64,000 nucleotides of DNA from Candidatus Omnitrophota bacterium. GTDB taxonomy: Bacteria; Omnitrophota; Gorgyraeia; Gygaellales; Profunditerraquicolaceae. The stretch spans positions 92,662 through 156,661 of the forward strand of contig JAQURC010000004.1 of assembly GCA_028715785.1 (NCBI GenBank), in the 5' to 3' direction. The notes below the pieces were generated by a model. The model searched no databases. It was not told the origin of the DNA and worked only from the letters and a program-made list of their open reading frames with translations. Below, one piece after another: positions 1 to 64,000 of this stretch. How positions within the stretch are numbered: the stretch's first letter is position 1; each line of letters opens with the position of its first letter. The translations under genes were made by a program, and so were the position numbers.

Positions 1-2
1 AC

Positions 3-125
3 TGCGCCTGGGTGTTGATCTACAAAGAGTTGGAGAAAAACAAAAAATTAGAATCATTAAAAGAAATCCGCGGCCCGAAAGATTTTAAGAAATCGATGAA
101 GCCGCATAAATTGACCATGAAATAA
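3..125 (+). CDS. 3' end of an upstream gene (partial); possibly a cysteine desulfurase-like C-terminus given the adjacent iscU
   Basis: Frame 3 is open from the window start to TAA at 123-125 (…CAWVLIYKELEKNKKLESLKEIRGPKDFKKSMKPHKLTMK*). It sits immediately upstream of iscU. Identity not established. Confidence 0.3.
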   Translation, partial: CAWVLIYKELEKNKKLESLKEIRGPKDFKKSMKPHKLTMK

Positions 126-126
126 T

Positions 127-564
127 ATGGCAGAACAGCTTCCTTACAGCGAAAAAGTCATGGACCATTTTATGAACCCCCGCAATGTCGGCGAGATTGC
201 CGACGCCAGCGGTATCGGCACCGTCGGAAACCCGGTTTGCGGGGACATTATGAAGATGTATTTGAAAATAGAGGGCCGGATAATCACGGATGTCAAGTTT
301 AAGACCTTCGGCTGCGGGGCGGCTGTGGCCACAAGCTCCATGGTTACCGAGATGGTCAAAGGAAAGAGTATCGATGATGCATTGAAGATTACCAATAAGG
401 CGGTTGCCGAAGCATTGGGGGGTTTGCCTGCGATTAAAATGCATTGTTCGGTTTTAGCGGAAGAAGCCCTGCGTTCGGCTTTAAAAGATTATTATATAAA
501 ACAAGGCAAAGAGGTCCCGTTTGAAGATAAGGGCCATACCGATGAAGGGGAACACCCTGTATAG
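127..564 (+). CDS. iscU: Fe-S cluster assembly scaffold IscU/NifU (N-terminal-domain type)
   Basis: 145 aa. Three conserved Cys in VCGD, FGCGAA and LPAIKMHCSVLAEEAL (the LPPVKLHCSMLAE-like motif). Confidence 0.85.
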   Translation: MAEQLPYSEKVMDHFMNPRNVGEIADASGIGTVGNPVCGDIMKMYLKIEGRIITDVKFKTFGCGAAVATSSMVTEMVKGKSIDDALKITNKAVAEALGGLPAIKMHCSVLAEEALRSALKDYYIKQGKEVPFEDKGHTDEGEHPV

Positions 565-573
565 TCTAGAGCT

Positions 574-1119
574 ATGTTGACAAAAGCCCAAATACGTAGT
601 AAAATTCTTTTGAAATTAAAAATACAGAAGGAGGAAGACCGAAACCGAAAAAGTAAGCTCATTAAAGACAAACTTTTAAGGAATAAGGTTTTTAAAAAGG
701 CGAAGATCGTCATGTTTTACATCGCTTTTGGTGGAGAGGTAAATACCGAAGAGATGATTAGGGAAGCTAAAAAAATAGGCAAGCTTATATGCGTGCCAAT
801 TTGCAGAAAAGATAGAGAAACCATGCAGCCAGCCATATTCGAAGATCACGCTAAATTAAAAAAAGGCCCTTACGGTGTTTTAGAGCCTGTAGCAGAGGCC
901 CTGGTTAAACCAGAAGACCTGGACCTTGTTATCGTGCCCGGAGTAGCCTTTGATAAAAAAGGCAGGCGCCTGGGCCGCGGCAAAGGCTGTTATGACCGTT
1001 TCTTAAACACTCTTTCTGATGCTGCCTCTTCCATAGGCCTGGCTTTCGATTTCCAAATCTTGCCCTTGGTCCCCACCACCAGTCATGATGTAAGCGTCAA
1101 ACAAATTATCTTCTCCTAA
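574..1119 (+). CDS. 5-formyltetrahydrofolate cyclo-ligase
   Basis: 181 aa. VPGVAFDKKGRRLGRGKGCYDRFL is the typical MTHFS C-terminal motif. Confidence 0.8.
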   Translation: MLTKAQIRSKILLKLKIQKEEDRNRKSKLIKDKLLRNKVFKKAKIVMFYIAFGGEVNTEEMIREAKKIGKLICVPICRKDRETMQPAIFEDHAKLKKGPYGVLEPVAEALVKPEDLDLVIVPGVAFDKKGRRLGRGKGCYDRFLNTLSDAASSIGLAFDFQILPLVPTTSHDVSVKQIIFS

Positions 1120-1166
1120 AAAACTCCTAAAAACTCTGACCAGCAAGGTTAAAAGGGAGGACAGAA

Positions 1167-2723
1167 ATGTTTCTTAACATAGTGGTACTGGTATTTATTG
1201 CCCTGGCCGCAGCATATTCCGGTTATTTCCTGAGAAAACATATCGCCGAGAAAAAACTAAAAAGCGCAGAACTTGAAGCCGAGCATATCCTGGAGGCAGC
1301 CAAGAAGGAGGTCCTGGATAAGCGCCGGGAAGCGGAGCTGGAAGCCAAAGATCTTTTATACCGCATGCGCCAGGATTTTGAACGGGAGATCAAAGACCGC
1401 AAGCTTGAGATTGTGAATCTTGAAAAGAGATTAACGCAGAAAGAAGAGAACATCGACCGCAGGCTGGACCTTTTAGAGAAAAAAGAAAAAGAGATCGACG
1501 CGCGCAATGATAATCTTAAGAAGCAGGAGGAGTCTTTAAAATTAAAAGATAGCCAATTGCACGCTTTAGTTGCCGAAGAAAAGGAAAGGCTGCAGAAAAT
1601 CTCTTCTTTATCGGCCGAGGAGGCAAAACAGATCCTGCTTAACCGCCTCAACGAAGAATTAAATAATGAAAAGGCGATATTCATCAAACGCCAGGAGGAA
1701 GAGGTGCGCAGTATCGCCGATAAGAAGGCCCGCGAGATTTTAAGCCTGGCGATCCAGCGCTGCGCGGCAGAGCATACCGTGGAATCAACCGTCAGCGTGG
1801 TAAATTTGCCCAATGATGAGATGAAAGGCCGGATCATCGGCCGCGAAGGAAGGAATATCCGCGCCCTGGAAATGGCTACCGGGGTAGATGTAATTATCGA
1901 CGATACGCCCGGGGCAGTGACCTTGTCCGGTTTTGACGCTGTGCGCCGCGAGATCGCCCGTTTAAGTTTAGAGAAGCTTATTTCCGACGGCAGAATTCAC
2001 CCCGGCCGCATTGAAGAAATTGTTGAAAAGACCAAAAAAGAGATGGATGAGAAAATCAAGGAGGAAGGGGAACGGGCTGCTTTTGAGTCCGGGATTAACG
2101 GCTTGCATCCGGAAATAATCAAGCTTTTAGGCCGGCTTAAGTACCGCACCAGTTACGGCCAGAACGCCTTGCAGCATTCAAAAGAGGTCTCCTTTTTATT
2201 GGGCATAATGGCTTCGGAACTGGGGCTTGATTTCAAGCTGGGCCGCAGGATCGGGCTTTTGCATGATATCGGCAAGGCGGTAGATCACCAGGTTGAGGGT
2301 ACTCACGCGAAATTAGGGGCGGAACTGGCTAAGAAGTATAATGAGAGCCCTGAAGTCGTTTCAGCGATTGAGTCGCACCATGAAGAAGCGCAGCCGCAAA
2401 GCATGTACGCAGTTTTAGCCGTAGCCGCCGATGCGGTAAGCGCCGCACGCCCCGGCGCCAGAAGGGAAACCCTGGAAATATATGTCAAGCGCCTGGATAA
2501 ATTGGAATCGATTGCCAACCTGTTTAAAGGGGTAGAAAAGTCTTTTGCCATCCAGGCCGGCCGGGAGATCCGCGTCATCGTGCAGCCGGAAAAAATAAGC
2601 GATAGCGAAGCAGTTACTTTGTGCAGGGATATACGTAAAAAGATCGAGGAGGGGATGGAATATCCCGGCCAGATAAAGGTTACGGTAATCCGCGAAACGC
2701 GCACTATTGAATATGCCAAGTAA
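1167..2723 (+). CDS. rny: Ribonuclease Y
   Basis: 518 aa. N-terminal TM helix, long coiled coil, KH domain ([28 protein letters not shown]) and HD domain (LLHDIGKA). SD aaaagggagg precedes the ATG. Confidence 0.9.
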
Positions 2724-2867
2724 TAAAATTGTGTAATGTGTAAAGTGTAATGCGTAATGCGGGTGTAAAGTAATTATGTGTAACGGAAAAAATAAGCCTT
2801 TTGCATTACACAATAAAACATTACACCTACATTACACGTTACACAGGTAACATTAAACAAAATAAGT
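2724..2867 (+). repeat. Intergenic array of GTGTAA(T/A)G direct repeats (left half) mirrored by (C/A)TTACAC repeats (right half); long imperfect palindrome between rny and the ymdB-like gene
   Basis: Read directly: gtgtaatgtgtaaagtgtaatgcgtaatgcgggtgtaaag…cattacacaataaaacattacacctacattacacgttacac. Confidence 0.6.
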
Positions 2868-3647
2868 ATGAATATTTTATTTATCGGAGATATCGTCGGC
2901 AGCCCGGGCAGAGAGGCGATTAAAAAATTAGTCGGCCCCTTAAGGCGGGATTTACAGATAGATTTTGTGATTGCCAACGCGGAAAATGCCTCCGGCGGTT
3001 CAGGGATTACCTCTAAGGTGGCCGAGGAGCTTTTTTCCTGCGGGGTAGACGTGCTTACTTCCGGCGACCATATCTGGAAGAAGAGCGAAATCTTTGAGTT
3101 GATTAACCGTGAGGAAAGGATTTTACGGCCGTTGAACTTTCCCGTTGGTGCGCCCGGGCGGGGGGCCGCGGTATTTAAAACCCAAGGCGGCCTTAAGGTC
3201 GGAGTGATCAATGTAAATGGCCGGGTTTTTATGGAGGCCCTGGAGTGCCCTTTTAAAACCGCACTTGCCGCCAGTGAAGAGCTGGCAAAAGAAACCAAAA
3301 TTATTATCGTGGATATTCACGCGGAGGCGACTTCTGAAAAAGTCGCCTTGGGCTGGTACCTGGACGGAAAGGTCTCGGCTGTTTTTGGCACGCATACGCA
3401 CATCCAGACCGCCGATGAAAAGATCCTGCCCAAAGGCACGGCATACTTAACCGATGCGGGTATGACCGGCCCTTATGATTCAGTAATCGGCAGAAGGGTT
3501 GAGGATGTGCTTACCCGTTTCTTAAGTTCCATTCCGGTTAAGTTTGAGGTAGCCCAGGAAAATATCCAGCTGCATGGGGTCCTGGTTGAGATAGACGAGA
3601 AAACCGGTAAGGCAGCCTCGGTCTTAAGGATACAGAAAAAACTTTAG
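2868..3647 (+). CDS. YmdB-like metallophosphoesterase (2',3'-cyclic-nucleotide phosphodiesterase family, TIGR00282-like)
   Basis: 259 aa. MNILFIGDIVGSPGR N-terminus plus GDH and GTHTH metal-binding motifs. Conserved rny-ymdB synteny as in Firmicutes. Confidence 0.8.
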   Translation: MNILFIGDIVGSPGREAIKKLVGPLRRDLQIDFVIANAENASGGSGITSKVAEELFSCGVDVLTSGDHIWKKSEIFELINREERILRPLNFPVGAPGRGAAVFKTQGGLKVGVINVNGRVFMEALECPFKTALAASEELAKETKIIIVDIHAEATSEKVALGWYLDGKVSAVFGTHTHIQTADEKILPKGTAYLTDAGMTGPYDSVIGRRVEDVLTRFLSSIPVKFEVAQENIQLHGVLVEIDEKTGKAASVLRIQKKL

Positions 3648-5540
3648 ATGAATAAAAATAAGCCGATGATTAAGATGGGCCGGGTTTTATCTTTCCTGAT
3701 TTTCTCTTTATTTTTTCTAAACGGCTTATGCGTTGCCCAGGTGCCGGATGAGCTGGAATTCAATCTGGATTTGGGCTCTCCTGCAATTCCCGCGCCTAAA
3801 ATATACAAATCCAACATCGATTTAAGCGGCAGAGGTATCCATCGCGATACAACCTGGCCGCAAACGGTAGCGGTTAAAGAAGCCTTAGATACCTGGCAGG
3901 CGGATTTGGGTTTTGGCAATTTTTACCGTATCCAATACAATCTTTGGGATGTTCAACAGCTCTCCAATAACAAAACCGCGCAAGAAAAACTATTAAATAA
4001 CTACGAAGAAGTTATCAAGAAAATCAGTGAAAGCGGCGGGACGGTAATCCTTGATTTATTCGGCACTCCCCATGGCTTAGGCAGGGTCCTTGACAAGAAC
4101 AGCGCTCCGCATAATTTAAAAGAATATAAGGAACTGGTCAAAAATACTATCCGCAGGCTGAGCTGCGAGAAAAAATATAATATCTGGTATGAGGTCTGGA
4201 ACGCGCCGGACCTGGAGGATTTCTTTCTGGGGGAAAGGTCAGAGTACTTTGCTCTTTACCGCAGCGTAGCCGAAGCAATAAAGGAGCTGCGCCAGGAAAC
4301 TAAAATACATATACCTCTGGGCGGGCCGTCGGTAAGCGCCTGGTTCAGGAACCTCCAGCCCAATAACATACTTTCGCCTGAAGGCAGCCTGATTTATGAG
4401 TTGATAAAATATTGTTACAGTTACCGGCTGCCCCTGGATTTTATCTCCTGGCACGCTTATTCCAGCGATCCGCAGGAGGAAAAACAGGACACTATTTATA
4501 ATAAACCTTTTGTTAAACTCATCCGCGAGTGGTTAAGTTACTTCCATTTTGACAGCAATATGCCCTTGGTTATCGATGAATGGAATTTTGACGCCTCCGC
4601 CAATATTCTGCCGGAAAGAGGCAGGAATGCCTATATTTGCGCCAGCTACATTCCGGCGCGGCTTAAAAACATGCAGGAGGCCCGGATTGATTATCAAACC
4701 TATTTCTGCCTTGAGGACTTTGGAGGCAGCAAAGGCGGACCGGCCAGGAACCTGGGTGTTTTTTCATTTGACCTGGCGCATTCGGAATCCAAAGGTTATG
4801 CCAAATCCAGCTACAATATTTTCCGCATGCTCAATCTCCTGGGGCAGGATTTATTTACCGCCGCAGTTAATGATGATTTTGTCGGGGTAATCCCCACCAA
4901 GTCACAGGATTATCTGGCCATACTTATTTATAATTATATCGACCCGCTTGCGGCAATGAATTATTTATCCCGCAATATAGTTTATTTAAACGGCAATGAC
5001 CGGAAATCATTATTAAACATCGTAAAATCCGACAGGATGGAAAAGGTCCTTTCCGGCCATCTGGATATTGCCACCTTGCGGCTTGGCGCTAAGGCAAAAG
5101 GAATGCTTGGCCGCTCAATAGAGCTGCAAAATTCAGTAAATAAGTTTTCCGTAACCAATCGCAAATTAAAAATTTCTCTTAAAGGCTTAAAAGATATTTA
5201 TGTCCTTAGTAAATATACTGTAGATAGCAAATGCAGCCGGGATTGCGAATTTAAATCCACGGAAGAGAAGGATGTAGATTTTAATCAGGATTATGTTGAG
5301 ACGGCGGAATTGAGCCCTTATTCAGCACAGCTTTTAGTTTTTAAGAAAAAACCTGCGCCGCCTACAGTTTTACCGGCTGAAGCAGGGCCAGAGGAAAAAC
5401 CTGTTCCGCCGCCACCTTTAGCTGGCGGAAGCCAAACCACGGTCTTGCCGGCCGAAGTAAAGGCGCAGGAGAGGCCCGCTGAAATAAAGCCGGCAGAGAA
5501 GGACCCTCTTAAAGAGACAAAAAATGCAGAAAACAAGTAA
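3648..5540 (+). CDS. Secreted clan GH-A-like (GH39/GH5-like) protein with Pro/Glu/Lys-rich C-terminal tail; possibly catalytically altered
   Basis: 630 aa. Signal peptide (MIKMGRVLSFLIFSLFFLNGLCVAQ). YEVWNAPDL sits where clan GH-A enzymes have the acid/base NEP. VIDEWNF is a candidate nucleophile region. The C-terminus is a PAPPTVLPAEAGPEEKPVPPPP low-complexity tail. Confidence 0.5.
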   Translation: MNKNKPMIKMGRVLSFLIFSLFFLNGLCVAQVPDELEFNLDLGSPAIPAPKIYKSNIDLSGRGIHRDTTWPQTVAVKEALDTWQADLGFGNFYRIQYNLWDVQQLSNNKTAQEKLLNNYEEVIKKISESGGTVILDLFGTPHGLGRVLDKNSAPHNLKEYKELVKNTIRRLSCEKKYNIWYEVWNAPDLEDFFLGERSEYFALYRSVAEAIKELRQETKIHIPLGGPSVSAWFRNLQPNNILSPEGSLIYELIKYCYSYRLPLDFISWHAYSSDPQEEKQDTIYNKPFVKLIREWLSYFHFDSNMPLVIDEWNFDASANILPERGRNAYICASYIPARLKNMQEARIDYQTYFCLEDFGGSKGGPARNLGVFSFDLAHSESKGYAKSSYNIFRMLNLLGQDLFTAAVNDDFVGVIPTKSQDYLAILIYNYIDPLAAMNYLSRNIVYLNGNDRKSLLNIVKSDRMEKVLSGHLDIATLRLGAKAKGMLGRSIELQNSVNKFSVTNRKLKISLKGLKDIYVLSKYTVDSKCSRDCEFKSTEEKDVDFNQDYVETAELSPYSAQLLVFKKKPAPPTVLPAEAGPEEKPVPPPPLAGGSQTTVLPAEVKAQERPAEIKPAEKDPLKETKNAENK

Positions 5541-6735
5541 ACATATTTATACCGTTTCAGAGATCACTCAGGCAATCAAGGGTTTACTTGAGGAGGCAAT
5601 CGGAGAGATCTGGCTTGAAGGGGAGATCTCCAATTTTAAGGCCGCCTCAAGCGGCCATTTTTATTTTTCACTCAAAGATCAAAACTCTTTGATCCTGGCA
5701 GCGATGTTTGCCAACGCAAATAAAGGGTTGAAGTTCAAGCTGGAGGATGGCCTGAAAGTCATCTGTTTTGGGAAAGTGGATGTCTATGGGCCGCGCGGCC
5801 AGTATCAAATTATTGTCGAACGGATCGAGCCCAAAGGAGTGGGTGCCCAGCAATTAGCTTTTGAGCAACTGAAAAAGAAATTAGAGTCAGAAGGGCTCTT
5901 TGAGGCGAGCCATAAAAAGCCGCTTCCCCGAATGCCGTTTTCGGTGGGAATAGTTACATCTGCCAAGGGCGCGGCAGTGCGCGATATTTTACAAATCCTT
6001 AAAAAAGGCGTCTCCTGCGTGGATGTGGTTTTGCGCGATGTGCGCGTGCAGGGGGAGCAGGCAGCCGCGGAAATTGCCCAAGCCATAGAAGACCTGAACG
6101 ATTTTTCCAAAACAGATCTGATTATTGTCAGCCGCGGAGGAGGGAGCACGGAGGACCTCCGGTCATTTAATGAGGAGATTGTGGCAAGAGCAATTTATAA
6201 TTCCCAACTTCCGGTAATATCCGCGGTAGGCCACCAAATTAATACCACCTTATCGGATCTTGCCGCGGATGTTTTTGTCGAGACTCCTTCGGCAGCCGCA
6301 AAGATCATTGTCGATAAGAAAAATGCATTGCTTGCCGGACTCACCGACTCCAGGCGCCAACTGGATTTTTCGATCAACGATAAAATCGGGGATTTAAAGA
6401 ACAGGCTTACCGGTTTTACGCATATGCTTAAAAGCCCGCGCGACCGCCTGCTTGAAAAACTACAACAGGTGGATGAATTGCTTTCCGGATTAAATTACAA
6501 TATGCGCCATACTCTGGAATTGGCCTCGGAACGCCGTAATTCGTCAATCCAAAGGCTGGGGGCATTAAGTCCGCTGTCCGTATTATCCCGCGGCTATAGC
6601 TTAAGCATGCGTATGCCCGCAGAAACAATCGTTAAAGATATCTCTCAAATAAAGCCGGGGGACAGACTAAAAACAGTTTTGCACAAAGGCTCATTTATCA
6701 GCGCTGTGGAGGAGGTATTTGGCAATGAAGGATAA
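5524..6735 (+). CDS. xseA: Exodeoxyribonuclease VII large subunit
   Basis: 403 aa. The OB-fold N-terminus (VSEITQAIKGLLEE…IWLEGEISNFK…SGHFYFSLKD) is typical of XseA. It overlaps the upstream gene by 17 nt. Confidence 0.9.
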   Translation: MQKTSKHIYTVSEITQAIKGLLEEAIGEIWLEGEISNFKAASSGHFYFSLKDQNSLILAAMFANANKGLKFKLEDGLKVICFGKVDVYGPRGQYQIIVERIEPKGVGAQQLAFEQLKKKLESEGLFEASHKKPLPRMPFSVGIVTSAKGAAVRDILQILKKGVSCVDVVLRDVRVQGEQAAAEIAQAIEDLNDFSKTDLIIVSRGGGSTEDLRSFNEEIVARAIYNSQLPVISAVGHQINTTLSDLAADVFVETPSAAAKIIVDKKNALLAGLTDSRRQLDFSINDKIGDLKNRLTGFTHMLKSPRDRLLEKLQQVDELLSGLNYNMRHTLELASERRNSSIQRLGALSPLSVLSRGYSLSMRMPAETIVKDISQIKPGDRLKTVLHKGSFISAVEEVFGNEG

Positions 6736-6964
6736 AGCGACGTTTGAGGAAGACCTAAAAAAGTTGCAGAAGATCGTTGAGGAGCTTGCCAGCGGGAAAA
6801 TTACCCTGGGAGAGTCGCTGAAGAAATACGAAGAGGGGGTAAAAATCGCGCAGGCCTGCTCGCAGACATTGGCCGAGGCGCAGCGCAAAGTGGAATTGCT
6901 GATGAAAAAGGACGGGAAGTTTTCCTTGGAAAAGTTCGACGATTCGGATAGCGAAGAAAAATAA
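6719..6964 (+). CDS. xseB: Exodeoxyribonuclease VII small subunit
   Basis: 81 aa. FEEDLKKLQKIVEELASGKITLGESLKKYEEG matches XseB. Overlaps xseA. Confidence 0.85.
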   Translation: MAMKDKATFEEDLKKLQKIVEELASGKITLGESLKKYEEGVKIAQACSQTLAEAQRKVELLMKKDGKFSLEKFDDSDSEEK

Positions 6965-6967
6965 AAT

Positions 6968-8833
6968 ATGTTTTTAGAAAAAATAAATTCACCGCGGGAT
7001 TTAAAAAAATTAAGCGCGGAAGAGCTCATCCCTCTGGCCGAGGAGATCCGCCAGAGGATGATTGAAGTTGTTTCCCAAACCGGCGGCCATCTTGCTTCCA
7101 GTCTTGGCGCCGTAGAGCTGATTATTGCCTTGCATTACTGTCTGGACACCCCCAAAGATAAAATTATTTTTGATGTGGGGCATCAGGCATACGCGCATAA
7201 AATATTAACCGGACGCAATCCCAGGTTTTCCACGCTTAGGCAATATCAGGGGTTAAGCGGTTTCCCCTCAAAGGATGAATCGGTCTATGATCCTTTTACA
7301 TCAGGCCATAGTTCAAACGCGGTTTCTCTGGGGCTGGGCCTGGTTTGCGCCAGGGACCTTTTGCCTGAAGAAGAGCAGTTTAAAGTGGTTTGTGTAATCG
7401 GCGACGGCTCTTTAAGCGGCGGGCTCTGTTTTGAAGGATTAAACAATGCCGGCCACCTGAAAAAGGACATACTGGTAGTCTTAAATACCAATGAATTAAG
7501 CATTGCCCCAAATGCGGGGGCGATCAGCAACTATCTGAATAAAATTATTTCTCTGCCGGTTTACAACCGTTTCCATAACAACATAGAAAATTTTCTAAAA
7601 ACCCGCGTTCCGCGCGGCAGCCGCCTGTTAAAACTTATGTCTAAGTTTGAAGAGGGCTTGAAAAGGCTGTTTGTGCCGGGGATGTTATTTGAAGAGCTGG
7701 GGTTCCGTTATTTTGGGCCTATCGATGGCCATGATTTAAATAAATTGACCTCGACATTAAAGAGTATTATCGAGACTAAAGGCCCCCGGCTCCTGCATGT
7801 AGTGACTAAAAAAGGCAAGGGTTGCGAGTTTGCCGAAAAGAACCCGGTAAAATTTCACGGTATCGGCTGTTTTGACATAAATACGGGTGAGGTTGAAGTA
7901 AAAAAATCTTCACCGGGATCGAAGAGTTATACTGAAATATTCCGCGATAAGATCGCGCGGCTGGCTAAAGAGGATAAACAGATTGTGGCCATAACCGCTG
8001 CCATGCCGGAAGGGACCGGATTGGATAAATTTCGGGATGATTTTGGCGAAAGATTTTTTGACGTGGGGATTGCCGAGGGGCATGCGGTTTGTTTTGCCGC
8101 CGGCCTGGCTAAGCAGGGATTTAAGCCGGTAGTGGCGATTTATTCCACTTTTTTGCAGCGCGCCTACGATCAGATAATCCAGGAAGTTTCCCTGCAGGAG
8201 CTGCCGGTAATATTTGCTATTGACCGGGCAGGAATTGTAGGGGAAGATGGTGTTACGCATCAGGGCATATTCGACATTGCTTATTTAAAAAGTATTCCAA
8301 ATTTAGTGATCATGGCGCCTAAGAACGGGATTGAGTTGGAGCAGATGCTGGAGTTTGCCCTGCGGTTAAATAAACCCGCGGCGATAAGATATCCTCGCGC
8401 CGGTGTTTCTATGGCAGATGGCCCGTTGACTCCGCTGAAATTAGGGAAAGCGGAATTAATTAAAGAAGGCAGGGATTTTACGATCGTTGCCTTAGGAAGC
8501 ATGGTTTTAGTTGCCAAAGAAGCAATTGAAATGCTGGGTAAAGAAGGGTTGTCCGGCAGTTTAGTCAATGGCCGGTTTGCCGCGCCTTTAGATACGGAAT
8601 TAATTCGGAGTGTTTGCGCAAAAACAAAATTTATTTTTACCGCGGAAGAAGGAATAAAAGATGCGGGTTTTGGCAGTTCTATCGCCCAGGAGCTGGGCGG
8701 CCAGGTAGAACGTATCGGCCTGCCATCTGCATTTATCCCGCACGGAGCAAGAGAGCTGCTTTTAGAAAAATACGGATTAACTGCTTCGGGGATTGCTGAA
8801 AGTATCCGGAAAGTGATAAAAAAGAATGGCTAA
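6968..8833 (+). CDS. dxs: 1-deoxy-D-xylulose-5-phosphate synthase
   Basis: 621 aa. TGGHLASSLGAVELIIALHY, a GDG TPP-binding motif and a transketolase-like C-terminal domain. Confidence 0.9.
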   Translation: MFLEKINSPRDLKKLSAEELIPLAEEIRQRMIEVVSQTGGHLASSLGAVELIIALHYCLDTPKDKIIFDVGHQAYAHKILTGRNPRFSTLRQYQGLSGFPSKDESVYDPFTSGHSSNAVSLGLGLVCARDLLPEEEQFKVVCVIGDGSLSGGLCFEGLNNAGHLKKDILVVLNTNELSIAPNAGAISNYLNKIISLPVYNRFHNNIENFLKTRVPRGSRLLKLMSKFEEGLKRLFVPGMLFEELGFRYFGPIDGHDLNKLTSTLKSIIETKGPRLLHVVTKKGKGCEFAEKNPVKFHGIGCFDINTGEVEVKKSSPGSKSYTEIFRDKIARLAKEDKQIVAITAAMPEGTGLDKFRDDFGERFFDVGIAEGHAVCFAAGLAKQGFKPVVAIYSTFLQRAYDQIIQEVSLQELPVIFAIDRAGIVGEDGVTHQGIFDIAYLKSIPNLVIMAPKNGIELEQMLEFALRLNKPAAIRYPRAGVSMADGPLTPLKLGKAELIKEGRDFTIVALGSMVLVAKEAIEMLGKEGLSGSLVNGRFAAPLDTELIRSVCAKTKFIFTAEEGIKDAGFGSSIAQELGGQVERIGLPSAFIPHGARELLLEKYGLTASGIAESIRKVIKKNG

Positions 8834-9029
8834 GATTGTAATCAATCAGCAAAGGTGTAAGGGGTGTTTTTTGTGCGTGAATTTTTGTCCCAAAGGTTTA
8901 ATTAAAAAAAGCAGGAAACTAAATAAGCGGGGGTTAAATTTTGCGGAATTTGATCCTAGCGGCGGATGTATCGGTTGCGCGATGTGCGCGGTAATCTGCC
9001 CGGATTGCTGCATCGAGGTATATAAATAG
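8826..9029 (+). CDS. 2-oxoacid:ferredoxin oxidoreductase delta subunit (2x[4Fe-4S] ferredoxin)
   Basis: 67 aa with two CxxCxxCxxxCP motifs. It is the first gene of a delta-alpha-beta-gamma set (OorDABC-like order). Confidence 0.8.
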   Translation: MAKIVINQQRCKGCFLCVNFCPKGLIKKSRKLNKRGLNFAEFDPSGGCIGCAMCAVICPDCCIEVYK

Positions 9030-9031
9030 AT

Positions 9032-10078
9032 ATGGAAAAGAAAAAAATATTGATTTCCGGCAACGAAGCAATCGCCGAAGGAGCGCTCCAGGCAGGCTGC
9101 ACCTTTTATGCCGGCTATCCGATTACTCCGCAGAACGAACTTATTGCTTATATGGCAAAGCACATGCCCAAGAAAGGTGTTTTTATCCAGGCAGAGTCAG
9201 AACCGGCGGCGATTAATATGGTTTACGGGGCTGCTGCCGCCGGAGCAAGGTCAATGACTTCATCCTCCAGCCCCGGGATCAGTTTAATGCAGGAAGGGAT
9301 ATCTTACATTGCCGGCTCCCGGCTCCCGGCGGTAATTGTCAATATTATGCGCGGCGGCCCGGGTTTAGGTAATATCGCTCCGGCGCAATCGGATTATTTC
9401 CAGGCCACTCGCGGCGGCGGGCACGGAGATTATCATCTAATCGTTTTGGCTCCGGGGTCCGTGCAGGAAGCCTATGATCTTACCCAAACCAGCTTTGATC
9501 TGGCGGATAAGTATCGTGTCCCGGTGATGATCCTGGGCGATGGAATTTTAGGCCAGATGATGGAACCGGTGCGGTTATCCGCTAAAAAAATCAAGGCCAA
9601 TACTTTTAAAGGCTGGGCGCTCACGGGTTGCCAGGGAAGAAAGCCCAATATCGTTAAATCGTTTTTTCTGCGCGAAGGGGCCTTGGAGGAATTTAATCTT
9701 AAACTGCAAAAAAATTATGAGCTTATCCGGAAAAAAGAAGAGCGCTATGAAGGTTTATTTTTGTCGGACGCCAAGGTAATCCTGGTCGCCTATGGCACAA
9801 TGGCCCGGATCGCTAAAAGTGTCATTAGCCAGTTAAGGAGCGCCGGTAAAAAAGTGGGGTTAATCCGGCCGATCAGCCTCTGGCCGTTTCCGCAAGAACC
9901 ATTTAATCTAAAAAATAAAAAGATAAAATACTTGGTGGTGGAGATGTCCTACGGGCAGATGCTTGAAGATGTAAAACTGGCCGTCTGCGGCCGGCAAAGG
10001 ATAGAATTTTTGGGCCGTTCCGGCGGGGGAGTCCCCAGCCAGGAAGAGATGATCAACAAAATTAAGAAAATATTATAA
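9032..10078 (+). CDS. 2-oxoacid:ferredoxin oxidoreductase alpha subunit
   Basis: 348 aa. ISGNEAIAEGALQAGCTFYAGYPITPQNE…AESEPAAINMVYGAAAAGARSMTSSSSPG. Confidence 0.85.
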   Translation: MEKKKILISGNEAIAEGALQAGCTFYAGYPITPQNELIAYMAKHMPKKGVFIQAESEPAAINMVYGAAAAGARSMTSSSSPGISLMQEGISYIAGSRLPAVIVNIMRGGPGLGNIAPAQSDYFQATRGGGHGDYHLIVLAPGSVQEAYDLTQTSFDLADKYRVPVMILGDGILGQMMEPVRLSAKKIKANTFKGWALTGCQGRKPNIVKSFFLREGALEEFNLKLQKNYELIRKKEERYEGLFLSDAKVILVAYGTMARIAKSVISQLRSAGKKVGLIRPISLWPFPQEPFNLKNKKIKYLVVEMSYGQMLEDVKLAVCGRQRIEFLGRSGGGVPSQEEMINKIKKIL

Positions 10079-10806
10079 TGGAAAAAATATTTTTCCGCGC
10101 AGAATCTTTATATGATGTGTCCACGCATTATTGCCCGGGCTGCGGCCACGGTATTGCCCACCGTTTGGTTGCCGAAGTGATTGATGAATTAGGCGTCCGG
10201 GAAAAGACTATCGGGATAGCCCCGGTAGGCTGTGCCGTAGTGGCTTATGATTACTGGAATTTTGATTGTTCGGAGGCAGCGCACGGCCGGGCACTGGCCG
10301 TGGCCACGGCGATAAAACGGGTGCATCCGCAGAATGTCGTTTTTACCTATCAGGGTGACGGGGACTTAGCGGCTATCGGCACGAATGAAACCATCCACGC
10401 GGCAAACCGCGGAGAAAATTTAACCGTGGTTTTTATCAATAACGCGGTTTATGGTATGACCGGCGGGCAGATGGCCCCCACCACGCTTTTGGGCCAGAAA
10501 ACCTCTACTTCTATCGAAGGCAGGCAAAAGGAAAAGCACGGTTATCCCTTGAAAATTTCTGAAATGCTGGCTTTATTGCCCGGGGTAACTTATGTGGAGA
10601 GGGTTTCCCTGCAATCTCCCCAGGAAGTGTTAAAAGCCAAACGCGCGATTAAACAGGCGTTTGAAAATCAGATCAACAATTTAGGATTTTCTCTGGTGGA
10701 GGTGCTTTCCCCCTGCCCGACTTATTGGGGCCAAAGCCCCAAAGAAGCGTTGGATTGGATCAGGGATGTGATGCAAAAAGAATTTCCTTTAGGAAGGATC
10801 AAATGA
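10078..10806 (+). CDS. 2-oxoacid:ferredoxin oxidoreductase beta subunit (TPP-binding)
   Basis: 242 aa. HYCPGCGHG… GDGD TPP motif. Start overlaps the alpha stop (ATAATGG). Confidence 0.85.
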   Translation: MEKIFFRAESLYDVSTHYCPGCGHGIAHRLVAEVIDELGVREKTIGIAPVGCAVVAYDYWNFDCSEAAHGRALAVATAIKRVHPQNVVFTYQGDGDLAAIGTNETIHAANRGENLTVVFINNAVYGMTGGQMAPTTLLGQKTSTSIEGRQKEKHGYPLKISEMLALLPGVTYVERVSLQSPQEVLKAKRAIKQAFENQINNLGFSLVEVLSPCPTYWGQSPKEALDWIRDVMQKEFPLGRIK

Positions 10807-11339
10807 CCGAGCGCGTAATTATCGCCGGCAGCGGCGGGCAAGGAGTAATGCTTTTGGGCAAGGTTATCGCTGAAGCGGCCATGCGCCAAAATAAGCAGGT
10901 TACTTATTTGCCGGCTTATGGGCCGGAGGTGCGCGGCGGGACCAGCCACTGCATGGTCACGATTTCTGACCGGGAAATCGGCTCTCCTTATGTAACCAAA
11001 GCGGACTCGCTGATAATTTTGAATAATCCTTCTTTGGAAAGGTTTAAGAGCAAGGTTAAAGATGACGGCCTGTTAATCTTGAATTCTTCTTTAGCCAAAA
11101 CTGATGCGTATCTGAAAGTGAAAATACTCCAATTTCCCTTTACGGATATCGCCGTAAAATTAGGCAATATAAAAGTGGCTAATATGGTCGCCTTAGGCTG
11201 TTACCTGGAGGCTAAAAAGATTATCAAGAGCCAAAATATTTTAGAAGTGTTTAAGTTTATGGCTCCGGCGGGTAACCCAAAGATTTTAGAGGTCAATGAA
11301 GCGGCTTTAAGAGAAGGGGGAAAATTATTTCATGGTTAG
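10803..11339 (+). CDS. 2-oxoacid:ferredoxin oxidoreductase gamma subunit
   Basis: MTERVIIAGSGGQGVMLLGKV is a POR gamma domain. ATG at 10803 is chosen over the ORF-track 10725 start because it abuts the beta stop. Confidence 0.8.
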   Translation: MTERVIIAGSGGQGVMLLGKVIAEAAMRQNKQVTYLPAYGPEVRGGTSHCMVTISDREIGSPYVTKADSLIILNNPSLERFKSKVKDDGLLILNSSLAKTDAYLKVKILQFPFTDIAVKLGNIKVANMVALGCYLEAKKIIKSQNILEVFKFMAPAGNPKILEVNEAALREGGKLFHG

Positions 11340-12630
11340 AGTCAGGTTCGCGCCCAGCCCTACGGGAAATTTGCATATCGGCGGAGGCCGCACCGCGCTG
11401 TTTAACTGGCTTTTTGCCCAGTCGCAAAACGGTAAATTCATTTTAAGGATTGAAGATACGGATAAGGAGCGCTCCAAGAAGGAGTTTGTCGAGGAGATAC
11501 TTTACAGCCTTAAATGGCTGGGTTTTAATTGGGATGAGCTTTACTATCAGAGCCAGCGTTTTGACCGGTACCGGGCCCACGCGGATAAGTTATTAAAATC
11601 CGGTTTAGCCTATATTGAAAAATCTCCCGAAGGCAAAGAAGCGATAATCTACAAAGTACCCGCGCAAAAAATAAAAGTAAACGATCTAATCCGCGGCCAG
11701 ATCGAGTTCGATTCCAGCCTGATCAAGGATCAGGTATTGATTAAATCCGACGGTACTCCTACCTATAATTTCGCCTGCGTGGTGGATGACGCACAGATGA
11801 ATATTACCCATATTATCCGGGGGGATGACCATATTTCCAATACCCCAAAACAGGTGCTTCTTTATGAGGCCTTAGGATTTGGTTTGCCGCTTTTTGCGCA
11901 CCTTCCTTTGATTATGGGGGTAGACGGAGGCAGGCTTTCTAAAAGGACCGGGGCAACCGCCATTAGTGATTACCGCAAGATGGGCTATTTGTCCGAGGCG
12001 CTCTTAAATTATCTTCTGCTGCTTAGTTGGGCTCCGGGTGATAACCGCGAGTTAGTCAGCATGCCGGAGGCGGTAAAATTATTCGACATAAAAAACGTGA
12101 ATAAAACCGCGGCCACTTTTGATTTAAAAAAATTGGACTGGATAAATAACCAGTATCTTAAGAATGCCGATCCGGAAAAATTGGCCGATGAACTTATCCC
12201 GCTTCTTGAGGCAAAGAATTATATCCCTAAAGATAATTTTGACCGCTCCTACCTTTTGAGCCTGGTAAAATTATTCCAGGCCAGGCTTCCCCGGCTGAAT
12301 GACTTTGTGGAATGGGCGGATTTTTTCTTTGTTGACCAGCCGGTAATGGATGAGACGGCGGTAAAAAAATATTTAGCCTCTGATTTGTCAAAGGAGTTTA
12401 AGCTTTTCGCGCAAAGGCTGGATAATCTGGCCGCCTTTGATGTGGTTAATATTGAAACCAGCTTCCGGGAGCTAGTGTCAGAGTTGGGTATCGAAGCCAA
12501 AAAGTTGATCCATCCGATTCGTGTTGCTTTGACCGGAAAAACTATCGGCCCGGGCTTATTCGAAGTAATTTATTATCTGGGTAAAGAAAAAAGCATAAAA
12601 AGGCTGTTAAAATGGGTAAAAGAGGCGTAA
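11332..12630 (+). CDS. gltX: Glutamyl-tRNA synthetase
   Basis: 432 aa. RFAPSPTGNLHIGGGRTALFNW (HIGH motif) and LSKR (KMSKS variant). Confidence 0.9.
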   Translation: MVRVRFAPSPTGNLHIGGGRTALFNWLFAQSQNGKFILRIEDTDKERSKKEFVEEILYSLKWLGFNWDELYYQSQRFDRYRAHADKLLKSGLAYIEKSPEGKEAIIYKVPAQKIKVNDLIRGQIEFDSSLIKDQVLIKSDGTPTYNFACVVDDAQMNITHIIRGDDHISNTPKQVLLYEALGFGLPLFAHLPLIMGVDGGRLSKRTGATAISDYRKMGYLSEALLNYLLLLSWAPGDNRELVSMPEAVKLFDIKNVNKTAATFDLKKLDWINNQYLKNADPEKLADELIPLLEAKNYIPKDNFDRSYLLSLVKLFQARLPRLNDFVEWADFFFVDQPVMDETAVKKYLASDLSKEFKLFAQRLDNLAAFDVVNIETSFRELVSELGIEAKKLIHPIRVALTGKTIGPGLFEVIYYLGKEKSIKRLLKWVKEA

Positions 12631-12826
12631 AAAAGTAATTTTTGCCCCCCTTGAAATTGGTAGTGGATTTATGTTATATTTAAGTAGACAGTTTAGTCAA
12701 AGGCAAGGGGTAAACTACCAGCGGGCAGGCAATGCCCAGGAATAAAAGCCAAGAAAATTTCCCCTTGCCTTTTTATTTTTATGCTATTATATTAATATCT
12801 AAACTGCATGTAAAAAGGGGGAAATA
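12631..12826 (+). other. Structured intergenic region after gltX; possible sRNA/leader ending in a terminator-like element
   Basis: AAAGGCAAGGGG (about 12700) pairs with CCCCTTGCC followed by TTTTTATTTTT (about 12760-12780). The loop contains a nested GGGCAGGCAATGCCC hairpin. Confidence 0.35.
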
Positions 12827-13066
12827 ATGGTAAAGAGGTTTTTTCTGCCGGCCATTCTTTTTATCTTTGTTTTTTTAACCAGTGGTTGCACTGTGGTCAG
12901 AGGCACGACCGGTGCTATCGGAGGATTGACCACAGGCGCGCTAGAAGGAGGCAGAGAAGGATTTAAGGAAGATGTCGAGGCGATCAACAAGGCCAACCGT
13001 TGGGTAGAAGAGAATCAGGGGTTTCTCAGCAGAGCTGACAATTGGGTAAAAGATAACCTTTGGTAG
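12827..13066 (+). CDS. Small lipoprotein (hypothetical)
   Basis: 79 aa. Lipobox-like signal (FIFVFLTSGC). GGAAATAATG SD. Confidence 0.5.
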   Translation: MVKRFFLPAILFIFVFLTSGCTVVRGTTGAIGGLTTGALEGGREGFKEDVEAINKANRWVEENQGFLSRADNWVKDNLW

Positions 13067-13101
13067 CATCTTAAGAGGTAAATATAAATAAAAGGGAAAA
13101 A

Positions 13102-13136
13102 GGGGCGTTTCTCCGCAAGGAACGCCCTGTTTTATT
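13102..13136 (+). terminator. Rho-independent terminator
   Basis: GGGGCGTTTCTCCGCAAGGAACGCCCTGTTTTATTG is a GC stem followed by a U-run. Confidence 0.7.
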
Positions 13137-13196
13137 GTAATTTCCAAAACATTTGCTTGATTTAGCTTTTTATCCACGGTATACTTTTTAACACAT

Positions 13197-13267
13197 TGCC
13201 CTGTCGTCTAATGGTAGGACACAAGATTCTGGATCTTGTTATCATGGTTCGAGTCCATGCGGGGCAG
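13197..13267 (+). tRNA. tRNA-Gln (anticodon CTG)
   Basis: Hand-folded cloverleaf. Acceptor TGCCCTG/CGGGGCA (U1-A72), anticodon stem CAAGA/TCTTG, loop TTCTGGA, T-arm CATGG-TTCGAGT-CCATG. No encoded CCA. Confidence 0.8.
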
Positions 13268-13305
13268 TTTTGATATTCTGACATTTCATAAATGTTGGGT
13301 AAAAA

Positions 13306-13728
13306 ATGGCCAAGACACAGGAAATCGAGAAGATCAGCAAGAAATCAAGATTTTCAAGCGCTTTTAAAGATTTAGCCGCCTTAGCCTTCATTGTCATTGT
13401 TACCTTGGGACTTTCGTATTTCTTCAATGTATTTATATTCCTGGTAGAGTTTTTTCAAAAACATCCCCGTTCGATAACCTGGATAGATGAAATTGTCACA
13501 GGCTTTTTAGTTTTAAGCATTGGTTTCGCGGTTTTCTCCTGGCGCAGATGGCGGGAGCTAAAAAAGGAAACTACTGAACGCTTAAGATTGCAAAAAGAGC
13601 TCATCAAAATTGCCGAGACAAAAGCAGAAACCGAAAGAATTATCTGTAAGCAGCTTAAGTGCGATATTGAAGTGTATAAAAAGATCGAAGAGGATATTTT
13701 ATCCCGCCGGGCTAAAGCAAATGGATGA
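13306..13728 (+). CDS. Small membrane protein (two predicted TM helices), hypothetical
   Basis: 140 aa, hydrophobic stretches then a charged coiled-coil tail. Its stop overlaps the next gene start (ATGGATGA). Confidence 0.45.
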   Translation: MAKTQEIEKISKKSRFSSAFKDLAALAFIVIVTLGLSYFFNVFIFLVEFFQKHPRSITWIDEIVTGFLVLSIGFAVFSWRRWRELKKETTERLRLQKELIKIAETKAETERIICKQLKCDIEVYKKIEEDILSRRAKANG

Positions 13729-15436
13729 AGGGATTACGATAAAAATTGCCGGCCAGGCCGGCCAGGGGATCCAAACAATAGGGGCGGCGCTTTGCAATAT
13801 CTTTAAAAGAAGCGGGCTCCATATTTTTGCCAGCCAGGACTATATGTCCAGGATCCGCGGCGGAAATAATTTTTTTCAGCTAAGGGTCTCCGGCAAGCCA
13901 ATTTCTACTTTGCGTCAAAAATCAGACATAACGGCAGCTTTGGATAAAGAAAGCGTGCAATTGCACCGCAATGATGTTGCCAGCGGCGGAATTATTGTTT
14001 TTGATAAGGCTAAATTTAATTTTTCCGGGCAAGACAACCTGCTTTTTGATGTCCCATTCTATAGTTTAGCCAATGCTATCGGGGAGAGTGATATTTTTAT
14101 CAATTCCGTTTGTTGCGGAGCAGTGGCCGGCTTGGCGCGGATAAACCCGGATTACCTTGAGCTGGTAATAAGGGATTTATTCGCGGAGAAAGACGAGGAA
14201 ATTATCAGTAAGAACGTGAAAGCGGCCCAAGCTGGTTATAATTTTGCCAGGGATAACTTCAAGGATGATAAATTCAAGGTAGCACCAGCGCCAGCCGGGA
14301 AAAACTTATTAATGAATGGCAATGACGCAATTGCTCTTGGGGCAATCAGGGCAGGTTGTAAATTTTATTCGGCCTATCCGATGAGCCCTTCGACCGGCAT
14401 TATGAACGTAGTTGCCCATTATGCAAACAGGTTTAATATTATAGTTGAGCAGGCAGAGGATGAAATTGCCGCTATTAATATGGTTATCGGCGCCTCATTT
14501 GCCGGAGCCCGCTCAATGACCGCTACTTCCGGAGGAGGCCTGGCATTGATGGTTGAGGGATTAAGCCTTGCCGCAATGACCGAAACCCCCGTTGTTGTCG
14601 TTGATGCCCAGCGTCCGGCTCCGGCTACCGGATTCCCCACGCGTACCGAACAAGCGGATTTAAATTTCCTTATTCACGCCGGCCACGGTGAGTTTGCTAA
14701 AGTAATATATGCTCCCGGCACTATCCAGGAGGCTTTTTATCTGACAGTCAAAGCGTTTAATATCGCGGAAAAATACCAGATTCCGGTTTTGATCATGACC
14801 GACCAGCACCTGGCTGATTCCCTGCAGGATATTGAGGGATTCGATTTAAATAAAGCCGGCGTGCGAAGGTTTATTATATCAAAAGAGGATTCTAAGAAAA
14901 TATCCGGTTATAAAAGATACCAGTTAACCGACTCCGGGATATCCCCGCGGGCTATACCTTCCTGGATTGAAGATGTTATTTATGCCGACAGCGATGAGCA
15001 TAATGAGGAGGGGCATATTACCGAAGAAGCTCAAATGCGCATACAAATGGTGAAGAAAAGATTTTATAGAAAAATGGCCGGGCTTGCGCAGGAGACAGAG
15101 AAGCCGACTGTATATAACGCAGAGAAGGCGCAAACTCTCCTGCTGGGGTTTGGTTCAACCTATGGCGTATTAAAAGAAACCTGTGAAGTTCTGGGTAAAG
15201 ATTTCGGGTTTGTGCATTTATCGCAAGTATGGCCATTCCCCAGTTTGGAATTAAGCCCGTTGTTAAAAAACAAAAAGAATGTTTTAACCGTAGAAAATAA
15301 CGCAGGCTCCCAGCTTGCCGGGCTGTTGATGCGGGAAACCGGCATTAAGGCCAACCGCTCCATATTGCGCTATGATGGAAGGCCCTTTAATCCGGACTAT
15401 CTTATTGAACAAATAAAGGCCGAACAAATAAAATAA
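13721..15436 (+). CDS. 2-oxoacid:ferredoxin oxidoreductase, fused gamma-alpha subunit (KorA-like, two-subunit type)
   Basis: N-terminal POR-gamma domain (ITIKIAGQAGQGIQTIGAAL) followed by an alpha domain (NGNDAIALGAIRAGCKFYSAYPMSPSTG…AEDEIAAINMVIGASFAGARSMTATSGGG). ATG 13721 is chosen over the 13610 ORF start, which overlaps the upstream gene. Confidence 0.8.
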   Translation: MDEGITIKIAGQAGQGIQTIGAALCNIFKRSGLHIFASQDYMSRIRGGNNFFQLRVSGKPISTLRQKSDITAALDKESVQLHRNDVASGGIIVFDKAKFNFSGQDNLLFDVPFYSLANAIGESDIFINSVCCGAVAGLARINPDYLELVIRDLFAEKDEEIISKNVKAAQAGYNFARDNFKDDKFKVAPAPAGKNLLMNGNDAIALGAIRAGCKFYSAYPMSPSTGIMNVVAHYANRFNIIVEQAEDEIAAINMVIGASFAGARSMTATSGGGLALMVEGLSLAAMTETPVVVVDAQRPAPATGFPTRTEQADLNFLIHAGHGEFAKVIYAPGTIQEAFYLTVKAFNIAEKYQIPVLIMTDQHLADSLQDIEGFDLNKAGVRRFIISKEDSKKISGYKRYQLTDSGISPRAIPSWIEDVIYADSDEHNEEGHITEEAQMRIQMVKKRFYRKMAGLAQETEKPTVYNAEKAQTLLLGFGSTYGVLKETCEVLGKDFGFVHLSQVWPFPSLELSPLLKNKKNVLTVENNAGSQLAGLLMRETGIKANRSILRYDGRPFNPDYLIEQIKAEQIK

Positions 15437-15449
15437 ACGCAAAAAATCA

Positions 15450-16307
15450 ATGAATATAAACGACTTAAAGAGTAATGATGAAATCGCCTGGTGCCCCGGC
15501 TGCGGGGATTTCGGAATTTTAAATGCCTGTAAAAAAGCCCTGGTTGCTATTGATAGACAGCCCAAGGATATTTTATTTGTCTCCGGGATCGGCCAGGCAG
15601 CCAAGCTTCCGCATTATATAAGGTGCAATTGTTTTAACGGCCTCCACGGCCGGGCGCTGCCTGCTGCCGTCGGCGCAAAGATTGCCAACCATAATTTAAC
15701 CGTAATTGTTACTACCGGAGACGGGGATTGTTACGGCGAAGGAGGCAACCATCTCCTGCATAATATCCGCAGGAATGTGGATATAACCGTTATTGTTTGC
15801 AATAATCAAATTTACGGCCTGACTAAGGGGCAGGCTTCACCGACTACGGACCTAGGATATGAAACCAAGGTTCAGGTTGATGGCGTAATCTTGGAACCTT
15901 TGCATCCGCTGGAGATGGCGATTGCCTTAGGCTGCGGATTCGTTGCCCGGGGATATTCAGCCGATTCCGAGCACCTTTCCTGGCTGATAACCGAAGGGAT
16001 AAAACATAAAGGGTTTTCCTTAATTGACGTATTACAGCCTTGCGTTAGCTTTAATAAAAAAAATACTTATGAATGGTATGCCAAGCGGGTATATAAAGTA
16101 AATGCCGATGCCTCATATAACCCCCAGGATAAGGCCGCTGCATATCAAAAAGCGGCAGAGTGGGGGGAGAGGATCCCGATTGGTTTAATTTATCGGCAGG
16201 AAAAAAAGACATATGAAGATAGAAGGGGTTTAAATGAAAGCAATCTTTTGATCGACGAAGATATCAAAGATATGGATATCCGTAAGGAGCTTGGAGAATT
16301 TTTCTAA
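15450..16307 (+). CDS. 2-oxoacid:ferredoxin oxidoreductase beta subunit (KorB-like)
   Basis: 285 aa. WCPGCGDFG, GDGD and GLTKGQASPTT TPP-binding region. Confidence 0.85.
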   Translation: MNINDLKSNDEIAWCPGCGDFGILNACKKALVAIDRQPKDILFVSGIGQAAKLPHYIRCNCFNGLHGRALPAAVGAKIANHNLTVIVTTGDGDCYGEGGNHLLHNIRRNVDITVIVCNNQIYGLTKGQASPTTDLGYETKVQVDGVILEPLHPLEMAIALGCGFVARGYSADSEHLSWLITEGIKHKGFSLIDVLQPCVSFNKKNTYEWYAKRVYKVNADASYNPQDKAAAYQKAAEWGERIPIGLIYRQEKKTYEDRRGLNESNLLIDEDIKDMDIRKELGEFF

Positions 16308-16312
16308 AAGCC

Positions 16313-17236
16313 ATGAAAATAAAAACAACTCTTTTATTCATTTTCTTTATTGTTTTTGGGATAGCCCTATTCTTTTCATATAAGATATATGAAAAAAACC
16401 TGGCCATCAGCAGAGAGCAGCGTGTTCTAAATAAGAAAAAAGAAGGGTGGCTGCGCCTGAAGAATACCCTGGGGAACAAAATCGGGAATTTTAAAGGCAA
16501 AGTCGGTTTAGTGGTCGAAGATTTAAGCACAGGCTGGGTAATCTCGTTTAATGAGGATACTTTGGTCCCTTCGGCAAGCTTGGTCAAGGTCCCCATCCTG
16601 CTTTCTTATTTTTATGCCGCCCAGGAAAACAAAGTCAACCTTAAAGACAATATAAAACTTAGGTCTTTTGAGAGGGTGCCCCGTTCAAAGGTGCCGGGGA
16701 GATCCCCCGCCGGTTCTCGATTTATGGTGGAAGAATTGTTTGATCCCATGATCACCGTAAGCGATAACGCTGCCGCCAACGCGTTGATAGATTTATTGGG
16801 GTTTGATACCCTGAATGCATATTTTAAGAAAATGGGATTAAAAAATACTAATATTGTCCGCAATATGCTGGATTTTAGAAGCAGAAGAAACGGCCAGGAA
16901 AATTATACTACTGCCGCCGATATGGCATATATATTGGAAAAGCTTTACCGCCGGCAGTTTTTAAATCAAGAAGTATCCGAGAAGTGCCTCATCCTGTTAA
17001 ATCAACAGAAGGTCAATGACCGCATCCCCAGGGAGCTTCCTAAGGATGAGGTTTCTGTCGCGCATAAGACGGGCCTGGAAAGGCATATTTGCCATGATGC
17101 GGGAATAGTGTATACCCAGAAAGGTAATTTTTTGATCTGTGTCCTGGTAAAACACCCGAACAGGCGCGCCTTACCCGCCAAGAAGCTGATTTCCGATATC
17201 GCATTATCCACCTATAATTACTATAAAAACCTTTAA
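16313..17236 (+). CDS. Class A beta-lactamase-fold serine hydrolase, membrane-anchored
   Basis: 307 aa. N-terminal TM. SxxK (SASLVK), SDN (VSDNAAAN) and KTG (HKTGL) motifs are all present. Confidence 0.7.
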   Translation: MKIKTTLLFIFFIVFGIALFFSYKIYEKNLAISREQRVLNKKKEGWLRLKNTLGNKIGNFKGKVGLVVEDLSTGWVISFNEDTLVPSASLVKVPILLSYFYAAQENKVNLKDNIKLRSFERVPRSKVPGRSPAGSRFMVEELFDPMITVSDNAAANALIDLLGFDTLNAYFKKMGLKNTNIVRNMLDFRSRRNGQENYTTAADMAYILEKLYRRQFLNQEVSEKCLILLNQQKVNDRIPRELPKDEVSVAHKTGLERHICHDAGIVYTQKGNFLICVLVKHPNRRALPAKKLISDIALSTYNYYKNL

Positions 17237-17250
17237 TTAATTTTTTCTCA

Positions 17251-17278
17251 TTGACAAAGCAATGCTTGGCCTTAAAAT
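17251..17278 (+). promoter_or_regulatory. Sigma70-like promoter upstream of the P-type ATPase
   Basis: TTGACA, 16-nt spacer, TAAAAT. Confidence 0.45.
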
Positions 17279-17319
17279 GAAAAAGAGGGCCGGGTTTTGC
17301 TTTTTTATACGGAGATTGA

Positions 17320-19875
17320 ATGGTAATTAAGGAAGAAGAGTTAAAAAATATTCAAGGCCTTACCGAGAAACAGGCCTTAGAGAGCATTAAAAAATACGGC
17401 TATAATGAGATTCCCTATCAGAAAAAGCGCAGTATTTTTGTAATATTCTTCAGCGTGGTAAAAGAACCCATGCTGCTTCTCTTAATCGGAAGCGGGCTGA
17501 TTTATCTATTTTTAGGCGAACCAAAAGACGCCTTGATGCTGCTTTCCTTTGTATTCGTCGTGGTGGGTATTACCTTCTATCAGGAGAGAAAAACCGAAAG
17601 GACCTTGGAGGCCTTGCGGGATCTTTCCAGCCCAAGAGCTTTGGTTATCCGCGGCGGGATCCGCAGGAGAATCGCCGGAGGCCAGGTAGCCAAGGACGAC
17701 ATCATCATTCTTCAAGAAGGCGACCGCGTGCCTGCCGACGCCGCGATCATATCCTGTTCTAATTTATCGGTAGATGAATCTTTGTTGACCGGGGAATCGC
17801 TGGCTGTGCGTAAATGTGAATGGGACGGGCAAGTCAGCAGTAAAAGGCCCGGCGGCGACGACCTTCCCTTTGTCTATTCGGGAACCTTAGTTGTGCATGG
17901 ACGGGGTCTGGCAAAAGTCAGCTCTATCGGGGCACATACTGAAATGGGTAAAATCGGCCACGCCCTCCGGGGTATTCGTCAAGAGAACACCTTATTGCAA
18001 AAAGAAATAGGAAAGATCGTGCGTAATTTTTCTATTGCCGGAGCGATACTTTGTTTATTGGTAATCCTGCTTTACGGCTTGACCCATGGGAATTGGTTAA
18101 ATGGGATTCTTTCCGGTTTAACCCTGAGCATGGCGATGCTGCCAGAAGAGTTTCCGGTAGTCTTAATCATCTTCCTTACTTTGGGCGCCTGGAGGATTTC
18201 CAAAAGCCAGGTCTTGACCAGGCGTACCCCGGCCATCGAAACCCTGGGGGCAGCCACGGTTTTGTGCACGGATAAAACCGGAACGCTTACTCTCAATGCT
18301 ATGCGTTTGACTGCTTTGTGCGTTAATGGCGTGCATTACGATGTCGGCGTTAAGAAACCTGAGGGCTTGCCGGAAGCAGTGCATAACCTTATGGAGTATG
18401 CTATTTTGGCCAGCCAAAAAGACCCTTTTGACCCGATAGAAAAGGAAGTAAAACGCCTGGGCGAGCTTTATCTGTCGGGTTCCGAACATATCCATAATAA
18501 CTGGAAAATCATCAAGGAGTATCCTTTATCCAAGGAGCAGCTGGCTTTATCTCATGTTTGGGAATCTCCGGATAAACAAAATTATATTATTGCCGCCAAA
18601 GGGTCTCCGGAGGCGATCGCCGACCTTTGCCATCTTAATCAAGAACAATATGCTCAATTAGTTAAATGTGTCGAGGAGATGGCTGCCCGGGGATTGCGTA
18701 TTTTAGGGGTAGCCAGGGCATCTTTTAGAAAAAAAGAACTCCCGGATTTACAGCATGATTTCATATTTGATCCGGTGGGTTTACTGGGATTCATCGATCC
18801 GGTGCGGCCGGCCGTTTCTTCTGCTATCAAGGAAGCCCACGGTGCAGGTATGCGCGTGATTATGGTTACCGGAGATTATCCGGGTACCGCTATCCACATC
18901 GCCAGAGAAATCGGTTTAAAAAACCCCGAGACTTATATAACCGGGCAGGAGCTGGAGGAGATGGACCAGCTTGCGCTCAGGGAAAAGATAAAAACAGTGA
19001 ATATCTTTGCCCGGGTGGTCCCTGAGCAAAAGTTGCTTATTATTAACGCCTTGAAAGCTAACCGGGCGATTGTAGCCATGACCGGAGACGGGGTTAATGA
19101 TGCTGCGGCCTTGAAATCGGCAGATATCGGTATTGCTATGGGGGAACGGGGCACGGATGTGGCTCGAGAGGCATCGGCATTGGTATTGCTTAATGATGAT
19201 TTTTCATCGATTGTGCAGGCGGTCAAACTCGGCAGGAGGATTTTTGATAACCTGAAGAAAGCCATCGCCTATATTTTTGCCATACATGTGCCGATTGCCG
19301 GGATGTCATTTTTACCGGTTTTGTTTAATTTACCGATCGTGCTTTTGCCTGCGCACATCGCTTTTTTGGAATTGATTATCGATCCGGCCTGCTCCACTGT
19401 TTTTGAGGCCTGTCCCGATGAGAATAATATCATGAACAGGCCGCCGCGGAACTTGAACGAATCCTTATTCAGTAAAAAAGCGTTTATTTTCAGCTTGTTG
19501 CAGGGCGTAGGCGTATTAACAGTAGTGTTTTTGGTATTCATGCTGGCATTATATCTTAAGAAGGGGGAACTGGAGGCGCGCACATTGTCTTTTGCCACCC
19601 TGGTGTTTGCCAATATAATGTTAATTATAACCAATCTTTCCTGGTCTAAAAACCTGACCGGCATTCTTAGGGCAAAGAATAAAGCCTTGTGGGTGGTAGT
19701 GTTGCTGGCAGTAAGCGCGCTTTTTTTGGTTATTTATCTTCCGGTATTGCGCGGCCTTTTTCATTTTTCAATTTTATCCCCCTCGGATTTATTGATTACT
19801 TTGGCCAGCGGAGTGGTGAGTTTATTATGGTTTGAAGGTTTTAAGGCGTTGAATAAGAAAAGGATTCCGCTATAA
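17320..19875 (+). CDS. Cation-transporting P-type ATPase (Ca2+/Mg2+ type, P2)
   Basis: 851 aa. DKTGTLT phosphorylation site, TGDGVNDAAAL hinge, about 10 TM segments. Confidence 0.9.
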   Translation: MVIKEEELKNIQGLTEKQALESIKKYGYNEIPYQKKRSIFVIFFSVVKEPMLLLLIGSGLIYLFLGEPKDALMLLSFVFVVVGITFYQERKTERTLEALRDLSSPRALVIRGGIRRRIAGGQVAKDDIIILQEGDRVPADAAIISCSNLSVDESLLTGESLAVRKCEWDGQVSSKRPGGDDLPFVYSGTLVVHGRGLAKVSSIGAHTEMGKIGHALRGIRQENTLLQKEIGKIVRNFSIAGAILCLLVILLYGLTHGNWLNGILSGLTLSMAMLPEEFPVVLIIFLTLGAWRISKSQVLTRRTPAIETLGAATVLCTDKTGTLTLNAMRLTALCVNGVHYDVGVKKPEGLPEAVHNLMEYAILASQKDPFDPIEKEVKRLGELYLSGSEHIHNNWKIIKEYPLSKEQLALSHVWESPDKQNYIIAAKGSPEAIADLCHLNQEQYAQLVKCVEEMAARGLRILGVARASFRKKELPDLQHDFIFDPVGLLGFIDPVRPAVSSAIKEAHGAGMRVIMVTGDYPGTAIHIAREIGLKNPETYITGQELEEMDQLALREKIKTVNIFARVVPEQKLLIINALKANRAIVAMTGDGVNDAAALKSADIGIAMGERGTDVAREASALVLLNDDFSSIVQAVKLGRRIFDNLKKAIAYIFAIHVPIAGMSFLPVLFNLPIVLLPAHIAFLELIIDPACSTVFEACPDENNIMNRPPRNLNESLFSKKAFIFSLLQGVGVLTVVFLVFMLALYLKKGELEARTLSFATLVFANIMLIITNLSWSKNLTGILRAKNKALWVVVLLAVSALFLVIYLPVLRGLFHFSILSPSDLLITLASGVVSLLWFEGFKALNKKRIPL

Positions 19876-19901
19876 CTTGATAAAGAAAGAATGACAGCAT
19901 A

Positions 19902-21029
19902 ATGTTTTTAATTTTTCTGGCAGCAATTTTTATCCGCCCTTTTATTTCTATCCAGGCTTTTCCTTATTTAAACCTTATTTATTCTACGGGCTTTTTAATC
20001 TTTCTGGGAATATATGTAATCTGCAAAAAAACGTTGCCCTTAAAACTTCGGGCTTTAAACGGCCCGGCTATTTTATTCATTTTAGCATTATTCATCTCCC
20101 TGATTTTTTCTCAGAATAAGATAAACAGCTTAGCGGAACTCTATAAGTATATAACCGGCCCGCTTTTATTTCTTGCCGCTGCTTCTCTGCCGGAGAATAA
20201 GCAGTCATTAGCGATAGAGACAATTGTGCTTGCCGGATTAGCTGTCAGCTTTTTGGCGATATATCAATATTTCTTAGGTTTTAGCCGTGTGTCGGATTAT
20301 TTAGCAAATAACAACAGGCTTTTATTTCCTTTTGCTTCGGATTACCTGTCCCGCAGAAGGGTTTTTTTGCCTTTCGTGACCCCCGGGGTTTTAGGAGGTT
20401 ATTTAGCCATGGTGATCCCGCTATTTTTGATTAACAAGAATCGGATTTGGCTGGTTGTGCCGGTATTTTTGGCCTTATTCCTTACGGGTTCTCTGGGGGC
20501 ATTTTTAAGCTTGTTTTGCGCTCTGATTATTTATTTCTGCTTAGGGGGAAAATTAACGAAGAGAAAAACCGCCGTTCTTTTTGGGTTATTTATATCGATA
20601 ATGATTATTTTTGTTTACCGTTCGGCAGCCCGGATTGAACATATCCAGCCTTTTTTCTCTACGGTTATGAGGTTAAATTATTGGAAGGATGCTTTAGGGA
20701 TAATCCAGGCGCATCCTTTGGCCGGCGTAGGCTTAGGCAATTTTAACCTGAAGGCCAGCCGTTATGCGCACAATTCTTATTTACAAATCTGGGCGGAGAT
20801 GGGGGTATTAGGTTTATTTGCTTTTAGCTGGATCGTATATACGGTTCTTAAGCCCCATATTAGAAACCTGAAACGATTGCCTTATAAGAGACAAGCTGCC
20901 TGTCTGTTTGTAGCAAGCCTGGTTTTTTTAATGCATAATTTCTTAGACTTTACGTTTTTTCTGCCGGAAGTGGTTTTTGTGTGGTGGTTAATTTTAGGGC
21001 TGATCGTATCCCAAGATAAAAGCAAATGA
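19902..21029 (+). CDS. O-antigen ligase (WaaL/Wzy_C) family membrane protein
   Basis: 375 aa polytopic membrane protein. AHNSYLQIWAEMGVLGL matches the Wzy_C signature. Confidence 0.7.
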   Translation: MFLIFLAAIFIRPFISIQAFPYLNLIYSTGFLIFLGIYVICKKTLPLKLRALNGPAILFILALFISLIFSQNKINSLAELYKYITGPLLFLAAASLPENKQSLAIETIVLAGLAVSFLAIYQYFLGFSRVSDYLANNNRLLFPFASDYLSRRRVFLPFVTPGVLGGYLAMVIPLFLINKNRIWLVVPVFLALFLTGSLGAFLSLFCALIIYFCLGGKLTKRKTAVLFGLFISIMIIFVYRSAARIEHIQPFFSTVMRLNYWKDALGIIQAHPLAGVGLGNFNLKASRYAHNSYLQIWAEMGVLGLFAFSWIVYTVLKPHIRNLKRLPYKRQAACLFVASLVFLMHNFLDFTFFLPEVVFVWWLILGLIVSQDKSK

Positions 21030-22318
21030 CTAAAAAAAAGATTATTATTTTAGGGGCCGGTCTTGCCGGCTTAAGTGCCGCCTGGCATCTTAAGGAAAGG
21101 GGGATAAGGGCCGCTATATATGAAAAAGAAGATACTGTCGGGGGCTTGTGCCGGTCCAAACAGGTCAATGGTTTTGTTTTTGATTGTGACGGCCACCTCT
21201 TCCATTTCCGAAACAGCTACACGCTGGAGCTGGTGAAAAAATTACTAAAAGGCAATTTAGCCCGCCATGAGCGCAGCGCCTGGATCAATAATTTTGGTAT
21301 TTTTAGCCGGTATCCTTTTCAGGCCAACCTCTGCGCCCTCCCCAAGCCGATAGCCAGCGAATGTTTGTGGGGGTTTATCCGTGCCACCGATTCCAGGGCA
21401 AAGAGCAGCCAGGAGAATTTTTTAAAATGGATTTACGACACTTTTGGTGAAGGTATCGCCAGGCATTTTATGGTACCCTACAATAAGAAATTTTGGACGG
21501 TCCCTTTAGAACGGATGAGTTGCCCCTGGACGGATAAATTTATCCCGCAGTTTGGCTTATCGGAAGTAGTCAACGGATTTTTTGAAAAGAGCAATATTCA
21601 GCTAGGTTATAATGCTTTTTTTTGGTATCCTAAAAAAGGAGGGATAATCCAGCTGCCGATGGCATTTGAAAAACAAATAGGCGAAGTTTTCAAGAATTGC
21701 TGTGTCAGCCAGATCGATCTTAGGAAAAAAGAGATGACCATAAAAGGAAGGGGCAGGGAAAGGTTCGATACCCTGATCTTAACGATACCACTGCCGGAGT
21801 TGATCAAAATAATCAAGCCGTTACCCGGCAGGATCCTTGATAGTTTCAACAGGCTGCGTTGGAATTCGATTTTTAATTTGAACCTTGGCGTAGAAGGGCC
21901 TTGCCAGGAGGGTAAGCATTGGGTGTATTTCCCGCACAAAGAGACAGTTTTTTTTAGGGCGGGATTTTTCCATAATTTTTCCAGCCTTACTGTCCCCGAT
22001 GGCAAGAGCGCGTTATACACAGAAGTTTCATATCCAAAGAACAAACCGATCAACAGGGAAAGGATGGTCAAACGGATTTTAAGCGACCTTTATAAGGCAA
22101 GGATCTTAAATAAAGATAACAAGGTAGTGGCGTTAGATACCAATGACCTAAGATACGGTTATCCGATCTATGACCGGTATTATCCCCGGGCAACCGCGGA
22201 AATAAAGAAATTTTTATCGTCTAATAACATAATTGCCTGCGGGCGTTATGGAGGCTGGCAGTATATGTCGATGGAAGACGCGCTCTTAGACGGCAAAGCA
22301 GCAGCCTCTGCCATTTAA
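21026..22318 (+). CDS. FAD/NAD(P)-binding oxidoreductase (amine-oxidase/UDP-galactopyranose-mutase-like fold)
   Basis: 430 aa. Rossmann motif IIILGAGLAGLSAA…YEKEDTVGG at the N-terminus. Located in the glycan cluster. Confidence 0.6.
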   Translation: MTKKKIIILGAGLAGLSAAWHLKERGIRAAIYEKEDTVGGLCRSKQVNGFVFDCDGHLFHFRNSYTLELVKKLLKGNLARHERSAWINNFGIFSRYPFQANLCALPKPIASECLWGFIRATDSRAKSSQENFLKWIYDTFGEGIARHFMVPYNKKFWTVPLERMSCPWTDKFIPQFGLSEVVNGFFEKSNIQLGYNAFFWYPKKGGIIQLPMAFEKQIGEVFKNCCVSQIDLRKKEMTIKGRGRERFDTLILTIPLPELIKIIKPLPGRILDSFNRLRWNSIFNLNLGVEGPCQEGKHWVYFPHKETVFFRAGFFHNFSSLTVPDGKSALYTEVSYPKNKPINRERMVKRILSDLYKARILNKDNKVVALDTNDLRYGYPIYDRYYPRATAEIKKFLSSNNIIACGRYGGWQYMSMEDALLDGKAAASAI

Positions 22319-22341
22319 ACCGGTAAACAATCCCAAAATAA

Positions 22342-23193
22342 ATGCTTTCGGTAATAGTTACAACTTTTGACAGCGCCAAATTTATCAAACCCTGCCTGGA
22401 TTCTATATTTAATCAGGGGTACGGGGACTTGCAAGTGATCGTTGTTGATAACGGCTCAAAAGACGGGACCTGCGATTTTATAAAAGTAAATTATTCCAAA
22501 GCCAGGTTAATTACAAACAAGAATAATTTAGGCGCCTGCCATGCGAAGAATCAAGGTATTGAAATTGCTTCGGGTGAATGGATTTTGACCCTGGATTGCG
22601 ACGTCGTATTGGAGGATGGGTTTATCGGGGAAATTATGGAATTTGCAAATAATTCAAAGGACTCGATAGGCATGATCCAGCCAAAGATTTTAACTCAAGG
22701 CAAAAAAGAGATCTATTCCTGCGGCATAGGCCTTTCCTGGTTAAGCAGGTTCCATGATATCGGTCGAGGTTTTACGGATACGCAAAGATTCGATGTTTCG
22801 CTTCCGGTCTTCGGCGCTTGCTGCGCCGCGGCTTTATATAGGCGTAAAATGCTGGAAGAGGTCAAAGACAGCCACGGTTATTTTGACCGAAGGTTCTTTT
22901 TCCTTTTTGAGGACGCGGATTTATCCTGGCGCGCGCAAAAGAGAGGGTGGCTTTGCATGTATTATCCCAAGCCAAGGTGTTTTCATCGCGGAAACAGCTC
23001 GTCCACGGATAAAAAAAACCGGCAGATTTTAAGTTTTGGCAACCGGCAGCTGGCAATATTTAAAAACCAGAATCCGATATTAATCCTATTAATGTTTCCG
23101 TTATACCTGGTTTATGACCTGCCCAGATTTTTAATGCTGGCTGTGAAATTTAAGTGTAAATTTCCGAAATTCAGCGGTTATAATCCACGATGA
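22342..23193 (+). CDS. Family 2 glycosyltransferase
   Basis: 283 aa. LSVIVTTFDSAKFIKPCLDSI…VVDNGSKDGT…LDCD are GT2 DxD-type motifs. Confidence 0.75.
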   Translation: MLSVIVTTFDSAKFIKPCLDSIFNQGYGDLQVIVVDNGSKDGTCDFIKVNYSKARLITNKNNLGACHAKNQGIEIASGEWILTLDCDVVLEDGFIGEIMEFANNSKDSIGMIQPKILTQGKKEIYSCGIGLSWLSRFHDIGRGFTDTQRFDVSLPVFGACCAAALYRRKMLEEVKDSHGYFDRRFFFLFEDADLSWRAQKRGWLCMYYPKPRCFHRGNSSSTDKKNRQILSFGNRQLAIFKNQNPILILLMFPLYLVYDLPRFLMLAVKFKCKFPKFSGYNPR

Positions 23194-24095
23194 TGGTCAG
23201 CGTAGTTATCGTAACTATCGGGGCAAAAGATTATCTTAAATCATGCCTGGATTCTCTTAAGCGGCAGACTCATCCTCCTTTTGAAATAATTGTCATCGAT
23301 AATTCTCTTAAGTCAGGTTTGGCCCAGGATCTCAATAAGCTGTATCCAGCGGTTAAGATTTATCCCGGTTCCGGCGATTCATTTTACGCCCAGGCTTTGA
23401 ACAAAGGCATAAACTTAGCCGGAGGGAAATTTATCCTTTGCCTTAACGACGATGTCGTTTTAGATAAAGATTTTATTCAGCAGGCGCTAAAGGGCTTTTT
23501 GGTTGAAAATAATGTAGGTTCGGTGGGCGGTAAGATTTTGCGCAGCGACGGAAAAACCCTGGACAGCACCGGTTTGTTTTTAACCCCCTGGCGTGCGGCT
23601 AAAGAACGGGGTTATGGCCGGCCGGATTCAGGGCAGTTTGAGAAAGCAGGTTTCATCTTTGGCGTAAACGGGGCCGCAGCTTTTTATCGTAAGCAGATGC
23701 TGGAGGATGTCAAAGATATAAACGGTTACTTTGATTTAAGGTTTGGCATGTTCTACGAGGACCTGGATATTTCCTGGCGGGCAAAGCGCCGCGGCTGGCC
23801 GGCTTATTACATTCCCACGGCCTTAGCCTATCATGTGCGCGGAGGGTCATTTCGTCCGGATTCCGGCATCGGCAAAGCCGTTGCACGCAGGTATCTAAAT
23901 GACCGGCTGCACTGCGATTTAATTAAAAACCGGTATCTTACTATATCGAAAAATGAAACCTTTTGGGGTTTTCTTTTGCACCTTGTCCCGGTATTAATTT
24001 ATGATTTGTGCGCCTGGAGCTATATTTTGATTTTTTGCCCAAGAGTTATAAAGCTATTTTTTAGAAGATCAAGGGGATTAGATAACAAACCATAA
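23190..24095 (+). CDS. Family 2 glycosyltransferase
   Basis: 301 aa. VSVVIVTIGAKDYLKSCLDSL…VIDNS…LNDD. Paralogous to the preceding gene. Confidence 0.75.
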   Translation: MMVSVVIVTIGAKDYLKSCLDSLKRQTHPPFEIIVIDNSLKSGLAQDLNKLYPAVKIYPGSGDSFYAQALNKGINLAGGKFILCLNDDVVLDKDFIQQALKGFLVENNVGSVGGKILRSDGKTLDSTGLFLTPWRAAKERGYGRPDSGQFEKAGFIFGVNGAAAFYRKQMLEDVKDINGYFDLRFGMFYEDLDISWRAKRRGWPAYYIPTALAYHVRGGSFRPDSGIGKAVARRYLNDRLHCDLIKNRYLTISKNETFWGFLLHLVPVLIYDLCAWSYILIFCPRVIKLFFRRSRGLDNKP

Positions 24096-24148
24096 GAAAA
24101 GTTTTTGACAATTTAAAGTTATACTCTAGAATAGCAGGTAGAATTTAT

Positions 24149-24229
24149 GCGCGGGTGGTGGAATGGCAGACACGCAAGCATGAGGGGCTTGTGCCGAAAG
24201 GCTTGGGGGTTCAACTCCCCCCTCGCGCA
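24149..24229 (+). tRNA. tRNA-Leu (anticodon GAG), long variable arm
   Basis: Acceptor GCGCGGG/CTCGCGC, anticodon stem CAAGC/GCTTG, loop ATGAGGG, T-arm GGGGG-TTCAACT-CCCCC, discriminator A. Confidence 0.8.
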
Positions 24230-24239
24230 TTAGAATCTA

Positions 24240-24291
24240 GGGGACGGTTCTATTTTTCTCATATTAAATTCAGAAAAATAGAACCGTCCCC
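24240..24291. terminator. Perfect 20-bp-arm hairpin (bidirectional terminator-like) between tRNA-Leu and the convergent response-regulator gene; member of a repeated hairpin family (second copy at 52821-52873)
   Basis: GGGGACGGTTCTATTTTTCT-catattaaattc-AGAAAAATAGAACCGTCCCC. Confidence 0.7.
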
Positions 24292-24296
24292 ATGTT

Positions 24297-25232
24297 TTAT
24301 GCTTTTTCCTGCCGCTTGTCTTTGACGTAGTTGCTTTTTTCCATGCTCTTGGCAAGCTTCTTTAACTCCGCGCCAATCTCACCGATCTGGGCCACATGCG
24401 AGATCTCGCGCATTTCATTGGTTACCACGCCGATAGATATCGACAGGAGCGGGATTTTGTGGATCTTGCTTTGGCGGTCATAGCCGATGATAAAGCCGTT
24501 CTCCCGGTCTTCCTGATTGTAAAATGACGGAGAGATTTGGTCAAAGTCATGGATTATCTTTTCGCAGATTTTATTTGCGTAATCCGGAGTGGTTATAACC
24601 ACAAAGTCATCGCCTCCGATGTGCCCGACAAAATCATCGGGCCTGCCCCATTCTTTGATCGCCCCCAGCAGTATGCGGGCAGTTTCCCGGATTACATTAT
24701 CTCCGTGTTCAAATCCGTATTTGTCATTGTAGGCTTTGAATTTATCCAAATCCGCGTAGCAGACCGCAAACTGTTTTTTACTTTCGATGCATTTGGAAAG
24801 CTCATTAAGGATGGCCACGTTTCCGGGCAGCCGGGTAAGCGGGTTTGCTTCCAGGTCTCTTTGCGTGCGCCGTAAGACCATGCGTATCCTTGCCAGGAGT
24901 TCTTTGGGCTCAAAAGGCTTGACCACATAATCGTCGGCTCCGGCGTCAATGCCGCCGATCTTGTCGCTGACCTCCCCTTTGCCGGTGACCATAATTACCG
25001 GCAGATGCTGCAATAGCAAATCTTTTTTAACTAAGTTGCACACCTGGCGCCCGTCCATTTTAGGCATTTTGTAATCCAGGAGCGCTAAGTCCAGAGGCTT
25101 GGAGCGGATTATCTCTAAGGCCTCTTGGCCGTTTACGGCCTCAATAATTTCGTAATTTTCTTCGGAAAGAGTAAGCTTAAGAATATCTCTTATATCCGGG
25201 TCATCATCAGCAACAAGTATTTTTATGCTCAT
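24297..25232 (-). CDS. Response regulator, REC + GGDEF-type diguanylate cyclase domain (GGDDF variant)
   Basis: MSIKILVADDDPDIRD…D…K REC domain. GGDEF-domain body with signature HIGGDDFVV. Start at MSIKIL is chosen over the longer ORF-track start. Confidence 0.8.
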   Translation of the reverse strand: MSIKILVADDDPDIRDILKLTLSEENYEIIEAVNGQEALEIIRSKPLDLALLDYKMPKMDGRQVCNLVKKDLLLQHLPVIMVTGKGEVSDKIGGIDAGADDYVVKPFEPKELLARIRMVLRRTQRDLEANPLTRLPGNVAILNELSKCIESKKQFAVCYADLDKFKAYNDKYGFEHGDNVIRETARILLGAIKEWGRPDDFVGHIGGDDFVVITTPDYANKICEKIIHDFDQISPSFYNQEDRENGFIIGYDRQSKIHKIPLLSISIGVVTNEMREISHVAQIGEIGAELKKLAKSMEKSNYVKDKRQEKA

Positions 25233-25236
25233 AGTT

Positions 25237-26715
25237 TTATTCGCCGGCCTTAAGGGTAAAACTGAAGGTTGAACCTTCACCGAGCTTGCTCTTTACCCAA
25301 ATTTTGCCCTGGTGGGCTTCAACAATGTGTTTGACCAGAGTAAGCCCCAGGCCGGTGCCTTTTACCTGCTGGTTAATCGTGTTGTCGACGCGATAAAATT
25401 CTTCAAAAATATGTTCTTGAGCTTCTTGCGGAATACCAAAACCACTGTCAACAACATCGATCTGAATTATTTTATTGGCGCAGTTTGCGTTGATATTAAT
25501 TTTTCCGTTTTGCGGAGTAAACTTCAGCGCGTTGCCGACCAGGTTGATAAATACCCTTTCGATCTGCCCGCGATCGGCCATTATCTTTTGGCAACTATCA
25601 ACTATATTGCTGCCAAAACTTATATTTTTTGTCTTTAATTGTTCAGAAAGCAAATCGGCAACCTTCTCGATAACCGTTTTTAAATCCAGGCTTTCAATCT
25701 TCATGTCCACCTTGCCCGATTCAATGCGGGAGATATCCAGGAGGTCGTTTACCATATGCACCAATTCATCACTGTGGCGGTTTATTTTCTCAAGCCTGTT
25801 TTTTATTTCATCCGGCATTGTTCCCAGCTTACCGGTCAGTAAAATAGCCGCGTAACCCTTGATTGATGTCAGGGGGGTCCTCAATTCGTGCGATACGCTG
25901 GAGATAAAATCGCTTTTACGTTTGCTTATTGTCTTTACTTCTTCCAGGGCTTGAGTCAACTGGCGGGTCCTTTCCTCAACCTTTATCTCTAGTTCCTGCT
26001 GCGACTTCCATATTTTTTCAAATAGTCGGGCGTTATCTAAAGTCTGGCTGATTTGATTGGCCAATATGCTGATAAATTCCTGATCCCCTTTGGTGATGGA
26101 AGCCTCCGTATTTTGGGTGCCGACAAAGATAAACCCTCGGTCTCCCTCCTGAGTGAGTACCGGACAGATAATAAATGAATGCACCAAAAACATCCGGCGG
26201 ATCTTGTCTTTTGCCAAGAAGCCTTCGGGCATAAACTCAGAGGAGGCGCTTATGCCGTTTTGAATCAAGTCCAGAAAATAATCTTTATTGGCGTTAAGCG
26301 CGGTTTCTATTTTTGCCGCCTCTTCATCATTGTATCCCAAGCGTAAGTATGGGCGGAATTCTCTTTCCAGGCTCTTCCATAAAAAAGCCAGCGACCTCTC
26401 AAACCCCAGCTCTTCCAGGTATTTATTGTCTATTTTTTTGAAGATCTGTTTTTCTTCCAAGGTCGTATTTATTTCCTGGGAAAGTTTTTGCAGCGTATCT
26501 AACCCTGAGATTTTTTTATCCAATTCTTCCTGGGCCTTGTTTAACTCCATATCCGTGCGCATGATCAATTTAGCCTGTTCATCCATCTCTTCAAGAGAGA
26601 GGTTCAGAGTCTTTATTTTATCGCCTGCTTCTTTTAAGCGTTGTATTTTAGAAAGCAATGATATTCCCAGGGAAGCGACAATTAGACAGATACTGATGAA
26701 TATGAAGGAAAGCAT
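25237..26715 (-). CDS. Sensor histidine kinase (TM, coiled coil, GAF-like, HisKA, HATPase_c)
   Basis: 492 aa. H-box (SHELRTPLTSIKGY), N-box and G-boxes (GTGLGLTLVKHIV). Confidence 0.85.
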   Translation of the reverse strand: MLSFIFISICLIVASLGISLLSKIQRLKEAGDKIKTLNLSLEEMDEQAKLIMRTDMELNKAQEELDKKISGLDTLQKLSQEINTTLEEKQIFKKIDNKYLEELGFERSLAFLWKSLEREFRPYLRLGYNDEEAAKIETALNANKDYFLDLIQNGISASSEFMPEGFLAKDKIRRMFLVHSFIICPVLTQEGDRGFIFVGTQNTEASITKGDQEFISILANQISQTLDNARLFEKIWKSQQELEIKVEERTRQLTQALEEVKTISKRKSDFISSVSHELRTPLTSIKGYAAILLTGKLGTMPDEIKNRLEKINRHSDELVHMVNDLLDISRIESGKVDMKIESLDLKTVIEKVADLLSEQLKTKNISFGSNIVDSCQKIMADRGQIERVFINLVGNALKFTPQNGKININANCANKIIQIDVVDSGFGIPQEAQEHIFEEFYRVDNTINQQVKGTGLGLTLVKHIVEAHQGKIWVKSKLGEGSTFSFTLKAGE

Positions 26716-26716
26716 T

Positions 26717-27904
26717 TTATTGATCTCCTATGGCTAAAATATCTATGCTTTGGTTACGGAAATAGGTCTTGCCCAGGGAATTAATCGACTTAAGCGGGGC
26801 CTGTTCCCCGTTGGTGCAGATGCCTATTAAAGGAGTGTCTTTGCCGAATACTTCTTTAATTACGCCAAGTTCTATGTCGCTTTGTCTGCCCAGGAGGGAA
26901 AGTCTGGCGGCGGAATCAAATACCATTACGAATTTTATTTTTAGCCCTCCCAGGCTCCTCTTTGCTTCTTCGCAGGCGGCAAGTGCGGCTTCCAGGCGGG
27001 AGTCTCCGGTACTGATCATCAATCTTATCTTGCTGCCTTGAGGGACGTCTCCCTGGGTAACCAGCGATCCGTCATCTCTTATCGATATTATATTACGCAG
27101 AAGGTACTCCTTTTCTCCCGGCAGATAAATTCCTAGAGGGTAGGAAATAGATATGCGCCGTAATTCTTTGGCTAATTCCAGCGTATCTTTAGCAAAGTAA
27201 TCTTCATAAAGTTTTACTGCCGCTTCCCCGTCGATCTCCTGGATAACATTACTGTTTGATCCGGTAACGCAGCGCATTTTTCCCAAAGCAAACCACCCAT
27301 GTTTTATGCCGAATCCAAAATTAAATTTTCCGCCAAAAAGTATCCCGCTGCAGGATCCGGAAAGCAGATGGTCGTTAACGTATTGAAAAGTTTTTTGATT
27401 GGTAAAATTATCCGCAGCCGAGGCACCGATCAAAGGAAAGCTTCTTCCCAAATTTTCTTGCAAGCCGTTGATTAAACTTGTCCCTTCGGTTGTCAGTTTG
27501 TCCGAAAAAATTATGCTTAAGCTCCGGCGCACATTTTTGAAACCGTACAATAATTTATTGGCCAGCTCTTTCCCCGATGAAAACGCAGTATCCTTATTTA
27601 TATCTTTGATCGAGGCGATATTAAAAAAAGTCTGCTGGTTTAAGCTTACGAGCAAAACAGCGAATCCATATTTAAATATGCCTTTATTGGTCAGGATCCC
27701 CTGGCTGCTGCAGCCCAATATAGGGATTTCTCCCAGCAGGTTATGCGCGGTTCTTAATAGCAAAGGATGCGCAAATTCCGTGGAAGTAAAAATAAATGCC
27801 AGGCTTGCCGGCATGTTTGCCAACCCGATTACCGCCTGCCCGATTGCTTCATTAGCGGCTTGGATATGTTCTTTGAGCTGGCTAAAACCAAAACCTATCT
27901 TCAT
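26717..27904 (-). CDS. FIST-domain sensory protein (FIST_N + FIST_C)
   Basis: 395 aa. LAFIFTSTEF…LGEIPILGCSSQG N-terminal pattern typical of FIST. It is the first gene of the FIST-HK-RR operon. Confidence 0.7.
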   Translation of the reverse strand: MKIGFGFSQLKEHIQAANEAIGQAVIGLANMPASLAFIFTSTEFAHPLLLRTAHNLLGEIPILGCSSQGILTNKGIFKYGFAVLLVSLNQQTFFNIASIKDINKDTAFSSGKELANKLLYGFKNVRRSLSIIFSDKLTTEGTSLINGLQENLGRSFPLIGASAADNFTNQKTFQYVNDHLLSGSCSGILFGGKFNFGFGIKHGWFALGKMRCVTGSNSNVIQEIDGEAAVKLYEDYFAKDTLELAKELRRISISYPLGIYLPGEKEYLLRNIISIRDDGSLVTQGDVPQGSKIRLMISTGDSRLEAALAACEEAKRSLGGLKIKFVMVFDSAARLSLLGRQSDIELGVIKEVFGKDTPLIGICTNGEQAPLKSINSLGKTYFRNQSIDILAIGDQ

Positions 27905-28014
27905 GGAAATTTAGTATATAACGCAAATATATGAGGGTCAATCGAATTTTTGTTTATCTCATTAAATTCTTGACCGCCGGCATTCTTTATACTAGAATAG
28001 CAGAAAAATAATCC

Positions 28015-28089
28015 GGCCCCATCGTCTAGCCTGGTCTAGGACGTCAGGTTCTCAGCCTGTAAACACGAGTTCAAATCTCGTTGGGGCTA
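28015..28089 (+). tRNA. tRNA-Glu (anticodon CTC)
   Basis: GGCCCCATCGTCTAGCCTGGTCTAGGAC…TTCTCAG…ACGAG-TTCAAAT-CTCGT-TGGGGCT-A. G1-U72 wobble. The 27:43 mismatch makes the anticodon call slightly uncertain. Confidence 0.7.
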
Positions 28090-28112
28090 TAATATTATAA
28101 AAGGAGGGAATA

Positions 28113-28355
28113 ATGCGCCAACATTTAGGGTTCCTAAAGGCTTCCAGTGCAGTGGTTAAAGTTGCCGCCTGGATTTTTTTATTTTTCGGCATGGTGGGAG
28201 GAAGTTCCTTGTTATTAGGCCTGGTTCCGAATAATCCGCGCTGGATGGGGATTATTGTTTTGGCATTTTATATGTTTATGTTTTTCTTTTTCTTCTTAAT
28301 TGCCAAGATTGCCGATCTTTTGATTAAGATCGTAAATGAAATAAAGAAAGAATAG
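28113..28355 (+). CDS. Small membrane protein, hypothetical
   Basis: 80 aa with two hydrophobic helices. GGAGGG SD. Confidence 0.4.
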   Translation: MRQHLGFLKASSAVVKVAAWIFLFFGMVGGSSLLLGLVPNNPRWMGIIVLAFYMFMFFFFFLIAKIADLLIKIVNEIKKE

Positions 28356-28375
28356 TTTCGGACTCCAACTTTTGA

Positions 28376-28428
28376 ATAGGGACAGCCATTTTTTATTTAA
28401 AATAAAAAATGGCTGTCCCTATTTATTT
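28376..28428 (+). terminator. Long perfect hairpin terminator
   Basis: TAGGGACAGCCATTTTTTATTT-aaa-ATAAAAAATGGCTGTCCCTATTTATTT. Confidence 0.7.
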
Positions 28429-28485
28429 GACAAATTCATAAATAAGCGTTATAGTTAATTTTATAATGTCCAATCTGGAGGATTC

Positions 28486-30783
28486 ATGGGTATTGTCCAT
28501 AAACTCAAGCCTGAAGTCTTGAATTTTATTCTCGAAAATAAACAGAGAGATTCTAGCTTAAGCTGCCGTAGTTTAACGCAGCTAATTCTTGAGAAACTCC
28601 AAATCAAGGTTTCAAAATCAAGTATCAATAGTGTTTTTAAAGAACATAATTTAAGCATGCCTGTTGGCAGGAGGCAGAAGCACAAGAAGAGGAAATTCAA
28701 CATGCCTATTTTACCGGTTATTGAGGGGACTAAAGCTATTACGCTGGTTACCGAGCCGCAAAAAACAGAACCGGCGATAACCGGAAAAACAGGTAAAGAG
28801 GGGATTATTAAGGGAGAGAAAAAAGAAGAAATCAGCTCAGAAGAAAAGCGTATTAAGGAAGCAGAAGAGTGGGCTGTGAAATTGCAGGATGAGGAGCGGG
28901 CAAGAGTAGAGCAACGGCTGAATCTTGAAAAACAAAGGGTTGAAAATGATGCGAAGAAAAAAGCCGAAGAGGCAGAAGTAAGAGCCTTTTTGGAAGAAGA
29001 ATCCAAAGCCAAGGCTCAAGAAGAACTTAAGCAGCGTCGACTGGACAAGGCCGCCCGGGAAGCAGAAGAGAAGAAACGATTAGAAGAAGAAAATCTTAAA
29101 CGGATCGAAGAAGAAAAAGCGGCACAAGAAGCTAAGAAAGCTGAAGAAGAAAGGATTACACAAGAAGCTGAAAAAGAGCGCTTGGCAAAACTTGCAGAGC
29201 AAGAAGCAGCTAAGAAGAAAGCCGAGGAAGAGAAAGCCGCGCAGGAGGCTAAGAAAGCTGAAGAAGCAAAGGCCGCCCGGGAAGCAGAAGAGAAGAAACG
29301 ATTAGAAGAGGAAAATCTTAAACGGATTGAGGAGGAGAAAGCCGCGCTGGCAGCTAAGAAAGCCGAGGAAGAAAAAGCCGCGGAAGAAGCTGCGCTAAAA
29401 GCTGAAAAAGAAAAATGGGCAAGACTGGCGGAAGAGGAGCTTAAAATCAAGCAACAAAAGGAGAAAGCATCCCAGGAGAGAACTTGTTCAGGGGCAATAT
29501 TACTTCAGGCGTTGGATTGCCTGATCGGGGCAGGCAGAGAAATCAATGCAGCTATTTGCAAGAAATTGGGGGCTGCTCCGGAAGATCTTCTGAGCCTTAC
29601 GCAAGCAGTAATGTTCAGGTCTTTATTCGGCAAAGACAACTTTTCCGGGCTTTGTAATTTAGCCGGCCAGCAGTATTCTCAAGAGAAGCTGGAGGATTAT
29701 TATGGACAGATCAAGGGGATCGAAAATATAAAAGCAGAGGTCAACAGGATTATCTCCGCCGCTTTTACCGAGGCCAGAGGGGTAAAGATGCATTTTATCG
29801 ACGGGAGCATTATTCATCTGGACGGGCAACTGCATTCTACCTGGTCTACCCAGTACATCCCTTATGATTTTTCAAGCCCTGCCTATGAATTGAAAAACAA
29901 TTTAAATAAATATTTTTTTGAAGGGCAGCCTTTGGTTTTATTTTCCGCTCCCGGGTATGATATTGCGCCAAAAGATTTTTTCAGCCTGCTTTTAAATATC
30001 GGTTCAACGGATAAATACGCGGATAATTTAATTTTATTCGGAAATAAATTGGAAGAGATAGAAAAGATATCCTTAAATAATAAAAATAAATATTCCCTGG
30101 TTTTTGGCCTTTGGCCCTGGCAGTTCACCGGCAGCCGCAAGGTCAGGAGGATCGGCGATTTTGATTTAAGGCACATTGACTGCGTAGACAAAGACTTGTA
30201 TCTGGCGGAGATTGAGATTGATTTATTGCGGCCGCCTTTGAATGAGAGCATAAACTTAAAGGGCTGCGCTATAAAAACTACCCTTGCAGAAAAAATCCGT
30301 TTGGTTGTCTTTAGCAATCCTGAGAAACCGATGAGCCTGGATGAGCTGGCAGGTGCATATTTAAACCGTTGGCCTAATTTTGAGGAGGCATACCAGGACT
30401 TCAGCCGTAAAATCGAACTTTTTTCTTATACCGGCAACGAACAAAAATTTCTTTCCAAGGATAGGTTTGAGATTGGCGCGCAAGGATCGAACCTGGAATT
30501 GGGAGATATCTTTGCCAATTATATTAGGATGCTGGATCTTTATTTACGCTGGCATTTTTTACCGGCAGAATATACCGAAAGAGACCTTTCTTTTACCGGT
30601 AGAAATTTCTATAATGTCCCGGTACGTATTGCTTCTGCCCCCGGTAAAATTAAGGCAAGAATACAGGTTGGGCAGGGGTATGAATTCCTGAAAGATTTGA
30701 AATATCTTGTCTGCCGGTTTAATGAGCGGCAGATAGACTTGCTAAACGGCTCGCGCCTTTATTTTGAGGGCGATTTCAAATAG
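28486..30783 (+). CDS. Large hypothetical protein: N-terminal HTH-like region, about 270-aa E/K/A-rich coiled coil, about 430-aa C-terminal domain of unknown function
   Basis: 765 aa. N-terminus (KLKPEVLNFILENKQRDSSLSCRSLTQLILEKLQIKVSKSSINSVFKEH) resembles a winged HTH. The central part is (KAEEEKAAQEAKK)n. Confidence 0.55.
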   Translation: MGIVHKLKPEVLNFILENKQRDSSLSCRSLTQLILEKLQIKVSKSSINSVFKEHNLSMPVGRRQKHKKRKFNMPILPVIEGTKAITLVTEPQKTEPAITGKTGKEGIIKGEKKEEISSEEKRIKEAEEWAVKLQDEERARVEQRLNLEKQRVENDAKKKAEEAEVRAFLEEESKAKAQEELKQRRLDKAAREAEEKKRLEEENLKRIEEEKAAQEAKKAEEERITQEAEKERLAKLAEQEAAKKKAEEEKAAQEAKKAEEAKAAREAEEKKRLEEENLKRIEEEKAALAAKKAEEEKAAEEAALKAEKEKWARLAEEELKIKQQKEKASQERTCSGAILLQALDCLIGAGREINAAICKKLGAAPEDLLSLTQAVMFRSLFGKDNFSGLCNLAGQQYSQEKLEDYYGQIKGIENIKAEVNRIISAAFTEARGVKMHFIDGSIIHLDGQLHSTWSTQYIPYDFSSPAYELKNNLNKYFFEGQPLVLFSAPGYDIAPKDFFSLLLNIGSTDKYADNLILFGNKLEEIEKISLNNKNKYSLVFGLWPWQFTGSRKVRRIGDFDLRHIDCVDKDLYLAEIEIDLLRPPLNESINLKGCAIKTTLAEKIRLVVFSNPEKPMSLDELAGAYLNRWPNFEEAYQDFSRKIELFSYTGNEQKFLSKDRFEIGAQGSNLELGDIFANYIRMLDLYLRWHFLPAEYTERDLSFTGRNFYNVPVRIASAPGKIKARIQVGQGYEFLKDLKYLVCRFNERQIDLLNGSRLYFEGDFK
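29040..29345 (+). repeat. In-frame tandem duplication (about 222 bp period, about 74 aa) within the coiled-coil region
   Basis: aaggccgcccgggaagcagaagagaagaaacgattagaaga(a/g)gaaaatcttaaacggat(c/t)ga(a/g)ga(a/g)ga(a/g)aaagc occurs at about 29047 and about 29270. Confidence 0.7.
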
Positions 30784-30818
30784 CCGTAATTAATTTTCGA
30801 TTGTTATTAAAATATTTA

Positions 30819-30847
30819 TTGACTTGGCCCGCTTTATTTGATAATAT
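30819..30847 (+). promoter_or_regulatory. Sigma70-like promoter for the Tad locus (upstream of the PPIase gene)
   Basis: TTGACT, 17 nt, TAATAT. AAAGGAG SD before ATG 30890. Confidence 0.5.
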
Positions 30848-30889
30848 CTAGCAAACCACGCGTCATCGTGAGCGTGAAAGGAGCTATAG

Positions 30890-31795
30890 ATGAGGCGCAA
30901 AAACCCGTCGGTTACTCTTGTCTGCGTATTGTCGGTTTTATTTTTATTCTTATCCGGTTGCGAGCAGGTTAAAAAGTTAAAAGTTCCTTCCAAAGCTAAA
31001 TCCTGGCAGACGCAGGGAACGGTGGTTGCCTATGTCAGCGACCTGCCCATTACCTTAGAGCAGTTAGAGCAGGAAATCCGCAGTTATAATGAATCCACGG
31101 ACAACCCCGAAGCTAAAATCAATACGCGCGAGCAGAAAATCGCCTATTTAAACGAAGAGCTAATCAGGCGCTACCTTTTGTATTTAGGGGCAAAAGCCAG
31201 GGGGCTGGATGAGCAGCCGAAAACCCGGGAACTCTTGAGGAACCTGGAAATTAATGTCTTAGCCAGCCAGATTCTCCACGACGAAATAGACAATATAACG
31301 GTTACCTCCTCGGAAATCGAGGAGTTTTACAATACCTTTAAAGACCAGTACCGCCAGGAAGAAGAAAGAAGAATCCGGGAAATTGTTTTGGATGGCGAAA
31401 CAGAAGCAAAAGATACTCTTATAGAACTGCTCAAAGGCGCGGATTTTGCCGCCTTGGCGGCACAGCGCTCAAAAGCGCAAAGCGCATCAGGCGGAGGGGA
31501 TTTAGGGTTCATCAAGAAGGGTAAGCGCGGAGGGGATTATGCGCGCTTTGATGAAATAGCTTTTTCCCGTTCGCTGGAAGCAGGCCAGCTAAGCACCGTC
31601 TTTAAGGAAAAGAACGGTTACTACATAATAAAGATAGAAGCGATCAAAGGCGGCCAGGTAAGGGCTTTATCGGAGGTATGGGACGAGATTAAAAAGAACG
31701 TCCTGTTCCTTAAACAGCAGCAAAAATTAAAAGAAATAACCGCCGGCTTGTTAAAGAAAACAAAAGTAGTCATACATCAGGACCTGATAAAATAA
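30890..31795 (+). CDS. Parvulin-type peptidyl-prolyl isomerase (PrsA/SurA-like) lipoprotein
   Basis: 301 aa. Lipobox (LFLFLSGC). PpiC domain (GGGDLGFIKKGK…LEAGQLSTVFKEKNGYYIIK). Confidence 0.7.
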   Translation: MRRKNPSVTLVCVLSVLFLFLSGCEQVKKLKVPSKAKSWQTQGTVVAYVSDLPITLEQLEQEIRSYNESTDNPEAKINTREQKIAYLNEELIRRYLLYLGAKARGLDEQPKTRELLRNLEINVLASQILHDEIDNITVTSSEIEEFYNTFKDQYRQEEERRIREIVLDGETEAKDTLIELLKGADFAALAAQRSKAQSASGGGDLGFIKKGKRGGDYARFDEIAFSRSLEAGQLSTVFKEKNGYYIIKIEAIKGGQVRALSEVWDEIKKNVLFLKQQQKLKEITAGLLKKTKVVIHQDLIK

Positions 31796-32703
31796 TGAAG
31801 ATAGAATTGAGAAGAAAATTTCCCCTGATTATCGCGGTTGTCTGCGGGATTGCGGCGATAATATTATTAAATCTTTATCTTAGAAAAAGAGAAGTTGAAA
31901 TTTGGGATAAAATGAGGCAGCAGGAGCAAAGGGCTTTGGCTGCCAAACCGAAAGTAACAATGGGGGTTGTGCTGGTGGCAAAAAGAGAAATTCCGGTGCA
32001 GACGCCGATTACTGCCGAAGACCTTACGTTTAAACAGGTGCCGGTGGAATATATCCAACCCGGCGCAGTTACTTCTCTTGAACAGGTTATCGGCCAAATT
32101 GCTTCAGGCCCGATCGGCGCCGAAGAACAGATACTTAGCACAAAGCTCCTTCCTCCCGGCAACGTCGGCAAAACCCTTTCGGAAATTACCCCTGAAGGCA
32201 AAAGGGCAGTAACTGTTTCAGTGGACAACCTTTCCAGCATCGCCGGTTTGCTAAAGCCCGGCGATTACGTGGATATATTTGCCCTTATTGCTTTGCCTAA
32301 GAAGGCTACGCCGCAGGCAAAGGAAGAACCGGGTCCGCGCTTAATTTCCCTTTTTCAAGGCATTCAAGTATTAGCCATGGGGAATGAGCTGGTCATCTCA
32401 AAAAATAAAACAAAAGAAAGCAGCACTGCTGCCGCCGCGCAAACCGTTACTTTTGCGCTTACGCCCCAGGAAGCGGCATTGCTTTCTTTTGTCCAGGAAC
32501 ACGGCAAGATCAAATTAGCCCTGCGTTCCTCGCAGGACACCAAGGTTGAGGCGGTTGCCCCGGCTGACTGGGACGCCCTGTTGAATTATTTATCTACCAG
32601 CCAGGGCGAGAAAGCCGGTTTGGAAGGCCAGCCGGTAGTCGAGATATACCGCGGATTACAAAAGGAAGTCATTCCTTTATCCGCCTCAAGTAAAGAAAAA
32701 TGA
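31795..32703 (+). CDS. cpaB: Flp pilus assembly protein CpaB/RcpC
   Basis: 302 aa. N-terminal TM plus SAF-like domain. Position upstream of the secretin is typical of cpaB. Confidence 0.75.
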   Translation: MKIELRRKFPLIIAVVCGIAAIILLNLYLRKREVEIWDKMRQQEQRALAAKPKVTMGVVLVAKREIPVQTPITAEDLTFKQVPVEYIQPGAVTSLEQVIGQIASGPIGAEEQILSTKLLPPGNVGKTLSEITPEGKRAVTVSVDNLSSIAGLLKPGDYVDIFALIALPKKATPQAKEEPGPRLISLFQGIQVLAMGNELVISKNKTKESSTAAAAQTVTFALTPQEAALLSFVQEHGKIKLALRSSQDTKVEAVAPADWDALLNYLSTSQGEKAGLEGQPVVEIYRGLQKEVIPLSASSKEK

Positions 32704-34352
32704 AAAATATTTTCAAATACGCATTTTTACTGTTTTTTATTTTGTTTGCCGGCCGGGCCTATTCCAGCGAACCGGAGCTTATAACTTTATATGTCTCCGA
32801 AGTCAAGATTTTTTCCGTAAATGCGCCCACCCGCGTGGTGATCAATAATCCCAATATCATCGATGTCACTTCAATAAGCAAAGAAGATATGGTGGTAGCG
32901 GCCAAGAATCCGGGCACAACCAATTTGCTCTGGTGGGATGCAGCCGGGCAGCACTCATTGCGGATAGAGGTTTTTCTGGAAGATATGAATTTGGTTAAAA
33001 AGAGGATAGACGCCCTGTTAAAAGAATTAAACCTTCCCGATGTCCTTACGCGGCCCTCGGATAACGAGGGTAAGGTTTTGCTTTTAGGAAGCGTAAAGAC
33101 GCCGGCGGACTTAGAGCGCCTGGATGTCGCGTTAAGTTCGCTGAAAGGAAAAACCGCCAATCTTATCCAGCTAAAAGAAGAAAGGGCGGTAGTAGAGATT
33201 AAAGTGCAGGTTCTGGAATTAAATAAAGATGCTACCTCGACTTTAGGCCTCAGTTTTCCGGGCTCGATTGATATTACCGAAATAGGCTCACCGGGGTTAG
33301 CTGCTGCAGGCACAAAGTGGGGAAAACTATTTAAAGTATCGAACGTAAACCGCGATGCGTTCACTTTAACATTGGATGCCCTGGTCCAGGAAGGTAAGGC
33401 GCGCATACTTTCCCAGCCCCAGCTTGCTTGCCAGAGCGGCAAGGAAGCTGAGTTATTAGTAGGCGGAGAAAAGCCCATATTCAATACTACCATAGCTGCT
33501 ACTACCGGAGCCAGCGGTACAAATATAGAGTATAAAGAATACGGCATTAAGTTAAAGATAAAACCCACGGTAACCGAAGATAAACAGATTAAGCTGGCAT
33601 TGAATGTGGAAGTCAGTGACGTGGGCACAGCGGACACCATCGGTACCACTACCACAGGCACGACTACGGCCAAGGCATACCCCTTAACCAGGCGCAACGC
33701 ATCCACCCAGCTTTTTCTTAATGACGGCCAGATGATGGGTATAGGCGGGTTGACAAAACAAAAGTCCGAGGAGGATATCCGCAAAACCCCTTTCCTGGGG
33801 GATGTGCCGGTGTTAGGCGTATTGTTTAGAAAAAAAACAACCAAAGTAGGCGGCGGTGAAGGGGAGAGAGGCGATACAGAACTGTTAATTACGCTTACCC
33901 CCACGATTATAAAAGAACCCGCGCTTGCCGAAGCGGCATCCAAGACACAACCGCTCCCTTCAACCACCGGCATGCCTATAGTCAGAGAAGGCGCTAAAAT
34001 TGCAGCGCCTCCGCCCCCCGCTAAAACCAAAGTAATTTCTTCTGCTAAAGAAGTAGCCAGCCAGGCGATGTCCGAATACATGCGCGAAATTACCAAACGC
34101 ATACAGGATAATTTCGTTTATCCTTGGGCAGCTAAACAAGACCAAATGCAGGGTTCGGTAATATTGGGGTTGCGTCTTGATTCTACGGGCGCGCTCTTAG
34201 AGGCCCAGGTCAAACACTCGTCGGGATACAGCATATTTGACGAGAACGCAGTAAATATAGTTAAAAAGCTGTCTCCTTATCCCCCGTTTCCTGCGCAGCT
34301 CAATAAAAAGGAACTCTGGATAGATATCCCGATTGTCTATAAACTGGAATAA
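32700..34352 (+). CDS. cpaC: Tad secretin CpaC/RcpA with C-terminal TonB_C-like domain
   Basis: 550 aa. Secretin core (GQMMGIGGLT…TPFLGDVPVLGVLFRKK…TELLITLTPTII). C-terminal about 90 aa (FVYPWAAKQDQMQGSVILGLRLDSTGALLEAQVKHSSGYSIFDENAVNIVKKLSPYPPFP) matches the TonB C-terminal pattern. Confidence 0.8.
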   Translation: MKNIFKYAFLLFFILFAGRAYSSEPELITLYVSEVKIFSVNAPTRVVINNPNIIDVTSISKEDMVVAAKNPGTTNLLWWDAAGQHSLRIEVFLEDMNLVKKRIDALLKELNLPDVLTRPSDNEGKVLLLGSVKTPADLERLDVALSSLKGKTANLIQLKEERAVVEIKVQVLELNKDATSTLGLSFPGSIDITEIGSPGLAAAGTKWGKLFKVSNVNRDAFTLTLDALVQEGKARILSQPQLACQSGKEAELLVGGEKPIFNTTIAATTGASGTNIEYKEYGIKLKIKPTVTEDKQIKLALNVEVSDVGTADTIGTTTTGTTTAKAYPLTRRNASTQLFLNDGQMMGIGGLTKQKSEEDIRKTPFLGDVPVLGVLFRKKTTKVGGGEGERGDTELLITLTPTIIKEPALAEAASKTQPLPSTTGMPIVREGAKIAAPPPPAKTKVISSAKEVASQAMSEYMREITKRIQDNFVYPWAAKQDQMQGSVILGLRLDSTGALLEAQVKHSSGYSIFDENAVNIVKKLSPYPPFPAQLNKKELWIDIPIVYKLE

Positions 34353-34354
34353 TA

Positions 34355-36532
34355 ATGGCACAGGTTATTTCTATCTTCAGCACCAAAGGCGGCGTAGGCA
34401 GGACTTTTATTGTCACCAACCTTGCCATTGCCTTGGCGCAGAAATTAACCAAAGGCAAAAAAGTCTTGCTTTTTGATACGGATTTGCAGCTGCCGGGCAA
34501 TATGGCGATGCTTTTGAATTTAAAGCCGAAAAAGCCCCTGATCGATCTTATCCCCGATTGGCGCAAAGGCAATTATACACCTTCCCAGATTGGCGAATAT
34601 ATCCTCCATTATCCGGCTACAAACATGGATCTGCTTCCATTAATATTAACTGCCGAAGAAAGGCCGTATGTAGATGAAAAATTTATCTCTTGCGTCCTGA
34701 GCGACTTAAGCAAAGAATATGAATTTATCGTCTGCGACAGCGGCAGGACATTTAATAAGGCGCTGGTATCTATCCTTGAGCAGACAAATTTGATTTTACT
34801 GGCGATTAACCCGGATATCCTTTCGGTTTATCAGGCAAAAGAAGATGTAAAGACGCTGCAGTCGCTGTATTTTCCCGTAAAGATGATGCGGGCGGTTCTA
34901 AACCGCGCGGAAAGCACGGGCGCGGTATCCTGGCAGGAGGTAAGGGCGGCTTTGCCCTGCGACATAATCAGCCGTATCCCGTCGGAAGGCAGGGCTGTGG
35001 GTTCGGCCTTAAACCGCGGGATACCTGTTGTGCTGGATAGCCCGCGATCGCGGGTAAGCATTGTGCTGGATAAATTAGCCGAGGATTTACTCGCTCACCC
35101 TGATTTTTTTATCTCCCATAAAAAATTGGAAGCAGCTGTTCCGGCAGGGGAAAAAGAGAAAATTTTTTTAGAAGAGGATATCTCCTCTCTGGAATCGCTT
35201 TCCTTAGGCGGCCGTAAGCCCGCAGAGAGAAGACTTACCCGCGAAGAAAAAATAGATGAGTTAAAACAGCGGGTGCATAAGCACGTTATTCAGGAGCTGG
35301 ATTTACGGCGGCTGGACCGCGTAGCCGGGGACCTGACAAAAATCGGGGAATTGCGCCAGAAGACAATGAAAGCGATTAATACTGCGCTAACCGATGAAGC
35401 AGGGGCGCTTATTTCCTCGCGCGAGCAGCGGGAGAGCCTTATAAAGGAGATCAGCGATGAGATTTTGGGCCTGGGCCCTTTAGAAGACTTGATCAATGAT
35501 CCCGGAATTACCGATATTTTAGTTAACAATAAGAGCCAGATCTACATCGAAAAGCACGGCAGGTTAGAGTTAGTTTCCAAGCGTTTCGTATCCAATGACC
35601 AGGTGCGCCAGATAATCGAGCGTATTATTGCCCCCTTAGGCAGGAGAGTGGATGAGTCGGTGCCGATGGTTGACGGCCGGCTTTCCGACGGCTCGCGCGT
35701 TAACGCGATTATTCCTCCGCTTTCCCTTACCGGGCCTACGCTTACGATTAGAAAATTCAGCCAGGAGCGGCTGAAGGTTAATGATTTGGAGCGGTTGAAT
35801 GCCTTAAATAATACAATGGCGGAATTTCTTAAGGCCTGTGTTGTCTGCCGCAAGAATATAATTATTTCAGGAGGCACCGGTTCGGGAAAAACCACGGTTT
35901 TAAATGTGCTCTCGGAGTTTGTTCCCGACGGAGAGCGGGTTATTACTATTGAAGATGCCGCGGAATTAAAACTTCACCATCAGCACTGGGTGCGCCTGGA
36001 GTCGCGGCCGCCGAATATCGAGGGAAAAGGGGCGATTTTCGTGCATGATTTGTTCAGGAATTCCCTGCGTATGCGGCCCGACCGGATTATCATCGGGGAA
36101 TGCCGTGGCCAGGAGGCTCTGGATATGCTTCAGGCGATGAACACCGGCCACGACGGCTCAATGACCACTATTCATGCCAACTCCACCCAGGATGTCTTGG
36201 CGCGCCTTGATTCCCTGATCCTGATGAGCGGTATCGAGATTCCCCTGCGGGCAATCCGCGAAATGATCGCCTCAAGCATTGATATGATCGTCCATACCGC
36301 CCGTTTTTCCGACGGTTCAAGGAAGATTACCCAGATAACGGAAGTTACCGGCATGGCCGATGAGATGCATATCGGATTAAATGATATCTTTATTTTTAAA
36401 CAGTCCGGCATTGACAGCCAGGGAAAAATTCAGGGAGAATTTAAAGCCACGGGAATATTGCCGACCTTTTTAGACGATATACGCAAAACCGGCAGTAATT
36501 TTTCAGAAGAAATATTCAAAAAGAAAGAGTAA
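34355..36532 (+). CDS. Fused TadZ/CpaE-like ParA/MinD ATPase + TadA/CpaF secretion ATPase
   Basis: 725 aa. N-terminal deviant Walker A (IFSTKGGVGRT). C-terminal domain has Walker A GGTGSGKTT, Asp box and His box (TIHANS) of the T2SS/T4SS ATPase family. Confidence 0.85.
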   Translation: MAQVISIFSTKGGVGRTFIVTNLAIALAQKLTKGKKVLLFDTDLQLPGNMAMLLNLKPKKPLIDLIPDWRKGNYTPSQIGEYILHYPATNMDLLPLILTAEERPYVDEKFISCVLSDLSKEYEFIVCDSGRTFNKALVSILEQTNLILLAINPDILSVYQAKEDVKTLQSLYFPVKMMRAVLNRAESTGAVSWQEVRAALPCDIISRIPSEGRAVGSALNRGIPVVLDSPRSRVSIVLDKLAEDLLAHPDFFISHKKLEAAVPAGEKEKIFLEEDISSLESLSLGGRKPAERRLTREEKIDELKQRVHKHVIQELDLRRLDRVAGDLTKIGELRQKTMKAINTALTDEAGALISSREQRESLIKEISDEILGLGPLEDLINDPGITDILVNNKSQIYIEKHGRLELVSKRFVSNDQVRQIIERIIAPLGRRVDESVPMVDGRLSDGSRVNAIIPPLSLTGPTLTIRKFSQERLKVNDLERLNALNNTMAEFLKACVVCRKNIIISGGTGSGKTTVLNVLSEFVPDGERVITIEDAAELKLHHQHWVRLESRPPNIEGKGAIFVHDLFRNSLRMRPDRIIIGECRGQEALDMLQAMNTGHDGSMTTIHANSTQDVLARLDSLILMSGIEIPLRAIREMIASSIDMIVHTARFSDGSRKITQITEVTGMADEMHIGLNDIFIFKQSGIDSQGKIQGEFKATGILPTFLDDIRKTGSNFSEEIFKKKE

Positions 36533-38808
36533 TGAACTTCTTCCGCAAAAACCTACCGACAAACCGCCGCAGCCAGATCGCCGTAATTATCACTTTTGTC
36601 ATCGCGGTAATTTTTTTATTCATGGCGGTATTTATAAATTTAAGCAAGGTAAGCCAGGTTAAGACCACCACCAGCACTGCCGCGGATAAGGCCGCTTTAA
36701 GTCTGGCCTCGCAGTTGGGCAGTATGAGCCATTATTATAAGGATAAGGTGTTAGGGGGGCAAACAGAGAAGACCGGGTATGGCTGGTTAGCGTTGATGTT
36801 GGTTTTAGTCGGTTCCATTGTAGGAGGAATTTTAATAAGTCCGGTAGTTCTTCTTACCGGATTGGGCTTGTTAGTTTCGATGTCAATGTCTACGTCTATG
36901 CTTGAAGGGATAAGCGATAGATTCAATAAAGAGATGACTACCTATACTGCCTTAAGGGAGAGCGCTCTGTTTGGGGCATTGCTTTCTACGCAGAGCGATG
37001 ATGTTGAGTTAAAAAGGGTAGGGGCGGGTATTTTCCGCGACGAGGTAACCGGCAAAGACTATGATTTAAGCGCTATCCCTGAAATGCGCAATGCGAATAA
37101 AGTAGGCAGGTTCGCTGCCTGGTATTATGCCTTGCGGCAGCCGCTGGTGAGCGATGATGATTTAAAAGAGGCCTTGGATAAATTTAAAAACGGGCTCAAG
37201 AGATTTATCGCTATTGACGAATGGGACAATACAAAGTGGAAGATTAGCAGGCTTTCTTATTTTATCGAGCCGGTTCCGGCGCAAAATTCGGCTAATTACG
37301 AAATTACCTGTACTTCCTGCCCTGCTTGGGTTAAAGATATTGCCCACAAACAAATAGCAATCATGAAAATAGACGCAACTCAACCGGACGGACCAAGCCA
37401 GATTACCGGCGGTTTTTTAAAAGATAAGTTTTTAAGCTTATTGAGCCGATTGAGCTATGCATATGGGCTAACCTTTTGCAGTAAACCTGAAACGTTTACC
37501 CAAACAGCAATCTGTGACGATGTAGTTAAGCTGATGGAAGACTTGAGGATGTTTTTATTCAGAAGTAAAGAGCTTGTGGATACGCCTATGACTGAGGCAT
37601 TAAACAGCACAACGCAATGGCTTCCTTTTTTTTACGATTCTGCGCAGCATAATCTGGATAAAAGCAGTATAGATGGGGATTTGGAGGATGACGCTTATGA
37701 GCGTTTGACTCGCGACCAGAATACTATCAATTCTTGGATTACAGAGTTGGAAAAATTAAATAATACCACAATTAAGCCCGAAATAATAAATAACCATGGA
37801 GGTTATTGCGAACAAGGAAGGCCGGATAGCGATGTGGTTAGTAATTGTTTTACTGCTTTAGAATCTTGCTATTGTTGGCATACTGAATGCGGTGAATATA
37901 GTTGTTGGAAGGTATGCGATGGAAGTAAATGCAAGACATCGCTTCCTGCCCGATGGCATGGCAATTATGGAACTTGCACAGGCAGCGGATTCAACCATAC
38001 CACGCATCCGGTCTGTCAAAAAGGGGATTTATACCAAGCGCAGCCTGATTATCTTGGTTCTAATTGGTGCAATAAGTTGAGGTCTGTCCCTTGTGTGTCT
38101 CATAATGATAGCTGCGATCAATGCAGTCCGCCTCCCACCAGTACTGTAATGGATAATTCCTACAATTTTCAAGGCCAGATGTCCTGGGAGAATACCTCCG
38201 GCCCGACCGAAGTCGAGCAAGCGCTCAAAATTCTGCGGGCCTTGAATTATGATATCGGTAGTATAAAAAAGAGTATCGAGGAGTATGTAGATGCGCAAAT
38301 AAAACATCTTACTCCGACGTGTTTACCGGGATTGCCATGCGCCCTTAAAATAAGAAACGAAATCGTTTATGCCTGGAAGGATAAGCCTAAGTCGGATGGC
38401 AGCCAGCAATTCTCTCACTTTGTGCAGGTAGCGATAGAAGGTTATCCAGAGAAGCTTCCTTATATTAGCGAAACTGTGAAGTGGTTAGGGCAGAAGAAGA
38501 CCTGGAAATTAGAAAATGCCGCAGGAGATCTTAAAATAATGGTCCGGCGTTACGATCAAGACCAGCCGACGGATGTAGGGAAAACAGATAAAGGGTGGGA
38601 GCTTAAGCGCAGGAAAACACCCGGTGCCGAAGAATTTTCTCCCAAACAATTAGAGGATATAGTAGCGGATATCCAGGCCGACGGCAAAATAGACTCAACC
38701 CAGAATTCTGTCGACTCAATTTTAGGTTACGCGATTACCAGCTGCAGCAAGGCGCATTACGGCCCGGAAAAAAGAGATATTTATATAAGTGGAACTAAAT
38801 GTGAGTAA
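36532..38808 (+). CDS. TadG-like pilus-associated protein with large Cys-rich extracellular domain
   Basis: 758 aa. N-terminus (RRSQIAVIITFVIAVIFLFMAVFINL) resembles the Tad N-terminal domain of TadE/TadG. About 24 Cys concentrated in residues 420-530. It ends in tandem TAA TAA. Confidence 0.5.
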   Translation: MNFFRKNLPTNRRSQIAVIITFVIAVIFLFMAVFINLSKVSQVKTTTSTAADKAALSLASQLGSMSHYYKDKVLGGQTEKTGYGWLALMLVLVGSIVGGILISPVVLLTGLGLLVSMSMSTSMLEGISDRFNKEMTTYTALRESALFGALLSTQSDDVELKRVGAGIFRDEVTGKDYDLSAIPEMRNANKVGRFAAWYYALRQPLVSDDDLKEALDKFKNGLKRFIAIDEWDNTKWKISRLSYFIEPVPAQNSANYEITCTSCPAWVKDIAHKQIAIMKIDATQPDGPSQITGGFLKDKFLSLLSRLSYAYGLTFCSKPETFTQTAICDDVVKLMEDLRMFLFRSKELVDTPMTEALNSTTQWLPFFYDSAQHNLDKSSIDGDLEDDAYERLTRDQNTINSWITELEKLNNTTIKPEIINNHGGYCEQGRPDSDVVSNCFTALESCYCWHTECGEYSCWKVCDGSKCKTSLPARWHGNYGTCTGSGFNHTTHPVCQKGDLYQAQPDYLGSNWCNKLRSVPCVSHNDSCDQCSPPPTSTVMDNSYNFQGQMSWENTSGPTEVEQALKILRALNYDIGSIKKSIEEYVDAQIKHLTPTCLPGLPCALKIRNEIVYAWKDKPKSDGSQQFSHFVQVAIEGYPEKLPYISETVKWLGQKKTWKLENAAGDLKIMVRRYDQDQPTDVGKTDKGWELKRRKTPGAEEFSPKQLEDIVADIQADGKIDSTQNSVDSILGYAITSCSKAHYGPEKRDIYISGTKCE

Positions 38809-38988
38809 TAAAAAGTTATTTTTCTTCAGCCTCTTATATTTTTTTTTCTATTCGGAGTCGGCTTAGCGCAAGCGGAATCCGCAATTGATATCCTCGTTTT
38901 CTCGCCTCATCCCGATGATGAAACCCTCGCCTGTGGCGGAACCATCCTTAAGGCAATCCAAGAAAATAAAAAGGTAAAAATTGTTTTT

Positions 38989-41982
38989 TTGACTAACGGA
39001 GATGGCAATATAGCCGAGGAACTCCCTGCGCCCGAAGATTATATTTCTTTGGGAGAAAAACGCCAGCAAGAAGCATTGCGGGCAACCGGAAAACTCGGCC
39101 TTAAGGAGGAAGATATAATATTTTTAAGTTACCCCGATACCGGCTTATCTTCCCTTTGGAGAGAAAGCTACAATGTTAATCGCGAGAATTCAAAAGCTGC
39201 CCCTTATAATTTCTATAAATCAAAAACTACAAAAAAGATTTTTTCTCCTTACAAGATAACTTATAATCATGCAAAGAAGGGATGTACACGGGAGAATCTT
39301 CTATTAGACATTAAGGATATTTTAAAGGAATATAAGCCAAAAAGTATTTATACACCTCATCTTTTAGATGGTTCTCCCGACCATCAAGCAACTACCAGGC
39401 TGGTGTTTGATGCTTTAAATGAATTGGCGGGCACTGGTAGACATAGCTGGATTGGTTCTTTGGGGGTCTCCTATTATCTTATTCATCCCCCGGTTATGGA
39501 ATCAGAACAAGGATATTCTATTTGGCCGGATAAAAATTCGGCATTACTGGATGCCCCCGCCGTCTTTACCGAGAAGCCTCCCCGCAGTGAAAATATCGTT
39601 AGTTTTAAACAAAACAAAAGAGAGGCACTGGAAGAATATCGCACGCAACTGGATACAGAAGAAAAGATTTTCCTGGAGAGTTTTATTAAAGATAACGAAA
39701 TATTCTGGGATGCGCCCCCAGATAAACTAAGCCACCTTAGTGAGGTTAGGGATGAATGGGAAAGAGTTGGCAGGATAATGCAGAATCAGGGATATAATGT
39801 AAATTTTGGAGTAATCGCTGATATCGCTGATTCCCTGGAAAATATGCGTAACCCTTTAGCTAGAAAGGGCCGGATGTATTCCGAGCATTCTTCTTTGGTT
39901 GCGGAATTGGTTCTTTCCGCGGTTACCGGGATGGATAAAACAGGGGTAATACCGGTAGTCAAGCATTTTCCCGGTTTGGGCTCCAATAATGCCGATACGC
40001 ATATTTCACTACCAGTGATAAAAAAATCAAAAAAAGAACTTTATAAACGCGACCTGGTACCCTTTAAAGAGCTGATTAAAAAAAATGTGCATTTCTGGGT
40101 AATGAGCGACCACGCCATTTATCCATATTTAAGCCAAGAACCGGCCTCCTTGTCTTATGCAGTCCAAACTCAGGTTTTGCGGAAAAAACTGGGTTTTGAA
40201 GGCGTAATCATTACCGATGAACTTTTAAATATGCAGGCGATTGAAGAATACGCAAGAATTGAAAAAATTAAAGAACCCTATATCGGCGAGATTATCGTAA
40301 GGGCGTTTCAGTCTGGGGCGGATATTGGCCTATTTTATGTAGATTCTCCCCAACAGGCAAAAAAGGTGATAATAGAGGTAATCAATTCGGTCAAGCAGGC
40401 AGTGGTTAAAGGAAAAATCAAAGAAGAGGAAATAGATGCTTCGGTCAGAAGGATACTTAAAGACAAAGAAAGAATATTTAAACAGCCGCTAGAGCATTTT
40501 CTCAAAGAGATGACCTTGAAAGAAAAAATTTCCCAGAAACTTTTTACAGATGCCTACACTTCTAAAGAAGAAGATACCCGGGAATGGTTAGAAATATTAA
40601 AAGAGTATAATCTTGCGGGCATATTGCCGCGCAATTCTAAAATTATACCACAACTACAAAATAACTCTAAGATCCCGTTATTTATTGCTACCCAGTATGA
40701 AGGAGGGCTAATTACCTATGGCCATAATTTTTGTACGCGCAGTGCGTATATAATGGGCAAGGAATCTGAGCGATTGATTCTTAAGGCAGGGATTAAGATC
40801 CCCTCCCTATCTTTTAGGAAAACAAAAATCAGGCATTTATATAGTGAACGACAAGCATCCTCTTTATTTTCAAAATTAAATAAAGCGAGGCGCCAGGCGT
40901 TGGCCGCTTCTTTGCTTAATAGCATTGATAAACTGATTACGGCCTGGTCAGAGTTGGAGGAAAAAGGATATACCGCGCCAAACCCCAATCATCTTTCCCC
41001 GTTAACGATCTACTCTAACGGAAGATTTGAGATCAAACCGTATGAGGATATGGCGGATTTACCCGTCGCCTGGACAAAAAAATTCCCCGATGAGGATACT
41101 GCCCTGTGCGCTTATTATTTGTTTAAGAAGACATTTGATGATTGGCCGGATAGCCAAAAGAGAGCAGAGGAGGCAAAGAGTATAGTTTCCCGCCTGGTTT
41201 CTTTCAGAGAAAGAGTGGAAGAACAAACAAGCAAAATAGATAAAAGCCGGATACGCATCCTCTGTTTGGCTGGCCATCCTGATGATGAAGATGGCGAAGC
41301 GCTTGCCTATTTCAGCAAGAAATTCAATTGTGAAACTTATGTGCTTTTAGCAACGCGCGGGGAAGGAGGAGAAAATAAAATCGGCTCTGCCCGCAAGGAA
41401 AAATTGGGACTTTTACGCACCAAAGAGATGGAAAAAGCCGCGTCAATTTTAGGGGTAAAAAAAGTATATTATTTAGGCAAGACAGATTTTGGTTATACTT
41501 CTTCTGTGGAAGAGGTATTTAAGCAGTGGGGCAAAGAAGATACATTAGAAAAACTAGTTTATTTTATCCGCCTGATTAAGCCGCAGATTATTATTACTAA
41601 GCACAATGAAGCTAACTCCAGGGAACACGGCCAGCATCAGGCTTTAATTATGTTGGCTAAAGAGGCGTTTGATTTAGCCGGCGGTCCAAGGGTTTACCCC
41701 GGGATGATTGCCGATGGGCGCTTGCCTTGGCAGCCGCTTAAGTTTTATCAAAGGGCTATAGAGATGAATGCTTTCCCAGTAAAAATTACAATTAATCCGG
41801 ATGAGTATATTTTTCCCGGAAATAAAACATACCGCCAAATTTCGATGGAGGCATTGAGACAACATCGCACCCAGGGGATATCCAAATGGTTCAAAGAGAC
41901 CGGAGATGTTTCTTATCAGTTAGTTGCATCTAAAGTTAAGCAAGTATGCCCGGAGGGTTCCTTCTTTGCGGGAATCAATTAA
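38989..41982 (+). CDS. Tri-domain enzyme: PIG-L/LmbE deacetylase - GH3 (NagZ-like beta-N-acetylhexosaminidase) - PIG-L/LmbE deacetylase; true start likely upstream (about 38801) via a frameshift
   Basis: PIG-L motifs (H)PDDE occur twice (ILVFSPHPDDETLACGG upstream in-frame; LAGHPDDEDGEALAY at the C-terminus). GH3 motif KHFPGLGSNNADTHISLPV. See the finding on the T9 frameshift. Confidence 0.65.
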   Translation: MTNGDGNIAEELPAPEDYISLGEKRQQEALRATGKLGLKEEDIIFLSYPDTGLSSLWRESYNVNRENSKAAPYNFYKSKTTKKIFSPYKITYNHAKKGCTRENLLLDIKDILKEYKPKSIYTPHLLDGSPDHQATTRLVFDALNELAGTGRHSWIGSLGVSYYLIHPPVMESEQGYSIWPDKNSALLDAPAVFTEKPPRSENIVSFKQNKREALEEYRTQLDTEEKIFLESFIKDNEIFWDAPPDKLSHLSEVRDEWERVGRIMQNQGYNVNFGVIADIADSLENMRNPLARKGRMYSEHSSLVAELVLSAVTGMDKTGVIPVVKHFPGLGSNNADTHISLPVIKKSKKELYKRDLVPFKELIKKNVHFWVMSDHAIYPYLSQEPASLSYAVQTQVLRKKLGFEGVIITDELLNMQAIEEYARIEKIKEPYIGEIIVRAFQSGADIGLFYVDSPQQAKKVIIEVINSVKQAVVKGKIKEEEIDASVRRILKDKERIFKQPLEHFLKEMTLKEKISQKLFTDAYTSKEEDTREWLEILKEYNLAGILPRNSKIIPQLQNNSKIPLFIATQYEGGLITYGHNFCTRSAYIMGKESERLILKAGIKIPSLSFRKTKIRHLYSERQASSLFSKLNKARRQALAASLLNSIDKLITAWSELEEKGYTAPNPNHLSPLTIYSNGRFEIKPYEDMADLPVAWTKKFPDEDTALCAYYLFKKTFDDWPDSQKRAEEAKSIVSRLVSFRERVEEQTSKIDKSRIRILCLAGHPDDEDGEALAYFSKKFNCETYVLLATRGEGGENKIGSARKEKLGLLRTKEMEKAASILGVKKVYYLGKTDFGYTSSVEEVFKQWGKEDTLEKLVYFIRLIKPQIIITKHNEANSREHGQHQALIMLAKEAFDLAGGPRVYPGMIADGRLPWQPLKFYQRAIEMNAFPVKITINPDEYIFPGNKTYRQISMEALRQHRTQGISKWFKETGDVSYQLVASKVKQVCPEGSFFAGIN

Positions 41983-41986
41983 AAAT

Positions 41987-42454
41987 ATGCCCAAGAAAAA
42001 TAGCTCTTGGAATTATTATCATAAAATCTTGATTGTAGGGACAAGTATTTGGATGCTGCTATTTTCAGCTATCGGAAATATTTACGCTCAAGAACCGGAA
42101 GAGGAGTCATTCAATAGAGGAAAGGATTATTTTAAAAAACAGAAGTATGAGGAAGCACTGATTGCATTTGATGCGGCTATCCACATTAATCCGAAGTACG
42201 CAGATGCTTATTTTTACCGCGGGGTTGTTTATGCGGATAGATACAAATTTGATGAGGCTCTTTTGGATTATGCCAAGGCAATAGAAATTGATCCAAATTT
42301 AAGTTATGTTTATGTTAATCGCGCAATGGTGTATTTTTTAATAAAAGAATATGATAAAAGTTGGGAAGATACGCATAAGGCAGAGTCGTTAGGGTATAAG
42401 GTGGATGAGAAGTTCCTTGAAAGTCTCAAAAAAGCTTCCAACAGGGGAAATTAA
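41987..42454 (+). CDS. TPR-repeat protein, secreted/periplasmic
   Basis: N-terminal hydrophobic segment then three TPR units (YFYRGVVYADRYKFDEALLDYAKAIEIDPN…). ATG 41987 is chosen because it lies just after the upstream stop. Confidence 0.65.
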   Translation: MPKKNSSWNYYHKILIVGTSIWMLLFSAIGNIYAQEPEEESFNRGKDYFKKQKYEEALIAFDAAIHINPKYADAYFYRGVVYADRYKFDEALLDYAKAIEIDPNLSYVYVNRAMVYFLIKEYDKSWEDTHKAESLGYKVDEKFLESLKKASNRGN

Positions 42455-42796
42455 ATGAAAATCATTAATCTAAGCAATAACGCGGTTTTGGCGGATAAGG
42501 CCGGGATGGCGGATACGTTCTGGAAGCGGTTGGTGGGCCTGCTTAACCGCAATTCACTGGAAAAAGGAGAAGCCCTGATCCTAAAGCCGGCAAACAGCAT
42601 CCACACATTTTTTATGCGTTTTCCCATAGACGTTTTATTCCTGGACAAAAACAGCAAGATTATCGCCTTGTTTCCCGTGCTTAGGCCTTTTCGGATTACC
42701 CCTGTTTATTTTGGCGCTTATTTAGCCATTGAATTGCCGGCAGGCACCCTCCAACTTACGCAAACAAAATTAGCAGATAGCATTAAAATCGAATAA
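42455..42796 (+). CDS. DUF192-family protein
   Basis: 113 aa. LILKPANSIHTFFMRFPIDVLFLD matches the DUF192 (COG1430) pattern. Confidence 0.65.
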   Translation: MKIINLSNNAVLADKAGMADTFWKRLVGLLNRNSLEKGEALILKPANSIHTFFMRFPIDVLFLDKNSKIIALFPVLRPFRITPVYFGAYLAIELPAGTLQLTQTKLADSIKIE

Positions 42797-42917
42797 ATGT
42801 CCAATTACCTAATGAATGTTCAAAATAATGTCCAATCTGTATAAAATTATCCCTCTAGACAAAAGAATCCCTCATAACTCGTAACAATTTACCATTGAGA
42901 AGCATGCTGTGTCATTG

Positions 42918-42976
42918 CGAGGAGTTTTAAGATTGCTTCGCTCTCTTCGGTCGCTCGCAACGACACCGAGTGACCT
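42918..42976. repeat. Palindromic repeat element (GTGTCATTGCGAGGAG … CTCGCAACGACAC), family member A
   Basis: 13-bp inverted repeat with an internal GATTGCTTCG core. Related copies at 51613-51720 and 53045-53113. Confidence 0.6.
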
Positions 42977-43045
42977 CCAAAAGCCAGACTGTTACAAAGC
43001 AAGTTTAAATCTCTGGAAACGCTTTCTTTTGTGAGGGATATATAC

Positions 43046-43074
43046 TTGACAAGCACCCCCCTGCGTGGTAATCT
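43046..43074 (+). promoter_or_regulatory. Strong sigma70-like promoter for the pilin gene array
   Basis: TTGACA, 17 nt, TAATCT, about 60 nt upstream of the first pilin ATG. Confidence 0.55.
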
Positions 43075-43135
43075 TTAATTGTAAAATAAAAAGGCGTTTC
43101 TCGACGGTAATTGAAACCGGTTAAGGAGTTATTTT

Positions 43136-43345
43136 ATGGGGTTTATAATGGCTTTTAAAAAGGCCGATAAAAGCCATCTTGCGCCAAGAAAATTCTCCGA
43201 TAAAAAAGCGCAGTCAATATTTGAATACGTAATATTAACGGCCGTGGTAGTGGCAGTTGTTTTGATTTTTGGGCCGTATTTCGATGATATAAAAAAGTCC
43301 TGTACTAAAGCTTTTAATGATGCAGTCACGGAGATCGTAAAATGA
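43136..43345 (+). CDS. Flp-family type IVb pilin 1
   Basis: 69 aa. Class III signal-like KKAQSIFEYVILTAVVVAVVLIF. Confidence 0.7.
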   Translation: MGFIMAFKKADKSHLAPRKFSDKKAQSIFEYVILTAVVVAVVLIFGPYFDDIKKSCTKAFNDAVTEIVK

Positions 43346-43485
43346 GAAACAAAGCGCAAAGCACAATCGAATACGCCTTATTGATTGCCATTGTGGCGGC
43401 GGCATTTTTGGCAATGAACGTCTATATGCAGCGTTCGGTGCAGGCGAATTTTAACGTAATTGAAGAGCAGATAAATACGCCGTAA
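43342..43485 (+). CDS. Flp-family pilin 2 (47 aa; below the ORF-track size cutoff)
   Basis: MRNKAQSTIEYALLIAIVAAAFLAMNVYMQRSVQANFNVIEEQINTP*. ATG overlaps the previous stop (TAAAATGA). Confidence 0.65.
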   Translation: MRNKAQSTIEYALLIAIVAAAFLAMNVYMQRSVQANFNVIEEQINTP

Positions 43486-43505
43486 CAAAAAGGAGGGAAT
43501 TAAAT

Positions 43506-43673
43506 ATGCGTAACAGAAAGGGCCAGAGTATCTTGGAGTACGTAATTGTGTTAACCGTAATAGTTATTGCGGTTGCTCTAGCAGCTAATACTTTAATTAG
43601 ACCCGCGGTGAAACAGGGGTTAGACGATGCTGCTAAAACCATCAACAAAGCTACGGAACAATTGCCAAAATAA
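43506..43673 (+). CDS. Flp-family pilin 3 (55 aa; below the ORF-track cutoff)
   Basis: MRNRKGQSILEYVIVLTVIVIAVALAANTL… has the G/XXXXEY motif. GGAGGG SD. Confidence 0.65.
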   Translation: MRNRKGQSILEYVIVLTVIVIAVALAANTLIRPAVKQGLDDAAKTINKATEQLPK

Positions 43674-43701
43674 TTTAATTTTTAGGGGGAGGTGAACAAA
43701 G

Positions 43702-44052
43702 ATGCTAAACAAAAAGGGCCAGAATACAGCGGAATACGCGATTCTTATCGCCTTGATAATTGCAGCAGCGGTAGGGATGCAGACTTACGTTAAGAGGGGT
43801 TTGCAGGGAAGGGTAAAGGACGTCGTTGATCATACCGGCCAGGAAGCGGAAGTGGGCGGGGCCAATTTGGGCTTTAGCGGCGACCAATATGAGCCATATT
43901 ATGCGGAGTCCGACACAAAGGTAAAAAGCGAGAGGACCGCCGAAGAAACATTGGGTAAACGCGGCGAGATTACCCGCAGTCAGGTAAAAGAAGAAACCAA
44001 GGTTGACGTAGGGGGAGTTGAGAAAGTCCACGGCACAACCGGAGCTGATTAA
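43702..44052 (+). CDS. Flp-like pilin 4 with about 70-aa C-terminal extension
   Basis: MLNKKGQNTAEYAILIALIIAAAVGMQTYVKRGLQGR… SD GGAGGTGAACAAAGATG. Confidence 0.7.
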   Translation: MLNKKGQNTAEYAILIALIIAAAVGMQTYVKRGLQGRVKDVVDHTGQEAEVGGANLGFSGDQYEPYYAESDTKVKSERTAEETLGKRGEITRSQVKEETKVDVGGVEKVHGTTGAD

Positions 44053-44066
44053 GGAGGTGAACAAAG

Positions 44067-44414
44067 ATGTTTAACAAAAAGGGCCAGAGCACATTAGAAT
44101 ACGCGTTGATAACCGCAGTGATAATTGCCGGGCTTTTGCTGATGCAGCATTATATGAAGCATGGTTATGCCGGGAGATTAAAGTCGTCTACCGATGATAT
44201 CGGCGAACAGTATGACCCCAGCAAATACAGCGGAAAATTTAAAGTAACCAATAAGAGCTATACACAGCAGACTCTTAAGGACAAAGCCACAAGTCAGACC
44301 TATCTTGACCTGGGCGGTACCGAGTCCGGCGCCGGCAGGGTGCAGAAAAAAGAAAGCCTTGGCGATGAAAGGGTTGAAAGTTGGGGCCAGGATGAGAGCC
44401 TGTATAGTAAATAA
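44067..44414 (+). CDS. Flp-like pilin 5 with C-terminal extension
   Basis: MFNKKGQSTLEYALITAVIIAGLLLMQHYMKHGYAGR… SD and leader nearly identical to pilin 4. Confidence 0.7.
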   Translation: MFNKKGQSTLEYALITAVIIAGLLLMQHYMKHGYAGRLKSSTDDIGEQYDPSKYSGKFKVTNKSYTQQTLKDKATSQTYLDLGGTESGAGRVQKKESLGDERVESWGQDESLYSK

Positions 44415-44424
44415 AATAACGGCA

Positions 44425-44754
44425 ATGCGCCGGGCGCAAAGCGTGGCTGAATATAGCATTTGTCTGGCATTGGTTTTAGCCGCGCTTTTGGGCATGCAGA
44501 TCTATGTAAAAAGGGGACTGCAGGGCAGATACAAAGAAGCGGTGGACCACGCGGCTAAACAGGCCGCAAGTGCGGCTCAATTGACTACAAGCCCTAAACA
44601 ATATGAGCCATACTATGTCCAGGACAAATTTACAGTTAATCAATCTAAGATAGTCAGTGAAGATATAGGGCATAAAGGCCAAACAACCCGGGATATCCTT
44701 GAGGATAAGGTAGGTATTGAGCAGGGTAGTAAAGCGATAAGGGATGTACAATAA
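44425..44754 (+). CDS. Flp-like pilin 6 with C-terminal extension
   Basis: MRRAQSVAEYSICLALVLAALLGMQIYVKRGLQGR… The internal ATG at 44425 is preferred to the ORF-track start 44305, which overlaps pilin 5. Confidence 0.6.
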   Translation: MRRAQSVAEYSICLALVLAALLGMQIYVKRGLQGRYKEAVDHAAKQAASAAQLTTSPKQYEPYYVQDKFTVNQSKIVSEDIGHKGQTTRDILEDKVGIEQGSKAIRDVQ

Positions 44755-45922
44755 AATGAAAATGCGCAAAACAGGCCAGAGCATAAATGAATATGTGTTG
44801 GTAATCGTCCTGGTTACCTTGGCCGGGATAGGTATGCAGAATTATATTAAGCGGGGCATACAGGGTATAGTGAAGACCTCTGCCGATACGCTGGCTGGTG
44901 AAAAGGGGGATACGGTTGTGTATTCGGGCAGCGACAAGAGTATTTTAACCCGCTATGATCAAGCCGGCAATTTACAGTGGAACCCGGTCGCGGTATCATA
45001 CGAGAGCAGGCTTAGCGGAGGTTTTTTCGTAGCAGAGAAGACCGGCAACCAAGTCCAGTATATTCATTATCCCGATACATCCGATCTTAATAATAAAATA
45101 ATCATCGGCGGCCAGGACCAGGCAAGCGGTGATTTTACCAGCTATGACTGGGAAGGTTACGTAGACGCGGTTTATGATAAAGACGGAAAATTAATAAAGA
45201 AATTTACTCCTCAAGAGGCAAGGGATAATTATTCTAAATATGACATAGTATTATTAAGTTCCGCGGCGGCCAAATCCATGGTTCAAAATGGAGTAGTTGA
45301 GCGAGGACTAATTGAATTTGGATATAAGGACCCTTTAAAACCACTAACGTTTAATACCCCCACCCCCAGAAAAATCACTGTGAAGACGTATTCAAAGTAT
45401 AGCGGCCCGAAAAGTTTAGCGTTAGCGGATTGGCATCCGGCCATGACAGCGTATAAAGAAAAAATGGAAGAAGATAAGATCGGGGGGTTTATTCAAACAG
45501 AAATAAAAGGCAGTATGGTTTATTACTACACCTTTACTACCAACCCTAAAGATAGAGTACTTATCGGCGGAGAGGATACCCGCACAGGTGATTTTACAGG
45601 ATTTGACCCGGATGGTTTTCCTGTATCGACCGTAGATGGCAAACTCAACGTGCTTAGGACATATAGCGGTTATCTAACTGACCCGGAAACAGAAGAAATT
45701 GTGGGCGTAACCGGCAGCGACGGCAAAATTTATGGGCAGCACCAAATAGTAACAATAAGCCCTGCTCTTCAAACTACCGGTCCGGCAACAGTTGCTATTC
45801 CGATGAGGACAAAGACCATAGACAATGATACGACTCAGGTTACAGGCGCTTGGGAGGCAACTTATAAATTAGGTACGGATATCTATAAACCGAAGGGCAA
45901 TACGCCCCCAATAAAAAAATAA
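44744..45922 (+). CDS. Flp-like N-terminus fused to about 350-aa C-terminal domain (pilin-like adhesin/minor pilin 7)
   Basis: MKMRKTGQSINEYVLVIVLVTLAGIGMQNYIKRGIQG… then a large Gly/Thr/Tyr-rich globular region. Start may be 44756. Confidence 0.65.
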   Translation: MYNKMKMRKTGQSINEYVLVIVLVTLAGIGMQNYIKRGIQGIVKTSADTLAGEKGDTVVYSGSDKSILTRYDQAGNLQWNPVAVSYESRLSGGFFVAEKTGNQVQYIHYPDTSDLNNKIIIGGQDQASGDFTSYDWEGYVDAVYDKDGKLIKKFTPQEARDNYSKYDIVLLSSAAAKSMVQNGVVERGLIEFGYKDPLKPLTFNTPTPRKITVKTYSKYSGPKSLALADWHPAMTAYKEKMEEDKIGGFIQTEIKGSMVYYYTFTTNPKDRVLIGGEDTRTGDFTGFDPDGFPVSTVDGKLNVLRTYSGYLTDPETEEIVGVTGSDGKIYGQHQIVTISPALQTTGPATVAIPMRTKTIDNDTTQVTGAWEATYKLGTDIYKPKGNTPPIKK

Positions 45923-45924
45923 TT

Positions 45925-46314
45925 ATGTTACTACAAATGAATAAAAAATATAGATTAGGCAGACCAAACGCGCAATCGACACTGGAATACGCCATCGTGG
46001 TTGCTTGCATAGTAGCGGCGCTTATAGGGATGCAGTTTTACGTAAGGCGGGGAATCCAGGGAAGGCTAAGAGCGGCAGGGGATGAGATCGGCGAGCAGTA
46101 TACTCCACTTAACGTGGAATCAAAAATTACTACAGAAACAACTTCAAATACGACAATAAGCCAGAGCCTGGTCCCCTTAAAAAAGGACGGTAACCCTATA
46201 TTTGACCAGTATGGTTTACCTGTGTATGGAATGAAAACAGAAGCGGGTATTGATGAAACTACCTCCAAAAGCGGAAAAGAAACATTAGGGGAGTTTGAAA
46301 ATGGTTTATTTTAA
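45925..46314 (+). CDS. Flp-like pilin 8 with C-terminal extension
   Basis: …RPNAQSTLEYAIVVACIVAALIGMQFYVRRGIQGR…. Confidence 0.65.
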   Translation: MLLQMNKKYRLGRPNAQSTLEYAIVVACIVAALIGMQFYVRRGIQGRLRAAGDEIGEQYTPLNVESKITTETTSNTTISQSLVPLKKDGNPIFDQYGLPVYGMKTEAGIDETTSKSGKETLGEFENGLF

Positions 46315-47332
46315 TAAAAAAGCGCAAAGTTTAACCGAGTTATCTGCTTTTGGCTCGGTACTTTTATTGGCGTTGTCTTTTCTTATAAGTTATGGGATGC
46401 GTTATAATTACCAGCAGGATATACAGATGCGCGCTTTTCGCACGGCCCTGGCTGAGGCCTATAACGTTACGCGGCCCGATGCCTCAGCTTCGGTTGTGCT
46501 GCTTAATGATAAGCATGTACCCGATCCCCGCGATATGTTTGGTGTAGGTAATATTGTTCCGGTGCAAGCCGAAGCCGAAGTAATCTGGGGCAACACTCTG
46601 CAGGATAAATATACCGACCTCACAGATAGATCACGTTTGCCCCGGAAGAAATATGTGGTTAACGGCAAAGAATACGAATATAGGACTGCAGGCTTTGGTT
46701 TCATTACCAATGCTGTTAAGATCGACGGTAGTGCTGCCAATCCATTTTACGTAATGCTTCCTAATAACAATGAACCACAGCTTGTGACTTGGGATAAGCT
46801 GCGTTGTTATCAACCCACCGGAGATTTACCTAAACAAGCAATGATTTTGCTGAATCCCGAAGCAGCTGATGCCGACAAACAAAAAGAAATAATCACTGAA
46901 GTTTATTTAAAGCGGGGAGAAAAATTGTATGTAAAGTATCAGGTTATCGGAGTAAGGACTGATCCTCCTACCGCTTCTGATGGAGCCTCGATTGACCGGT
47001 TGGATTTATTAAGCCCGGATTCAGGCGAGATTAATCCCAATTATACTCAGTTAAACAATGATGTTGATAATGATGGTATTCCGGATGTGACTCCCAATAA
47101 TCTCCAAGGGCTATTGTTTAATGATGAGCAGAATATCAGGCGCAGCGGCACGCTTACAATAGAAGAAACTCCCCAAAAAACTATAAGCACCAGCACATAT
47201 AGTTTTAGCAATAAAGCCGGGAAACCTACGACGATTACGCATAAAATTAGAGATAATTCCGGGGTGATTATGCCTGTCAGCTCTCCTTTTGATGGAAGGA
47301 CCAGGATATCCGAATGGACAACGCCAAAGTAA
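46295..47332 (+). CDS. TadE/TadF-like pseudopilin with large C-terminal domain
   Basis: 345 aa. KKAQSLTELSAFGSVLLLALSFLISYG is a TadE-like N-terminus. Confidence 0.6.
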   Translation: MKMVYFNKKAQSLTELSAFGSVLLLALSFLISYGMRYNYQQDIQMRAFRTALAEAYNVTRPDASASVVLLNDKHVPDPRDMFGVGNIVPVQAEAEVIWGNTLQDKYTDLTDRSRLPRKKYVVNGKEYEYRTAGFGFITNAVKIDGSAANPFYVMLPNNNEPQLVTWDKLRCYQPTGDLPKQAMILLNPEAADADKQKEIITEVYLKRGEKLYVKYQVIGVRTDPPTASDGASIDRLDLLSPDSGEINPNYTQLNNDVDNDGIPDVTPNNLQGLLFNDEQNIRRSGTLTIEETPQKTISTSTYSFSNKAGKPTTITHKIRDNSGVIMPVSSPFDGRTRISEWTTPK

Positions 47333-47571
47333 AGGCGCAAGTTGCGCTTGAATTTGTCACTGCCTTTATTTGCACCATTCTTTTATTGGTGCTGACTACG
47401 CAGCTTCTTGTCTGGTTTGGCAATAATATCGTTAACCGGCAGAAGGCATATGAAAGCACGCGGAGCATGGCACTTACCCTGGATACATCTGAACCCGTTG
47501 TCCCCAAAAAAGATTTTTATACGCCTTCTAAATTAAAGATATTCGGAAATACGGAAGAGTTACCAAAATAA
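47314..47571 (+). CDS. TadE-like pseudopilin (small)
   Basis: 85 aa. AQVALEFVTAFICTILLLVLTTQLLVWF. Confidence 0.55.
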   Translation: MDNAKVKAQVALEFVTAFICTILLLVLTTQLLVWFGNNIVNRQKAYESTRSMALTLDTSEPVVPKKDFYTPSKLKIFGNTEELPK

Positions 47572-47576
47572 TTAAA

Positions 47577-47786
47577 ATGAGAAAAAAAGGGATGAGCGTG
47601 GTAGAATATAGCTTGCTGGTTGCCATAGTAATCGCCGCGCTTCTGGCAATGCAGGTTTATGTTAAGCGGGCGGTAAGCGGACGCTGGAAGGAAGCAGGGG
47701 ATGTGTTTGGCTTTGGCAGGCAGACCTCCAAGACGATCCTAAGAACCCAGCCGCCCACAGGCGGCGGCGAATTACCAGGAATGTAA
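47577..47786 (+). CDS. Flp-family pilin 11
   Basis: 69 aa. MRKKGMSVVEYSLLVAIVIAALLAMQVYVKRAVSGR. Confidence 0.65.
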   Translation: MRKKGMSVVEYSLLVAIVIAALLAMQVYVKRAVSGRWKEAGDVFGFGRQTSKTILRTQPPTGGGELPGM

Positions 47787-47787
47787 A

Positions 47788-48633
47788 ATGAGAATATTAA
47801 TTATCTTGCTTATTTTCGGCTCAATCGCTGGTTTGGCCTACGAATTAATTCCTTTATTCTTAGAACGTTATTCTCAGCTCCAGAGTAAGCGTATGGAAAA
47901 GGCCTCGAAAGAGCTGCACCAGATGTTTATCTTTACCGAGAAACACCGCTTACTGCCGATGTTTACGATCACGCCTCTGGTGCTGGGCACGTTGGGATTC
48001 ATTATCCTGCGTAACCCGCTGGGCGCTTTAATCGGCGCGGGGCTTGGTTTGTTATTGCCCCGGATATGGATTAAAAATATGGGCCGAAAAAGACAGAATG
48101 ATTTCGGCAGGCAGCTGGTAGACGCGCTTATGCTCCTTTCCAGTTCTCTTAGGGCCGGGATGAGTTTGCCCCAGGCATTCGAGGTGCTTACCGAAGAGAT
48201 GCCCGCGCCGATCAGCGATGAGTTCGCCCTGGTGATCAAAGAAAATAAAATGGGCGTAACCTTAGAGGATTGCCTGGCGCATCTTAAACAAAGAATCCCT
48301 CTGGATGATTTGGAATTATTGACTACCGCTATAAGCATCTCCCGGGAAACCGGAGGGGATTTGACTGAAATTTTCGCAAACCTGGTGCATACTATCAGGG
48401 AAAAAAGAAAATTAGATGACCGTGTAAGGGTATTGACCGTGCAGGGCCGGCTGCAGGGGGCGATTATGGGCCTTTTGCCGATAGCGTTCGGAGTCTTCAT
48501 TTACTTCATTAATCCGAGCAATTTTGACGTAATGCTTAATGACCGGTTCGGCCAGATGCTGCTTGTCTGGGCGGTAATTTCCGAAGTAATCGGAGTAATC
48601 CTTATCCGGAAATTAAGCAAGGTGGATATATAA
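47788..48633 (+). CDS. tadB: Flp pilus assembly protein TadB (T2SS F-family membrane protein)
   Basis: 281 aa polytopic membrane protein with a T2SSF-domain pattern. Follows the pilin array. Confidence 0.8.
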   Translation: MRILIILLIFGSIAGLAYELIPLFLERYSQLQSKRMEKASKELHQMFIFTEKHRLLPMFTITPLVLGTLGFIILRNPLGALIGAGLGLLLPRIWIKNMGRKRQNDFGRQLVDALMLLSSSLRAGMSLPQAFEVLTEEMPAPISDEFALVIKENKMGVTLEDCLAHLKQRIPLDDLELLTTAISISRETGGDLTEIFANLVHTIREKRKLDDRVRVLTVQGRLQGAIMGLLPIAFGVFIYFINPSNFDVMLNDRFGQMLLVWAVISEVIGVILIRKLSKVDI

Positions 48634-48635
48634 AT

Positions 48636-49517
48636 ATGGAACTTGTGCTGATTATTTTATTGCTGTTTACCAGCATCGGATTTGTGGCCTACCATGTTTC
48701 TAACCGCAAGCTGGTCGAAGAAGTGCATCTGCCTTCCGAGATTACCGGTGAATCGGGATCCAAGCTTAAGGCGTTTAATCTTAAGAATATTTTAAGCGGG
48801 CCGGCCGGCTTTATCGAGCGCTTGTTCGGTAAATCAAGCTTCTCTTTGCCGGCCAGCGATTTGCATAAACGGCTGGCTTCTTCAAATAAAATAATGAGCC
48901 CTACCCAATTTATGGTATTAAAATTTTTCCTGGCGCTGGCTGTGCCGTTGGCTGCCCTTATTGCTTTTCAGGCAAAACCCGTGGTCCTGATCTTCTGCGC
49001 CGGCATCGGTTTTATTTTACCGGACATCTGGCTGAATAACCTTATCAAGAAAAGGCGCGCCTTGATTGTAAAAGACCTGCCTTTGGTAATTGATCTTTTG
49101 AATATCTGCGTGGGCGCGGGCCTTGATTTTATGGTGGCGGTTAACCGCGTGATCCAGGAGTTCAGGCCCTGCGCGCTTATTGAGGAAATGAAGATAATGA
49201 CCAATGAAATACAAATGGGCATCTCCCGGCGTGACGCGTTAAAGAATATGTCTGCCCGCATAAATAACCCCGAGATCAGCTCGTTTGTGAGGACGCTTTT
49301 ACAGGCAGACAGGATCGGCACGCCGATCAGCGAGGCATTGAAGATGCAATCAGAGGAGATCCGGTTGCGCTGGTTCCAAAAAGGCGAAGAGATGGCTTTG
49401 AAAGCCCCGATTAAGCTTTTATTCCCCTTGTTGATATTCATCCTTCCTGTAGTTTTAATCATTGTGGCCGGCCCAATTTTGATCCAGTTCACCCGCGGCG
49501 GCATGGTTAAATTCTAA
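48636..49517 (+). CDS. tadC: Flp pilus assembly protein TadC
   Basis: 293 aa. Paralogous T2SSF-domain membrane protein directly after tadB. Confidence 0.8.
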   Translation: MELVLIILLLFTSIGFVAYHVSNRKLVEEVHLPSEITGESGSKLKAFNLKNILSGPAGFIERLFGKSSFSLPASDLHKRLASSNKIMSPTQFMVLKFFLALAVPLAALIAFQAKPVVLIFCAGIGFILPDIWLNNLIKKRRALIVKDLPLVIDLLNICVGAGLDFMVAVNRVIQEFRPCALIEEMKIMTNEIQMGISRRDALKNMSARINNPEISSFVRTLLQADRIGTPISEALKMQSEEIRLRWFQKGEEMALKAPIKLLFPLLIFILPVVLIIVAGPILIQFTRGGMVKF

Positions 49518-49547
49518 ATTAAATAAAATTTAAATAGAAAAGGCAGG

Positions 49548-49585
49548 GCCGGATCTAATAGATTCGGCCCTTTTATTTTAGTTAG
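49548..49585 (+). terminator. Rho-independent terminator of the Tad operon
   Basis: AGGGCCGGATCTAATAGATTCGGCCCTTTTATTTT. Confidence 0.7.
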
Positions 49586-49629
49586 ATTTCATCCCTTGTT
49601 GCGTCTATTGCGATAGAAAGGGGGTTTAG

Positions 49630-50136
49630 ATGAGCGCAAAAGAGATTTCGGCAGAGGTAGTGGCAATGAAGATTTTGTTGGTACGCGACAAGAAGGTAAT
49701 GTTGGATTCAGATTTGGCAAGCCTTTATGGAGTAGAAACAAAAAATTTGAATTTGCAGGTCAAGAGGAATATAAGGCGTTTTCCGTACGATTTCATGTTT
49801 CAATTAACCCAGGGAGAAACTTTGAGGTTGCAGAATGCAACCTCAAAGCGTGGTGGCCGCAGGTATTTGCCCTATGTTTTTACTGAACAAGGTGTAGCAA
49901 TGCTTTCTACGGTTTTGAATTCCGAACGAGCAATCCAGGTTAATATCGCTATTATGCGGGCGTTCGTAAAGTTACGAGAGGTTTTGTTAACGCATAAGGA
50001 TTTAGCGCAGAAACTTGAGGAATTGGAACGGAAATACCAATTGCATGAAATAGACATTCAGGTAATATTTGAGGCGATCAAGAAGTTGCTTGAGCCGCCG
50101 GATGAGCCTCCAAAGCCGAGATTTGGGATGAATTGA
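49630..50136 (+). CDS. ORF6N-domain protein (KilA-N/antirepressor-associated family), copy 1
   Basis: 168 aa. …KVMLDSDLASLYGVETKNLNLQVKRNIRRFPYDFMFQLT…RRYLPYVFTEQGVAMLSTVLNSERAIQVNIAIMRAFVKLRE matches the ORF6N pattern. Confidence 0.7.
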   Translation: MSAKEISAEVVAMKILLVRDKKVMLDSDLASLYGVETKNLNLQVKRNIRRFPYDFMFQLTQGETLRLQNATSKRGGRRYLPYVFTEQGVAMLSTVLNSERAIQVNIAIMRAFVKLREVLLTHKDLAQKLEELERKYQLHEIDIQVIFEAIKKLLEPPDEPPKPRFGMN

Positions 50137-50167
50137 GATTGAATGCGTATTGATAAGCCTCAATTAT

Positions 50168-50479
50168 TTACCTATAAACTTCTCTTCTATGATCAATTCT
50201 AATTATGCCGATATATTTTTCTGTCTTTGAAAAGAAATATATTACCCTGTAATCACCAATGCGATATGAATAGCAGCCTTTGAATTCTGCCTGTAAGGGT
50301 TTACCTATAAGGGGGCCGCTGGCAATGTACTCTAATGCTGAAGCAATCCTTTCTTTAAGTTTTTTATCTTTGAGTTTTTGGAATTGACCTGAGGAGATAC
50401 TCGAAAATCTGATAGGATAGCCCATATTAATTTCTTTGCAGCCTGCCAACCACTTCTTTAAAGCTTTTAGTTTTACCAA
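50168..50479 (-). CDS. RelE/ParE-family type II toxin
   Basis: …GCYSYRIGDYRVIYFFSKTEKYIGIIRIDHRREVY is a typical RelE/ParE C-terminus. The likely real start is at MGYPIRF (about 50425), directly after the antitoxin stop. Confidence 0.7.
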   Translation of the reverse strand: MVKLKALKKWLAGCKEINMGYPIRFSSISSGQFQKLKDKKLKERIASALEYIASGPLIGKPLQAEFKGCYSYRIGDYRVIYFFSKTEKYIGIIRIDHRREVYR

Positions 50480-50696
50480 GACTTAATTCTCTTTTTGCCT
50501 TTCTAATTTCTCTCAAAGCTTTTTTATCGGACATTATTTCTAAAGTTTCAAGCCATCCTTCAAATTCATCAGCATTCATTACTACTGCCGCTGGTTTTCC
50601 CTGCTTAGTTATTATAAATCTTTCAAGCCTTTTGTCAGAATCTCTAATAAGCTCTAAAAAATGCGCCTTTGCTTCGGTAACAGTCAATGTAGTCAT
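50427..50696 (-). CDS. Phd/YefM-family antitoxin
   Basis: 89 aa. MTTLTVTEAKAHFLELI…KQGKPAAVVMNADEFEGWLETLEIMSD. Confidence 0.75.
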   Translation of the reverse strand: MTTLTVTEAKAHFLELIRDSDKRLERFIITKQGKPAAVVMNADEFEGWLETLEIMSDKKALREIRKAKRELSLGKTKSFKEVVGRLQRN

Positions 50697-50943
50697 ATCT
50701 TTACCTCCCTAAATATTTCTCTTTTTCCATTTAAAGTATAAATCATAATTCTAAAGTTGTCAAGGACAAAATGACTATTTTTATGACTATAAAGGATAGA
50801 TACTTCTCGGGGTCCCTTCGCCTAATCCCGCATGGATACGATCCTGTTCCCCGATTGGCTCGGAAACAGGGTCGTAATTAGTTTCCTTTTTATAGTTAGA
50901 TTCCATCTCCTGTTACGTCAGTTGCGATAGAAAGGGGGTTTAG

Positions 50944-51456
50944 ATGAGCGCAAAAGAGATTTCGGCAGAGGTAGTGGCAACGAAGATTTTGTTGGTGAGA
51001 GGTAGGAAGGTGATGTTGGATAGGGATTTGGCGGAGTTGTATGGAGTAAAGACGCGGGATTTGAATAAAGCAGTCGCAAGGAACAGGAGTCGTTTCCCGG
51101 ATGACTTTATGTACCAGCTTACAAGAGAAGAGGTTGCAATCTTGAAGTTCCAATTTGGAACATCAAGTTGGGGTGGAACGAGAAAACCTCCGAATGTTTT
51201 TACTGAGCAGGGCGTTGCAATGCTTTCTGGTGTATTGCATTCTAAGCGAGCAGTGCAGGTTAATATCGCTATTATGCGGGCATTTGTGAAATCACGTGAA
51301 TTGTTATTAACACATAAAGAACTGGCCCAGAAGCTTGAAGAATTAGAGCGTAAGTATCAATTACACGAAACGGATATCCAGGTGATATTCGAGGCGATCA
51401 AGAAGTTGCTTGAGCCGCCGGATGAGCCTCCTAGGCCGCGGTTTGGGATGAATTGA
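50944..51456 (+). CDS. ORF6N-domain protein, copy 2 (paralog of 49630-50136)
   Basis: 170 aa. About 80% identical to copy 1, including an identical first 11 residues and a near-identical 5' leader. Confidence 0.7.
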   Translation: MSAKEISAEVVATKILLVRGRKVMLDRDLAELYGVKTRDLNKAVARNRSRFPDDFMYQLTREEVAILKFQFGTSSWGGTRKPPNVFTEQGVAMLSGVLHSKRAVQVNIAIMRAFVKSRELLLTHKELAQKLEELERKYQLHETDIQVIFEAIKKLLEPPDEPPRPRFGMN

Positions 51457-51612
51457 GATTGAATCGTCTCTATTTCCCGATTGGCTCGGAAACTGTTTCC
51501 AACCTAATCGGGAAATAGGGTCGTATTCTGCTCCTATTTATTATGTCCAGTCTGGATTATAAAGACATATTATTGTCCATTCTGAATTAATATTTGTCCA
51601 ATCAGGCTGTCC

Positions 51613-51720
51613 AGTGTCATTGCGAAGGAGCGAAGTGTCTCCAGTGTCATTGCGAGGCGCCAGAGGCACCGAAGCAATCTCGGTTTAGATTGCTTCGTCA
51701 CTACGCTCCTCGCAATGACG
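51613..51720. repeat. Palindromic repeat element, family member B (two tandem left arms GTGTCATTGCGA(A/G)G…, GAAGCAATCTCGG core, right arm CTCCTCGCAATGACGC)
   Basis: Read directly. The + strand ORF 51594-51851 overlapping it is probably spurious. Confidence 0.6.
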
Positions 51721-51813
51721 CTTACTCGAAATACGCCCCTATTTCCCGATTGGCTCGGAAACAGGGCCGCATTTACCAAAAGAAAACGTTACCAAAAATA
51801 GCCGATTTTTTAC

Positions 51814-51842
51814 TTGACAGCGTCTATGCGGGGTGTTATATT
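51814..51842 (+). promoter_or_regulatory. Sigma70-like promoter upstream of the giant ORF
   Basis: TTGACA, 17 nt, TATATT, about 170 nt upstream of ATG 52011. Confidence 0.45.
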
Positions 51843-52010
51843 TGGGTGTAAGTTAAAAAGCCTTTTTTATTTGAAAACTTAATAAGAGATTTAAAAAACA
51901 TTTAATAATCCGGTAACCTTATGAAAAGAACCTTCATTAAAAAAATGAAAAGTCTTGGGGTAAGGGGAAATATTTATTTTTTATTTAGTACTATAGGTAA
52001 TAAGTAAAAG

Positions 52011-55000
52011 ATGAATACAAAACAGCCGCAGACAGAAAACAGTATCGAGCAACCGAAAAGTGAATTCAAGTCAAGTTTTAAAGCTTGGATCCGCGCGGTT
52101 GCTTTTGTTGTTATCGCGGTATTCCTGCCGGAGCAGGCGGCCCAGGCAATGGGCTATGATCCCACCACAATCTGGAACCATTCTTATTTTGTGAACCAGG
52201 GTAAAAACGGATTTTTAACTTATCTTGTCGCGGATAATATCAAACGTTCCCTGGATTCCCTGTCATACAAACAATTAAATCAGGTTCAACTGGATAAAAA
52301 TTTAGTAATTGAGACAGCCCCGCTTAAAGAATCAGAAACTATTGCGAAGGTCTCTGCGCCAATCAAGGGAGACCAAAGCAATTTTTTTGGTAAAATCGGC
52401 AATGCCCTACAAAGCGGCAGTGTGTCAATTTTCCGCCTTTTAACAAGCGGCCTGAAGAAAGATTCCTCACCCGATCAATCCCTCCCCACCACAAGGCAAG
52501 GAACCGCCTCCAGCCAGAAACCGTCACTTTATTTGACCGGATCAGTGGTAAAACAAATCAACCTGTGGCTTAAGGATCCAAAGACACAGGTTGATAACAA
52601 CTGCGGTATCAACGCGCTGAATGCTTTATTTGTCCAATCAGGAATTAAAGTAACCCGTGAGGAATTGGCAACCCGGGCGATTATGGTTGATTTTCTTTCA
52701 GGCAATTTAAGGGAGTTTAAAGGCGAGCTTGCCTTATCCCTTTTTGCCCTGCAAAAAACCGCCGCATCCTTTGGCCTTAAAACCGCTTTAGTCAAAATTC
52801 CCGCTTCGGCATTGAATCAAGGGGACGGTTCTGTTTTTCTAACACCAAACTCAGGAAAAATAGAACCGTCCCCTTTATTTCAAGTGGTTCCCTTCATCAC
52901 CTATCTTTTATCCGAGCATTTCGTCTTAGTCACCCGCGTAACCGAAGACAAGGTTTATTACAAAGAAGACAAAGAAGAAGCCAATATGCCCAAGGAGATT
53001 TTTCTCAAGGGCTTTACCGGCAATTGCCTGGTGCTTGCGGATTCTGTGTCATTGCGAGGGAGCGAAGCGACCCCCGTGTCATTGCGAGGAGCCGCAGGCG
53101 ACGAAGCAATCTCGTTCCTCTCCGACCAAGAAGCATTGCAAATCAGCGGAAAAGAGAGTTTAACCGATAGGTATAATTCATTGAAGTCATATGTCAGCAA
53201 CACCGCCAAATCCACCATCTCCACCGCCAAATCCTATGTTTCCACAGCCCGCAGCACCTATACTACCGCAAGCAATGTTTACAACGCAGTCAAGTCTGTA
53301 ACCGGTATTTCCGCAAGCTCTATTGTGACAAGAAGCTCCATCCCCAGCAATCCTCTAAGCGCCATCAGCGTTCCTGTAACCACATATAACTATCTGGCTA
53401 GCCCCTCCACCAAAGGAAATTTAGGCAAAAGCTATGGCGCTGCAAATACCCTGCAAACCGATTTCGCTTTAACCGTACCCAAGCGTGCATATGATTTTAC
53501 CGGCTGGGTAGATACTGTCAGCGGCCTTAATTCAAACCTGGGAACCAAGCTTTATCAGAGCTCCAGTCTAGTCAGATCCATCTCCGATGCTTATTCTGGG
53601 GTCAAAGGAAGAACCGAGTCCTCTTTAAAGCAAACCTACGGAATAGGGACTTATAATAATTTTATTAAACCATCAGAGGAATTTATTGCGGATAATGCAA
53701 TTATTACGGTTGCTACCTTAGGCGCTGGTTCAGCTGCCGGCCTTGCGGGAAGTACAGCCGCTCGGCTGGGCTCTGTAAGCCGCATTGCCGAACCTGTCAT
53801 TTCTCGCCTGCCTCAAATTAGCCGCTACACCGGCTCAATTTCTCGTTATCTACCAAACGGAGTTAATAGGATGCTTGGAAGCACCGAAGGAAGCCTCAAT
53901 ATTGCTTCCCATATTCCTAATTTGGAGCGGCTATCCAATACCGCCAAATGGGCGGGGACAAAAATATCTGGCGGCGCTAAATGGCTGACTAAACTTACAT
54001 CTCCGCGGCTACCACAGGTAAGAAATGCTATTAGAACAGAAATAAATATTATAAATAATGCACAGGGCTTAGCTCGTACATATAGACAAGTGACCTTTAT
54101 TCCAAGAATGGGCTGGAAGGCCACAGGCTATATCGGTAATTTTGTTAATATTCGCCCGCTAACTACTTACGGTTCGCTCGTTGGCATAGGGATGTATGAG
54201 TCATATGGCAAAGATATAAAAAGGGATCCATATCGCGGTGAAGCCGACCTTTTATGGTTAGGAAGCACTTGGCATCATTTCGCCCTTAATGATAAAAAAT
54301 CCGAAACATTTAAAACAAATTTAGAACAAAAAGGATTAACTTCAGATATTTATCTATTTGAAGAGGGTCGCCGCAAAGAGGAGGAAAATCCAGGGCTCTT
54401 AGGTCAGCTTTATGCAGCACCTTATCATTTTGGAAGCGGGTTGATTGGTTTCACTAAATTTGTTCCTTCTGCCGCGGATAAGGTATATTCAAGAGGTCGA
54501 AACGAAGGCATTAAAGCCGGCGCGCAAGAAGCATTTAGCACCGGAGTTGGCGTGGGTTCATTCTTGGCAGATTATTATGTTGCCACTCCGTATAATATAG
54601 TTTCCTCAACAATTAATTACGCATTCGGGTCGCAGATCAAAGGCATTAAGATCGGCGCCTTCCAGGAACTGTTATCTCAAAATCAAACTTTAAAACCTTG
54701 GGTATCTGACGGAGCTGTTCTTGCTCCGGAAGCAAAAGCCAAAGATTATTATCCTAATTTTGGTTTCTTTATCGGCTCAGCTCCTTTGATGCGCGGCCCG
54801 ATACAGAAAAGTATGCATGATAGAAGCGCCATAAAGCCGGAAAAAACTTCTACAGGCGCTCTTAGCCGCACCCACAAAATTATTATGGAGAAGAGCGACG
54901 CTACGTTTAATTTTCTTCTTGTTCCGGTTAACGCGGTTGCCGGCCCGATGTTTGGAGCGTTGCAATATTCCAAGGCGCGAGGAACCAATCTGCTAAACGG

Positions 55001-58000
55001 CGCGTTAATCCGCTCCGGTTTTAACCCCAAAGAATTCGGTATCAGGCCGGAAGCAAAAGCATCGTTTGGCGATACTGTTTTTGTAACGCCTTGGAAAACG
55101 CAAGTAGCAGGAGGAATTATAGGTTTGCCTCTTGAGATTCCCGGGGTTAAAAAACGCGCGCAGTTGTATTTCCTGCCCGGCGGTATTCTTTCTCCGCTAG
55201 CTCCCGATCAAATGGCTCCACTCAGAGCAATAGCCAAAGAATACGGTGCTGATTATAACCGCTTAAGGAAGGCAGGAGCTACGCCTGATAGAATCCTTAA
55301 GATGCAGGATGGCAAGATAATTCCTCGAGGTCCGGCAACAGGAATAGAGGTAACTCCGGAATTAAAAACAATAGCTTCCTATGAAAAGGCAGTAACCGGC
55401 AGGTTAACTGATAGGGATGCGAAAGGGGGCAACTGGAAAGCAATTAGGGAATTATCCGATGCCGCCCTTATACAAAAAGCCACAGAGAATTCAGGAGTAA
55501 AATCCCAATTTGCTAAATTAGAAATATCTATGCGCGGTTTGTCGGGCAATTCCCAACTCATAAAAGATTATCTGGGGAGAGTAGATAGCAGTATAGATGT
55601 TAGAAAGATAGCCGAACTCGATAAAGCTTACAGTAAAATTCAAGCCCGCAATGAGATTTTCCAGCCGATAGATTACGCTTTAGCCAAATCCGGTAAAGAA
55701 ATAATAAATAGACAAAGAGATTTTGAATTAGCAGGATTAAAACAGAGTATCGAAGAGACCAAAACAGCCCAGATTGCTGAAGTTAAAGCCGGTGCCGAAG
55801 TAAAAAAGGCGCAGTGGGGATATACGATAAATCCGACTTCAGGCAATCTGAATAAAATAGCAAAATCGGAAGTAAATCTGGCACGAATATCCCTTCCTTT
55901 GGAGATAGCCCGAAAGATAAACGAAGGGAAAAAAGAATTGAATGGGGTAACTCAAAAAATAGATGAAGTGGAAAAACAGATTCGTTTAAATGAACGTAAT
56001 TTCCTTCGTAAGCCAGATCCCGAAAATTCACAAAAGAGGAGAGAATTATCCGCAAAGAAAGCGGAATTAATGGCTGATCAAACAAGGTTGAGCAGCCTGG
56101 TTGAAGTTGAAGGAATAAAACACCAATTGGTCTCCCTGGTAATTGCCGGGAAGTTTGGAACTAAAGACCATAATCAGGCTGCTGAAGAGTTTAATATGAA
56201 AGCGGATTTAAGCAACGGTGTTGAGGGGATTTTAAGTAGCCAACTTAAGCACGATATGCTGAGAAGATTTGAACGTATTAAAACAAAAGGAGATAGTAGC
56301 AGTTTCAACCGGGCTTGGAATAAAATAAATCCAAATTCAGAATACAATCGGGCAATAAAAACTTTAAATGCTATTAAAGACATAGATATCAGTAAAATAG
56401 ATGGAGCTATTAAAGATACGAAAAATGAAATACTAAAATCAGCGGCATTAAATGATAATTCAAGGCAGGAACTGGCCAGAAAATTTTATGAAGATGGTAT
56501 TACTGCTGAAACGATTAAAGCAAAAGGTTTTTGGGAAAATTGGCACGAACTCGGACAGGGTTTAAGTGGGATTAACCAAGAGAGAATGAATGACGGGATG
56601 CAGAAATTGTTTAAACTGGAGGTGCTTAAGCTCGACCAGAAAGAATTGGAAGGAAAAACTAACCTCGGGTTTAGGATTGATTTCGATGAAGGAAAAAAAC
56701 TTAAAGCGGATACAGATGAGCGGAAGATCTTTGATACCCTGAGAAAATTGGACGAGAAAGAAAACCAGGGCATAAAGTATGAATTTCAAAAATCAGTTGG
56801 TGATTTAATAAAAGGCTGGAAGTGGAAAGAAACTTTCAAAGACCAAAATAAAGTTACCGATAGCAAGAATGAGGTAGCTAGCATATTGGCTAATCATTTA
56901 TCAATATTAAAGAATCCCGATTCAATGAATAATCCGGAATTTAGGGGCCAAGATAATTCACTTAAAGATTCCAGAGGAAAAACTGAACTGGGCATATTCT
57001 TGGCTTTAACCACTTTTAAACACTCCGGCCGCGAAGATCTTGGTTTATTTGCTACTCCTAATGAGTTAGAACGGGTATATAAGAGGGTATTGGAGGATTA
57101 TCTGGGAGGGGAAAAAATCAGTATTGGAGAAGGAATAGATGGGGTCAAAGTTACGATTGGCGGAGCAGATTATACCTTTATAAAAATTACCGATAAAGAT
57201 ATTCAATCTTCTTACTTAGCTGATAATTTAGGCAAATTAAATGATATTTTTAAAGACAAGATCATCCTCACTGATATCTCTACTTTACAGAATCTTAATA
57301 TGCAAAAGATCGTTCCTTCGCAAGGGCCAGTGGAAAAGCAATTGGCTAAGCGGCTGGCTGAGATTATTTATGACCGGGCAGTTATAATCGATGAAATCCA
57401 TCAGGTTTCTCAATCCCCTTATCATATAGTTGGTTTTGACGGCAAGGCTCTTGCAGAGTTTTTAAAACCTGCCGAGTATGAAAAATATGTTGATGTTGCT
57501 GAAAAAATAGACAGAAAATTCCAAGAATTGGCTAACCTTGAAGAAGTTACAAATAATAAGGGTGAGCCAGTCACAACAGTCAAAGGCTATGGTAATTTAG
57601 GGGATAGATTAATTAAAATGGAATATGTTGATGAATATAAAGGTCTTACGACAGCAGGAGAAAATGAATTCAAGAGATTATTAGGCGATAAATTTGTAAC
57701 GCAAGCAGAGAATAAAGATTTCAGTATCGAACGGCTTTTGGTAAATTCTTTTGTCAGGAACCTATCTATGAAGGAAGAGCAGGAGGGTGGTTTTGGCCTG
57801 AAGAAAAACGAGAGTCAGGAAGACGAGGCCCATCCGGTGCATTTTGGAAAGATTAATGAGAAAATGCAGTGGTCAACTCCGGAAGAGGCAATTTCGCGCT
57901 GGGTTATCGGTTTTCGGATGAAAGGTGTCAAGACGAAAGATAAAGATAATAATATTATTGATATTCCAGTAGGGGAAATTATCAGTAAAATAAAAATAAG

Positions 58001-61000
58001 CGAAGAATCGGTAAAAGTCTCTCCGATTTCGGTTCTTGCCAATTTCAAATCCTCTAAAACATTCTTCTCGGCCACTCCTTTTTACGCGGAAACTATGTCT
58101 GACCTTTTAGGGGTAAGGTATCAAGGTAACGCGGCGAAGTTTATGGCTAAAGTTAAATTTGATTTAGAAGGAAAGATAGGTAAGGAAAAAGTTGGAATAG
58201 GTGATTATGGAGAAATGATTAAAGACGGCAAGTTTAAATTAGGTGCTGATAGGCCGAATATTATCCTGCCGGCTTTACTGGCGCATATTCCTGATTTTCT
58301 GAATAAAGTTTTTGAGGCTGCCGGCGGCAGAGAGGTTTTCTATATTGAAGCCGATGGAACTGTTTCTAAAATAGGACAAGATGGCCAGAGAATCGGAAAA
58401 TTGGAATCGAAATTGGATTCCTCGGGTAAGATTATTAAAATTAAACCCTTGGAACGGCTTGAAAAGAGAGTAAATGGAGAGGATAAGGATGAAGGTGATA
58501 GGAATATAGTTGTAGTATTCAGTCCTTCCAAATTAACCAGTTTCAGTTTTGAGGTCAAGAAAGCCGAACTCGGACAAAAAGAAGCTCAGTATACACTTAT
58601 TATTGATAAGGATACTTCAGCTACTGATTACTGGCAGGCTTTGAGAAGGAATAGGCAGAATCTGGAAGATTTCAATGTTATTTTCAATGGCCGGGCTGGT
58701 GAGCCGTTAGAGTCCATCTGGGAAAATTTAGTAAAAACCGAAAATTTAAAAAAGAATGACGCTTTGGTTAAAGCTATAACCGAAACCCATCAGGATGCCA
58801 TGGCTGGCCGGTTTGTTAGGTTCGCGGAGGTTTTTCCGGAAAAGGCTGACCTGGCTTACCAGTTGCTTAAGGCTTTTCAGAGTAAACACGCAAAAGACGC
58901 CGATATTACTCCGGATAAGATACGCTCTAATGCTTATCGGCAGATTATTAGCGGCTTCAACAGTGACATTACATTCTTTGATGATGTAATCAAAGATTTT
59001 TCCCCCCTGTTTCTTTCCAAGAGAATAACTGAAAGCAATGGAAAAACTGAGCATACTTTAAAATTTAAATTAACTTCCGCGGAAAAGAGATTTTTCGAAG
59101 ACTATCTTAAACAAGACAAGATCTTCAGAGACAGGAATGGCTTGGATTCAAGTAGAAGCACGGGGGTTGATAAAGCCAAGGTAAAATCCGAGTTAGAAGC
59201 TATAGCCAGGTTTAAAGGCATACCTAATCTTGAGGCCGCTCGGTTTAGGGATTATTTGGCCCAAAGATATTCAACCAAAGAATTAATAAGGAAAAAAGTT
59301 TCTTCCCCGGAATCCAAAGAGGCTATTGTAGTGGCACAACAGAAAATTCAAGATGCGCTGGAAACTAAAAATGGAAAAACTCCCAAAGAATTAGCCGCCG
59401 ATATAAGACAAGATTTAATCGAACGTGGTTACACTGAATCAGCGGTTGCCGGAGTCTTAAGCCAGATGTATCCTTCCTTGAAAGAGAGCAATTGGCTAGC
59501 AAGGCGAGGGATAAATGCCAACTATATTTGGCAAGGCGTATTAGGATTTGGGCAGGCATTCTTGTTTATCAATAATCAGGAAAATAAAGAGAAAGATTGG
59601 TTTACAAAACTTATAGAAAAATTAAACTTTTCCTTGGGTTATGGCAAGGCAATTGGCACTATTCAGTCTTTTAGCGGTGAGTTTGAACCCGAATTTAAGG
59701 AGTTTTTATCAAAATACTATGAAACTGATGGCGCAAAGGGAAATATGCGGACAGCGTTAAGGTCATCTTTAGATAAGATGATTGCCGCATCAGTAAGGGG
59801 CGTGTGGGAGTCGAGAAAAAATTTAGAATTCTACAAATATATGAAGGATATAGCGGAAAAAAACATCCCAAAAGACGAAATAAGCAGGCTCGATAAATTA
59901 TTGAATCACCAAATAGCCAGGACAAATGAATTGAATGTTTTGAAAGCAAGATTGGGGAGGCCCAATGATCTAGATGAGTTGCAAGTGGCTTTATGGGCGC
60001 AAAAATTTGTAAGCCCTTCAGAAGAAAAATCCAGGATAATGGGTAAAATAATGAAAGCGCTGGGGATGGAAGAAAAGTTAAAGGATATAGTTAGCTTGGT
60101 TAAGGACAATATTCTTAAGGAAGCAAACGGAAAAATAAATGACGCTGGTAAAAAAATCCCCGAGTTGATAATTGTTTTCGGTGACGCCAATAAAAAAGCT
60201 ATTGAGGATACTGTAAAAGCGCAGAATAAATATTATGAAGATGAGGAAATAAATAAAGTGCAAATTCCAGTATATCTTGATGAATCGGTGAAAAACAACC
60301 TAATAAGTTCTTTAGGGATATTCTACAATCAAGATGATCCCTCCTTAGGAGCATCGAGCAGATATTACTCCACGGAGTTCCTGATGGAGTATTTGGTTAA
60401 ACCTTTACAAGAAAAAATTTCTCTCGATAAAAAAACTCAAGTATTTGTTGTGCCGGTAGGTAGAATACCTTTATCTGCCAGGGAACACGGAATTGTTACC
60501 AATATCTTAGGGGAAGGTTCGGCGCAGGCCAAAGGCGCTTTCATCAGCACCCATCCTTATACTACAGGCTGGATGGGCGGTTTTATATCAACTATCGGGA
60601 AAATATCCTGGGATTTATTTGGGACAGGATTTAAAACTTCATTGCAGAGAGTAATGAACCATGAATTAGGGCACGTTCACGGATTAGGCCACGATGCGAA
60701 AGCAGCATATTCTGTGATGTCTTCCTCTGAGAAAGAAGATGGCTCATTCTGGTCTTGGAAATGGCACTTCTGGAGAAAAGATAATACTTATCGGAAAGAG
60801 CATCTCGATGCAGTCAAAAATGATATAAAAGAAAAGGGAACAGATGTCTCTAGGGGCGTGGCTACTCCTGCCAATGAGCCAGGCACAGGTACTGCGGCTG
60901 AAGATGAAGATAAACGCGACGGCGGCATGGTTAGGGGCGGGCAGGCAAATGTATTTATAAATGGTGAAAACGTAAATAAACAAATTTTTGATAGAGAGGC

Positions 61001-64000
61001 TGTTGATTCTTATCAGCTGGCTATAGAAAGATTAGGAGAAACGTCATTAGGTATTAACGCATTTAATAAATATGGAAATGGGACAGCTTCGGTCAATCAG
61101 AATTTTGCCACGCCATTGTATGATCATTTAGCTAAGCTGGTAAGCGAGAATAAAATAGCCGAGGCTAAACAGGCCATAAATAATTTGGTCGGGTTTATTT
61201 ACAGGCAATGGGGCGGGGGGATTATCGACACCGACCATAAGTATTTACTGGATTATGGAGTGGATGGGAATGGCGAAATAATTTGGCTTGACCCGGGCAA
61301 AGCTTCTTCCAGAAAGACAGATTTTGTGATTGACTCGTATCGGGAGAGCGGAGACATTAAAGGTTCTTTACTTGGATTAAGCCAGGAATTATATAATTAT
61401 TATATAGGATTGACGGCTAATTTTGCTGATGAATTCCAGAAACGTTGGCCTGAAGGATCTCCGGCTGATACGGATTACATATTTGATGGCGGCAAAGGGA
61501 CGGCGGATGGCGGGATGGTGGAAACTGTGGCCAAATTGATTGCCGAATACAGAATAGCATTACCGCTTGACGAAGCCATAGCGAAAGTAAGAGAATTGGG
61601 TTATTCTGAAGAATTAATAACTAAGGCAATCGGTTACAATATTGGATTAGGAAGCGGGTCTTCTAACAATCCTTTGGATCGCGGCGGTAATAAGCAAGAC
61701 AAGACAGGGCAGTGGCCGGCATCTCCGGTGCTTCCGTTGGCTCCAGCAAGTGTGTCAGGCATTAATGTTGTTAGCCATAGCGGGGTTGCAGGCAGCTCTA
61801 ATCAGGCCTTAGTTGATAGTAACAGGCCATTATTACCTAATAATGATGGCGGTGCTAAGTTTATTCCTATTATAAAACTTAAACTTAATGGTATATTGAC
61901 TAGTTTTACTAGTGGTTTGGCTCCGCCCGCGGCCCTCACCAAAACTTTTATCTCAAATGTAGCAAGTAGTGTAGCAAATGCAGTAAGAAGCGCAGTTGAA
62001 TTAGCTGAGAAACTCTCAGGTGCCCAGAGTGCAAACTCCGGAAACGGAGAAAAAGGGCAGGATGCGGAAGGTGCGTCCGGCAATAATATAGGTAAGAGAA
62101 GCATAGCTGTGAAAGCAAGTTCAATAAGAACCGAAGGTGCGGCAGAAATTGCCAAAATCCGAGGTTCTCTTCGTGCGTTTGACTTCCTCAAGTTCAAAAA
62201 TTCGTTAATTCCCGCATTAAATCAATTTATTAATAAATTATCAGGGGTCAGCTCCTGGCTGTCCTCAAAGACAGTTCTGGCCTACAGGAGCACCCTTGAT
62301 TTAAATAATGCTGAAGCCATTCCTTCTTTACGCGATGGGGGGAATGTAGAGATTGGTAAAATTGTTAGAGAGATTGGTATTTTAGTTGAACACGAGGTGG
62401 ATGAGCTTAAGCGTAATCGAAAGAATGGTGAAACTATCGCAGGAAGATATCCCGGAGAGAAGAATAGGGGCACAAGAGATGCTATAATTCGTAAAGCAGA
62501 GGATAATCTAAAGTTGATGCGTAAATGGGGTTTGAATAGGTCTTTGACTGCGGATGAAGTGGGTTTAGACCTTGATGATGATTTTAGCGCTAAGATGACA
62601 ATATATGGAGCCATCTCCGGGGTAAACGGCTCCAGAGAGAAAATTGGCGACAAGCAGCTGATTATGAAGCTAGATAAAATTATCGAAACTATAAAGCAGC
62701 TATCAGATGAAGATAAGGTAGAACTAATATTGGAAGTATTAAAGGGTATGCCATTGTTAGAAAGCGCAAAAATTATAAAACCCCTAGAGCAGCACTTAAA
62801 AGAAGGTTATCTCATGAGACTGTTGCCTGAGGACAGAGAAAAGTTAGAGAGGATTTTAGGAGAGCATCGGGATTATAATGGTAATGAGCAAATATTAAAA
62901 ATGCTTGAAGAAATCAAAAAAGGACAGGAAGAATTTGAAGTTAGGCTAGATAAAACTGAGGAAAAGATAGAAGATGTAAAACAAGAAGCAGGAGCAGCAA
63001 AACAAGAAGCAGGAGCAGCAAAACAAGAAGCAGGAGCAGCAAAACAAGAAGCAGGAGCAGCAAAACAAGAAGCAATGTTATTAGGTACAGAGATAACTAA
63101 AACTAAGGCAATGGCACTCGATGCACGTAGACATGCGGTAGGGACAGGAGATGATTGTTTAGTTGGTGCGGTCAAAGATCCAAATGTTAGAAAAGAAGCA
63201 GATAGAGAACTTCGTATAGAAGCCGGTGTTGATGAATCTGTTCCCTATGTGGTTAAGGATTTATATGCTGGTATGAAGATAATCAGGCAAGCTTATGATA
63301 AGTTTATTGAAAAATATAGGGCTGAAGGGAACTGGAAAAAGGTAGAAACTTTAAAACAGGAAAAATTGACCGTAGTGAAAGTAAAAGAAGGAAATAAAGC
63401 GATTGAACTGCTTTCAAAATATTCTGGAAGAATAAGCATAATAGTTCAAAAGTCCCAAGATCTACTGCATGTTTATCAGGTAACAGGTTATAATTCTGAG
63501 ACTGGAATGATTTCATACTCTGAGGATAATGGAGAGGGTCATACTGTTGGATATGGAGAGATTGCTTTGGATGAAATCACTAAGATCTACGGCGAATATG
63601 TGTTTGTTTTAGAGGAAGGAGTAGTTAATGGGGCAGGATTAAAAGCAAATGTATTAACTGAGAAAGAGCAGAAAGCAATTAAGAACGTTGGTGGAGCTGG
63701 TGTAGATGCTAGCAGTGTAAACAATGGCGTAACTGACAACACTAGTAATACGAATAATGGTAATGGTAGTATGGATAGCAGTGTAGGCTCAGTCGCAGAA
63801 AATAATGCAGGAAACACCAATGCAGGGTCTAATAATGCAGATGCAACAGGAGCAAATGCTCTGGCAAACACCGGTATTCAGGCAGCCGGTAATGACATGG
63901 GCCATGGCGGGTCAGCTGCTGGGGTTGCCGCTTCGTCCGCGGCTCCTGGCGACGCAACCGGGACAGTAAAAATAGGGGATGTGGAAGGTCTTTCTTCTGT
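52011..64000 (+). CDS. Giant multi-domain protein, 5' portion (at least 3996 codons, no stop before the window end): N-terminal TM anchor, C39-like cysteine-peptidase motif, long alpha/coiled-coil-rich body, metzincin HExxHxxGxxHD motif, Asn/Gly/Ala-rich C-terminal part
   Basis: Manual translation in the frame of ATG 52011 (preceded by an in-frame TAA) met no stop codon through 64000. The ORF track shows only short minus-strand ORFs here because no stop codon closes the + ORF. TM is AWIRAVAFVVIAVFLP. Cysteine-peptidase motif DNNCGINALNALFVQSGIKVTREELA. Metzincin motif VMNHELGHVHGLGHD at 60660-60695. Confidence 0.75.
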   Translation, partial: MNTKQPQTENSIEQPKSEFKSSFKAWIRAVAFVVIAVFLPEQAAQAMGYDPTTIWNHSYFVNQGKNGFLTYLVADNIKRSLDSLSYKQLNQVQLDKNLVIETAPLKESETIAKVSAPIKGDQSNFFGKIGNALQSGSVSIFRLLTSGLKKDSSPDQSLPTTRQGTASSQKPSLYLTGSVVKQINLWLKDPKTQVDNNCGINALNALFVQSGIKVTREELATRAIMVDFLSGNLREFKGELALSLFALQKTAASFGLKTALVKIPASALNQGDGSVFLTPNSGKIEPSPLFQVVPFITYLLSEHFVLVTRVTEDKVYYKEDKEEANMPKEIFLKGFTGNCLVLADSVSLRGSEATPVSLRGAAGDEAISFLSDQEALQISGKESLTDRYNSLKSYVSNTAKSTISTAKSYVSTARSTYTTASNVYNAVKSVTGISASSIVTRSSIPSNPLSAISVPVTTYNYLASPSTKGNLGKSYGAANTLQTDFALTVPKRAYDFTGWVDTVSGLNSNLGTKLYQSSSLVRSISDAYSGVKGRTESSLKQTYGIGTYNNFIKPSEEFIADNAIITVATLGAGSAAGLAGSTAARLGSVSRIAEPVISRLPQISRYTGSISRYLPNGVNRMLGSTEGSLNIASHIPNLERLSNTAKWAGTKISGGAKWLTKLTSPRLPQVRNAIRTEINIINNAQGLARTYRQVTFIPRMGWKATGYIGNFVNIRPLTTYGSLVGIGMYESYGKDIKRDPYRGEADLLWLGSTWHHFALNDKKSETFKTNLEQKGLTSDIYLFEEGRRKEEENPGLLGQLYAAPYHFGSGLIGFTKFVPSAADKVYSRGRNEGIKAGAQEAFSTGVGVGSFLADYYVATPYNIVSSTINYAFGSQIKGIKIGAFQELLSQNQTLKPWVSDGAVLAPEAKAKDYYPNFGFFIGSAPLMRGPIQKSMHDRSAIKPEKTSTGALSRTHKIIMEKSDATFNFLLVPVNAVAGPMFGALQYSKARGTNLLNGALIRSGFNPKEFGIRPEAKASFGDTVFVTPWKTQVAGGIIGLPLEIPGVKKRAQLYFLPGGILSPLAPDQMAPLRAIAKEYGADYNRLRKAGATPDRILKMQDGKIIPRGPATGIEVTPELKTIASYEKAVTGRLTDRDAKGGNWKAIRELSDAALIQKATENSGVKSQFAKLEISMRGLSGNSQLIKDYLGRVDSSIDVRKIAELDKAYSKIQARNEIFQPIDYALAKSGKEIINRQRDFELAGLKQSIEETKTAQIAEVKAGAEVKKAQWGYTINPTSGNLNKIAKSEVNLARISLPLEIARKINEGKKELNGVTQKIDEVEKQIRLNERNFLRKPDPENSQKRRELSAKKAELMADQTRLSSLVEVEGIKHQLVSLVIAGKFGTKDHNQAAEEFNMKADLSNGVEGILSSQLKHDMLRRFERIKTKGDSSSFNRAWNKINPNSEYNRAIKTLNAIKDIDISKIDGAIKDTKNEILKSAALNDNSRQELARKFYEDGITAETIKAKGFWENWHELGQGLSGINQERMNDGMQKLFKLEVLKLDQKELEGKTNLGFRIDFDEGKKLKADTDERKIFDTLRKLDEKENQGIKYEFQKSVGDLIKGWKWKETFKDQNKVTDSKNEVASILANHLSILKNPDSMNNPEFRGQDNSLKDSRGKTELGIFLALTTFKHSGREDLGLFATPNELERVYKRVLEDYLGGEKISIGEGIDGVKVTIGGADYTFIKITDKDIQSSYLADNLGKLNDIFKDKIILTDISTLQNLNMQKIVPSQGPVEKQLAKRLAEIIYDRAVIIDEIHQVSQSPYHIVGFDGKALAEFLKPAEYEKYVDVAEKIDRKFQELANLEEVTNNKGEPVTTVKGYGNLGDRLIKMEYVDEYKGLTTAGENEFKRLLGDKFVTQAENKDFSIERLLVNSFVRNLSMKEEQEGGFGLKKNESQEDEAHPVHFGKINEKMQWSTPEEAISRWVIGFRMKGVKTKDKDNNIIDIPVGEIISKIKISEESVKVSPISVLANFKSSKTFFSATPFYAETMSDLLGVRYQGNAAKFMAKVKFDLEGKIGKEKVGIGDYGEMIKDGKFKLGADRPNIILPALLAHIPDFLNKVFEAAGGREVFYIEADGTVSKIGQDGQRIGKLESKLDSSGKIIKIKPLERLEKRVNGEDKDEGDRNIVVVFSPSKLTSFSFEVKKAELGQKEAQYTLIIDKDTSATDYWQALRRNRQNLEDFNVIFNGRAGEPLESIWENLVKTENLKKNDALVKAITETHQDAMAGRFVRFAEVFPEKADLAYQLLKAFQSKHAKDADITPDKIRSNAYRQIISGFNSDITFFDDVIKDFSPLFLSKRITESNGKTEHTLKFKLTSAEKRFFEDYLKQDKIFRDRNGLDSSRSTGVDKAKVKSELEAIARFKGIPNLEAARFRDYLAQRYSTKELIRKKVSSPESKEAIVVAQQKIQDALETKNGKTPKELAADIRQDLIERGYTESAVAGVLSQMYPSLKESNWLARRGINANYIWQGVLGFGQAFLFINNQENKEKDWFTKLIEKLNFSLGYGKAIGTIQSFSGEFEPEFKEFLSKYYETDGAKGNMRTALRSSLDKMIAASVRGVWESRKNLEFYKYMKDIAEKNIPKDEISRLDKLLNHQIARTNELNVLKARLGRPNDLDELQVALWAQKFVSPSEEKSRIMGKIMKALGMEEKLKDIVSLVKDNILKEANGKINDAGKKIPELIIVFGDANKKAIEDTVKAQNKYYEDEEINKVQIPVYLDESVKNNLISSLGIFYNQDDPSLGASSRYYSTEFLMEYLVKPLQEKISLDKKTQVFVVPVGRIPLSAREHGIVTNILGEGSAQAKGAFISTHPYTTGWMGGFISTIGKISWDLFGTGFKTSLQRVMNHELGHVHGLGHDAKAAYSVMSSSEKEDGSFWSWKWHFWRKDNTYRKEHLDAVKNDIKEKGTDVSRGVATPANEPGTGTAAEDEDKRDGGMVRGGQANVFINGENVNKQIFDREAVDSYQLAIERLGETSLGINAFNKYGNGTASVNQNFATPLYDHLAKLVSENKIAEAKQAINNLVGFIYRQWGGGIIDTDHKYLLDYGVDGNGEIIWLDPGKASSRKTDFVIDSYRESGDIKGSLLGLSQELYNYYIGLTANFADEFQKRWPEGSPADTDYIFDGGKGTADGGMVETVAKLIAEYRIALPLDEAIAKVRELGYSEELITKAIGYNIGLGSGSSNNPLDRGGNKQDKTGQWPASPVLPLAPASVSGINVVSHSGVAGSSNQALVDSNRPLLPNNDGGAKFIPIIKLKLNGILTSFTSGLAPPAALTKTFISNVASSVANAVRSAVELAEKLSGAQSANSGNGEKGQDAEGASGNNIGKRSIAVKASSIRTEGAAEIAKIRGSLRAFDFLKFKNSLIPALNQFINKLSGVSSWLSSKTVLAYRSTLDLNNAEAIPSLRDGGNVEIGKIVREIGILVEHEVDELKRNRKNGETIAGRYPGEKNRGTRDAIIRKAEDNLKLMRKWGLNRSLTADEVGLDLDDDFSAKMTIYGAISGVNGSREKIGDKQLIMKLDKIIETIKQLSDEDKVELILEVLKGMPLLESAKIIKPLEQHLKEGYLMRLLPEDREKLERILGEHRDYNGNEQILKMLEEIKKGQEEFEVRLDKTEEKIEDVKQEAGAAKQEAGAAKQEAGAAKQEAGAAKQEAMLLGTEITKTKAMALDARRHAVGTGDDCLVGAVKDPNVRKEADRELRIEAGVDESVPYVVKDLYAGMKIIRQAYDKFIEKYRAEGNWKKVETLKQEKLTVVKVKEGNKAIELLSKYSGRISIIVQKSQDLLHVYQVTGYNSETGMISYSEDNGEGHTVGYGEIALDEITKIYGEYVFVLEEGVVNGAGLKANVLTEKEQKAIKNVGGAGVDASSVNNGVTDNTSNTNNGNGSMDSSVGSVAENNAGNTNAGSNNADATGANALANTGIQAAGNDMGHGGSAAGVAASSAAPGDATGTVKIGDVEGLSS
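52821..52873 (+). repeat. Second copy of the GGGGACGGTTCT(G/A)TTTTTCT…AGAAAAATAGAACCGTCCCC hairpin element, located in-frame inside the giant ORF
   Basis: GGGGACGGTTCTGTTTTTCT-aacaccaaactc-AGGAAAAATAGAACCGTCCCC encodes …GDGSVFLTPNSGKIEPSP…. Confidence 0.7.
53045..53113 (+). repeat. Palindromic repeat family member C (two tandem GTGTCATTGCGAGG arms + GAAGCAATCTCG core), in-frame inside the giant ORF
   Basis: About 85% identical to 51617-51690. Encodes …SVSLRGSEATPVSLRGAAGDEAISF…. Confidence 0.65.
62977..63075 (+). repeat. 21-bp in-frame tandem repeat (about 4.5 copies) encoding (KQEAGAA)n
   Basis: aaacaagaagcaggagcagca repeated head to tail. Confidence 0.8.

Follow-up and report, generated by a model that had tools for sequence, protein, structure and literature searches.

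An old, conserved array of eleven pilin-like genes in a Tad-type locus of Omnitrophota

Canonical Tad/Flp (type IVc) loci, such as Aggregatibacter flp-tad, Caulobacter cpa and Pseudomonas flp-rcp, carry one to three flp genes plus tadE/F/G, whereas the Omnitrophota locus described here carries 11 to 12 pilin-like genes. This raises the question of whether all of these genes encode pilins and, if so, what so many subunits are for. The locus lies in a 64-kb stretch of DNA (64,000 nucleotides, hereafter the window) from a metagenome-assembled genome of an uncultured Candidatus Omnitrophota bacterium, and the array consists of eleven consecutive forward-strand ORFs (g1 to g11, 43148-47786) with intergenic gaps of -19 to +28 nt. 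Pfam scans identified the locus as Tad-like on the basis of CpaB, a secretin, a TadZ-CpaF fusion, a TadG-like protein, TadB and TadC. An upstream machinery block on the same strand (30890..42796) encodes a PPIase (30890-31795), CpaB/RcpC (31795-32703), a secretin with a TonB_C tail (32700-34352), the TadZ(ParA)-CpaF fusion (34355-36532), the TadG-like protein (36532-38808), a PIG-L/GH3 enzyme (38989-41982), a TPR protein (41924-42454) and a DUF192 protein (42455-42796), and it is syntenic in related loci L001/L003 and L017 and in Ca. Velamenicoccus archaeovorus LiM. The TadG-like gene is a twelfth pilin-related gene, located upstream of the array; its product has additional hydrophobic segments, which are atypical for a pilin. 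The platform genes tadB (47788-48633, forward) and tadC (48636-49517, forward), each encoding a T2SSF domain, follow the array after gaps of 1 and 2 nt, respectively, and belong to the same operon as the pilins. Farther downstream is the 5′ part of a giant forward-strand ORF (52012..63998) of at least 3,995 codons that exits the window and encodes an N-terminal Peptidase_C39 domain; at the equivalent position L001 has a gene for 18,761 aa.

All eleven array products share the motif [K/R]-[G/A]↓[Q/M]-x-x-x-E-[Y/L/F] followed by approximately 20 hydrophobic residues, such that each has a basic leader, a G/A↓Q site (Met at +1 in g11), Glu at +5 and a hydrophobic helix, which bears out the class III signal-like starts that the initial annotation had ascribed to eleven consecutive genes. 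A regular expression for this motif gave 11 forward-strand matches within 4.65 kb and none elsewhere in the window on either strand, and each of 80 related loci had 2-13 matches on its coding strand and at most one on the other. Among 641 distinct N-termini, K/R occurred at -2 in 76%, G/A at -1 in 99%, Q at +1 in 97% and Y at +6 in 79%. Archaeal class III signal peptide proteins (PF04021/UPF0333), the Pfam family most often matched by proteins of this type, likewise combine a short basic leader with Gln at +1 and Glu at +5 ahead of a hydrophobic helix; EppA peptidase substrates such as the Methanococcus Epd pilins belong to this family. The window proteins scored 13-18 bits against PF04021, for which the cut-off is 23.7. 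However, the Omnitrophota host is bacterial, the locus includes an outer-membrane-type secretin and RcpC, Ser is at +2 in these proteins but at +3 in the archaeal QxSxE motif, and no EppA-like gene was found near the array.

The products of these genes could alternatively be unrelated small membrane peptides, bacteriocin/immunity-like or regulatory, in which a charged N-terminus and a helix coincide by chance. None of g1-g11 reaches the Pfam/NCBIfam gathering score for Flp_Fap, TadE, Class_IIIsignal or N_methyl, g1 weakly matches a bacteriocin immunity family, and some g4 orthologues carry the JGI label 'gas vesicle protein'. While the Flp_Fap and TadE membership suggested initially was therefore not obtained at curated thresholds, the sub-threshold matches are consistent with it: 51 of 100 short pilins matched Class_IIIsignal (best E 1.6e-7), 22 Flp_Fap and 7 TadE, and sub-threshold matches were also seen for g1 (Class_IIIsignal, 17.6 bits), for g2 (Flp_Fap, 18.6 bits; Class_IIIsignal, 17.9 bits) and for 22 of 27 members of the g4 family (Class_IIIsignal). 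The best matches of a short-pilin profile were the solved Tad pilins 8u1k (Caulobacter PilA, E 0.008) and 8u2b (E 0.025), and RefSeq already names LiM members 'Flp family type IVb pilin'. Moreover, across 641 sequences the spacing of Q(+1), E(+5) and Y(+6) is fixed and these residues vary little or not at all, and the genes are found only beside Tad machinery genes. A chance resemblance is very improbable on these grounds. All eleven genes are real, and together they encode the pilin set of a Tad-type pilus machine; the earlier view of them as type IV (class III signal) pilin-like genes in a Tad locus is supported by both locus composition and motif.

The refined ORFs agree with the sizes first reported, from minimal to long, with short (47, 55 and 65-69 aa), intermediate (109-129 aa; g4, g5, g6 and g8) and long (386 and 343 aa; g7 and g9) classes, all on the forward strand. 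The short g1 (43148-43345; 65 aa, 20-aa leader, predicted cleavage KKA↓QSIFEY, orthologues 79-81% identical) starts at its second ATG (43148, MAFKK), the first being unconserved. The minimal Flp-sized g2 (43342-43485; 47 aa, mature 42 aa) is the most conserved of the set, with 91% identity to orthologues, and the Flp-sized g3 (43506-43673; 55 aa) is a candidate shaft or adapter subunit with a strong Shine-Dalgarno (SD) sequence, the SD match being 6-8 nt in many orthologues. The 'extended Flp' pilin g4 (43702-44052; 116 aa) has an N-terminal helix with MQTYVKRGLQGR, a conserved QYEPYY motif and a variable tail; with 416 homologues in Omnitrophota and the strongest SD of the array, it is the best candidate for a major subunit. 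A second 'extended Flp' pilin, g5 (44067-44414; 115 aa), has an SD as strong as that of g4, while g6 (44425, or 44365, to 44754; 109 aa), of the g4 family and 42% identical to g4, has a weak one. The extended pilin g8 (45925-46314; 129 aa, IGEQYTP motif, orthologues 77-79%) has no SD and is translationally coupled. The small minor-pilin-like g10 (47314-47571; 85 aa, orthologues 66%) has a TadE-style N-terminus (KA↓QVALEF) and directly follows g9 in most loci, and the Flp-sized g11 (47577-47786; 69 aa, KKG↓MSVVEY) is immediately upstream of tadB in every case.

We considered whether the long ORFs might be unrelated proteins with coincidental N-terminal helices, an outcome that the initial annotation had named as fatal to its proposal. 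Starts for g7 (44762-45922) and g9 (46301-47332) are NCBI calls. The first 42 residues of g7, which has 27 homologues, are 42-48% identical to g4 and g8 and include the family motif MQxYxKRGxQG. Its C-terminal extension of ~340 aa comprises two repeated beta-rich domains (internal repeat 36% identity, E 1e-12), which are at pLDDT 80-90 (residues 60-165 and 220-340) in an AlphaFold2 model of low overall confidence (pLDDT 65), and it has no credible PDB match. In g9, a member of a large uncharacterised family, Q9, T12, E13, F17 and G18 do not vary among 37 homologues, none of which matches TadE, and the AlphaFold2 model shows a long N-terminal helix (11-54) leading into an all-beta globular domain. 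Because of the likeness of the g7 N-terminus to g4/g8, the invariant residues of g9 and the g9 model, both are true family members and not coincidental resemblances. Structure prediction thus recovered a pilin-like helix plus beta domain in g9; no structural relatives were detected for the large C-terminal domains of either g7 or g9. The ~340-aa double domain of g7 is specific to its lineage among Omnitrophota loci: at position 7, most other loci encode orthologues of just 90-170 aa, and the size varies from ~90 to 383 aa between lineages.

The sigma70-like promoter noted before the array proved to be part of a conserved promoter island (43015..43074, forward) comprising an upstream block, GGAAACGCTTTCTTTT (43015-43030), a perfect -35 TTGACA (43046-43051), a 17-nt spacer and an extended -10 TGgTAATCT (43066-43074). 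Since only three of six positions match in the -10 hexamer (43069-74), a generic promoter scanner left this promoter unlisted. The island is near-invariant in three related species (L003, L004 and L052) while the surrounding intergenic DNA diverges; the differences are one substitution in the upstream block and one base in the -10 (TAACCT in L052). An intrinsic terminator-like hairpin (49545-49571, forward) with a 12 bp stem and a T run ends the operon, and transcription from the promoter to this terminator would yield one 13-gene unit of eleven pilins, tadB and tadC. The Tad complex of LiM is expressed in co-culture with Methanosaeta (PMC10066038). Metatranscriptome and metaproteome data for LiM (PMC12583861 supplement), mapped to the array by accession, showed that all array genes are co-transcribed and that transcript levels rise from 20 TPM at the upstream gene to 236 TPM at the first pilin gene, the pilin operon as a whole ranging from 54 to 1484 TPM and being transcribed roughly 10-60 times above neighbouring genes. 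The orthologue of g4 (QAT16251; 637 TPM) is an abundant protein at 1906 ppm riBAQ, and that of g5 (QAT16252) is the top transcript of the operon at 1484 TPM, but was not detected as protein in the metaproteome. Orthologues of g3, g6 and g11 (QAT16259) were at 554 TPM, 595 TPM (53 ppm) and 243 TPM (55 ppm), respectively. The absence of the g5 orthologue as protein, together with abundances of the TadG-like protein and an unrelated 165-aa protein equal to that of the g4 orthologue, does not fit a simple shaft-versus-tip stoichiometry.

Eleven tandem pilin genes had been regarded as an unusual expansion. However, ordered arrays of 7-13 such genes (median ~10) are present in 43 fully covered related Omnitrophota loci, including that of LiM, and are the norm across the phylum. 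The window is an orthologous instance of the Omnitrophota Tad-like or 'type II secretion-like' locus (Seymour et al., 2023, PMC10066038; West-Roberts et al., 2023, bioRxiv 10.1101/2023.11.21.568195), of which CP019384.1 12382-29832 is the LiM instance; in LiM the TadG-like gene lies inside the array rather than upstream. The array is in part already described, as the small genes were noticed beside Omnitrophota giant genes, but those papers mention them only in passing and do not include their number, paralogue families, conserved order, expression hierarchy or large-domain members. In the closest genomes every window gene has a one-to-one orthologue (60-91% identity), with the small pilins (78-91%) about as conserved as TadB/TadC (84-87%); only g7, g9, g10 and the TadG-like gene (53-75%) evolve markedly faster and vary in size.

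These rates, the great differences between paralogue C-terminal regions and the changing size of the position-7 protein would suit a repertoire, recently duplicated and diversifying, from which one major subunit or tip adhesin at a time is used to match a given host or surface, and interchangeable tips exist in Myxococcus. The Myxococcus xanthus Kil Tad pilus (Herrou et al., 2025, PMC12075869), from a predatory bacterium, has one major and 14 minor pilins, among them 'adapter' pilins of Flp-like type and large TadE/F/G-like proteins whose beta domains are exposed at the tip; it resembles the Omnitrophota system in its Tad-type machine and large pilin complement. However, Kil pilins occupy several clusters with four redundant tip sets, their partner is T3SS-like and the authors' own tip HMMs detect homologues of tip1-4 in Myxococcota only, whereas the Omnitrophota pilins form one ordered operon with a single copy per family, have a giant gene as conserved neighbour, meet no curated TadE threshold and include a ~110-aa 'extended Flp' class with QYEPYY that is not among the Kil classes described in the passages considered. 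Array paralogues are also old, with 23-58% identity over aligned parts, and inverted repeats, a recombinase and silent cassettes are all absent from the operon. The recent duplication of g4 and g5 proposed from their similar leaders did not hold: they are only 33% identical, separate orthologues of the two occur in genomes as distant as V. archaeovorus, and the leader DNA common to both, a strong SD plus conserved leader codons, is present in their orthologues too. By sequence, g5 is an old paralogue of g4, and the pair is duplicated as one unit in L016, L025 and L059. Given the co-transcription in LiM and orthologues kept in order, a repertoire of this kind is improbable; in place of one diversified for varied hosts we find ordered, distinct paralogue families, an old, conserved, phylum-wide arrangement.

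The proximity of the giant gene brings in another alternative, in which a short periplasmic pseudopilus acts as a type II secretion (T2SS) piston, its many 'pilins' being pseudopilins that push the giant protein or the PIG-L/GH3 hydrolase through the secretin instead of building an adhesive pilus outside the cell. The array is upstream of the giant ORF in the window, in 24 of 35 related loci it is followed by an ORF that runs past the locus end, the locus itself includes a hydrolase gene, T2SSs also use several minor pseudopilins, and West-Roberts et al. call the locus type-II-secretion-like and conserved upstream of giant genes. However, as in canonical Tad/Flp systems, the machinery includes CpaB/RcpC, an RcpA-type secretin with a CpaC-type N-domain, CpaF/TadA, TadB, TadC and a TadZ-like domain, while GspC, GspL and GspM were absent from the Pfam scan results. 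The short pilins share the G↓xxxxEY-type site with canonical ones, and their best solved match is a Tad pilus subunit; they differ in very short leaders (3-5 aa), Gln at +1 and unmet Flp_Fap/TadE thresholds, and the locus differs in the fusion of TadZ to the ATPase, the TonB_C domain on the secretin and the lack of tadV. The abundance of the g4 orthologue suits a long polymer more than a short piston, the C39 peptidase domain of the giant ORF is typical of type I/ABC export, and proteins of thousands to tens of thousands of residues would be implausible folded T2SS substrates. A secretion piston is therefore unlikely, though less so than the two preceding alternatives.

We favor, with a probability of about three in four, the interpretation that g1-g11 together make up the full, conserved set of pilins for a Tad-like (type IVc) filament machine of Omnitrophota whose subunits divide the labour. 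Each product would be a prepilin with a short basic leader. Against this reading, no prepilin peptidase gene is present in the window or within ~10 kb of the array in 80 related loci; cleavage after Gly/Ala(-1) would fall to an A24-type peptidase encoded elsewhere in the genome and would leave Gln at +1 (Met in g11). Assembly on the TadB/TadC platform, driven by Glu(+5) and the hydrophobic helix, would then draw its energy from the TadZ-CpaF ATPase, with the filament exiting via the CpaB-secretin conduit. We propose g3, g4 and g5 as shaft subunits because strong ribosome-binding sites are concentrated on them across the phylum, their V. archaeovorus transcripts are high and the g4 orthologue is abundant as protein; the variable tails after QYEPYY would lie on the filament surface. 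The Flp-sized, poorly translated g1, g2 and g11 may be low-abundance adapters, while g6 to g10 and the upstream TadG-like protein may serve as minor pilins in priming assembly and capping the tip, where g7 and g9 would display their large beta-rich domains to make contact with the surface of a host or prey cell. The paralogue set looks like a division of labour among shaft, adapter and tip rather than a set of interchangeable variants, and the position of the array directly upstream of a giant surface-protein gene fits the attachment or predation apparatus proposed for Omnitrophota.

Eleven open reading frames succeed one another without interruption on the forward strand between positions 43136 and 47786, and we refer to them as g1 to g11 (43148-47786 from the g1 start codon). 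They are separated by -19 to +28 nt, followed by spacings of 1 and 2 nt into tadB and tadC. When the N-termini were aligned, all eleven showed a short basic leader, a Gly/Ala-Gln step (Met in g11), a Glu four residues further on that is usually followed by Tyr, and about 20 hydrophobic residues. The Glu at +5 is present in every one, while position +6 is Tyr in nine, Leu in g9 and Phe in g10. A regular expression for this motif, run on both strands of the 64-kb window, matched only g1-g11. Mature sizes of 42-64 aa are predicted only for g1, g2, g3 and g11, the products of g4-g10 being longer.

The initial annotation had assigned these genes to the Flp/TadE type, and this was borne out for the N-termini: the prepilin site G↓xxxxEY followed by a hydrophobic helix, as used to recognize Flp pilins, occurs in 11 of 11 genes. 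It was not borne out by the curated models, as none of the window pilins reached an HMM threshold in Pfam or NCBIfam and the NCBIfam scan returned matches at noise level only. The best Flp_Fap (PF04964) scores were 18.6 bits for g2 and 13.4 for g5 against a cut-off of 32.2, the TadE (PF07811) cut-off of 22.9 bits was not reached, with g9 and g10 having no match, and g1, g2, g4 and g5 scored 13-18 bits for Class_IIIsignal (PF04021; cut-off 23.7). Among 100 short pilins from related loci, 51 matched Class_IIIsignal and 22 matched Flp_Fap (best 2.8e-5) at E<0.1, with further matches to DUF4244 (13), TadE (7) and archaeal flagellin (6); 22 of 27 members of the g4 family also matched Class_IIIsignal at this threshold, the best E-value for that model being 1.6e-7. 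A profile built from the 100 short pilins and compared with PDB sequences had as its top matches the Caulobacter Tad pilin PilA (8u1k, E 0.008) and an Flp pilin (8u2b, E 0.025); the g4-family profile found no relevant match there. A logo of 641 distinct N-termini, in which Glu at +5 was fixed by the search pattern, had Gln at +1 in 97% and K/R at -2 in 76% of sequences, with a median leader of 9 residues. The set has the Gln +1 and Glu +5 after a short basic leader that are typical of class III signals, and judged by sequence these N-termini look closer to the archaeal class III pattern than to classical Flp. In the Epd pilins of Methanococcus, Gln+1 is turned into pyroglutamate. Several members from the cultured relative Ca. 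Velamenicoccus archaeovorus (LiM; closed genome CP019384.1) appear in RefSeq/UniRef as 'Flp family type IVb pilin' or 'class III signal peptide-containing protein'. The standard Flp and TadE models thus under-annotate pilin systems of the Omnitrophota type.

The locus might alternatively encode a secretion-type pseudopilus instead of a filament. A sub-threshold N_methyl/GspH match was found in g3 only, the best N_methyl score in the window was 17.1 bits (cut-off 21.2), and a Pfam scan of all ORFs of the locus found no GspC, GspL or GspM domain, so that neither N_methyl-bearing GspG-K pseudopilins nor the GspC/L/M components of type II secretion were recognized. We consider this the weaker alternative to a Tad-like filament, for which the machinery is present. 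The ATPase and platform proteins matched T2SSE (4.9e-62) and T2SSF (1.7e-17 and 2.3e-15), and matches to Secretin (1.5e-40), T2SS-T3SS_pil_N (4.4e-13), and RcpC (4.4e-25) plus SAF account for the secretin and RcpC. TadZ/CpaE is represented by AAA_31, CbiA and ParA domains at residues 2-190 of the 725-aa ATPase. Canonical Tad loci carry TadZ/CpaE and CpaF as separate genes, whereas here (34355-36532, +) this ParA/MinD-like region is fused to a CpaF/T2SSE domain at residues 372-647; the fusion is kept in the related Omnitrophota locus L001 (725 aa) and in V. archaeovorus (740 aa). The RcpA/CpaC-type secretin with its pilus N-domain (32700-34352, +) has a C-terminal TonB_C domain (aa 471-549), an unusual tail that suggests an anchor to peptidoglycan or another partner.

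By Pfam, the genes upstream of the array encode a Rotamase_2 PPIase, RcpC/CpaB, the secretin, the TadZ-CpaF fusion, a TadG-like protein, a PIG-L/GH3 enzyme, a TPR protein and a DUF192 protein. The TadG-like protein (758 aa) scored 21.4 bits against the PF13400 cut-off of 22.3 over residues 15-57; it lacks a Glu at +5 and contains two further hydrophobic segments. Between it and the pilin operon lies a 997-aa enzyme of PIG-L deacetylase/GH3 (NagZ-like)/PIG-L arrangement (38989-41982, +), which is 89% identical in locus L003 and 48% in L017 and could, from its domains, have a cell-wall-remodelling or prey-wall-degrading activity. The TPR protein (41924-42454), a candidate for the TadD-type lipoprotein pilotin, has a signal-anchor region without a Cys lipobox. 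The DUF192 (COG1430) gene (42455-42796, +) was found 5′ of the array in all five related loci compared (L003, L004, L017, L052 and LiM); it is directly upstream in most loci, with an HTH gene intervening in LiM. The Tad region begins with a 765-aa protein without Pfam domains (28486-30783, +) that shows weak similarity (21% identity, E 5e-9) to a LiM protein annotated as 'helix-turn-helix domain-containing protein', whose gene is directly 5′ of the pilin operon (6831-8402 of the LiM locus, L045); the 765-aa protein may be a regulator of the locus. Just upstream, on the opposite strand, is a c-di-GMP module of a FIST-domain protein, a histidine kinase and a GGDEF response regulator (24297-27904); PilZ genes downstream of giant genes have been reported by West-Roberts et al. 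(bioRxiv 10.1101/2023.11.21.568195). Searches for multi-TM ORFs and for the GxGD[VIAFLM][KR] motif returned only unrelated proteins, with no TadV/CpaA-type A24 prepilin peptidase in the 64-kb window or within ~10 kb of the array in 80 related loci. The predicted processing would depend on an unlinked gene.

A candidate pilin promoter, composed of TTGACA, a 17-nt spacer and TGgTAATCT, lies upstream of the array at 43046-43074; a generic promoter scanner missed it because the -10 hexamer fits at just 3 of 6 positions. The block GGAAACGCTTTCTTTT (43015-43030) is located 16-31 nt 5′ of the -35 hexamer. In an alignment of the window with three related species, this block and the promoter island were near-invariant while the remaining intergenic DNA had diverged, the only substitutions being one in the -10 (L052) and one A/G in the block. 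The block may be a regulator-binding site or UP element of the operon. The same alignment identifies the second ATG (43148) as the g1 start. The g6 start is ambiguous (44365-44425): the ATG at 44425 would give a leader of 4 residues and has no equivalent in L003, where translation from the sole upstream ATG would yield a leader of 23 residues whose coding sequence extends back into the end of g5. In the NCBI annotation of the source MAG, g7 starts at 44762 and g9 at 46301, and the proteins identical to these two are tagged PHP73_04995 and PHP73_05005. A predicted terminator with a 12-bp stem (49545-49571) lies 3′ of tadC. We also observed a REP-like palindromic element with the core GTCATTGCGAGGAG in five intergenic copies (42911, 51646, 51706 on the reverse strand, 53048 and 53078), compared with 0.22 expected by chance; these elements create spurious ORFs such as 42909-43034 and 51594-51851.

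We then considered how far the array is shared, using 80 related loci, LiM included, that were gathered by alignment of g4 homologues. The nearest homologues of g4, g7 and g9 all come from Candidatus Omnitrophota MAGs. Several related contigs bear the labels Planctomycetia, Dehalococcoidia or Deltaproteobacteria; since the array in them is of the same Omnitrophota type, we discounted the labels as mis-binning and did not take them as spread beyond the phylum. Fully covered loci have 7-13 pilin-like genes on the coding strand (median ~10) and 0-1 on the opposite strand. They follow a recurrent order that opens with two to four Flp-sized genes, continues with g3-, g4- and g5-type genes and more genes of intermediate size, and closes with one large g9-type gene, a g10-type gene and, immediately 5′ of tadB, a g11-type gene. 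The LiM array has 12 pilin-like genes, with a TadG-like gene inside it. The array had been taken as exceptional relative to typical Tad loci, but its size and order make it an ordinary member of this group. In the closest genomes each window pilin gene has a one-to-one orthologue, with identities of 91% for g2, 84-91% for g11, 80-83% for g5, 79-81% for g1, 78-79% for g4, 77-79% for g8, 69-84% for g3, 71-73% for g6, 66% for g10, 62% for g7 and 60-75% for g9. The corresponding values are 92% for CpaF, 87% for TadB, 84-85% for TadC and 53-71% for the TadG-like protein. Constraint on the small pilins is thus close to that on the machinery, and the large ones evolve faster.

The genes g4 and g5 encode extended Flp pilins, an intermediate class of ~110 aa with a QYEPYY motif. 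Because they share a near-identical Shine-Dalgarno (SD) sequence and leader, they had been thought to be recent duplicates. Over 111 residues the two proteins share only 33% identity, less than the 42% between g4 and g6, the most similar pair of the array, and the same strong SD is found in the g4 and g5 orthologues of L003, L004 and even LiM. For these reasons we reject recent duplication or gene conversion. The DNA common to the two genes, GGAGGTGAACAAAGATG...AACAAAAAGGGCCAG, is a strong SD sequence with conserved leader codons. In fully covered loci, 6-8-nt matches to AGGAGGTG cluster on the g3, g4 and g5 orthologues; most other array genes have a weak SD or none and are tightly coupled to the preceding gene. 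In three loci (L016, L025 and L059) the pair is tandemly duplicated as a unit (g4-g5-g4-g5), which hints that the two proteins act together. The low identity of this pair, the one-to-one orthologues and the recurrent gene order likewise do not support the proposal of the initial annotation that the array is a recently diversified adhesin repertoire.

Expression could be assessed in LiM from metatranscriptome TPM and metaproteome riBAQ values (Table S2, Lonsing et al. PMC12583861), with GenBank accessions assigned to ORFs by exact sequence match. Transcript levels were 20 TPM for the upstream HTH gene, 236 for the first pilin gene (p1), 554, 637, 1484, 595, 378 and 243 for the g3-, g4-, g5-, g6-, g9- and g11-type genes, 459 for the TadG-like gene, and 200 and 338 for tadB and tadC. 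This hierarchy agrees with the prediction based on SD sequences. At the protein level the g4 orthologue was abundant (1906 ppm riBAQ) and the g6 and g11 types were detectable (53 and 55 ppm), with 5.6 ppm for the HTH protein, 4.5 ppm for TadB and 14 ppm for TadC; p1 and the g3 and g9 types had no detected value, and the g5 orthologue was likewise undetected in the LiM metaproteome. Small proteins of pilin size give few tryptic peptides. At 1698 ppm, the TadG-like protein is about as abundant as the g4 orthologue, which makes the protein values inconsistent with a simple shaft-versus-tip stoichiometry. The highest protein level in the LiM locus (3085 ppm; 357 TPM) is that of QAT16258, a 165-aa protein unique to the LiM array, which is encoded between the TadG-like gene and the last pilin gene (15324-15821 of L045); it is without a Pfam match, and the window array contains no counterpart of it.

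The two longest proteins had been described as pilins with globular domains. The AlphaFold2 model of g9 (pLDDT 85.3) has an N-terminal helix of 44 residues (11-54) followed by an all-beta domain of 19 strands. As modelled, this is a generic pilin architecture, encoded beside flp genes and tadB/tadC and with processing that is predicted. The TadE part of the description fails for g9: at the HMM level a bona fide TadE is ruled out, since 0 of 37 family members match that model. Among ten distant relatives, three have a weak N-terminal TadE match (13.6-15.1 bits), and the one that bears a taxon name is from Omnitrophota. Conservation in the family is concentrated in the first ~140 residues, and a full HMMER scan recovered 1044 cluster representatives at E<=1e-3, making g9 a member of a large uncharacterised minor-pilin family overlooked by current HMM libraries. 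The N-terminus of g7 belongs to the g4/g8 family, and its extension consists of two repeated beta-rich domains (36% identical, E 1e-12), modelled with pLDDT 80-90 inside the domains and 65 overall, with no credible PDB match. In most other lineages, the gene at the g7 position encodes 90-170 residues only.

Downstream of tadB and tadC are ORF6N genes, a ParE/Phd toxin-antitoxin pair and a giant ORF. The two ORF6N (KilA-N/Rha-like) paralogues (49630-50136 and 50944-51456), whose ends are near-identical, flank the ParE-toxin/Phd-antitoxin pair (50168-50696, -), and the block as a whole (49630-51456) forms an insertion that separates tadC from the giant gene, where L001 carries just one ORF6N gene. 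The giant ORF (52012-63998, +) extends over at least 3,995 codons to beyond the end of the window. It begins with a TM segment and a Peptidase_C39 domain (aa 239-346), is almost without further Pfam domains in its first 4,000 residues, and is preceded by a promoter-like TTGACA-17-TATATT near 51815. The equivalent position in L001 holds a gene of 18,761 aa, and in 24 of 35 related loci an ORF running off the locus end follows the array. West-Roberts et al. (bioRxiv 10.1101/2023.11.21.568195) found this locus type conserved upstream of Omnitrophota giant genes, and Seymour et al. (PMC10066038) described the same locus as the Tad complex of Velamenicoccia and LiM as predatory. Given the link to giant genes and the predation of LiM, a role in host or prey contact is the likeliest function.

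Taken together, the best-supported reading is that the array is a conserved single-operon pilin set of a Tad-like filament with division of labour. In such a filament g3, g4 and g5 would be strongly expressed shaft subunits, g1, g2 and g11 would serve as Flp-like adapters, and g6-g10 with the TadG-like protein would form priming and tip subunits, leaving the domains of g7 and g9 exposed. The closest functional precedent is the Kil pilus of Myxococcus, for which PMC12075869 describes one major and 14 minor pilins, Flp-like adapters and TadE/F/G-like tips. A bolder version, which we regard as improbable, is an Omnitrophota Tad filament of a new kind, combining a g4/g5 heteropolymer shaft, archaeal-type signals and coupling to the giant protein. 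Its shaft may consist of two co-major extended Flp pilins, those with the strongest ribosome-binding sites and duplicated as a pair in some lineages; Gln at +1, possibly made pyroglutamate, may be exposed by an unlinked peptidase; the tip may carry folds without known relatives (the g7 repeats and the g9 family); and the filament may be an anchor, track or delivery device of the giant protein during host-cell attack. If this were true, the lineage could stand between the archaeal repertoire of Epd-type pilins and the bacterial repertoire of Tad pilins.

Earlier publications already cover the locus type, its expression and the occurrence of genes with class III signals, the window being a further member; the literature so far offers a one-line remark on 'many small genes with class III signal peptides', and PMC13153191 makes no mention of pili. 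Relative to the literature found, the paralogue families, their conserved order, the g4/g5 pair, the g9 family and the absence of a peptidase appear to be new. Coming after the Kil study in particular, the advance is incremental more than unexpected. Bacteria of the Omnitrophota occur widely, are for the most part ultra-small, and are thought to be predators or parasites. What their genomes reveal about attachment to other cells and attack on them comes mainly from the Tad-like locus and the giant genes beside it. The anatomy of the array turns the one-line remark into a defined parts list, a conserved operon of 11-13 pilins from distinct families, in which g4 and g5 are a likely shaft pair with high expression in LiM, the sole relative in culture. 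For work on the Velamenicoccus-Methanothrix co-culture, this list names concrete proteins at which antibodies, cryo-ET and structure prediction can be aimed. These findings do not overturn current ideas and agree with the view now taking shape that Tad pili are functionalised through tips of minor pilins.

Follow-up and report, generated by a model that had tools for sequence, protein, structure and literature searches.

A giant open reading frame with a C39-like head and a metzincin-like module beside a Tad/T2SS-like locus in Candidatus Omnitrophota

The 3' part of the window, i.e. the complete stretch of 64,000 nucleotides of Candidatus Omnitrophota DNA analysed here, is taken up by a single giant ORF that begins at ATG 52011 and is preceded immediately 5' by an in-frame TAA at 52005 (Table 1). 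Translation of positions 52011-63998 (+ strand) yields 3996 codons with zero stops, and the longest ORF in the five remaining frames over this region does not exceed 131 aa. At a stop probability of 0.061 per codon, calculated from the base composition of the window, log10 of the probability of meeting no stop over 3996 codons is -109. The open frame is confirmed as real, with a product of at least 3996 aa, as the original prediction had proposed for 52011-64000. That the product continues past the window, likewise proposed, is borne out by NCBI entry MDD5465686.1 (hereafter P0012), a protein of 5202 aa from a Candidatus Omnitrophica MAG, whose aa 1-3996 are identical to the window ORF. Since the CDS of MDD5465686.1 is flagged partial and lies at the end of a 160,279-bp contig, 5202 aa is a minimum length; the gene spans at least 15.6 kb, of which the window holds the 5' 12 kb. 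Searches of genome and metagenome contig collections with the 3' end of the window gave no match, and exact look-ups with a neighbouring protein and with P0012 returned no contig, leaving the 3' end unrecovered. Comparison of the whole protein with the PDB by phmmer gave a low-complexity match and nothing else.

Table 1. Positions of the giant ORF, its modules and the neighbouring features (nucleotide positions refer to the window).
Feature	Position (nt)	Strand	Residues (aa)	Basis
Tad/T2SS-like locus	30890..49517	+		Pfam; Flp-like KKGQxTxEYA leaders
Terminator-like hairpin after tadC	49545-49571			
Sigma-70-like promoter candidate, TTGACA-17-TATATT, with upstream TG	51814..51842	+		Consensus scan, 11/12 matches
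Giant ORF, first 3996 codons	52011..64000	+	1-3996	Stop-free; identical to aa 1-3996 of P0012
Signal-peptide-like/signal-anchor segment	52071..52148	+	21-46	Hydropathy, conservation
C39-like papain-fold cysteine peptidase	52503..53045	+	165-345	Pfam PF03412, profile matches, conserved Cys/His/Asp
Putative triad Cys198, His303, Asp320	52602-52604, 52917-52919, 52968-52970	+	198, 303, 320	Alignment
REP/MITE-like palindromic element, ~1.5 copies, in-frame, translated VSLRGSEATPVSLRGAAGDEAIS	53046..53115	+		Dispersed repeat core
SF2-helicase-like (SecA-motor-like?) ATPase module	56883..58730	+	1625-2240	Motifs, fold-level SF2 similarity
Metzincin-like zinc peptidase module	60294..60830	+	2762-2940	Zinc motif, Met-turn, homologues
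HELGHVHGLGHD	60660-60695	+	2884-2895	Extended zinc motif HExxHxxGxxH, aa 2884-2894
Met-turn SVMSS, Met2903	60711-60725	+	2903 (Met)	9 residues past third His
Conserved module with kinase-like motifs GGQxxV, DxK, DPGK/DAGK	60888..61520	+	2960-3170	Shared by P0013 and P0020
Perfect 21-nt tandem repeat, 4.6 copies, encoding (KQEAGAA)n	62978..63074	+		TRF score 194, 100% matches
Conserved module	63111..63677	+	3701-3889	Shared by P0015 and P0017, 50-55% identity
Low-complexity N/G/A/S-rich linker, running past the window	63678..64000	+		Composition, sequence

That the frame is an artefact, i.e. the product of misassembled repeats or a decaying pseudogene with peptidase motifs arising by chance, has next to no likelihood. 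The contig ends within the gene, which has taken up a repeat element and also contains perfectly matching tandem copies of a 21-nt unit, and P0012 possibly stems from the same assembly, so that it provides no independent exclusion of misassembly. Against these points stand the probability of ~1e-109 for an open frame of this length, the conservation of the motifs among homologues far above chance, and a protein from another MAG (P0013) that is colinear with the giant ORF at 75-80% identity over ~3100 aa. Moreover, a long frame of the same kind, running off the available DNA, is found at 76 of the 80 loci examined among those encoding a related N-terminal head.

Upstream of the giant ORF lies a Tad/T2SS-like locus with genes for a Rotamase_2 PPIase, RcpC/CpaB, a secretin fused to TonB_C, a TadZ-TadA fusion ATPase, a TadG-like protein, GH3+PIG-L, TPR and DUF192 proteins, several Flp-type pilins, TadB, and TadC. 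The promoter candidate, a consensus match only, is located ~170 nt 5' of ATG 52011. A Tad neighbourhood had already been pointed out for the giant ORF, and it recurs in its relatives: TadB/TadC homologues are encoded upstream on the same strand at 43 of 64 related loci, counting those with at least 2 kb of upstream sequence.

The conserved head of the protein comprises aa 1-454 and is encoded at a minimum of 95 genome loci, most of which are labelled Omnitrophota. Its word-based homologues are named as C39 domain proteins; seven of ten are assigned to Omnitrophota/Omnitrophica by name, the other three are without name. The head starts with a hydrophobic helix at aa 21-47 (Kyte-Doolittle window score 1.81), in agreement with the N-terminal TM helix predicted earlier. 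In the segment aa 21-46, a positively charged n-region is followed by the core AVAFVVIAVFL and by PEQAAQA/M, an AxA-type site, and the stretch FKxWIRxVAF...LPEQAAQA is kept in every aligned homologue. K/R residues precede this first helix, acidic residues come after it, and no positive residue occurs for 25 aa. Signal-peptide cleavage and the topology of the protein were inferred by hand, the signal peptide itself being recognised by its hydropathy, its charge, and the AxA motif.

The C39-like domain behind this segment matches Pfam PF03412 at E=2.4e-4 with 21.4 bits vs a cutoff of 22, i.e. 0.6 bits below the curated threshold. The same family is matched by 11 of 13 homologous ORFs at E <=1e-3 (best 5.6e-12), and precomputed PF03412 matches exist on P0001-P0003 and P0005-P0007. 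A profile of the domain retrieved LahT150 (6mpz, 1.6e-4), ComA (5.7e-4), and 3erv (1.2e-3) from the PDB, with the His and the Asp aligned. Cys198, part of DNNCGINAL (aa 195-203), and His303 are invariant in eight sequences; Asp320 is conserved, and LahT and ComA have their Asp at the aligned position. The C39-like motif read from the sequence at the outset is well founded, given the near-threshold Pfam score, the homologue matches, the PDB profile matches at ~1e-4, and the retained Cys/His/Asp.

In PCAT transporters the C39 domain resides in the cytoplasm, and the best PDB matches of the domain described here are LahT and ComA. This favours an arrangement in which the first helix serves as a reverse signal anchor. 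The ~4400-aa body would then be a cytoplasmic scaffold, tethered to the inner membrane by both ends at the base of the Tad apparatus, and its ATPase, C39-like, and other enzyme modules would act on substrates in the cytoplasm, e.g. pilins or exported cargo. Among long Omnitrophota proteins, 46% have a predicted TM-only topology that leaves their bulk in the cytoplasm, which speaks for the same arrangement, and 39% show SP+TM topology (Nielsen and Lui 2026, bioRxiv 10.64898/2026.06.07.730766). We regard such a scaffold as rather unlikely, since the charge distribution favours N-in, the conserved AxA adjoins the helix as expected of a cleaved Sec signal, signal peptides are described beside these C39 domains (West-Roberts 2023, bioRxiv 10.1101/2023.11.21.568195), and a metzincin-like protease as well as N/G/S-rich linkers would be typical of exported proteins. 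Positioned directly after the signal peptide, the C39-like domain is therefore probably extracytoplasmic, differing in this respect from PCAT C39 domains.

The C39-like domain is followed by a REP/MITE-like element that is translated along with the protein. Its core, GTCATTGCGAGG, occurs in six copies in the window vs 0.14 expected, and other copies are intergenic (42911 and 51616-51719). Relatives carry the REP-encoded peptide ahead of the C39 domain. Cleavage by C39 at VSLRG/S or VSLRG/A was weighed, an idea that was set aside because the peptide is translated from the inserted REP-like repeat.

The motifs of the original prediction were all located where it had placed them, e.g. HELGHVHGLGHD at nt 60660-60695, which represents the sole HExxH within 5202 aa. 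By composition (His 1% of residues), ~0.03 HExxH and 2.7e-5 HExxHxxGxxH are expected, and the extended motif appeared in 0 of 20000 shuffles. A module of ~180 aa around it is common to P0012 and five further proteins (P0013, P0016, P0018, P0021, and P0029); it also occurs in short predicted proteins of 182-315 aa. HExxHxxGxxH is kept in five of the six module homologues, so that the predicted zinc site is both non-random and conserved. The Met-turn, whose lack had been named beforehand as grounds for dismissing the peptidase, is present, its Met being invariant in 6/6; in sequence, stromelysin-3 and a snake-venom metalloproteinase each have their Met aligned with Met2903. Of the top 30 matches in a PDB profile search, 29 were adamalysins, MMPs, and archaemetzincins (E 0.03-2), all spanning only the zinc helix and the Met-turn (~30 residues). 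Pfam M10 (14.4 bits vs a cutoff of 24) and the NCBIfam archaemetzincin model (12.4 vs 145) stayed below threshold on the module, and its homologues are also under the curated metzincin family thresholds. The family search suggested with the original prediction thus supported the C39-like domain near threshold, but not the metzincin families of Pfam and NCBIfam; as judged from its sequence, the putative peptidase module fits no curated family. An AF2 model of the module reached a pLDDT of 45, at which a Foldseek search is uninformative and indeed gave no meaningful match; the strand/helix order of the model is compatible with a metzincin. The proposed likeness of the Asp after the third His to reprolysin/ADAM-type sites was not sustained: in the module homologues this position is occupied by D, G or E and hence carries no information on such an affinity, and the His-to-Met spacing of 9 is MMP-like, the adamalysin spacing being longer in the alignment.

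The long middle part had been described as K/E-rich and helical. Its composition agrees with this (K+E account for 20-22% of residues at aa 1250-2750), but a conserved SF2-helicase-like ATPase module had been missed. This module contains RGKTE (aa 1656-1660), IIDEIHQ (1792-1798), FFSATP (2018-2023), and QALRRNRQ (2209-2216), of which the GKT, DEIH, SAT, and RRNR motifs are conserved. With regard to SecA, three tests left only fold-level SF2 similarity: a PDB profile search of the module for SecA was empty, hhalign vs E. coli SecA (with an approximate SecA sequence) was negative, and no Pfam SecA_DEAD or helicase match was obtained on the giant ORF. As an ATPase module with conserved motifs needs ATP, it argues for the cytoplasmic scaffold mentioned above, and the topology proposed for the protein does not easily accommodate an ATPase on the exported side.

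Further modules were delimited by conservation. The kinase-like reading of aa 2960-3170 was not adopted, being based on motifs with no profile support, and Pfam and PDB profile searches of this module were without match. The module at aa 3701-3889 contains an invariant Cys3716 (DDCLVGA) and His3821 (HVYQVTGY); a second papain/C39-like peptidase at this position is unsupported, as hhalign vs the C39 profile gave a probability of 0.2% and no match was retrieved from the PDB in a profile search. The Asn/Gly/Ala/Ser-rich character ascribed to the visible C-terminal part was recovered, with G+S+A+N amounting to 42% in aa 3751-3996. Beyond the window, three to four TM helices cluster at aa 4457-4676 of P0012, and a JAMM-like HxHx7Sx2D at aa 4913-4926 was discarded for want of Pfam or PDB support. 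Glycosyltransferase, glycoside hydrolase, NUDIX, methyltransferase, and dockerin domains were not detected (Pfam and NCBIfam for aa 1-3996; Pfam for aa 3901-5202).

Block comparison with P0013, P0014, and P0021 revealed a mosaic body of exchangeable modules. The contrast between this body, with low-complexity linkers between its modules, and the conserved head is consistent with a self-processing secreted polyprotein or polymorphic effector array, in which the C39 head would cut the variable body into enzymes released onto prey. GC3 points in the same direction, being 0.48 in the head (genome-typical) and 0.30-0.38 in the body, as do the retained catalytic triad and the fact that a cleavage idea for C39 giants was raised by West-Roberts (2023). 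However, no double-glycine-type sites were found at the module borders and the sole candidate site is the translated REP-like element, so this possibility appears improbable to us. Still more doubtful is a bolder version, a diversifying effector array composed of an export-and-processing head with an active C39 and of recombining AT3-rich cassettes (an unclassified metzincin family, an extracytoplasmic SF2 motor) that would be cut apart after Tad-associated export, yielding a host/prey-tuned secreted polyprotein.

We consider it probable that the giant ORF belongs to the published class of C39-headed Omnitrophota giants beside a Tad/T2SS-like locus and is an exported protein acting at the envelope. 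Directed by its N-terminal signal, the chain would be exported via Sec and held at the inner membrane by the later TM helices, in an SP+TM architecture. The large exported part could act at the cell envelope/surface together with the Tad apparatus, presumably in attaching to host or prey cells and breaking down their surface. The C39 head, in which Cys/His/Asp are retained, may process either the giant chain itself or a partner protein. Zinc-dependent endopeptidase activity would come from the metzincin-like module.

Omnitrophota giants are thought to mediate attachment to, or predation on, microbes, and almost none of their sequence is annotatable. The giant ORF opens no new category; as a comparatively short copy with clearly bounded modules (C39 head, SF2-like motor, metzincin-like module), it offers tractable pieces for biochemistry that bear on whether such giants process themselves, export themselves, or degrade surfaces, as has been hypothesised in print.

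With the C39 domains of PCATs (ComA, LahT, PCAT1), the head shares a papain-like fold signature with aligned catalytic Cys/His/Asp positions, its profile matching 6mpz and 8hf6 at ~1e-4. PCAT C39 domains, which cleave double-glycine leaders, are fused to an ABC transporter, whereas no ABC transporter domains were detected in the giant ORF (Pfam, aa 1-5202), and the oxyanion Gln, unlike in PCATs, is not conserved in its family. SecA and SF2 helicases carry TGxGKT as motif I, which is degenerate in the giant ORF (DSRGKT), and the scaffold and wing domains of SecA were not recognised there. With the minimal metzincins (M10, M54, M12B), the zinc peptidase-like module has in common HExxHxxGxxH, a Met-turn 9 residues past the third His, and a compatible layout, the zinc helix lying ~120 residues into the ~180-aa module; unlike them, it is free of Cys and hence of a cysteine switch or disulfides.

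The closest counterparts are the C39-headed Omnitrophota giants. These have an N-terminal C39 near the signal peptide and divergent SecA_DEAD domains, and lie downstream of a system of >10 genes including gspD/E/F, rcpC, a Rotamase_2 PPIase, and small class III signal peptide genes (West-Roberts 2023); Tad cassettes adjoin giants, and a PF03412 architecture cluster comprises 24 proteins (Nielsen and Lui 2026). The combination found here, initially taken as remarkable and new, does not stand as such, since C39-headed giants 3' of a T2SS/Tad-like locus are already a published hallmark of Omnitrophota. The papers set giant thresholds at 7,000, 10,000, and 30,000 aa, to be compared with a visible chain of at least 5202 aa from a partial CDS. 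The domains defining the Archaeovorin (GT, GH, methyltransferase, NUDIX) and Dockerin subtypes were not detected within the visible aa 1-5202. Term searches for "metzincin" and "zinc" in the main texts of both papers found neither, and the one metallopeptidase mentioned across them is an M36 in a Chlorobi protein (West-Roberts 2023; Nielsen and Lui 2026). The published giants and the giant ORF agree in phylum, in having TM helices as well as a signal peptide with a C39 head, and in diverging rapidly while being poorly covered by Pfam; the putative SF2/SecA-like motor of the giant ORF is likewise divergent. They also lie downstream of the same locus with PPIase, RcpC, secretin, ATPase, GspF-like TadB/C, and class III signal peptide genes. 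The gene is a further example of the already described protease-headed, membrane-anchored Omnitrophota giants, to which it adds a metzincin-like module.

The reading frame of the giant gene opens with an ATG at window position 52011 (+ strand), an in-frame TAA lies directly 5' of it at 52005, and on retranslation it contains no stop in 3996 codons (window 52011-63998), so that it stays open to the window end as originally predicted. Based on the base composition of the window, with a stop expected at 6.1% of codons, a stop-free run of this length has a chance of about 1e-109; the longest ORF in the remaining frames across this region encodes 131 aa. Queried with aa 2760-3959 (counted from this ATG), an exhaustive HMMER search retrieved a database copy of the protein, P0012 (NCBI MDD5465686.1, from a Candidatus Omnitrophica MAG), which is encoded on a 160,279-bp contig and is identical to the window ORF across all 3996 residues. 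With 5202 aa in this record, the gene continues at least 3.6 kb 3' of the window, and since the record is flagged partial, the protein comprises at least 5202 aa. Searches for the window end in genome and metagenome collections gave no match, nor did exact look-ups of proteins. A perfect 21-nt tandem repeat (window 62978-63074, 4.6 copies) encodes (KQEAGAA)n and is probably prone to length variation and to assembly problems; heptad repeats resembling it are present in the unrelated Omnitrophota proteins P0026 and P0027.

Only aa 1-454, the head of the protein, are common to most relatives. The predicted N-terminal TM helix corresponds to a hydrophobic segment that is strikingly conserved across relatives and reads as signal-peptide-like (Table). 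The subsequent region (aa 165-345), which includes DNNCGINAL at aa 195-203, falls 0.6 bits short of the threshold of Pfam Peptidase_C39 (PF03412; E=2.4e-4, 21.4 bits, threshold 22). Its C39-like nature is borne out by the homologous long ORFs, 11 of 13 of which match PF03412 (best 5.6e-12), and by profile matches to solved C39 peptidase domains (LahT150 6mpz, 1.6e-4; ComA, 5.7e-4; 3erv, 1.2e-3), with whose catalytic residues its His and Asp align. All eight aligned sequences have Cys198 and His303, and Asp320 is conserved among them; P0012 contains six Cys in 5202 residues, Cys198 among these. Since the catalytic Cys is present, the head could be catalytically active, and it may serve as a processing protease. 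The MAG that encodes P0012 also encodes P0009 (NCBI locus tag PHP73_05600). With 1848 aa, this paralogue is shorter than the giant protein; it has the signal-peptide segment, and thus the export leader, and aa 347-454 in common with it but lacks the C39 domain.

The second peptidase-like motif, HELGHVHGLGHD, lies at the predicted position (aa 2884-2895, nt 60660-60695) and is the sole HExxH in the 5202 residues of P0012. By composition (His only 1%), the expected number is 0.03 for HExxH and 2.7e-5 for the extended motif, which arose in 0 of 20000 shuffles. The homologues P0013 and P0021 contain the surrounding module as well, and so do three short predicted proteins (P0016, P0018, and P0029). 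HExxHxxGxxH is retained in five of the six module sequences (P0018 is degenerate), and a Met nine residues past the third His (SVMSS), as anticipated for a Met-turn, is invariant among all six. In a PDB profile search, 29 of the top 30 matches are metzincins (adamalysins, MMPs, archaemetzincins), at E=0.03-2 and covering only the zinc helix and the Met-turn. In Pfam and NCBIfam, the module scores far below threshold (M10, 14.4 vs. 24; archaemetzincin model, 12.4 vs. 145). An AlphaFold2 model built from the six sequences (pLDDT 45, a quality at which a fold search was uninformative) shows a strand/helix order compatible with a metzincin. The Asp after the third His, originally likened to reprolysin/ADAM-type sites, has no weight, since this position is D, G or E among the homologues. 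Of the metzincin claim, the conserved zinc motif and Met-turn hold, and no curated family reaches threshold. Judged from these motifs, the module very probably represents a metzincin-type zinc endopeptidase outside every curated family.

The middle of the protein, described originally as K/E-rich helical sequence, encloses a conserved ATPase module, for which an SF2-like fold is supported. Its motifs are common to P0011, P0032, P0013, P0021, and the homologue encoded at the related locus L001, the last with a canonical APTGAGKS. Pfam and PDB profile searches with this module were negative, as was hhalign against a provisional E. coli SecA sequence; a specific affinity to SecA is tentative. Beyond the window, P0012 shows TM-like hydrophobic segments (aa 4457-4479, 4510-4528, and 4641-4676), which together with the N-terminal signal would constitute an SP+TM architecture. 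The giant protein would be exported via Sec and then tethered to the membrane by the later TM helices; at the envelope or cell surface it may, in line with published proposals, attach to other cells and degrade their surface. The main conflict with export is an ATP-dependent motor on the exported side, which counts for a cytoplasmic-scaffold topology and keeps this rather improbable alternative alive beside the exported, membrane-tethered form.

Beyond the head, the body is variable. P0013, from another MAG, is colinear in three blocks (aa 1-675, 1276-2950, and 2960-3688; 75-80% identity), and unrelated sequence takes the place of aa 676-1275. P0014 (6788 aa) has the head in common and, beyond it, only aa 3159-3682 and 4001-4638; P0021 has the block aa 1900-2952. 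GC3 is 0.48 in codons 1-500, resembling the 38 other window genes (0.36-0.60), and 0.30-0.38 in the remaining 3500 codons within the window, a break coinciding with the boundary between conserved head and mosaic body. Two further conserved modules have no detectable family (Table). P0012 also harbors, after the TM cluster, a JAMM/MPN+-like motif, HYHPGFGSDISAVD (HxHx7Sx2D; aa 4913-4926, ~nt 66747-66788 if counted from the window start); sequence searches of Pfam and the PDB with this region were empty, so it is a motif only.

Features of the giant gene and its surroundings (nt, window positions; aa, giant protein)
Feature	Position	Remarks
Signal-peptide-like segment	aa 21-46	positively charged n-region, core AVAFVVIAVFL, then PEQAAQA|M
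ATPase module	aa 1625-2240	conserved RGKTE, IIDEIHQ, FFSATP, QALRRNRQ motifs
Metzincin-like module	aa 2762-2940 (~180 aa)	holds HELGHVHGLGHD
Unassigned conserved module	nt 60888-61520	kinase-like GGQ / DxK / D(P/A)GK motifs; common to P0020
Unassigned conserved module	nt 63111-63677	invariant Cys and His; common to P0015, P0017
REP/MITE-like element copies	nt 53046-53115, 42909-42965, 51614-51722	
Secretin with C-terminal TonB_C domain	nt 32700-34352	unusual fusion in Tad locus
TadZ-like ParA/MinD ATPase and TadA (T2SSE) ATPase in one ORF	nt 34355-36532	unusual fusion in Tad locus
Three tiny Flp-type genes	nt ~43140-43345, 43343-43480, 43511-43675	
Five larger pilin-like ORFs (116, 115, 392, 129, 345 aa)	within nt 43140-47332	each begins with KKGQxTxEYA-type class III leader

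A palindromic REP/MITE-like element (core GTCATTGCGAGG...CGAAGCAATC) occurs six times in the window vs. 0.14 expected. Two copies are inserted in-frame into the giant ORF, directly behind its C39 domain, where they encode VSLRGSEATPVSLRGAAGDEAIS; this peptide also occurs in the closest relatives (L001, L002/P0001), there ahead of the C39 domain. Between tadC and the giant gene, a tandem duplication of ~1.3 kb (49573-51464, ~80% identity) holds one ORF6N (KilA-N-like DNA-binding) gene per duplicate; the related loci L001, L022, and L069 carry a single ORF6N gene just 5' of the giant ORF. These genes could be local regulators. The 20-nt motif TTCCCGATTGGCTCGGAAAC is present in four copies, one inverted (50848-51762; 0.01 expected), confined to the surroundings of the second ORF6N gene and the stretch 5' of the giant gene, and may represent an operator or a repeat fragment; an exact search for its 17-nt core in 80 related loci gave no match.

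With each species represented by one genome, a scan yielded 95 loci encoding the head. Eighty of these were fetched, almost all of which carry an Omnitrophota label. The ORF runs off the available DNA in 76 of the 80, and in loci fetched with the complete 10 kb of downstream DNA it typically exceeds 3,500 codons. The predicted adjoining Tad locus is found in the window; of the 64 loci for which 2 kb or more of upstream DNA is available, 43 carry TadB/TadC homologues there, on the strand of the giant ORF. The upstream genes of the window encode, in order, a Rotamase_2 PPIase, RcpC/CpaB, a secretin-TonB_C fusion, a TadZ-TadA fusion ATPase, a TadG-like protein, a GH3+PIG-L protein, a TPR protein, DUF192, eight Flp-type pilin-like proteins (an unusually large set, 43140-47332), TadB, and TadC; a prepilin peptidase (TadV) was not seen among the ORFs scanned. 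The export/peptidase head and the linkage to a Tad-like locus are conserved, and the body is mosaic and modular. Divergent from the Tad locus, an operon on the - strand (24297-27904) encodes a FIST sensor, a histidine kinase, and a response-regulator-GGDEF protein, consistent with the c-di-GMP link noted for PilZ genes near giant genes (West-Roberts et al. 2023, bioRxiv 10.1101/2023.11.21.568195).

The original observation was correct, and its interpretation right in part. Full-length Omnitrophota giants were described as having C39 domains close to an N-terminal signal peptide, divergent SecA_DEAD domains, and numerous TM helices, and as being preceded by a system of more than 10 genes with gspD/E/F, rcpC, a Rotamase_2 PPIase, and small class III signal peptide genes (West-Roberts et al. 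2023, bioRxiv 10.1101/2023.11.21.568195). A 24-protein PF03412 architecture cluster, Tad cassettes adjoining giant genes, and a signal-peptide-plus-TM topology in 39% of 916 long Omnitrophota proteins have likewise been reported (Nielsen and Lui 2026, bioRxiv 10.64898/2026.06.07.730766). Given these published C39-headed giants with adjoining Tad cassettes, the giant gene is a further case of a known class, and it carries a metzincin-like module outside curated families.
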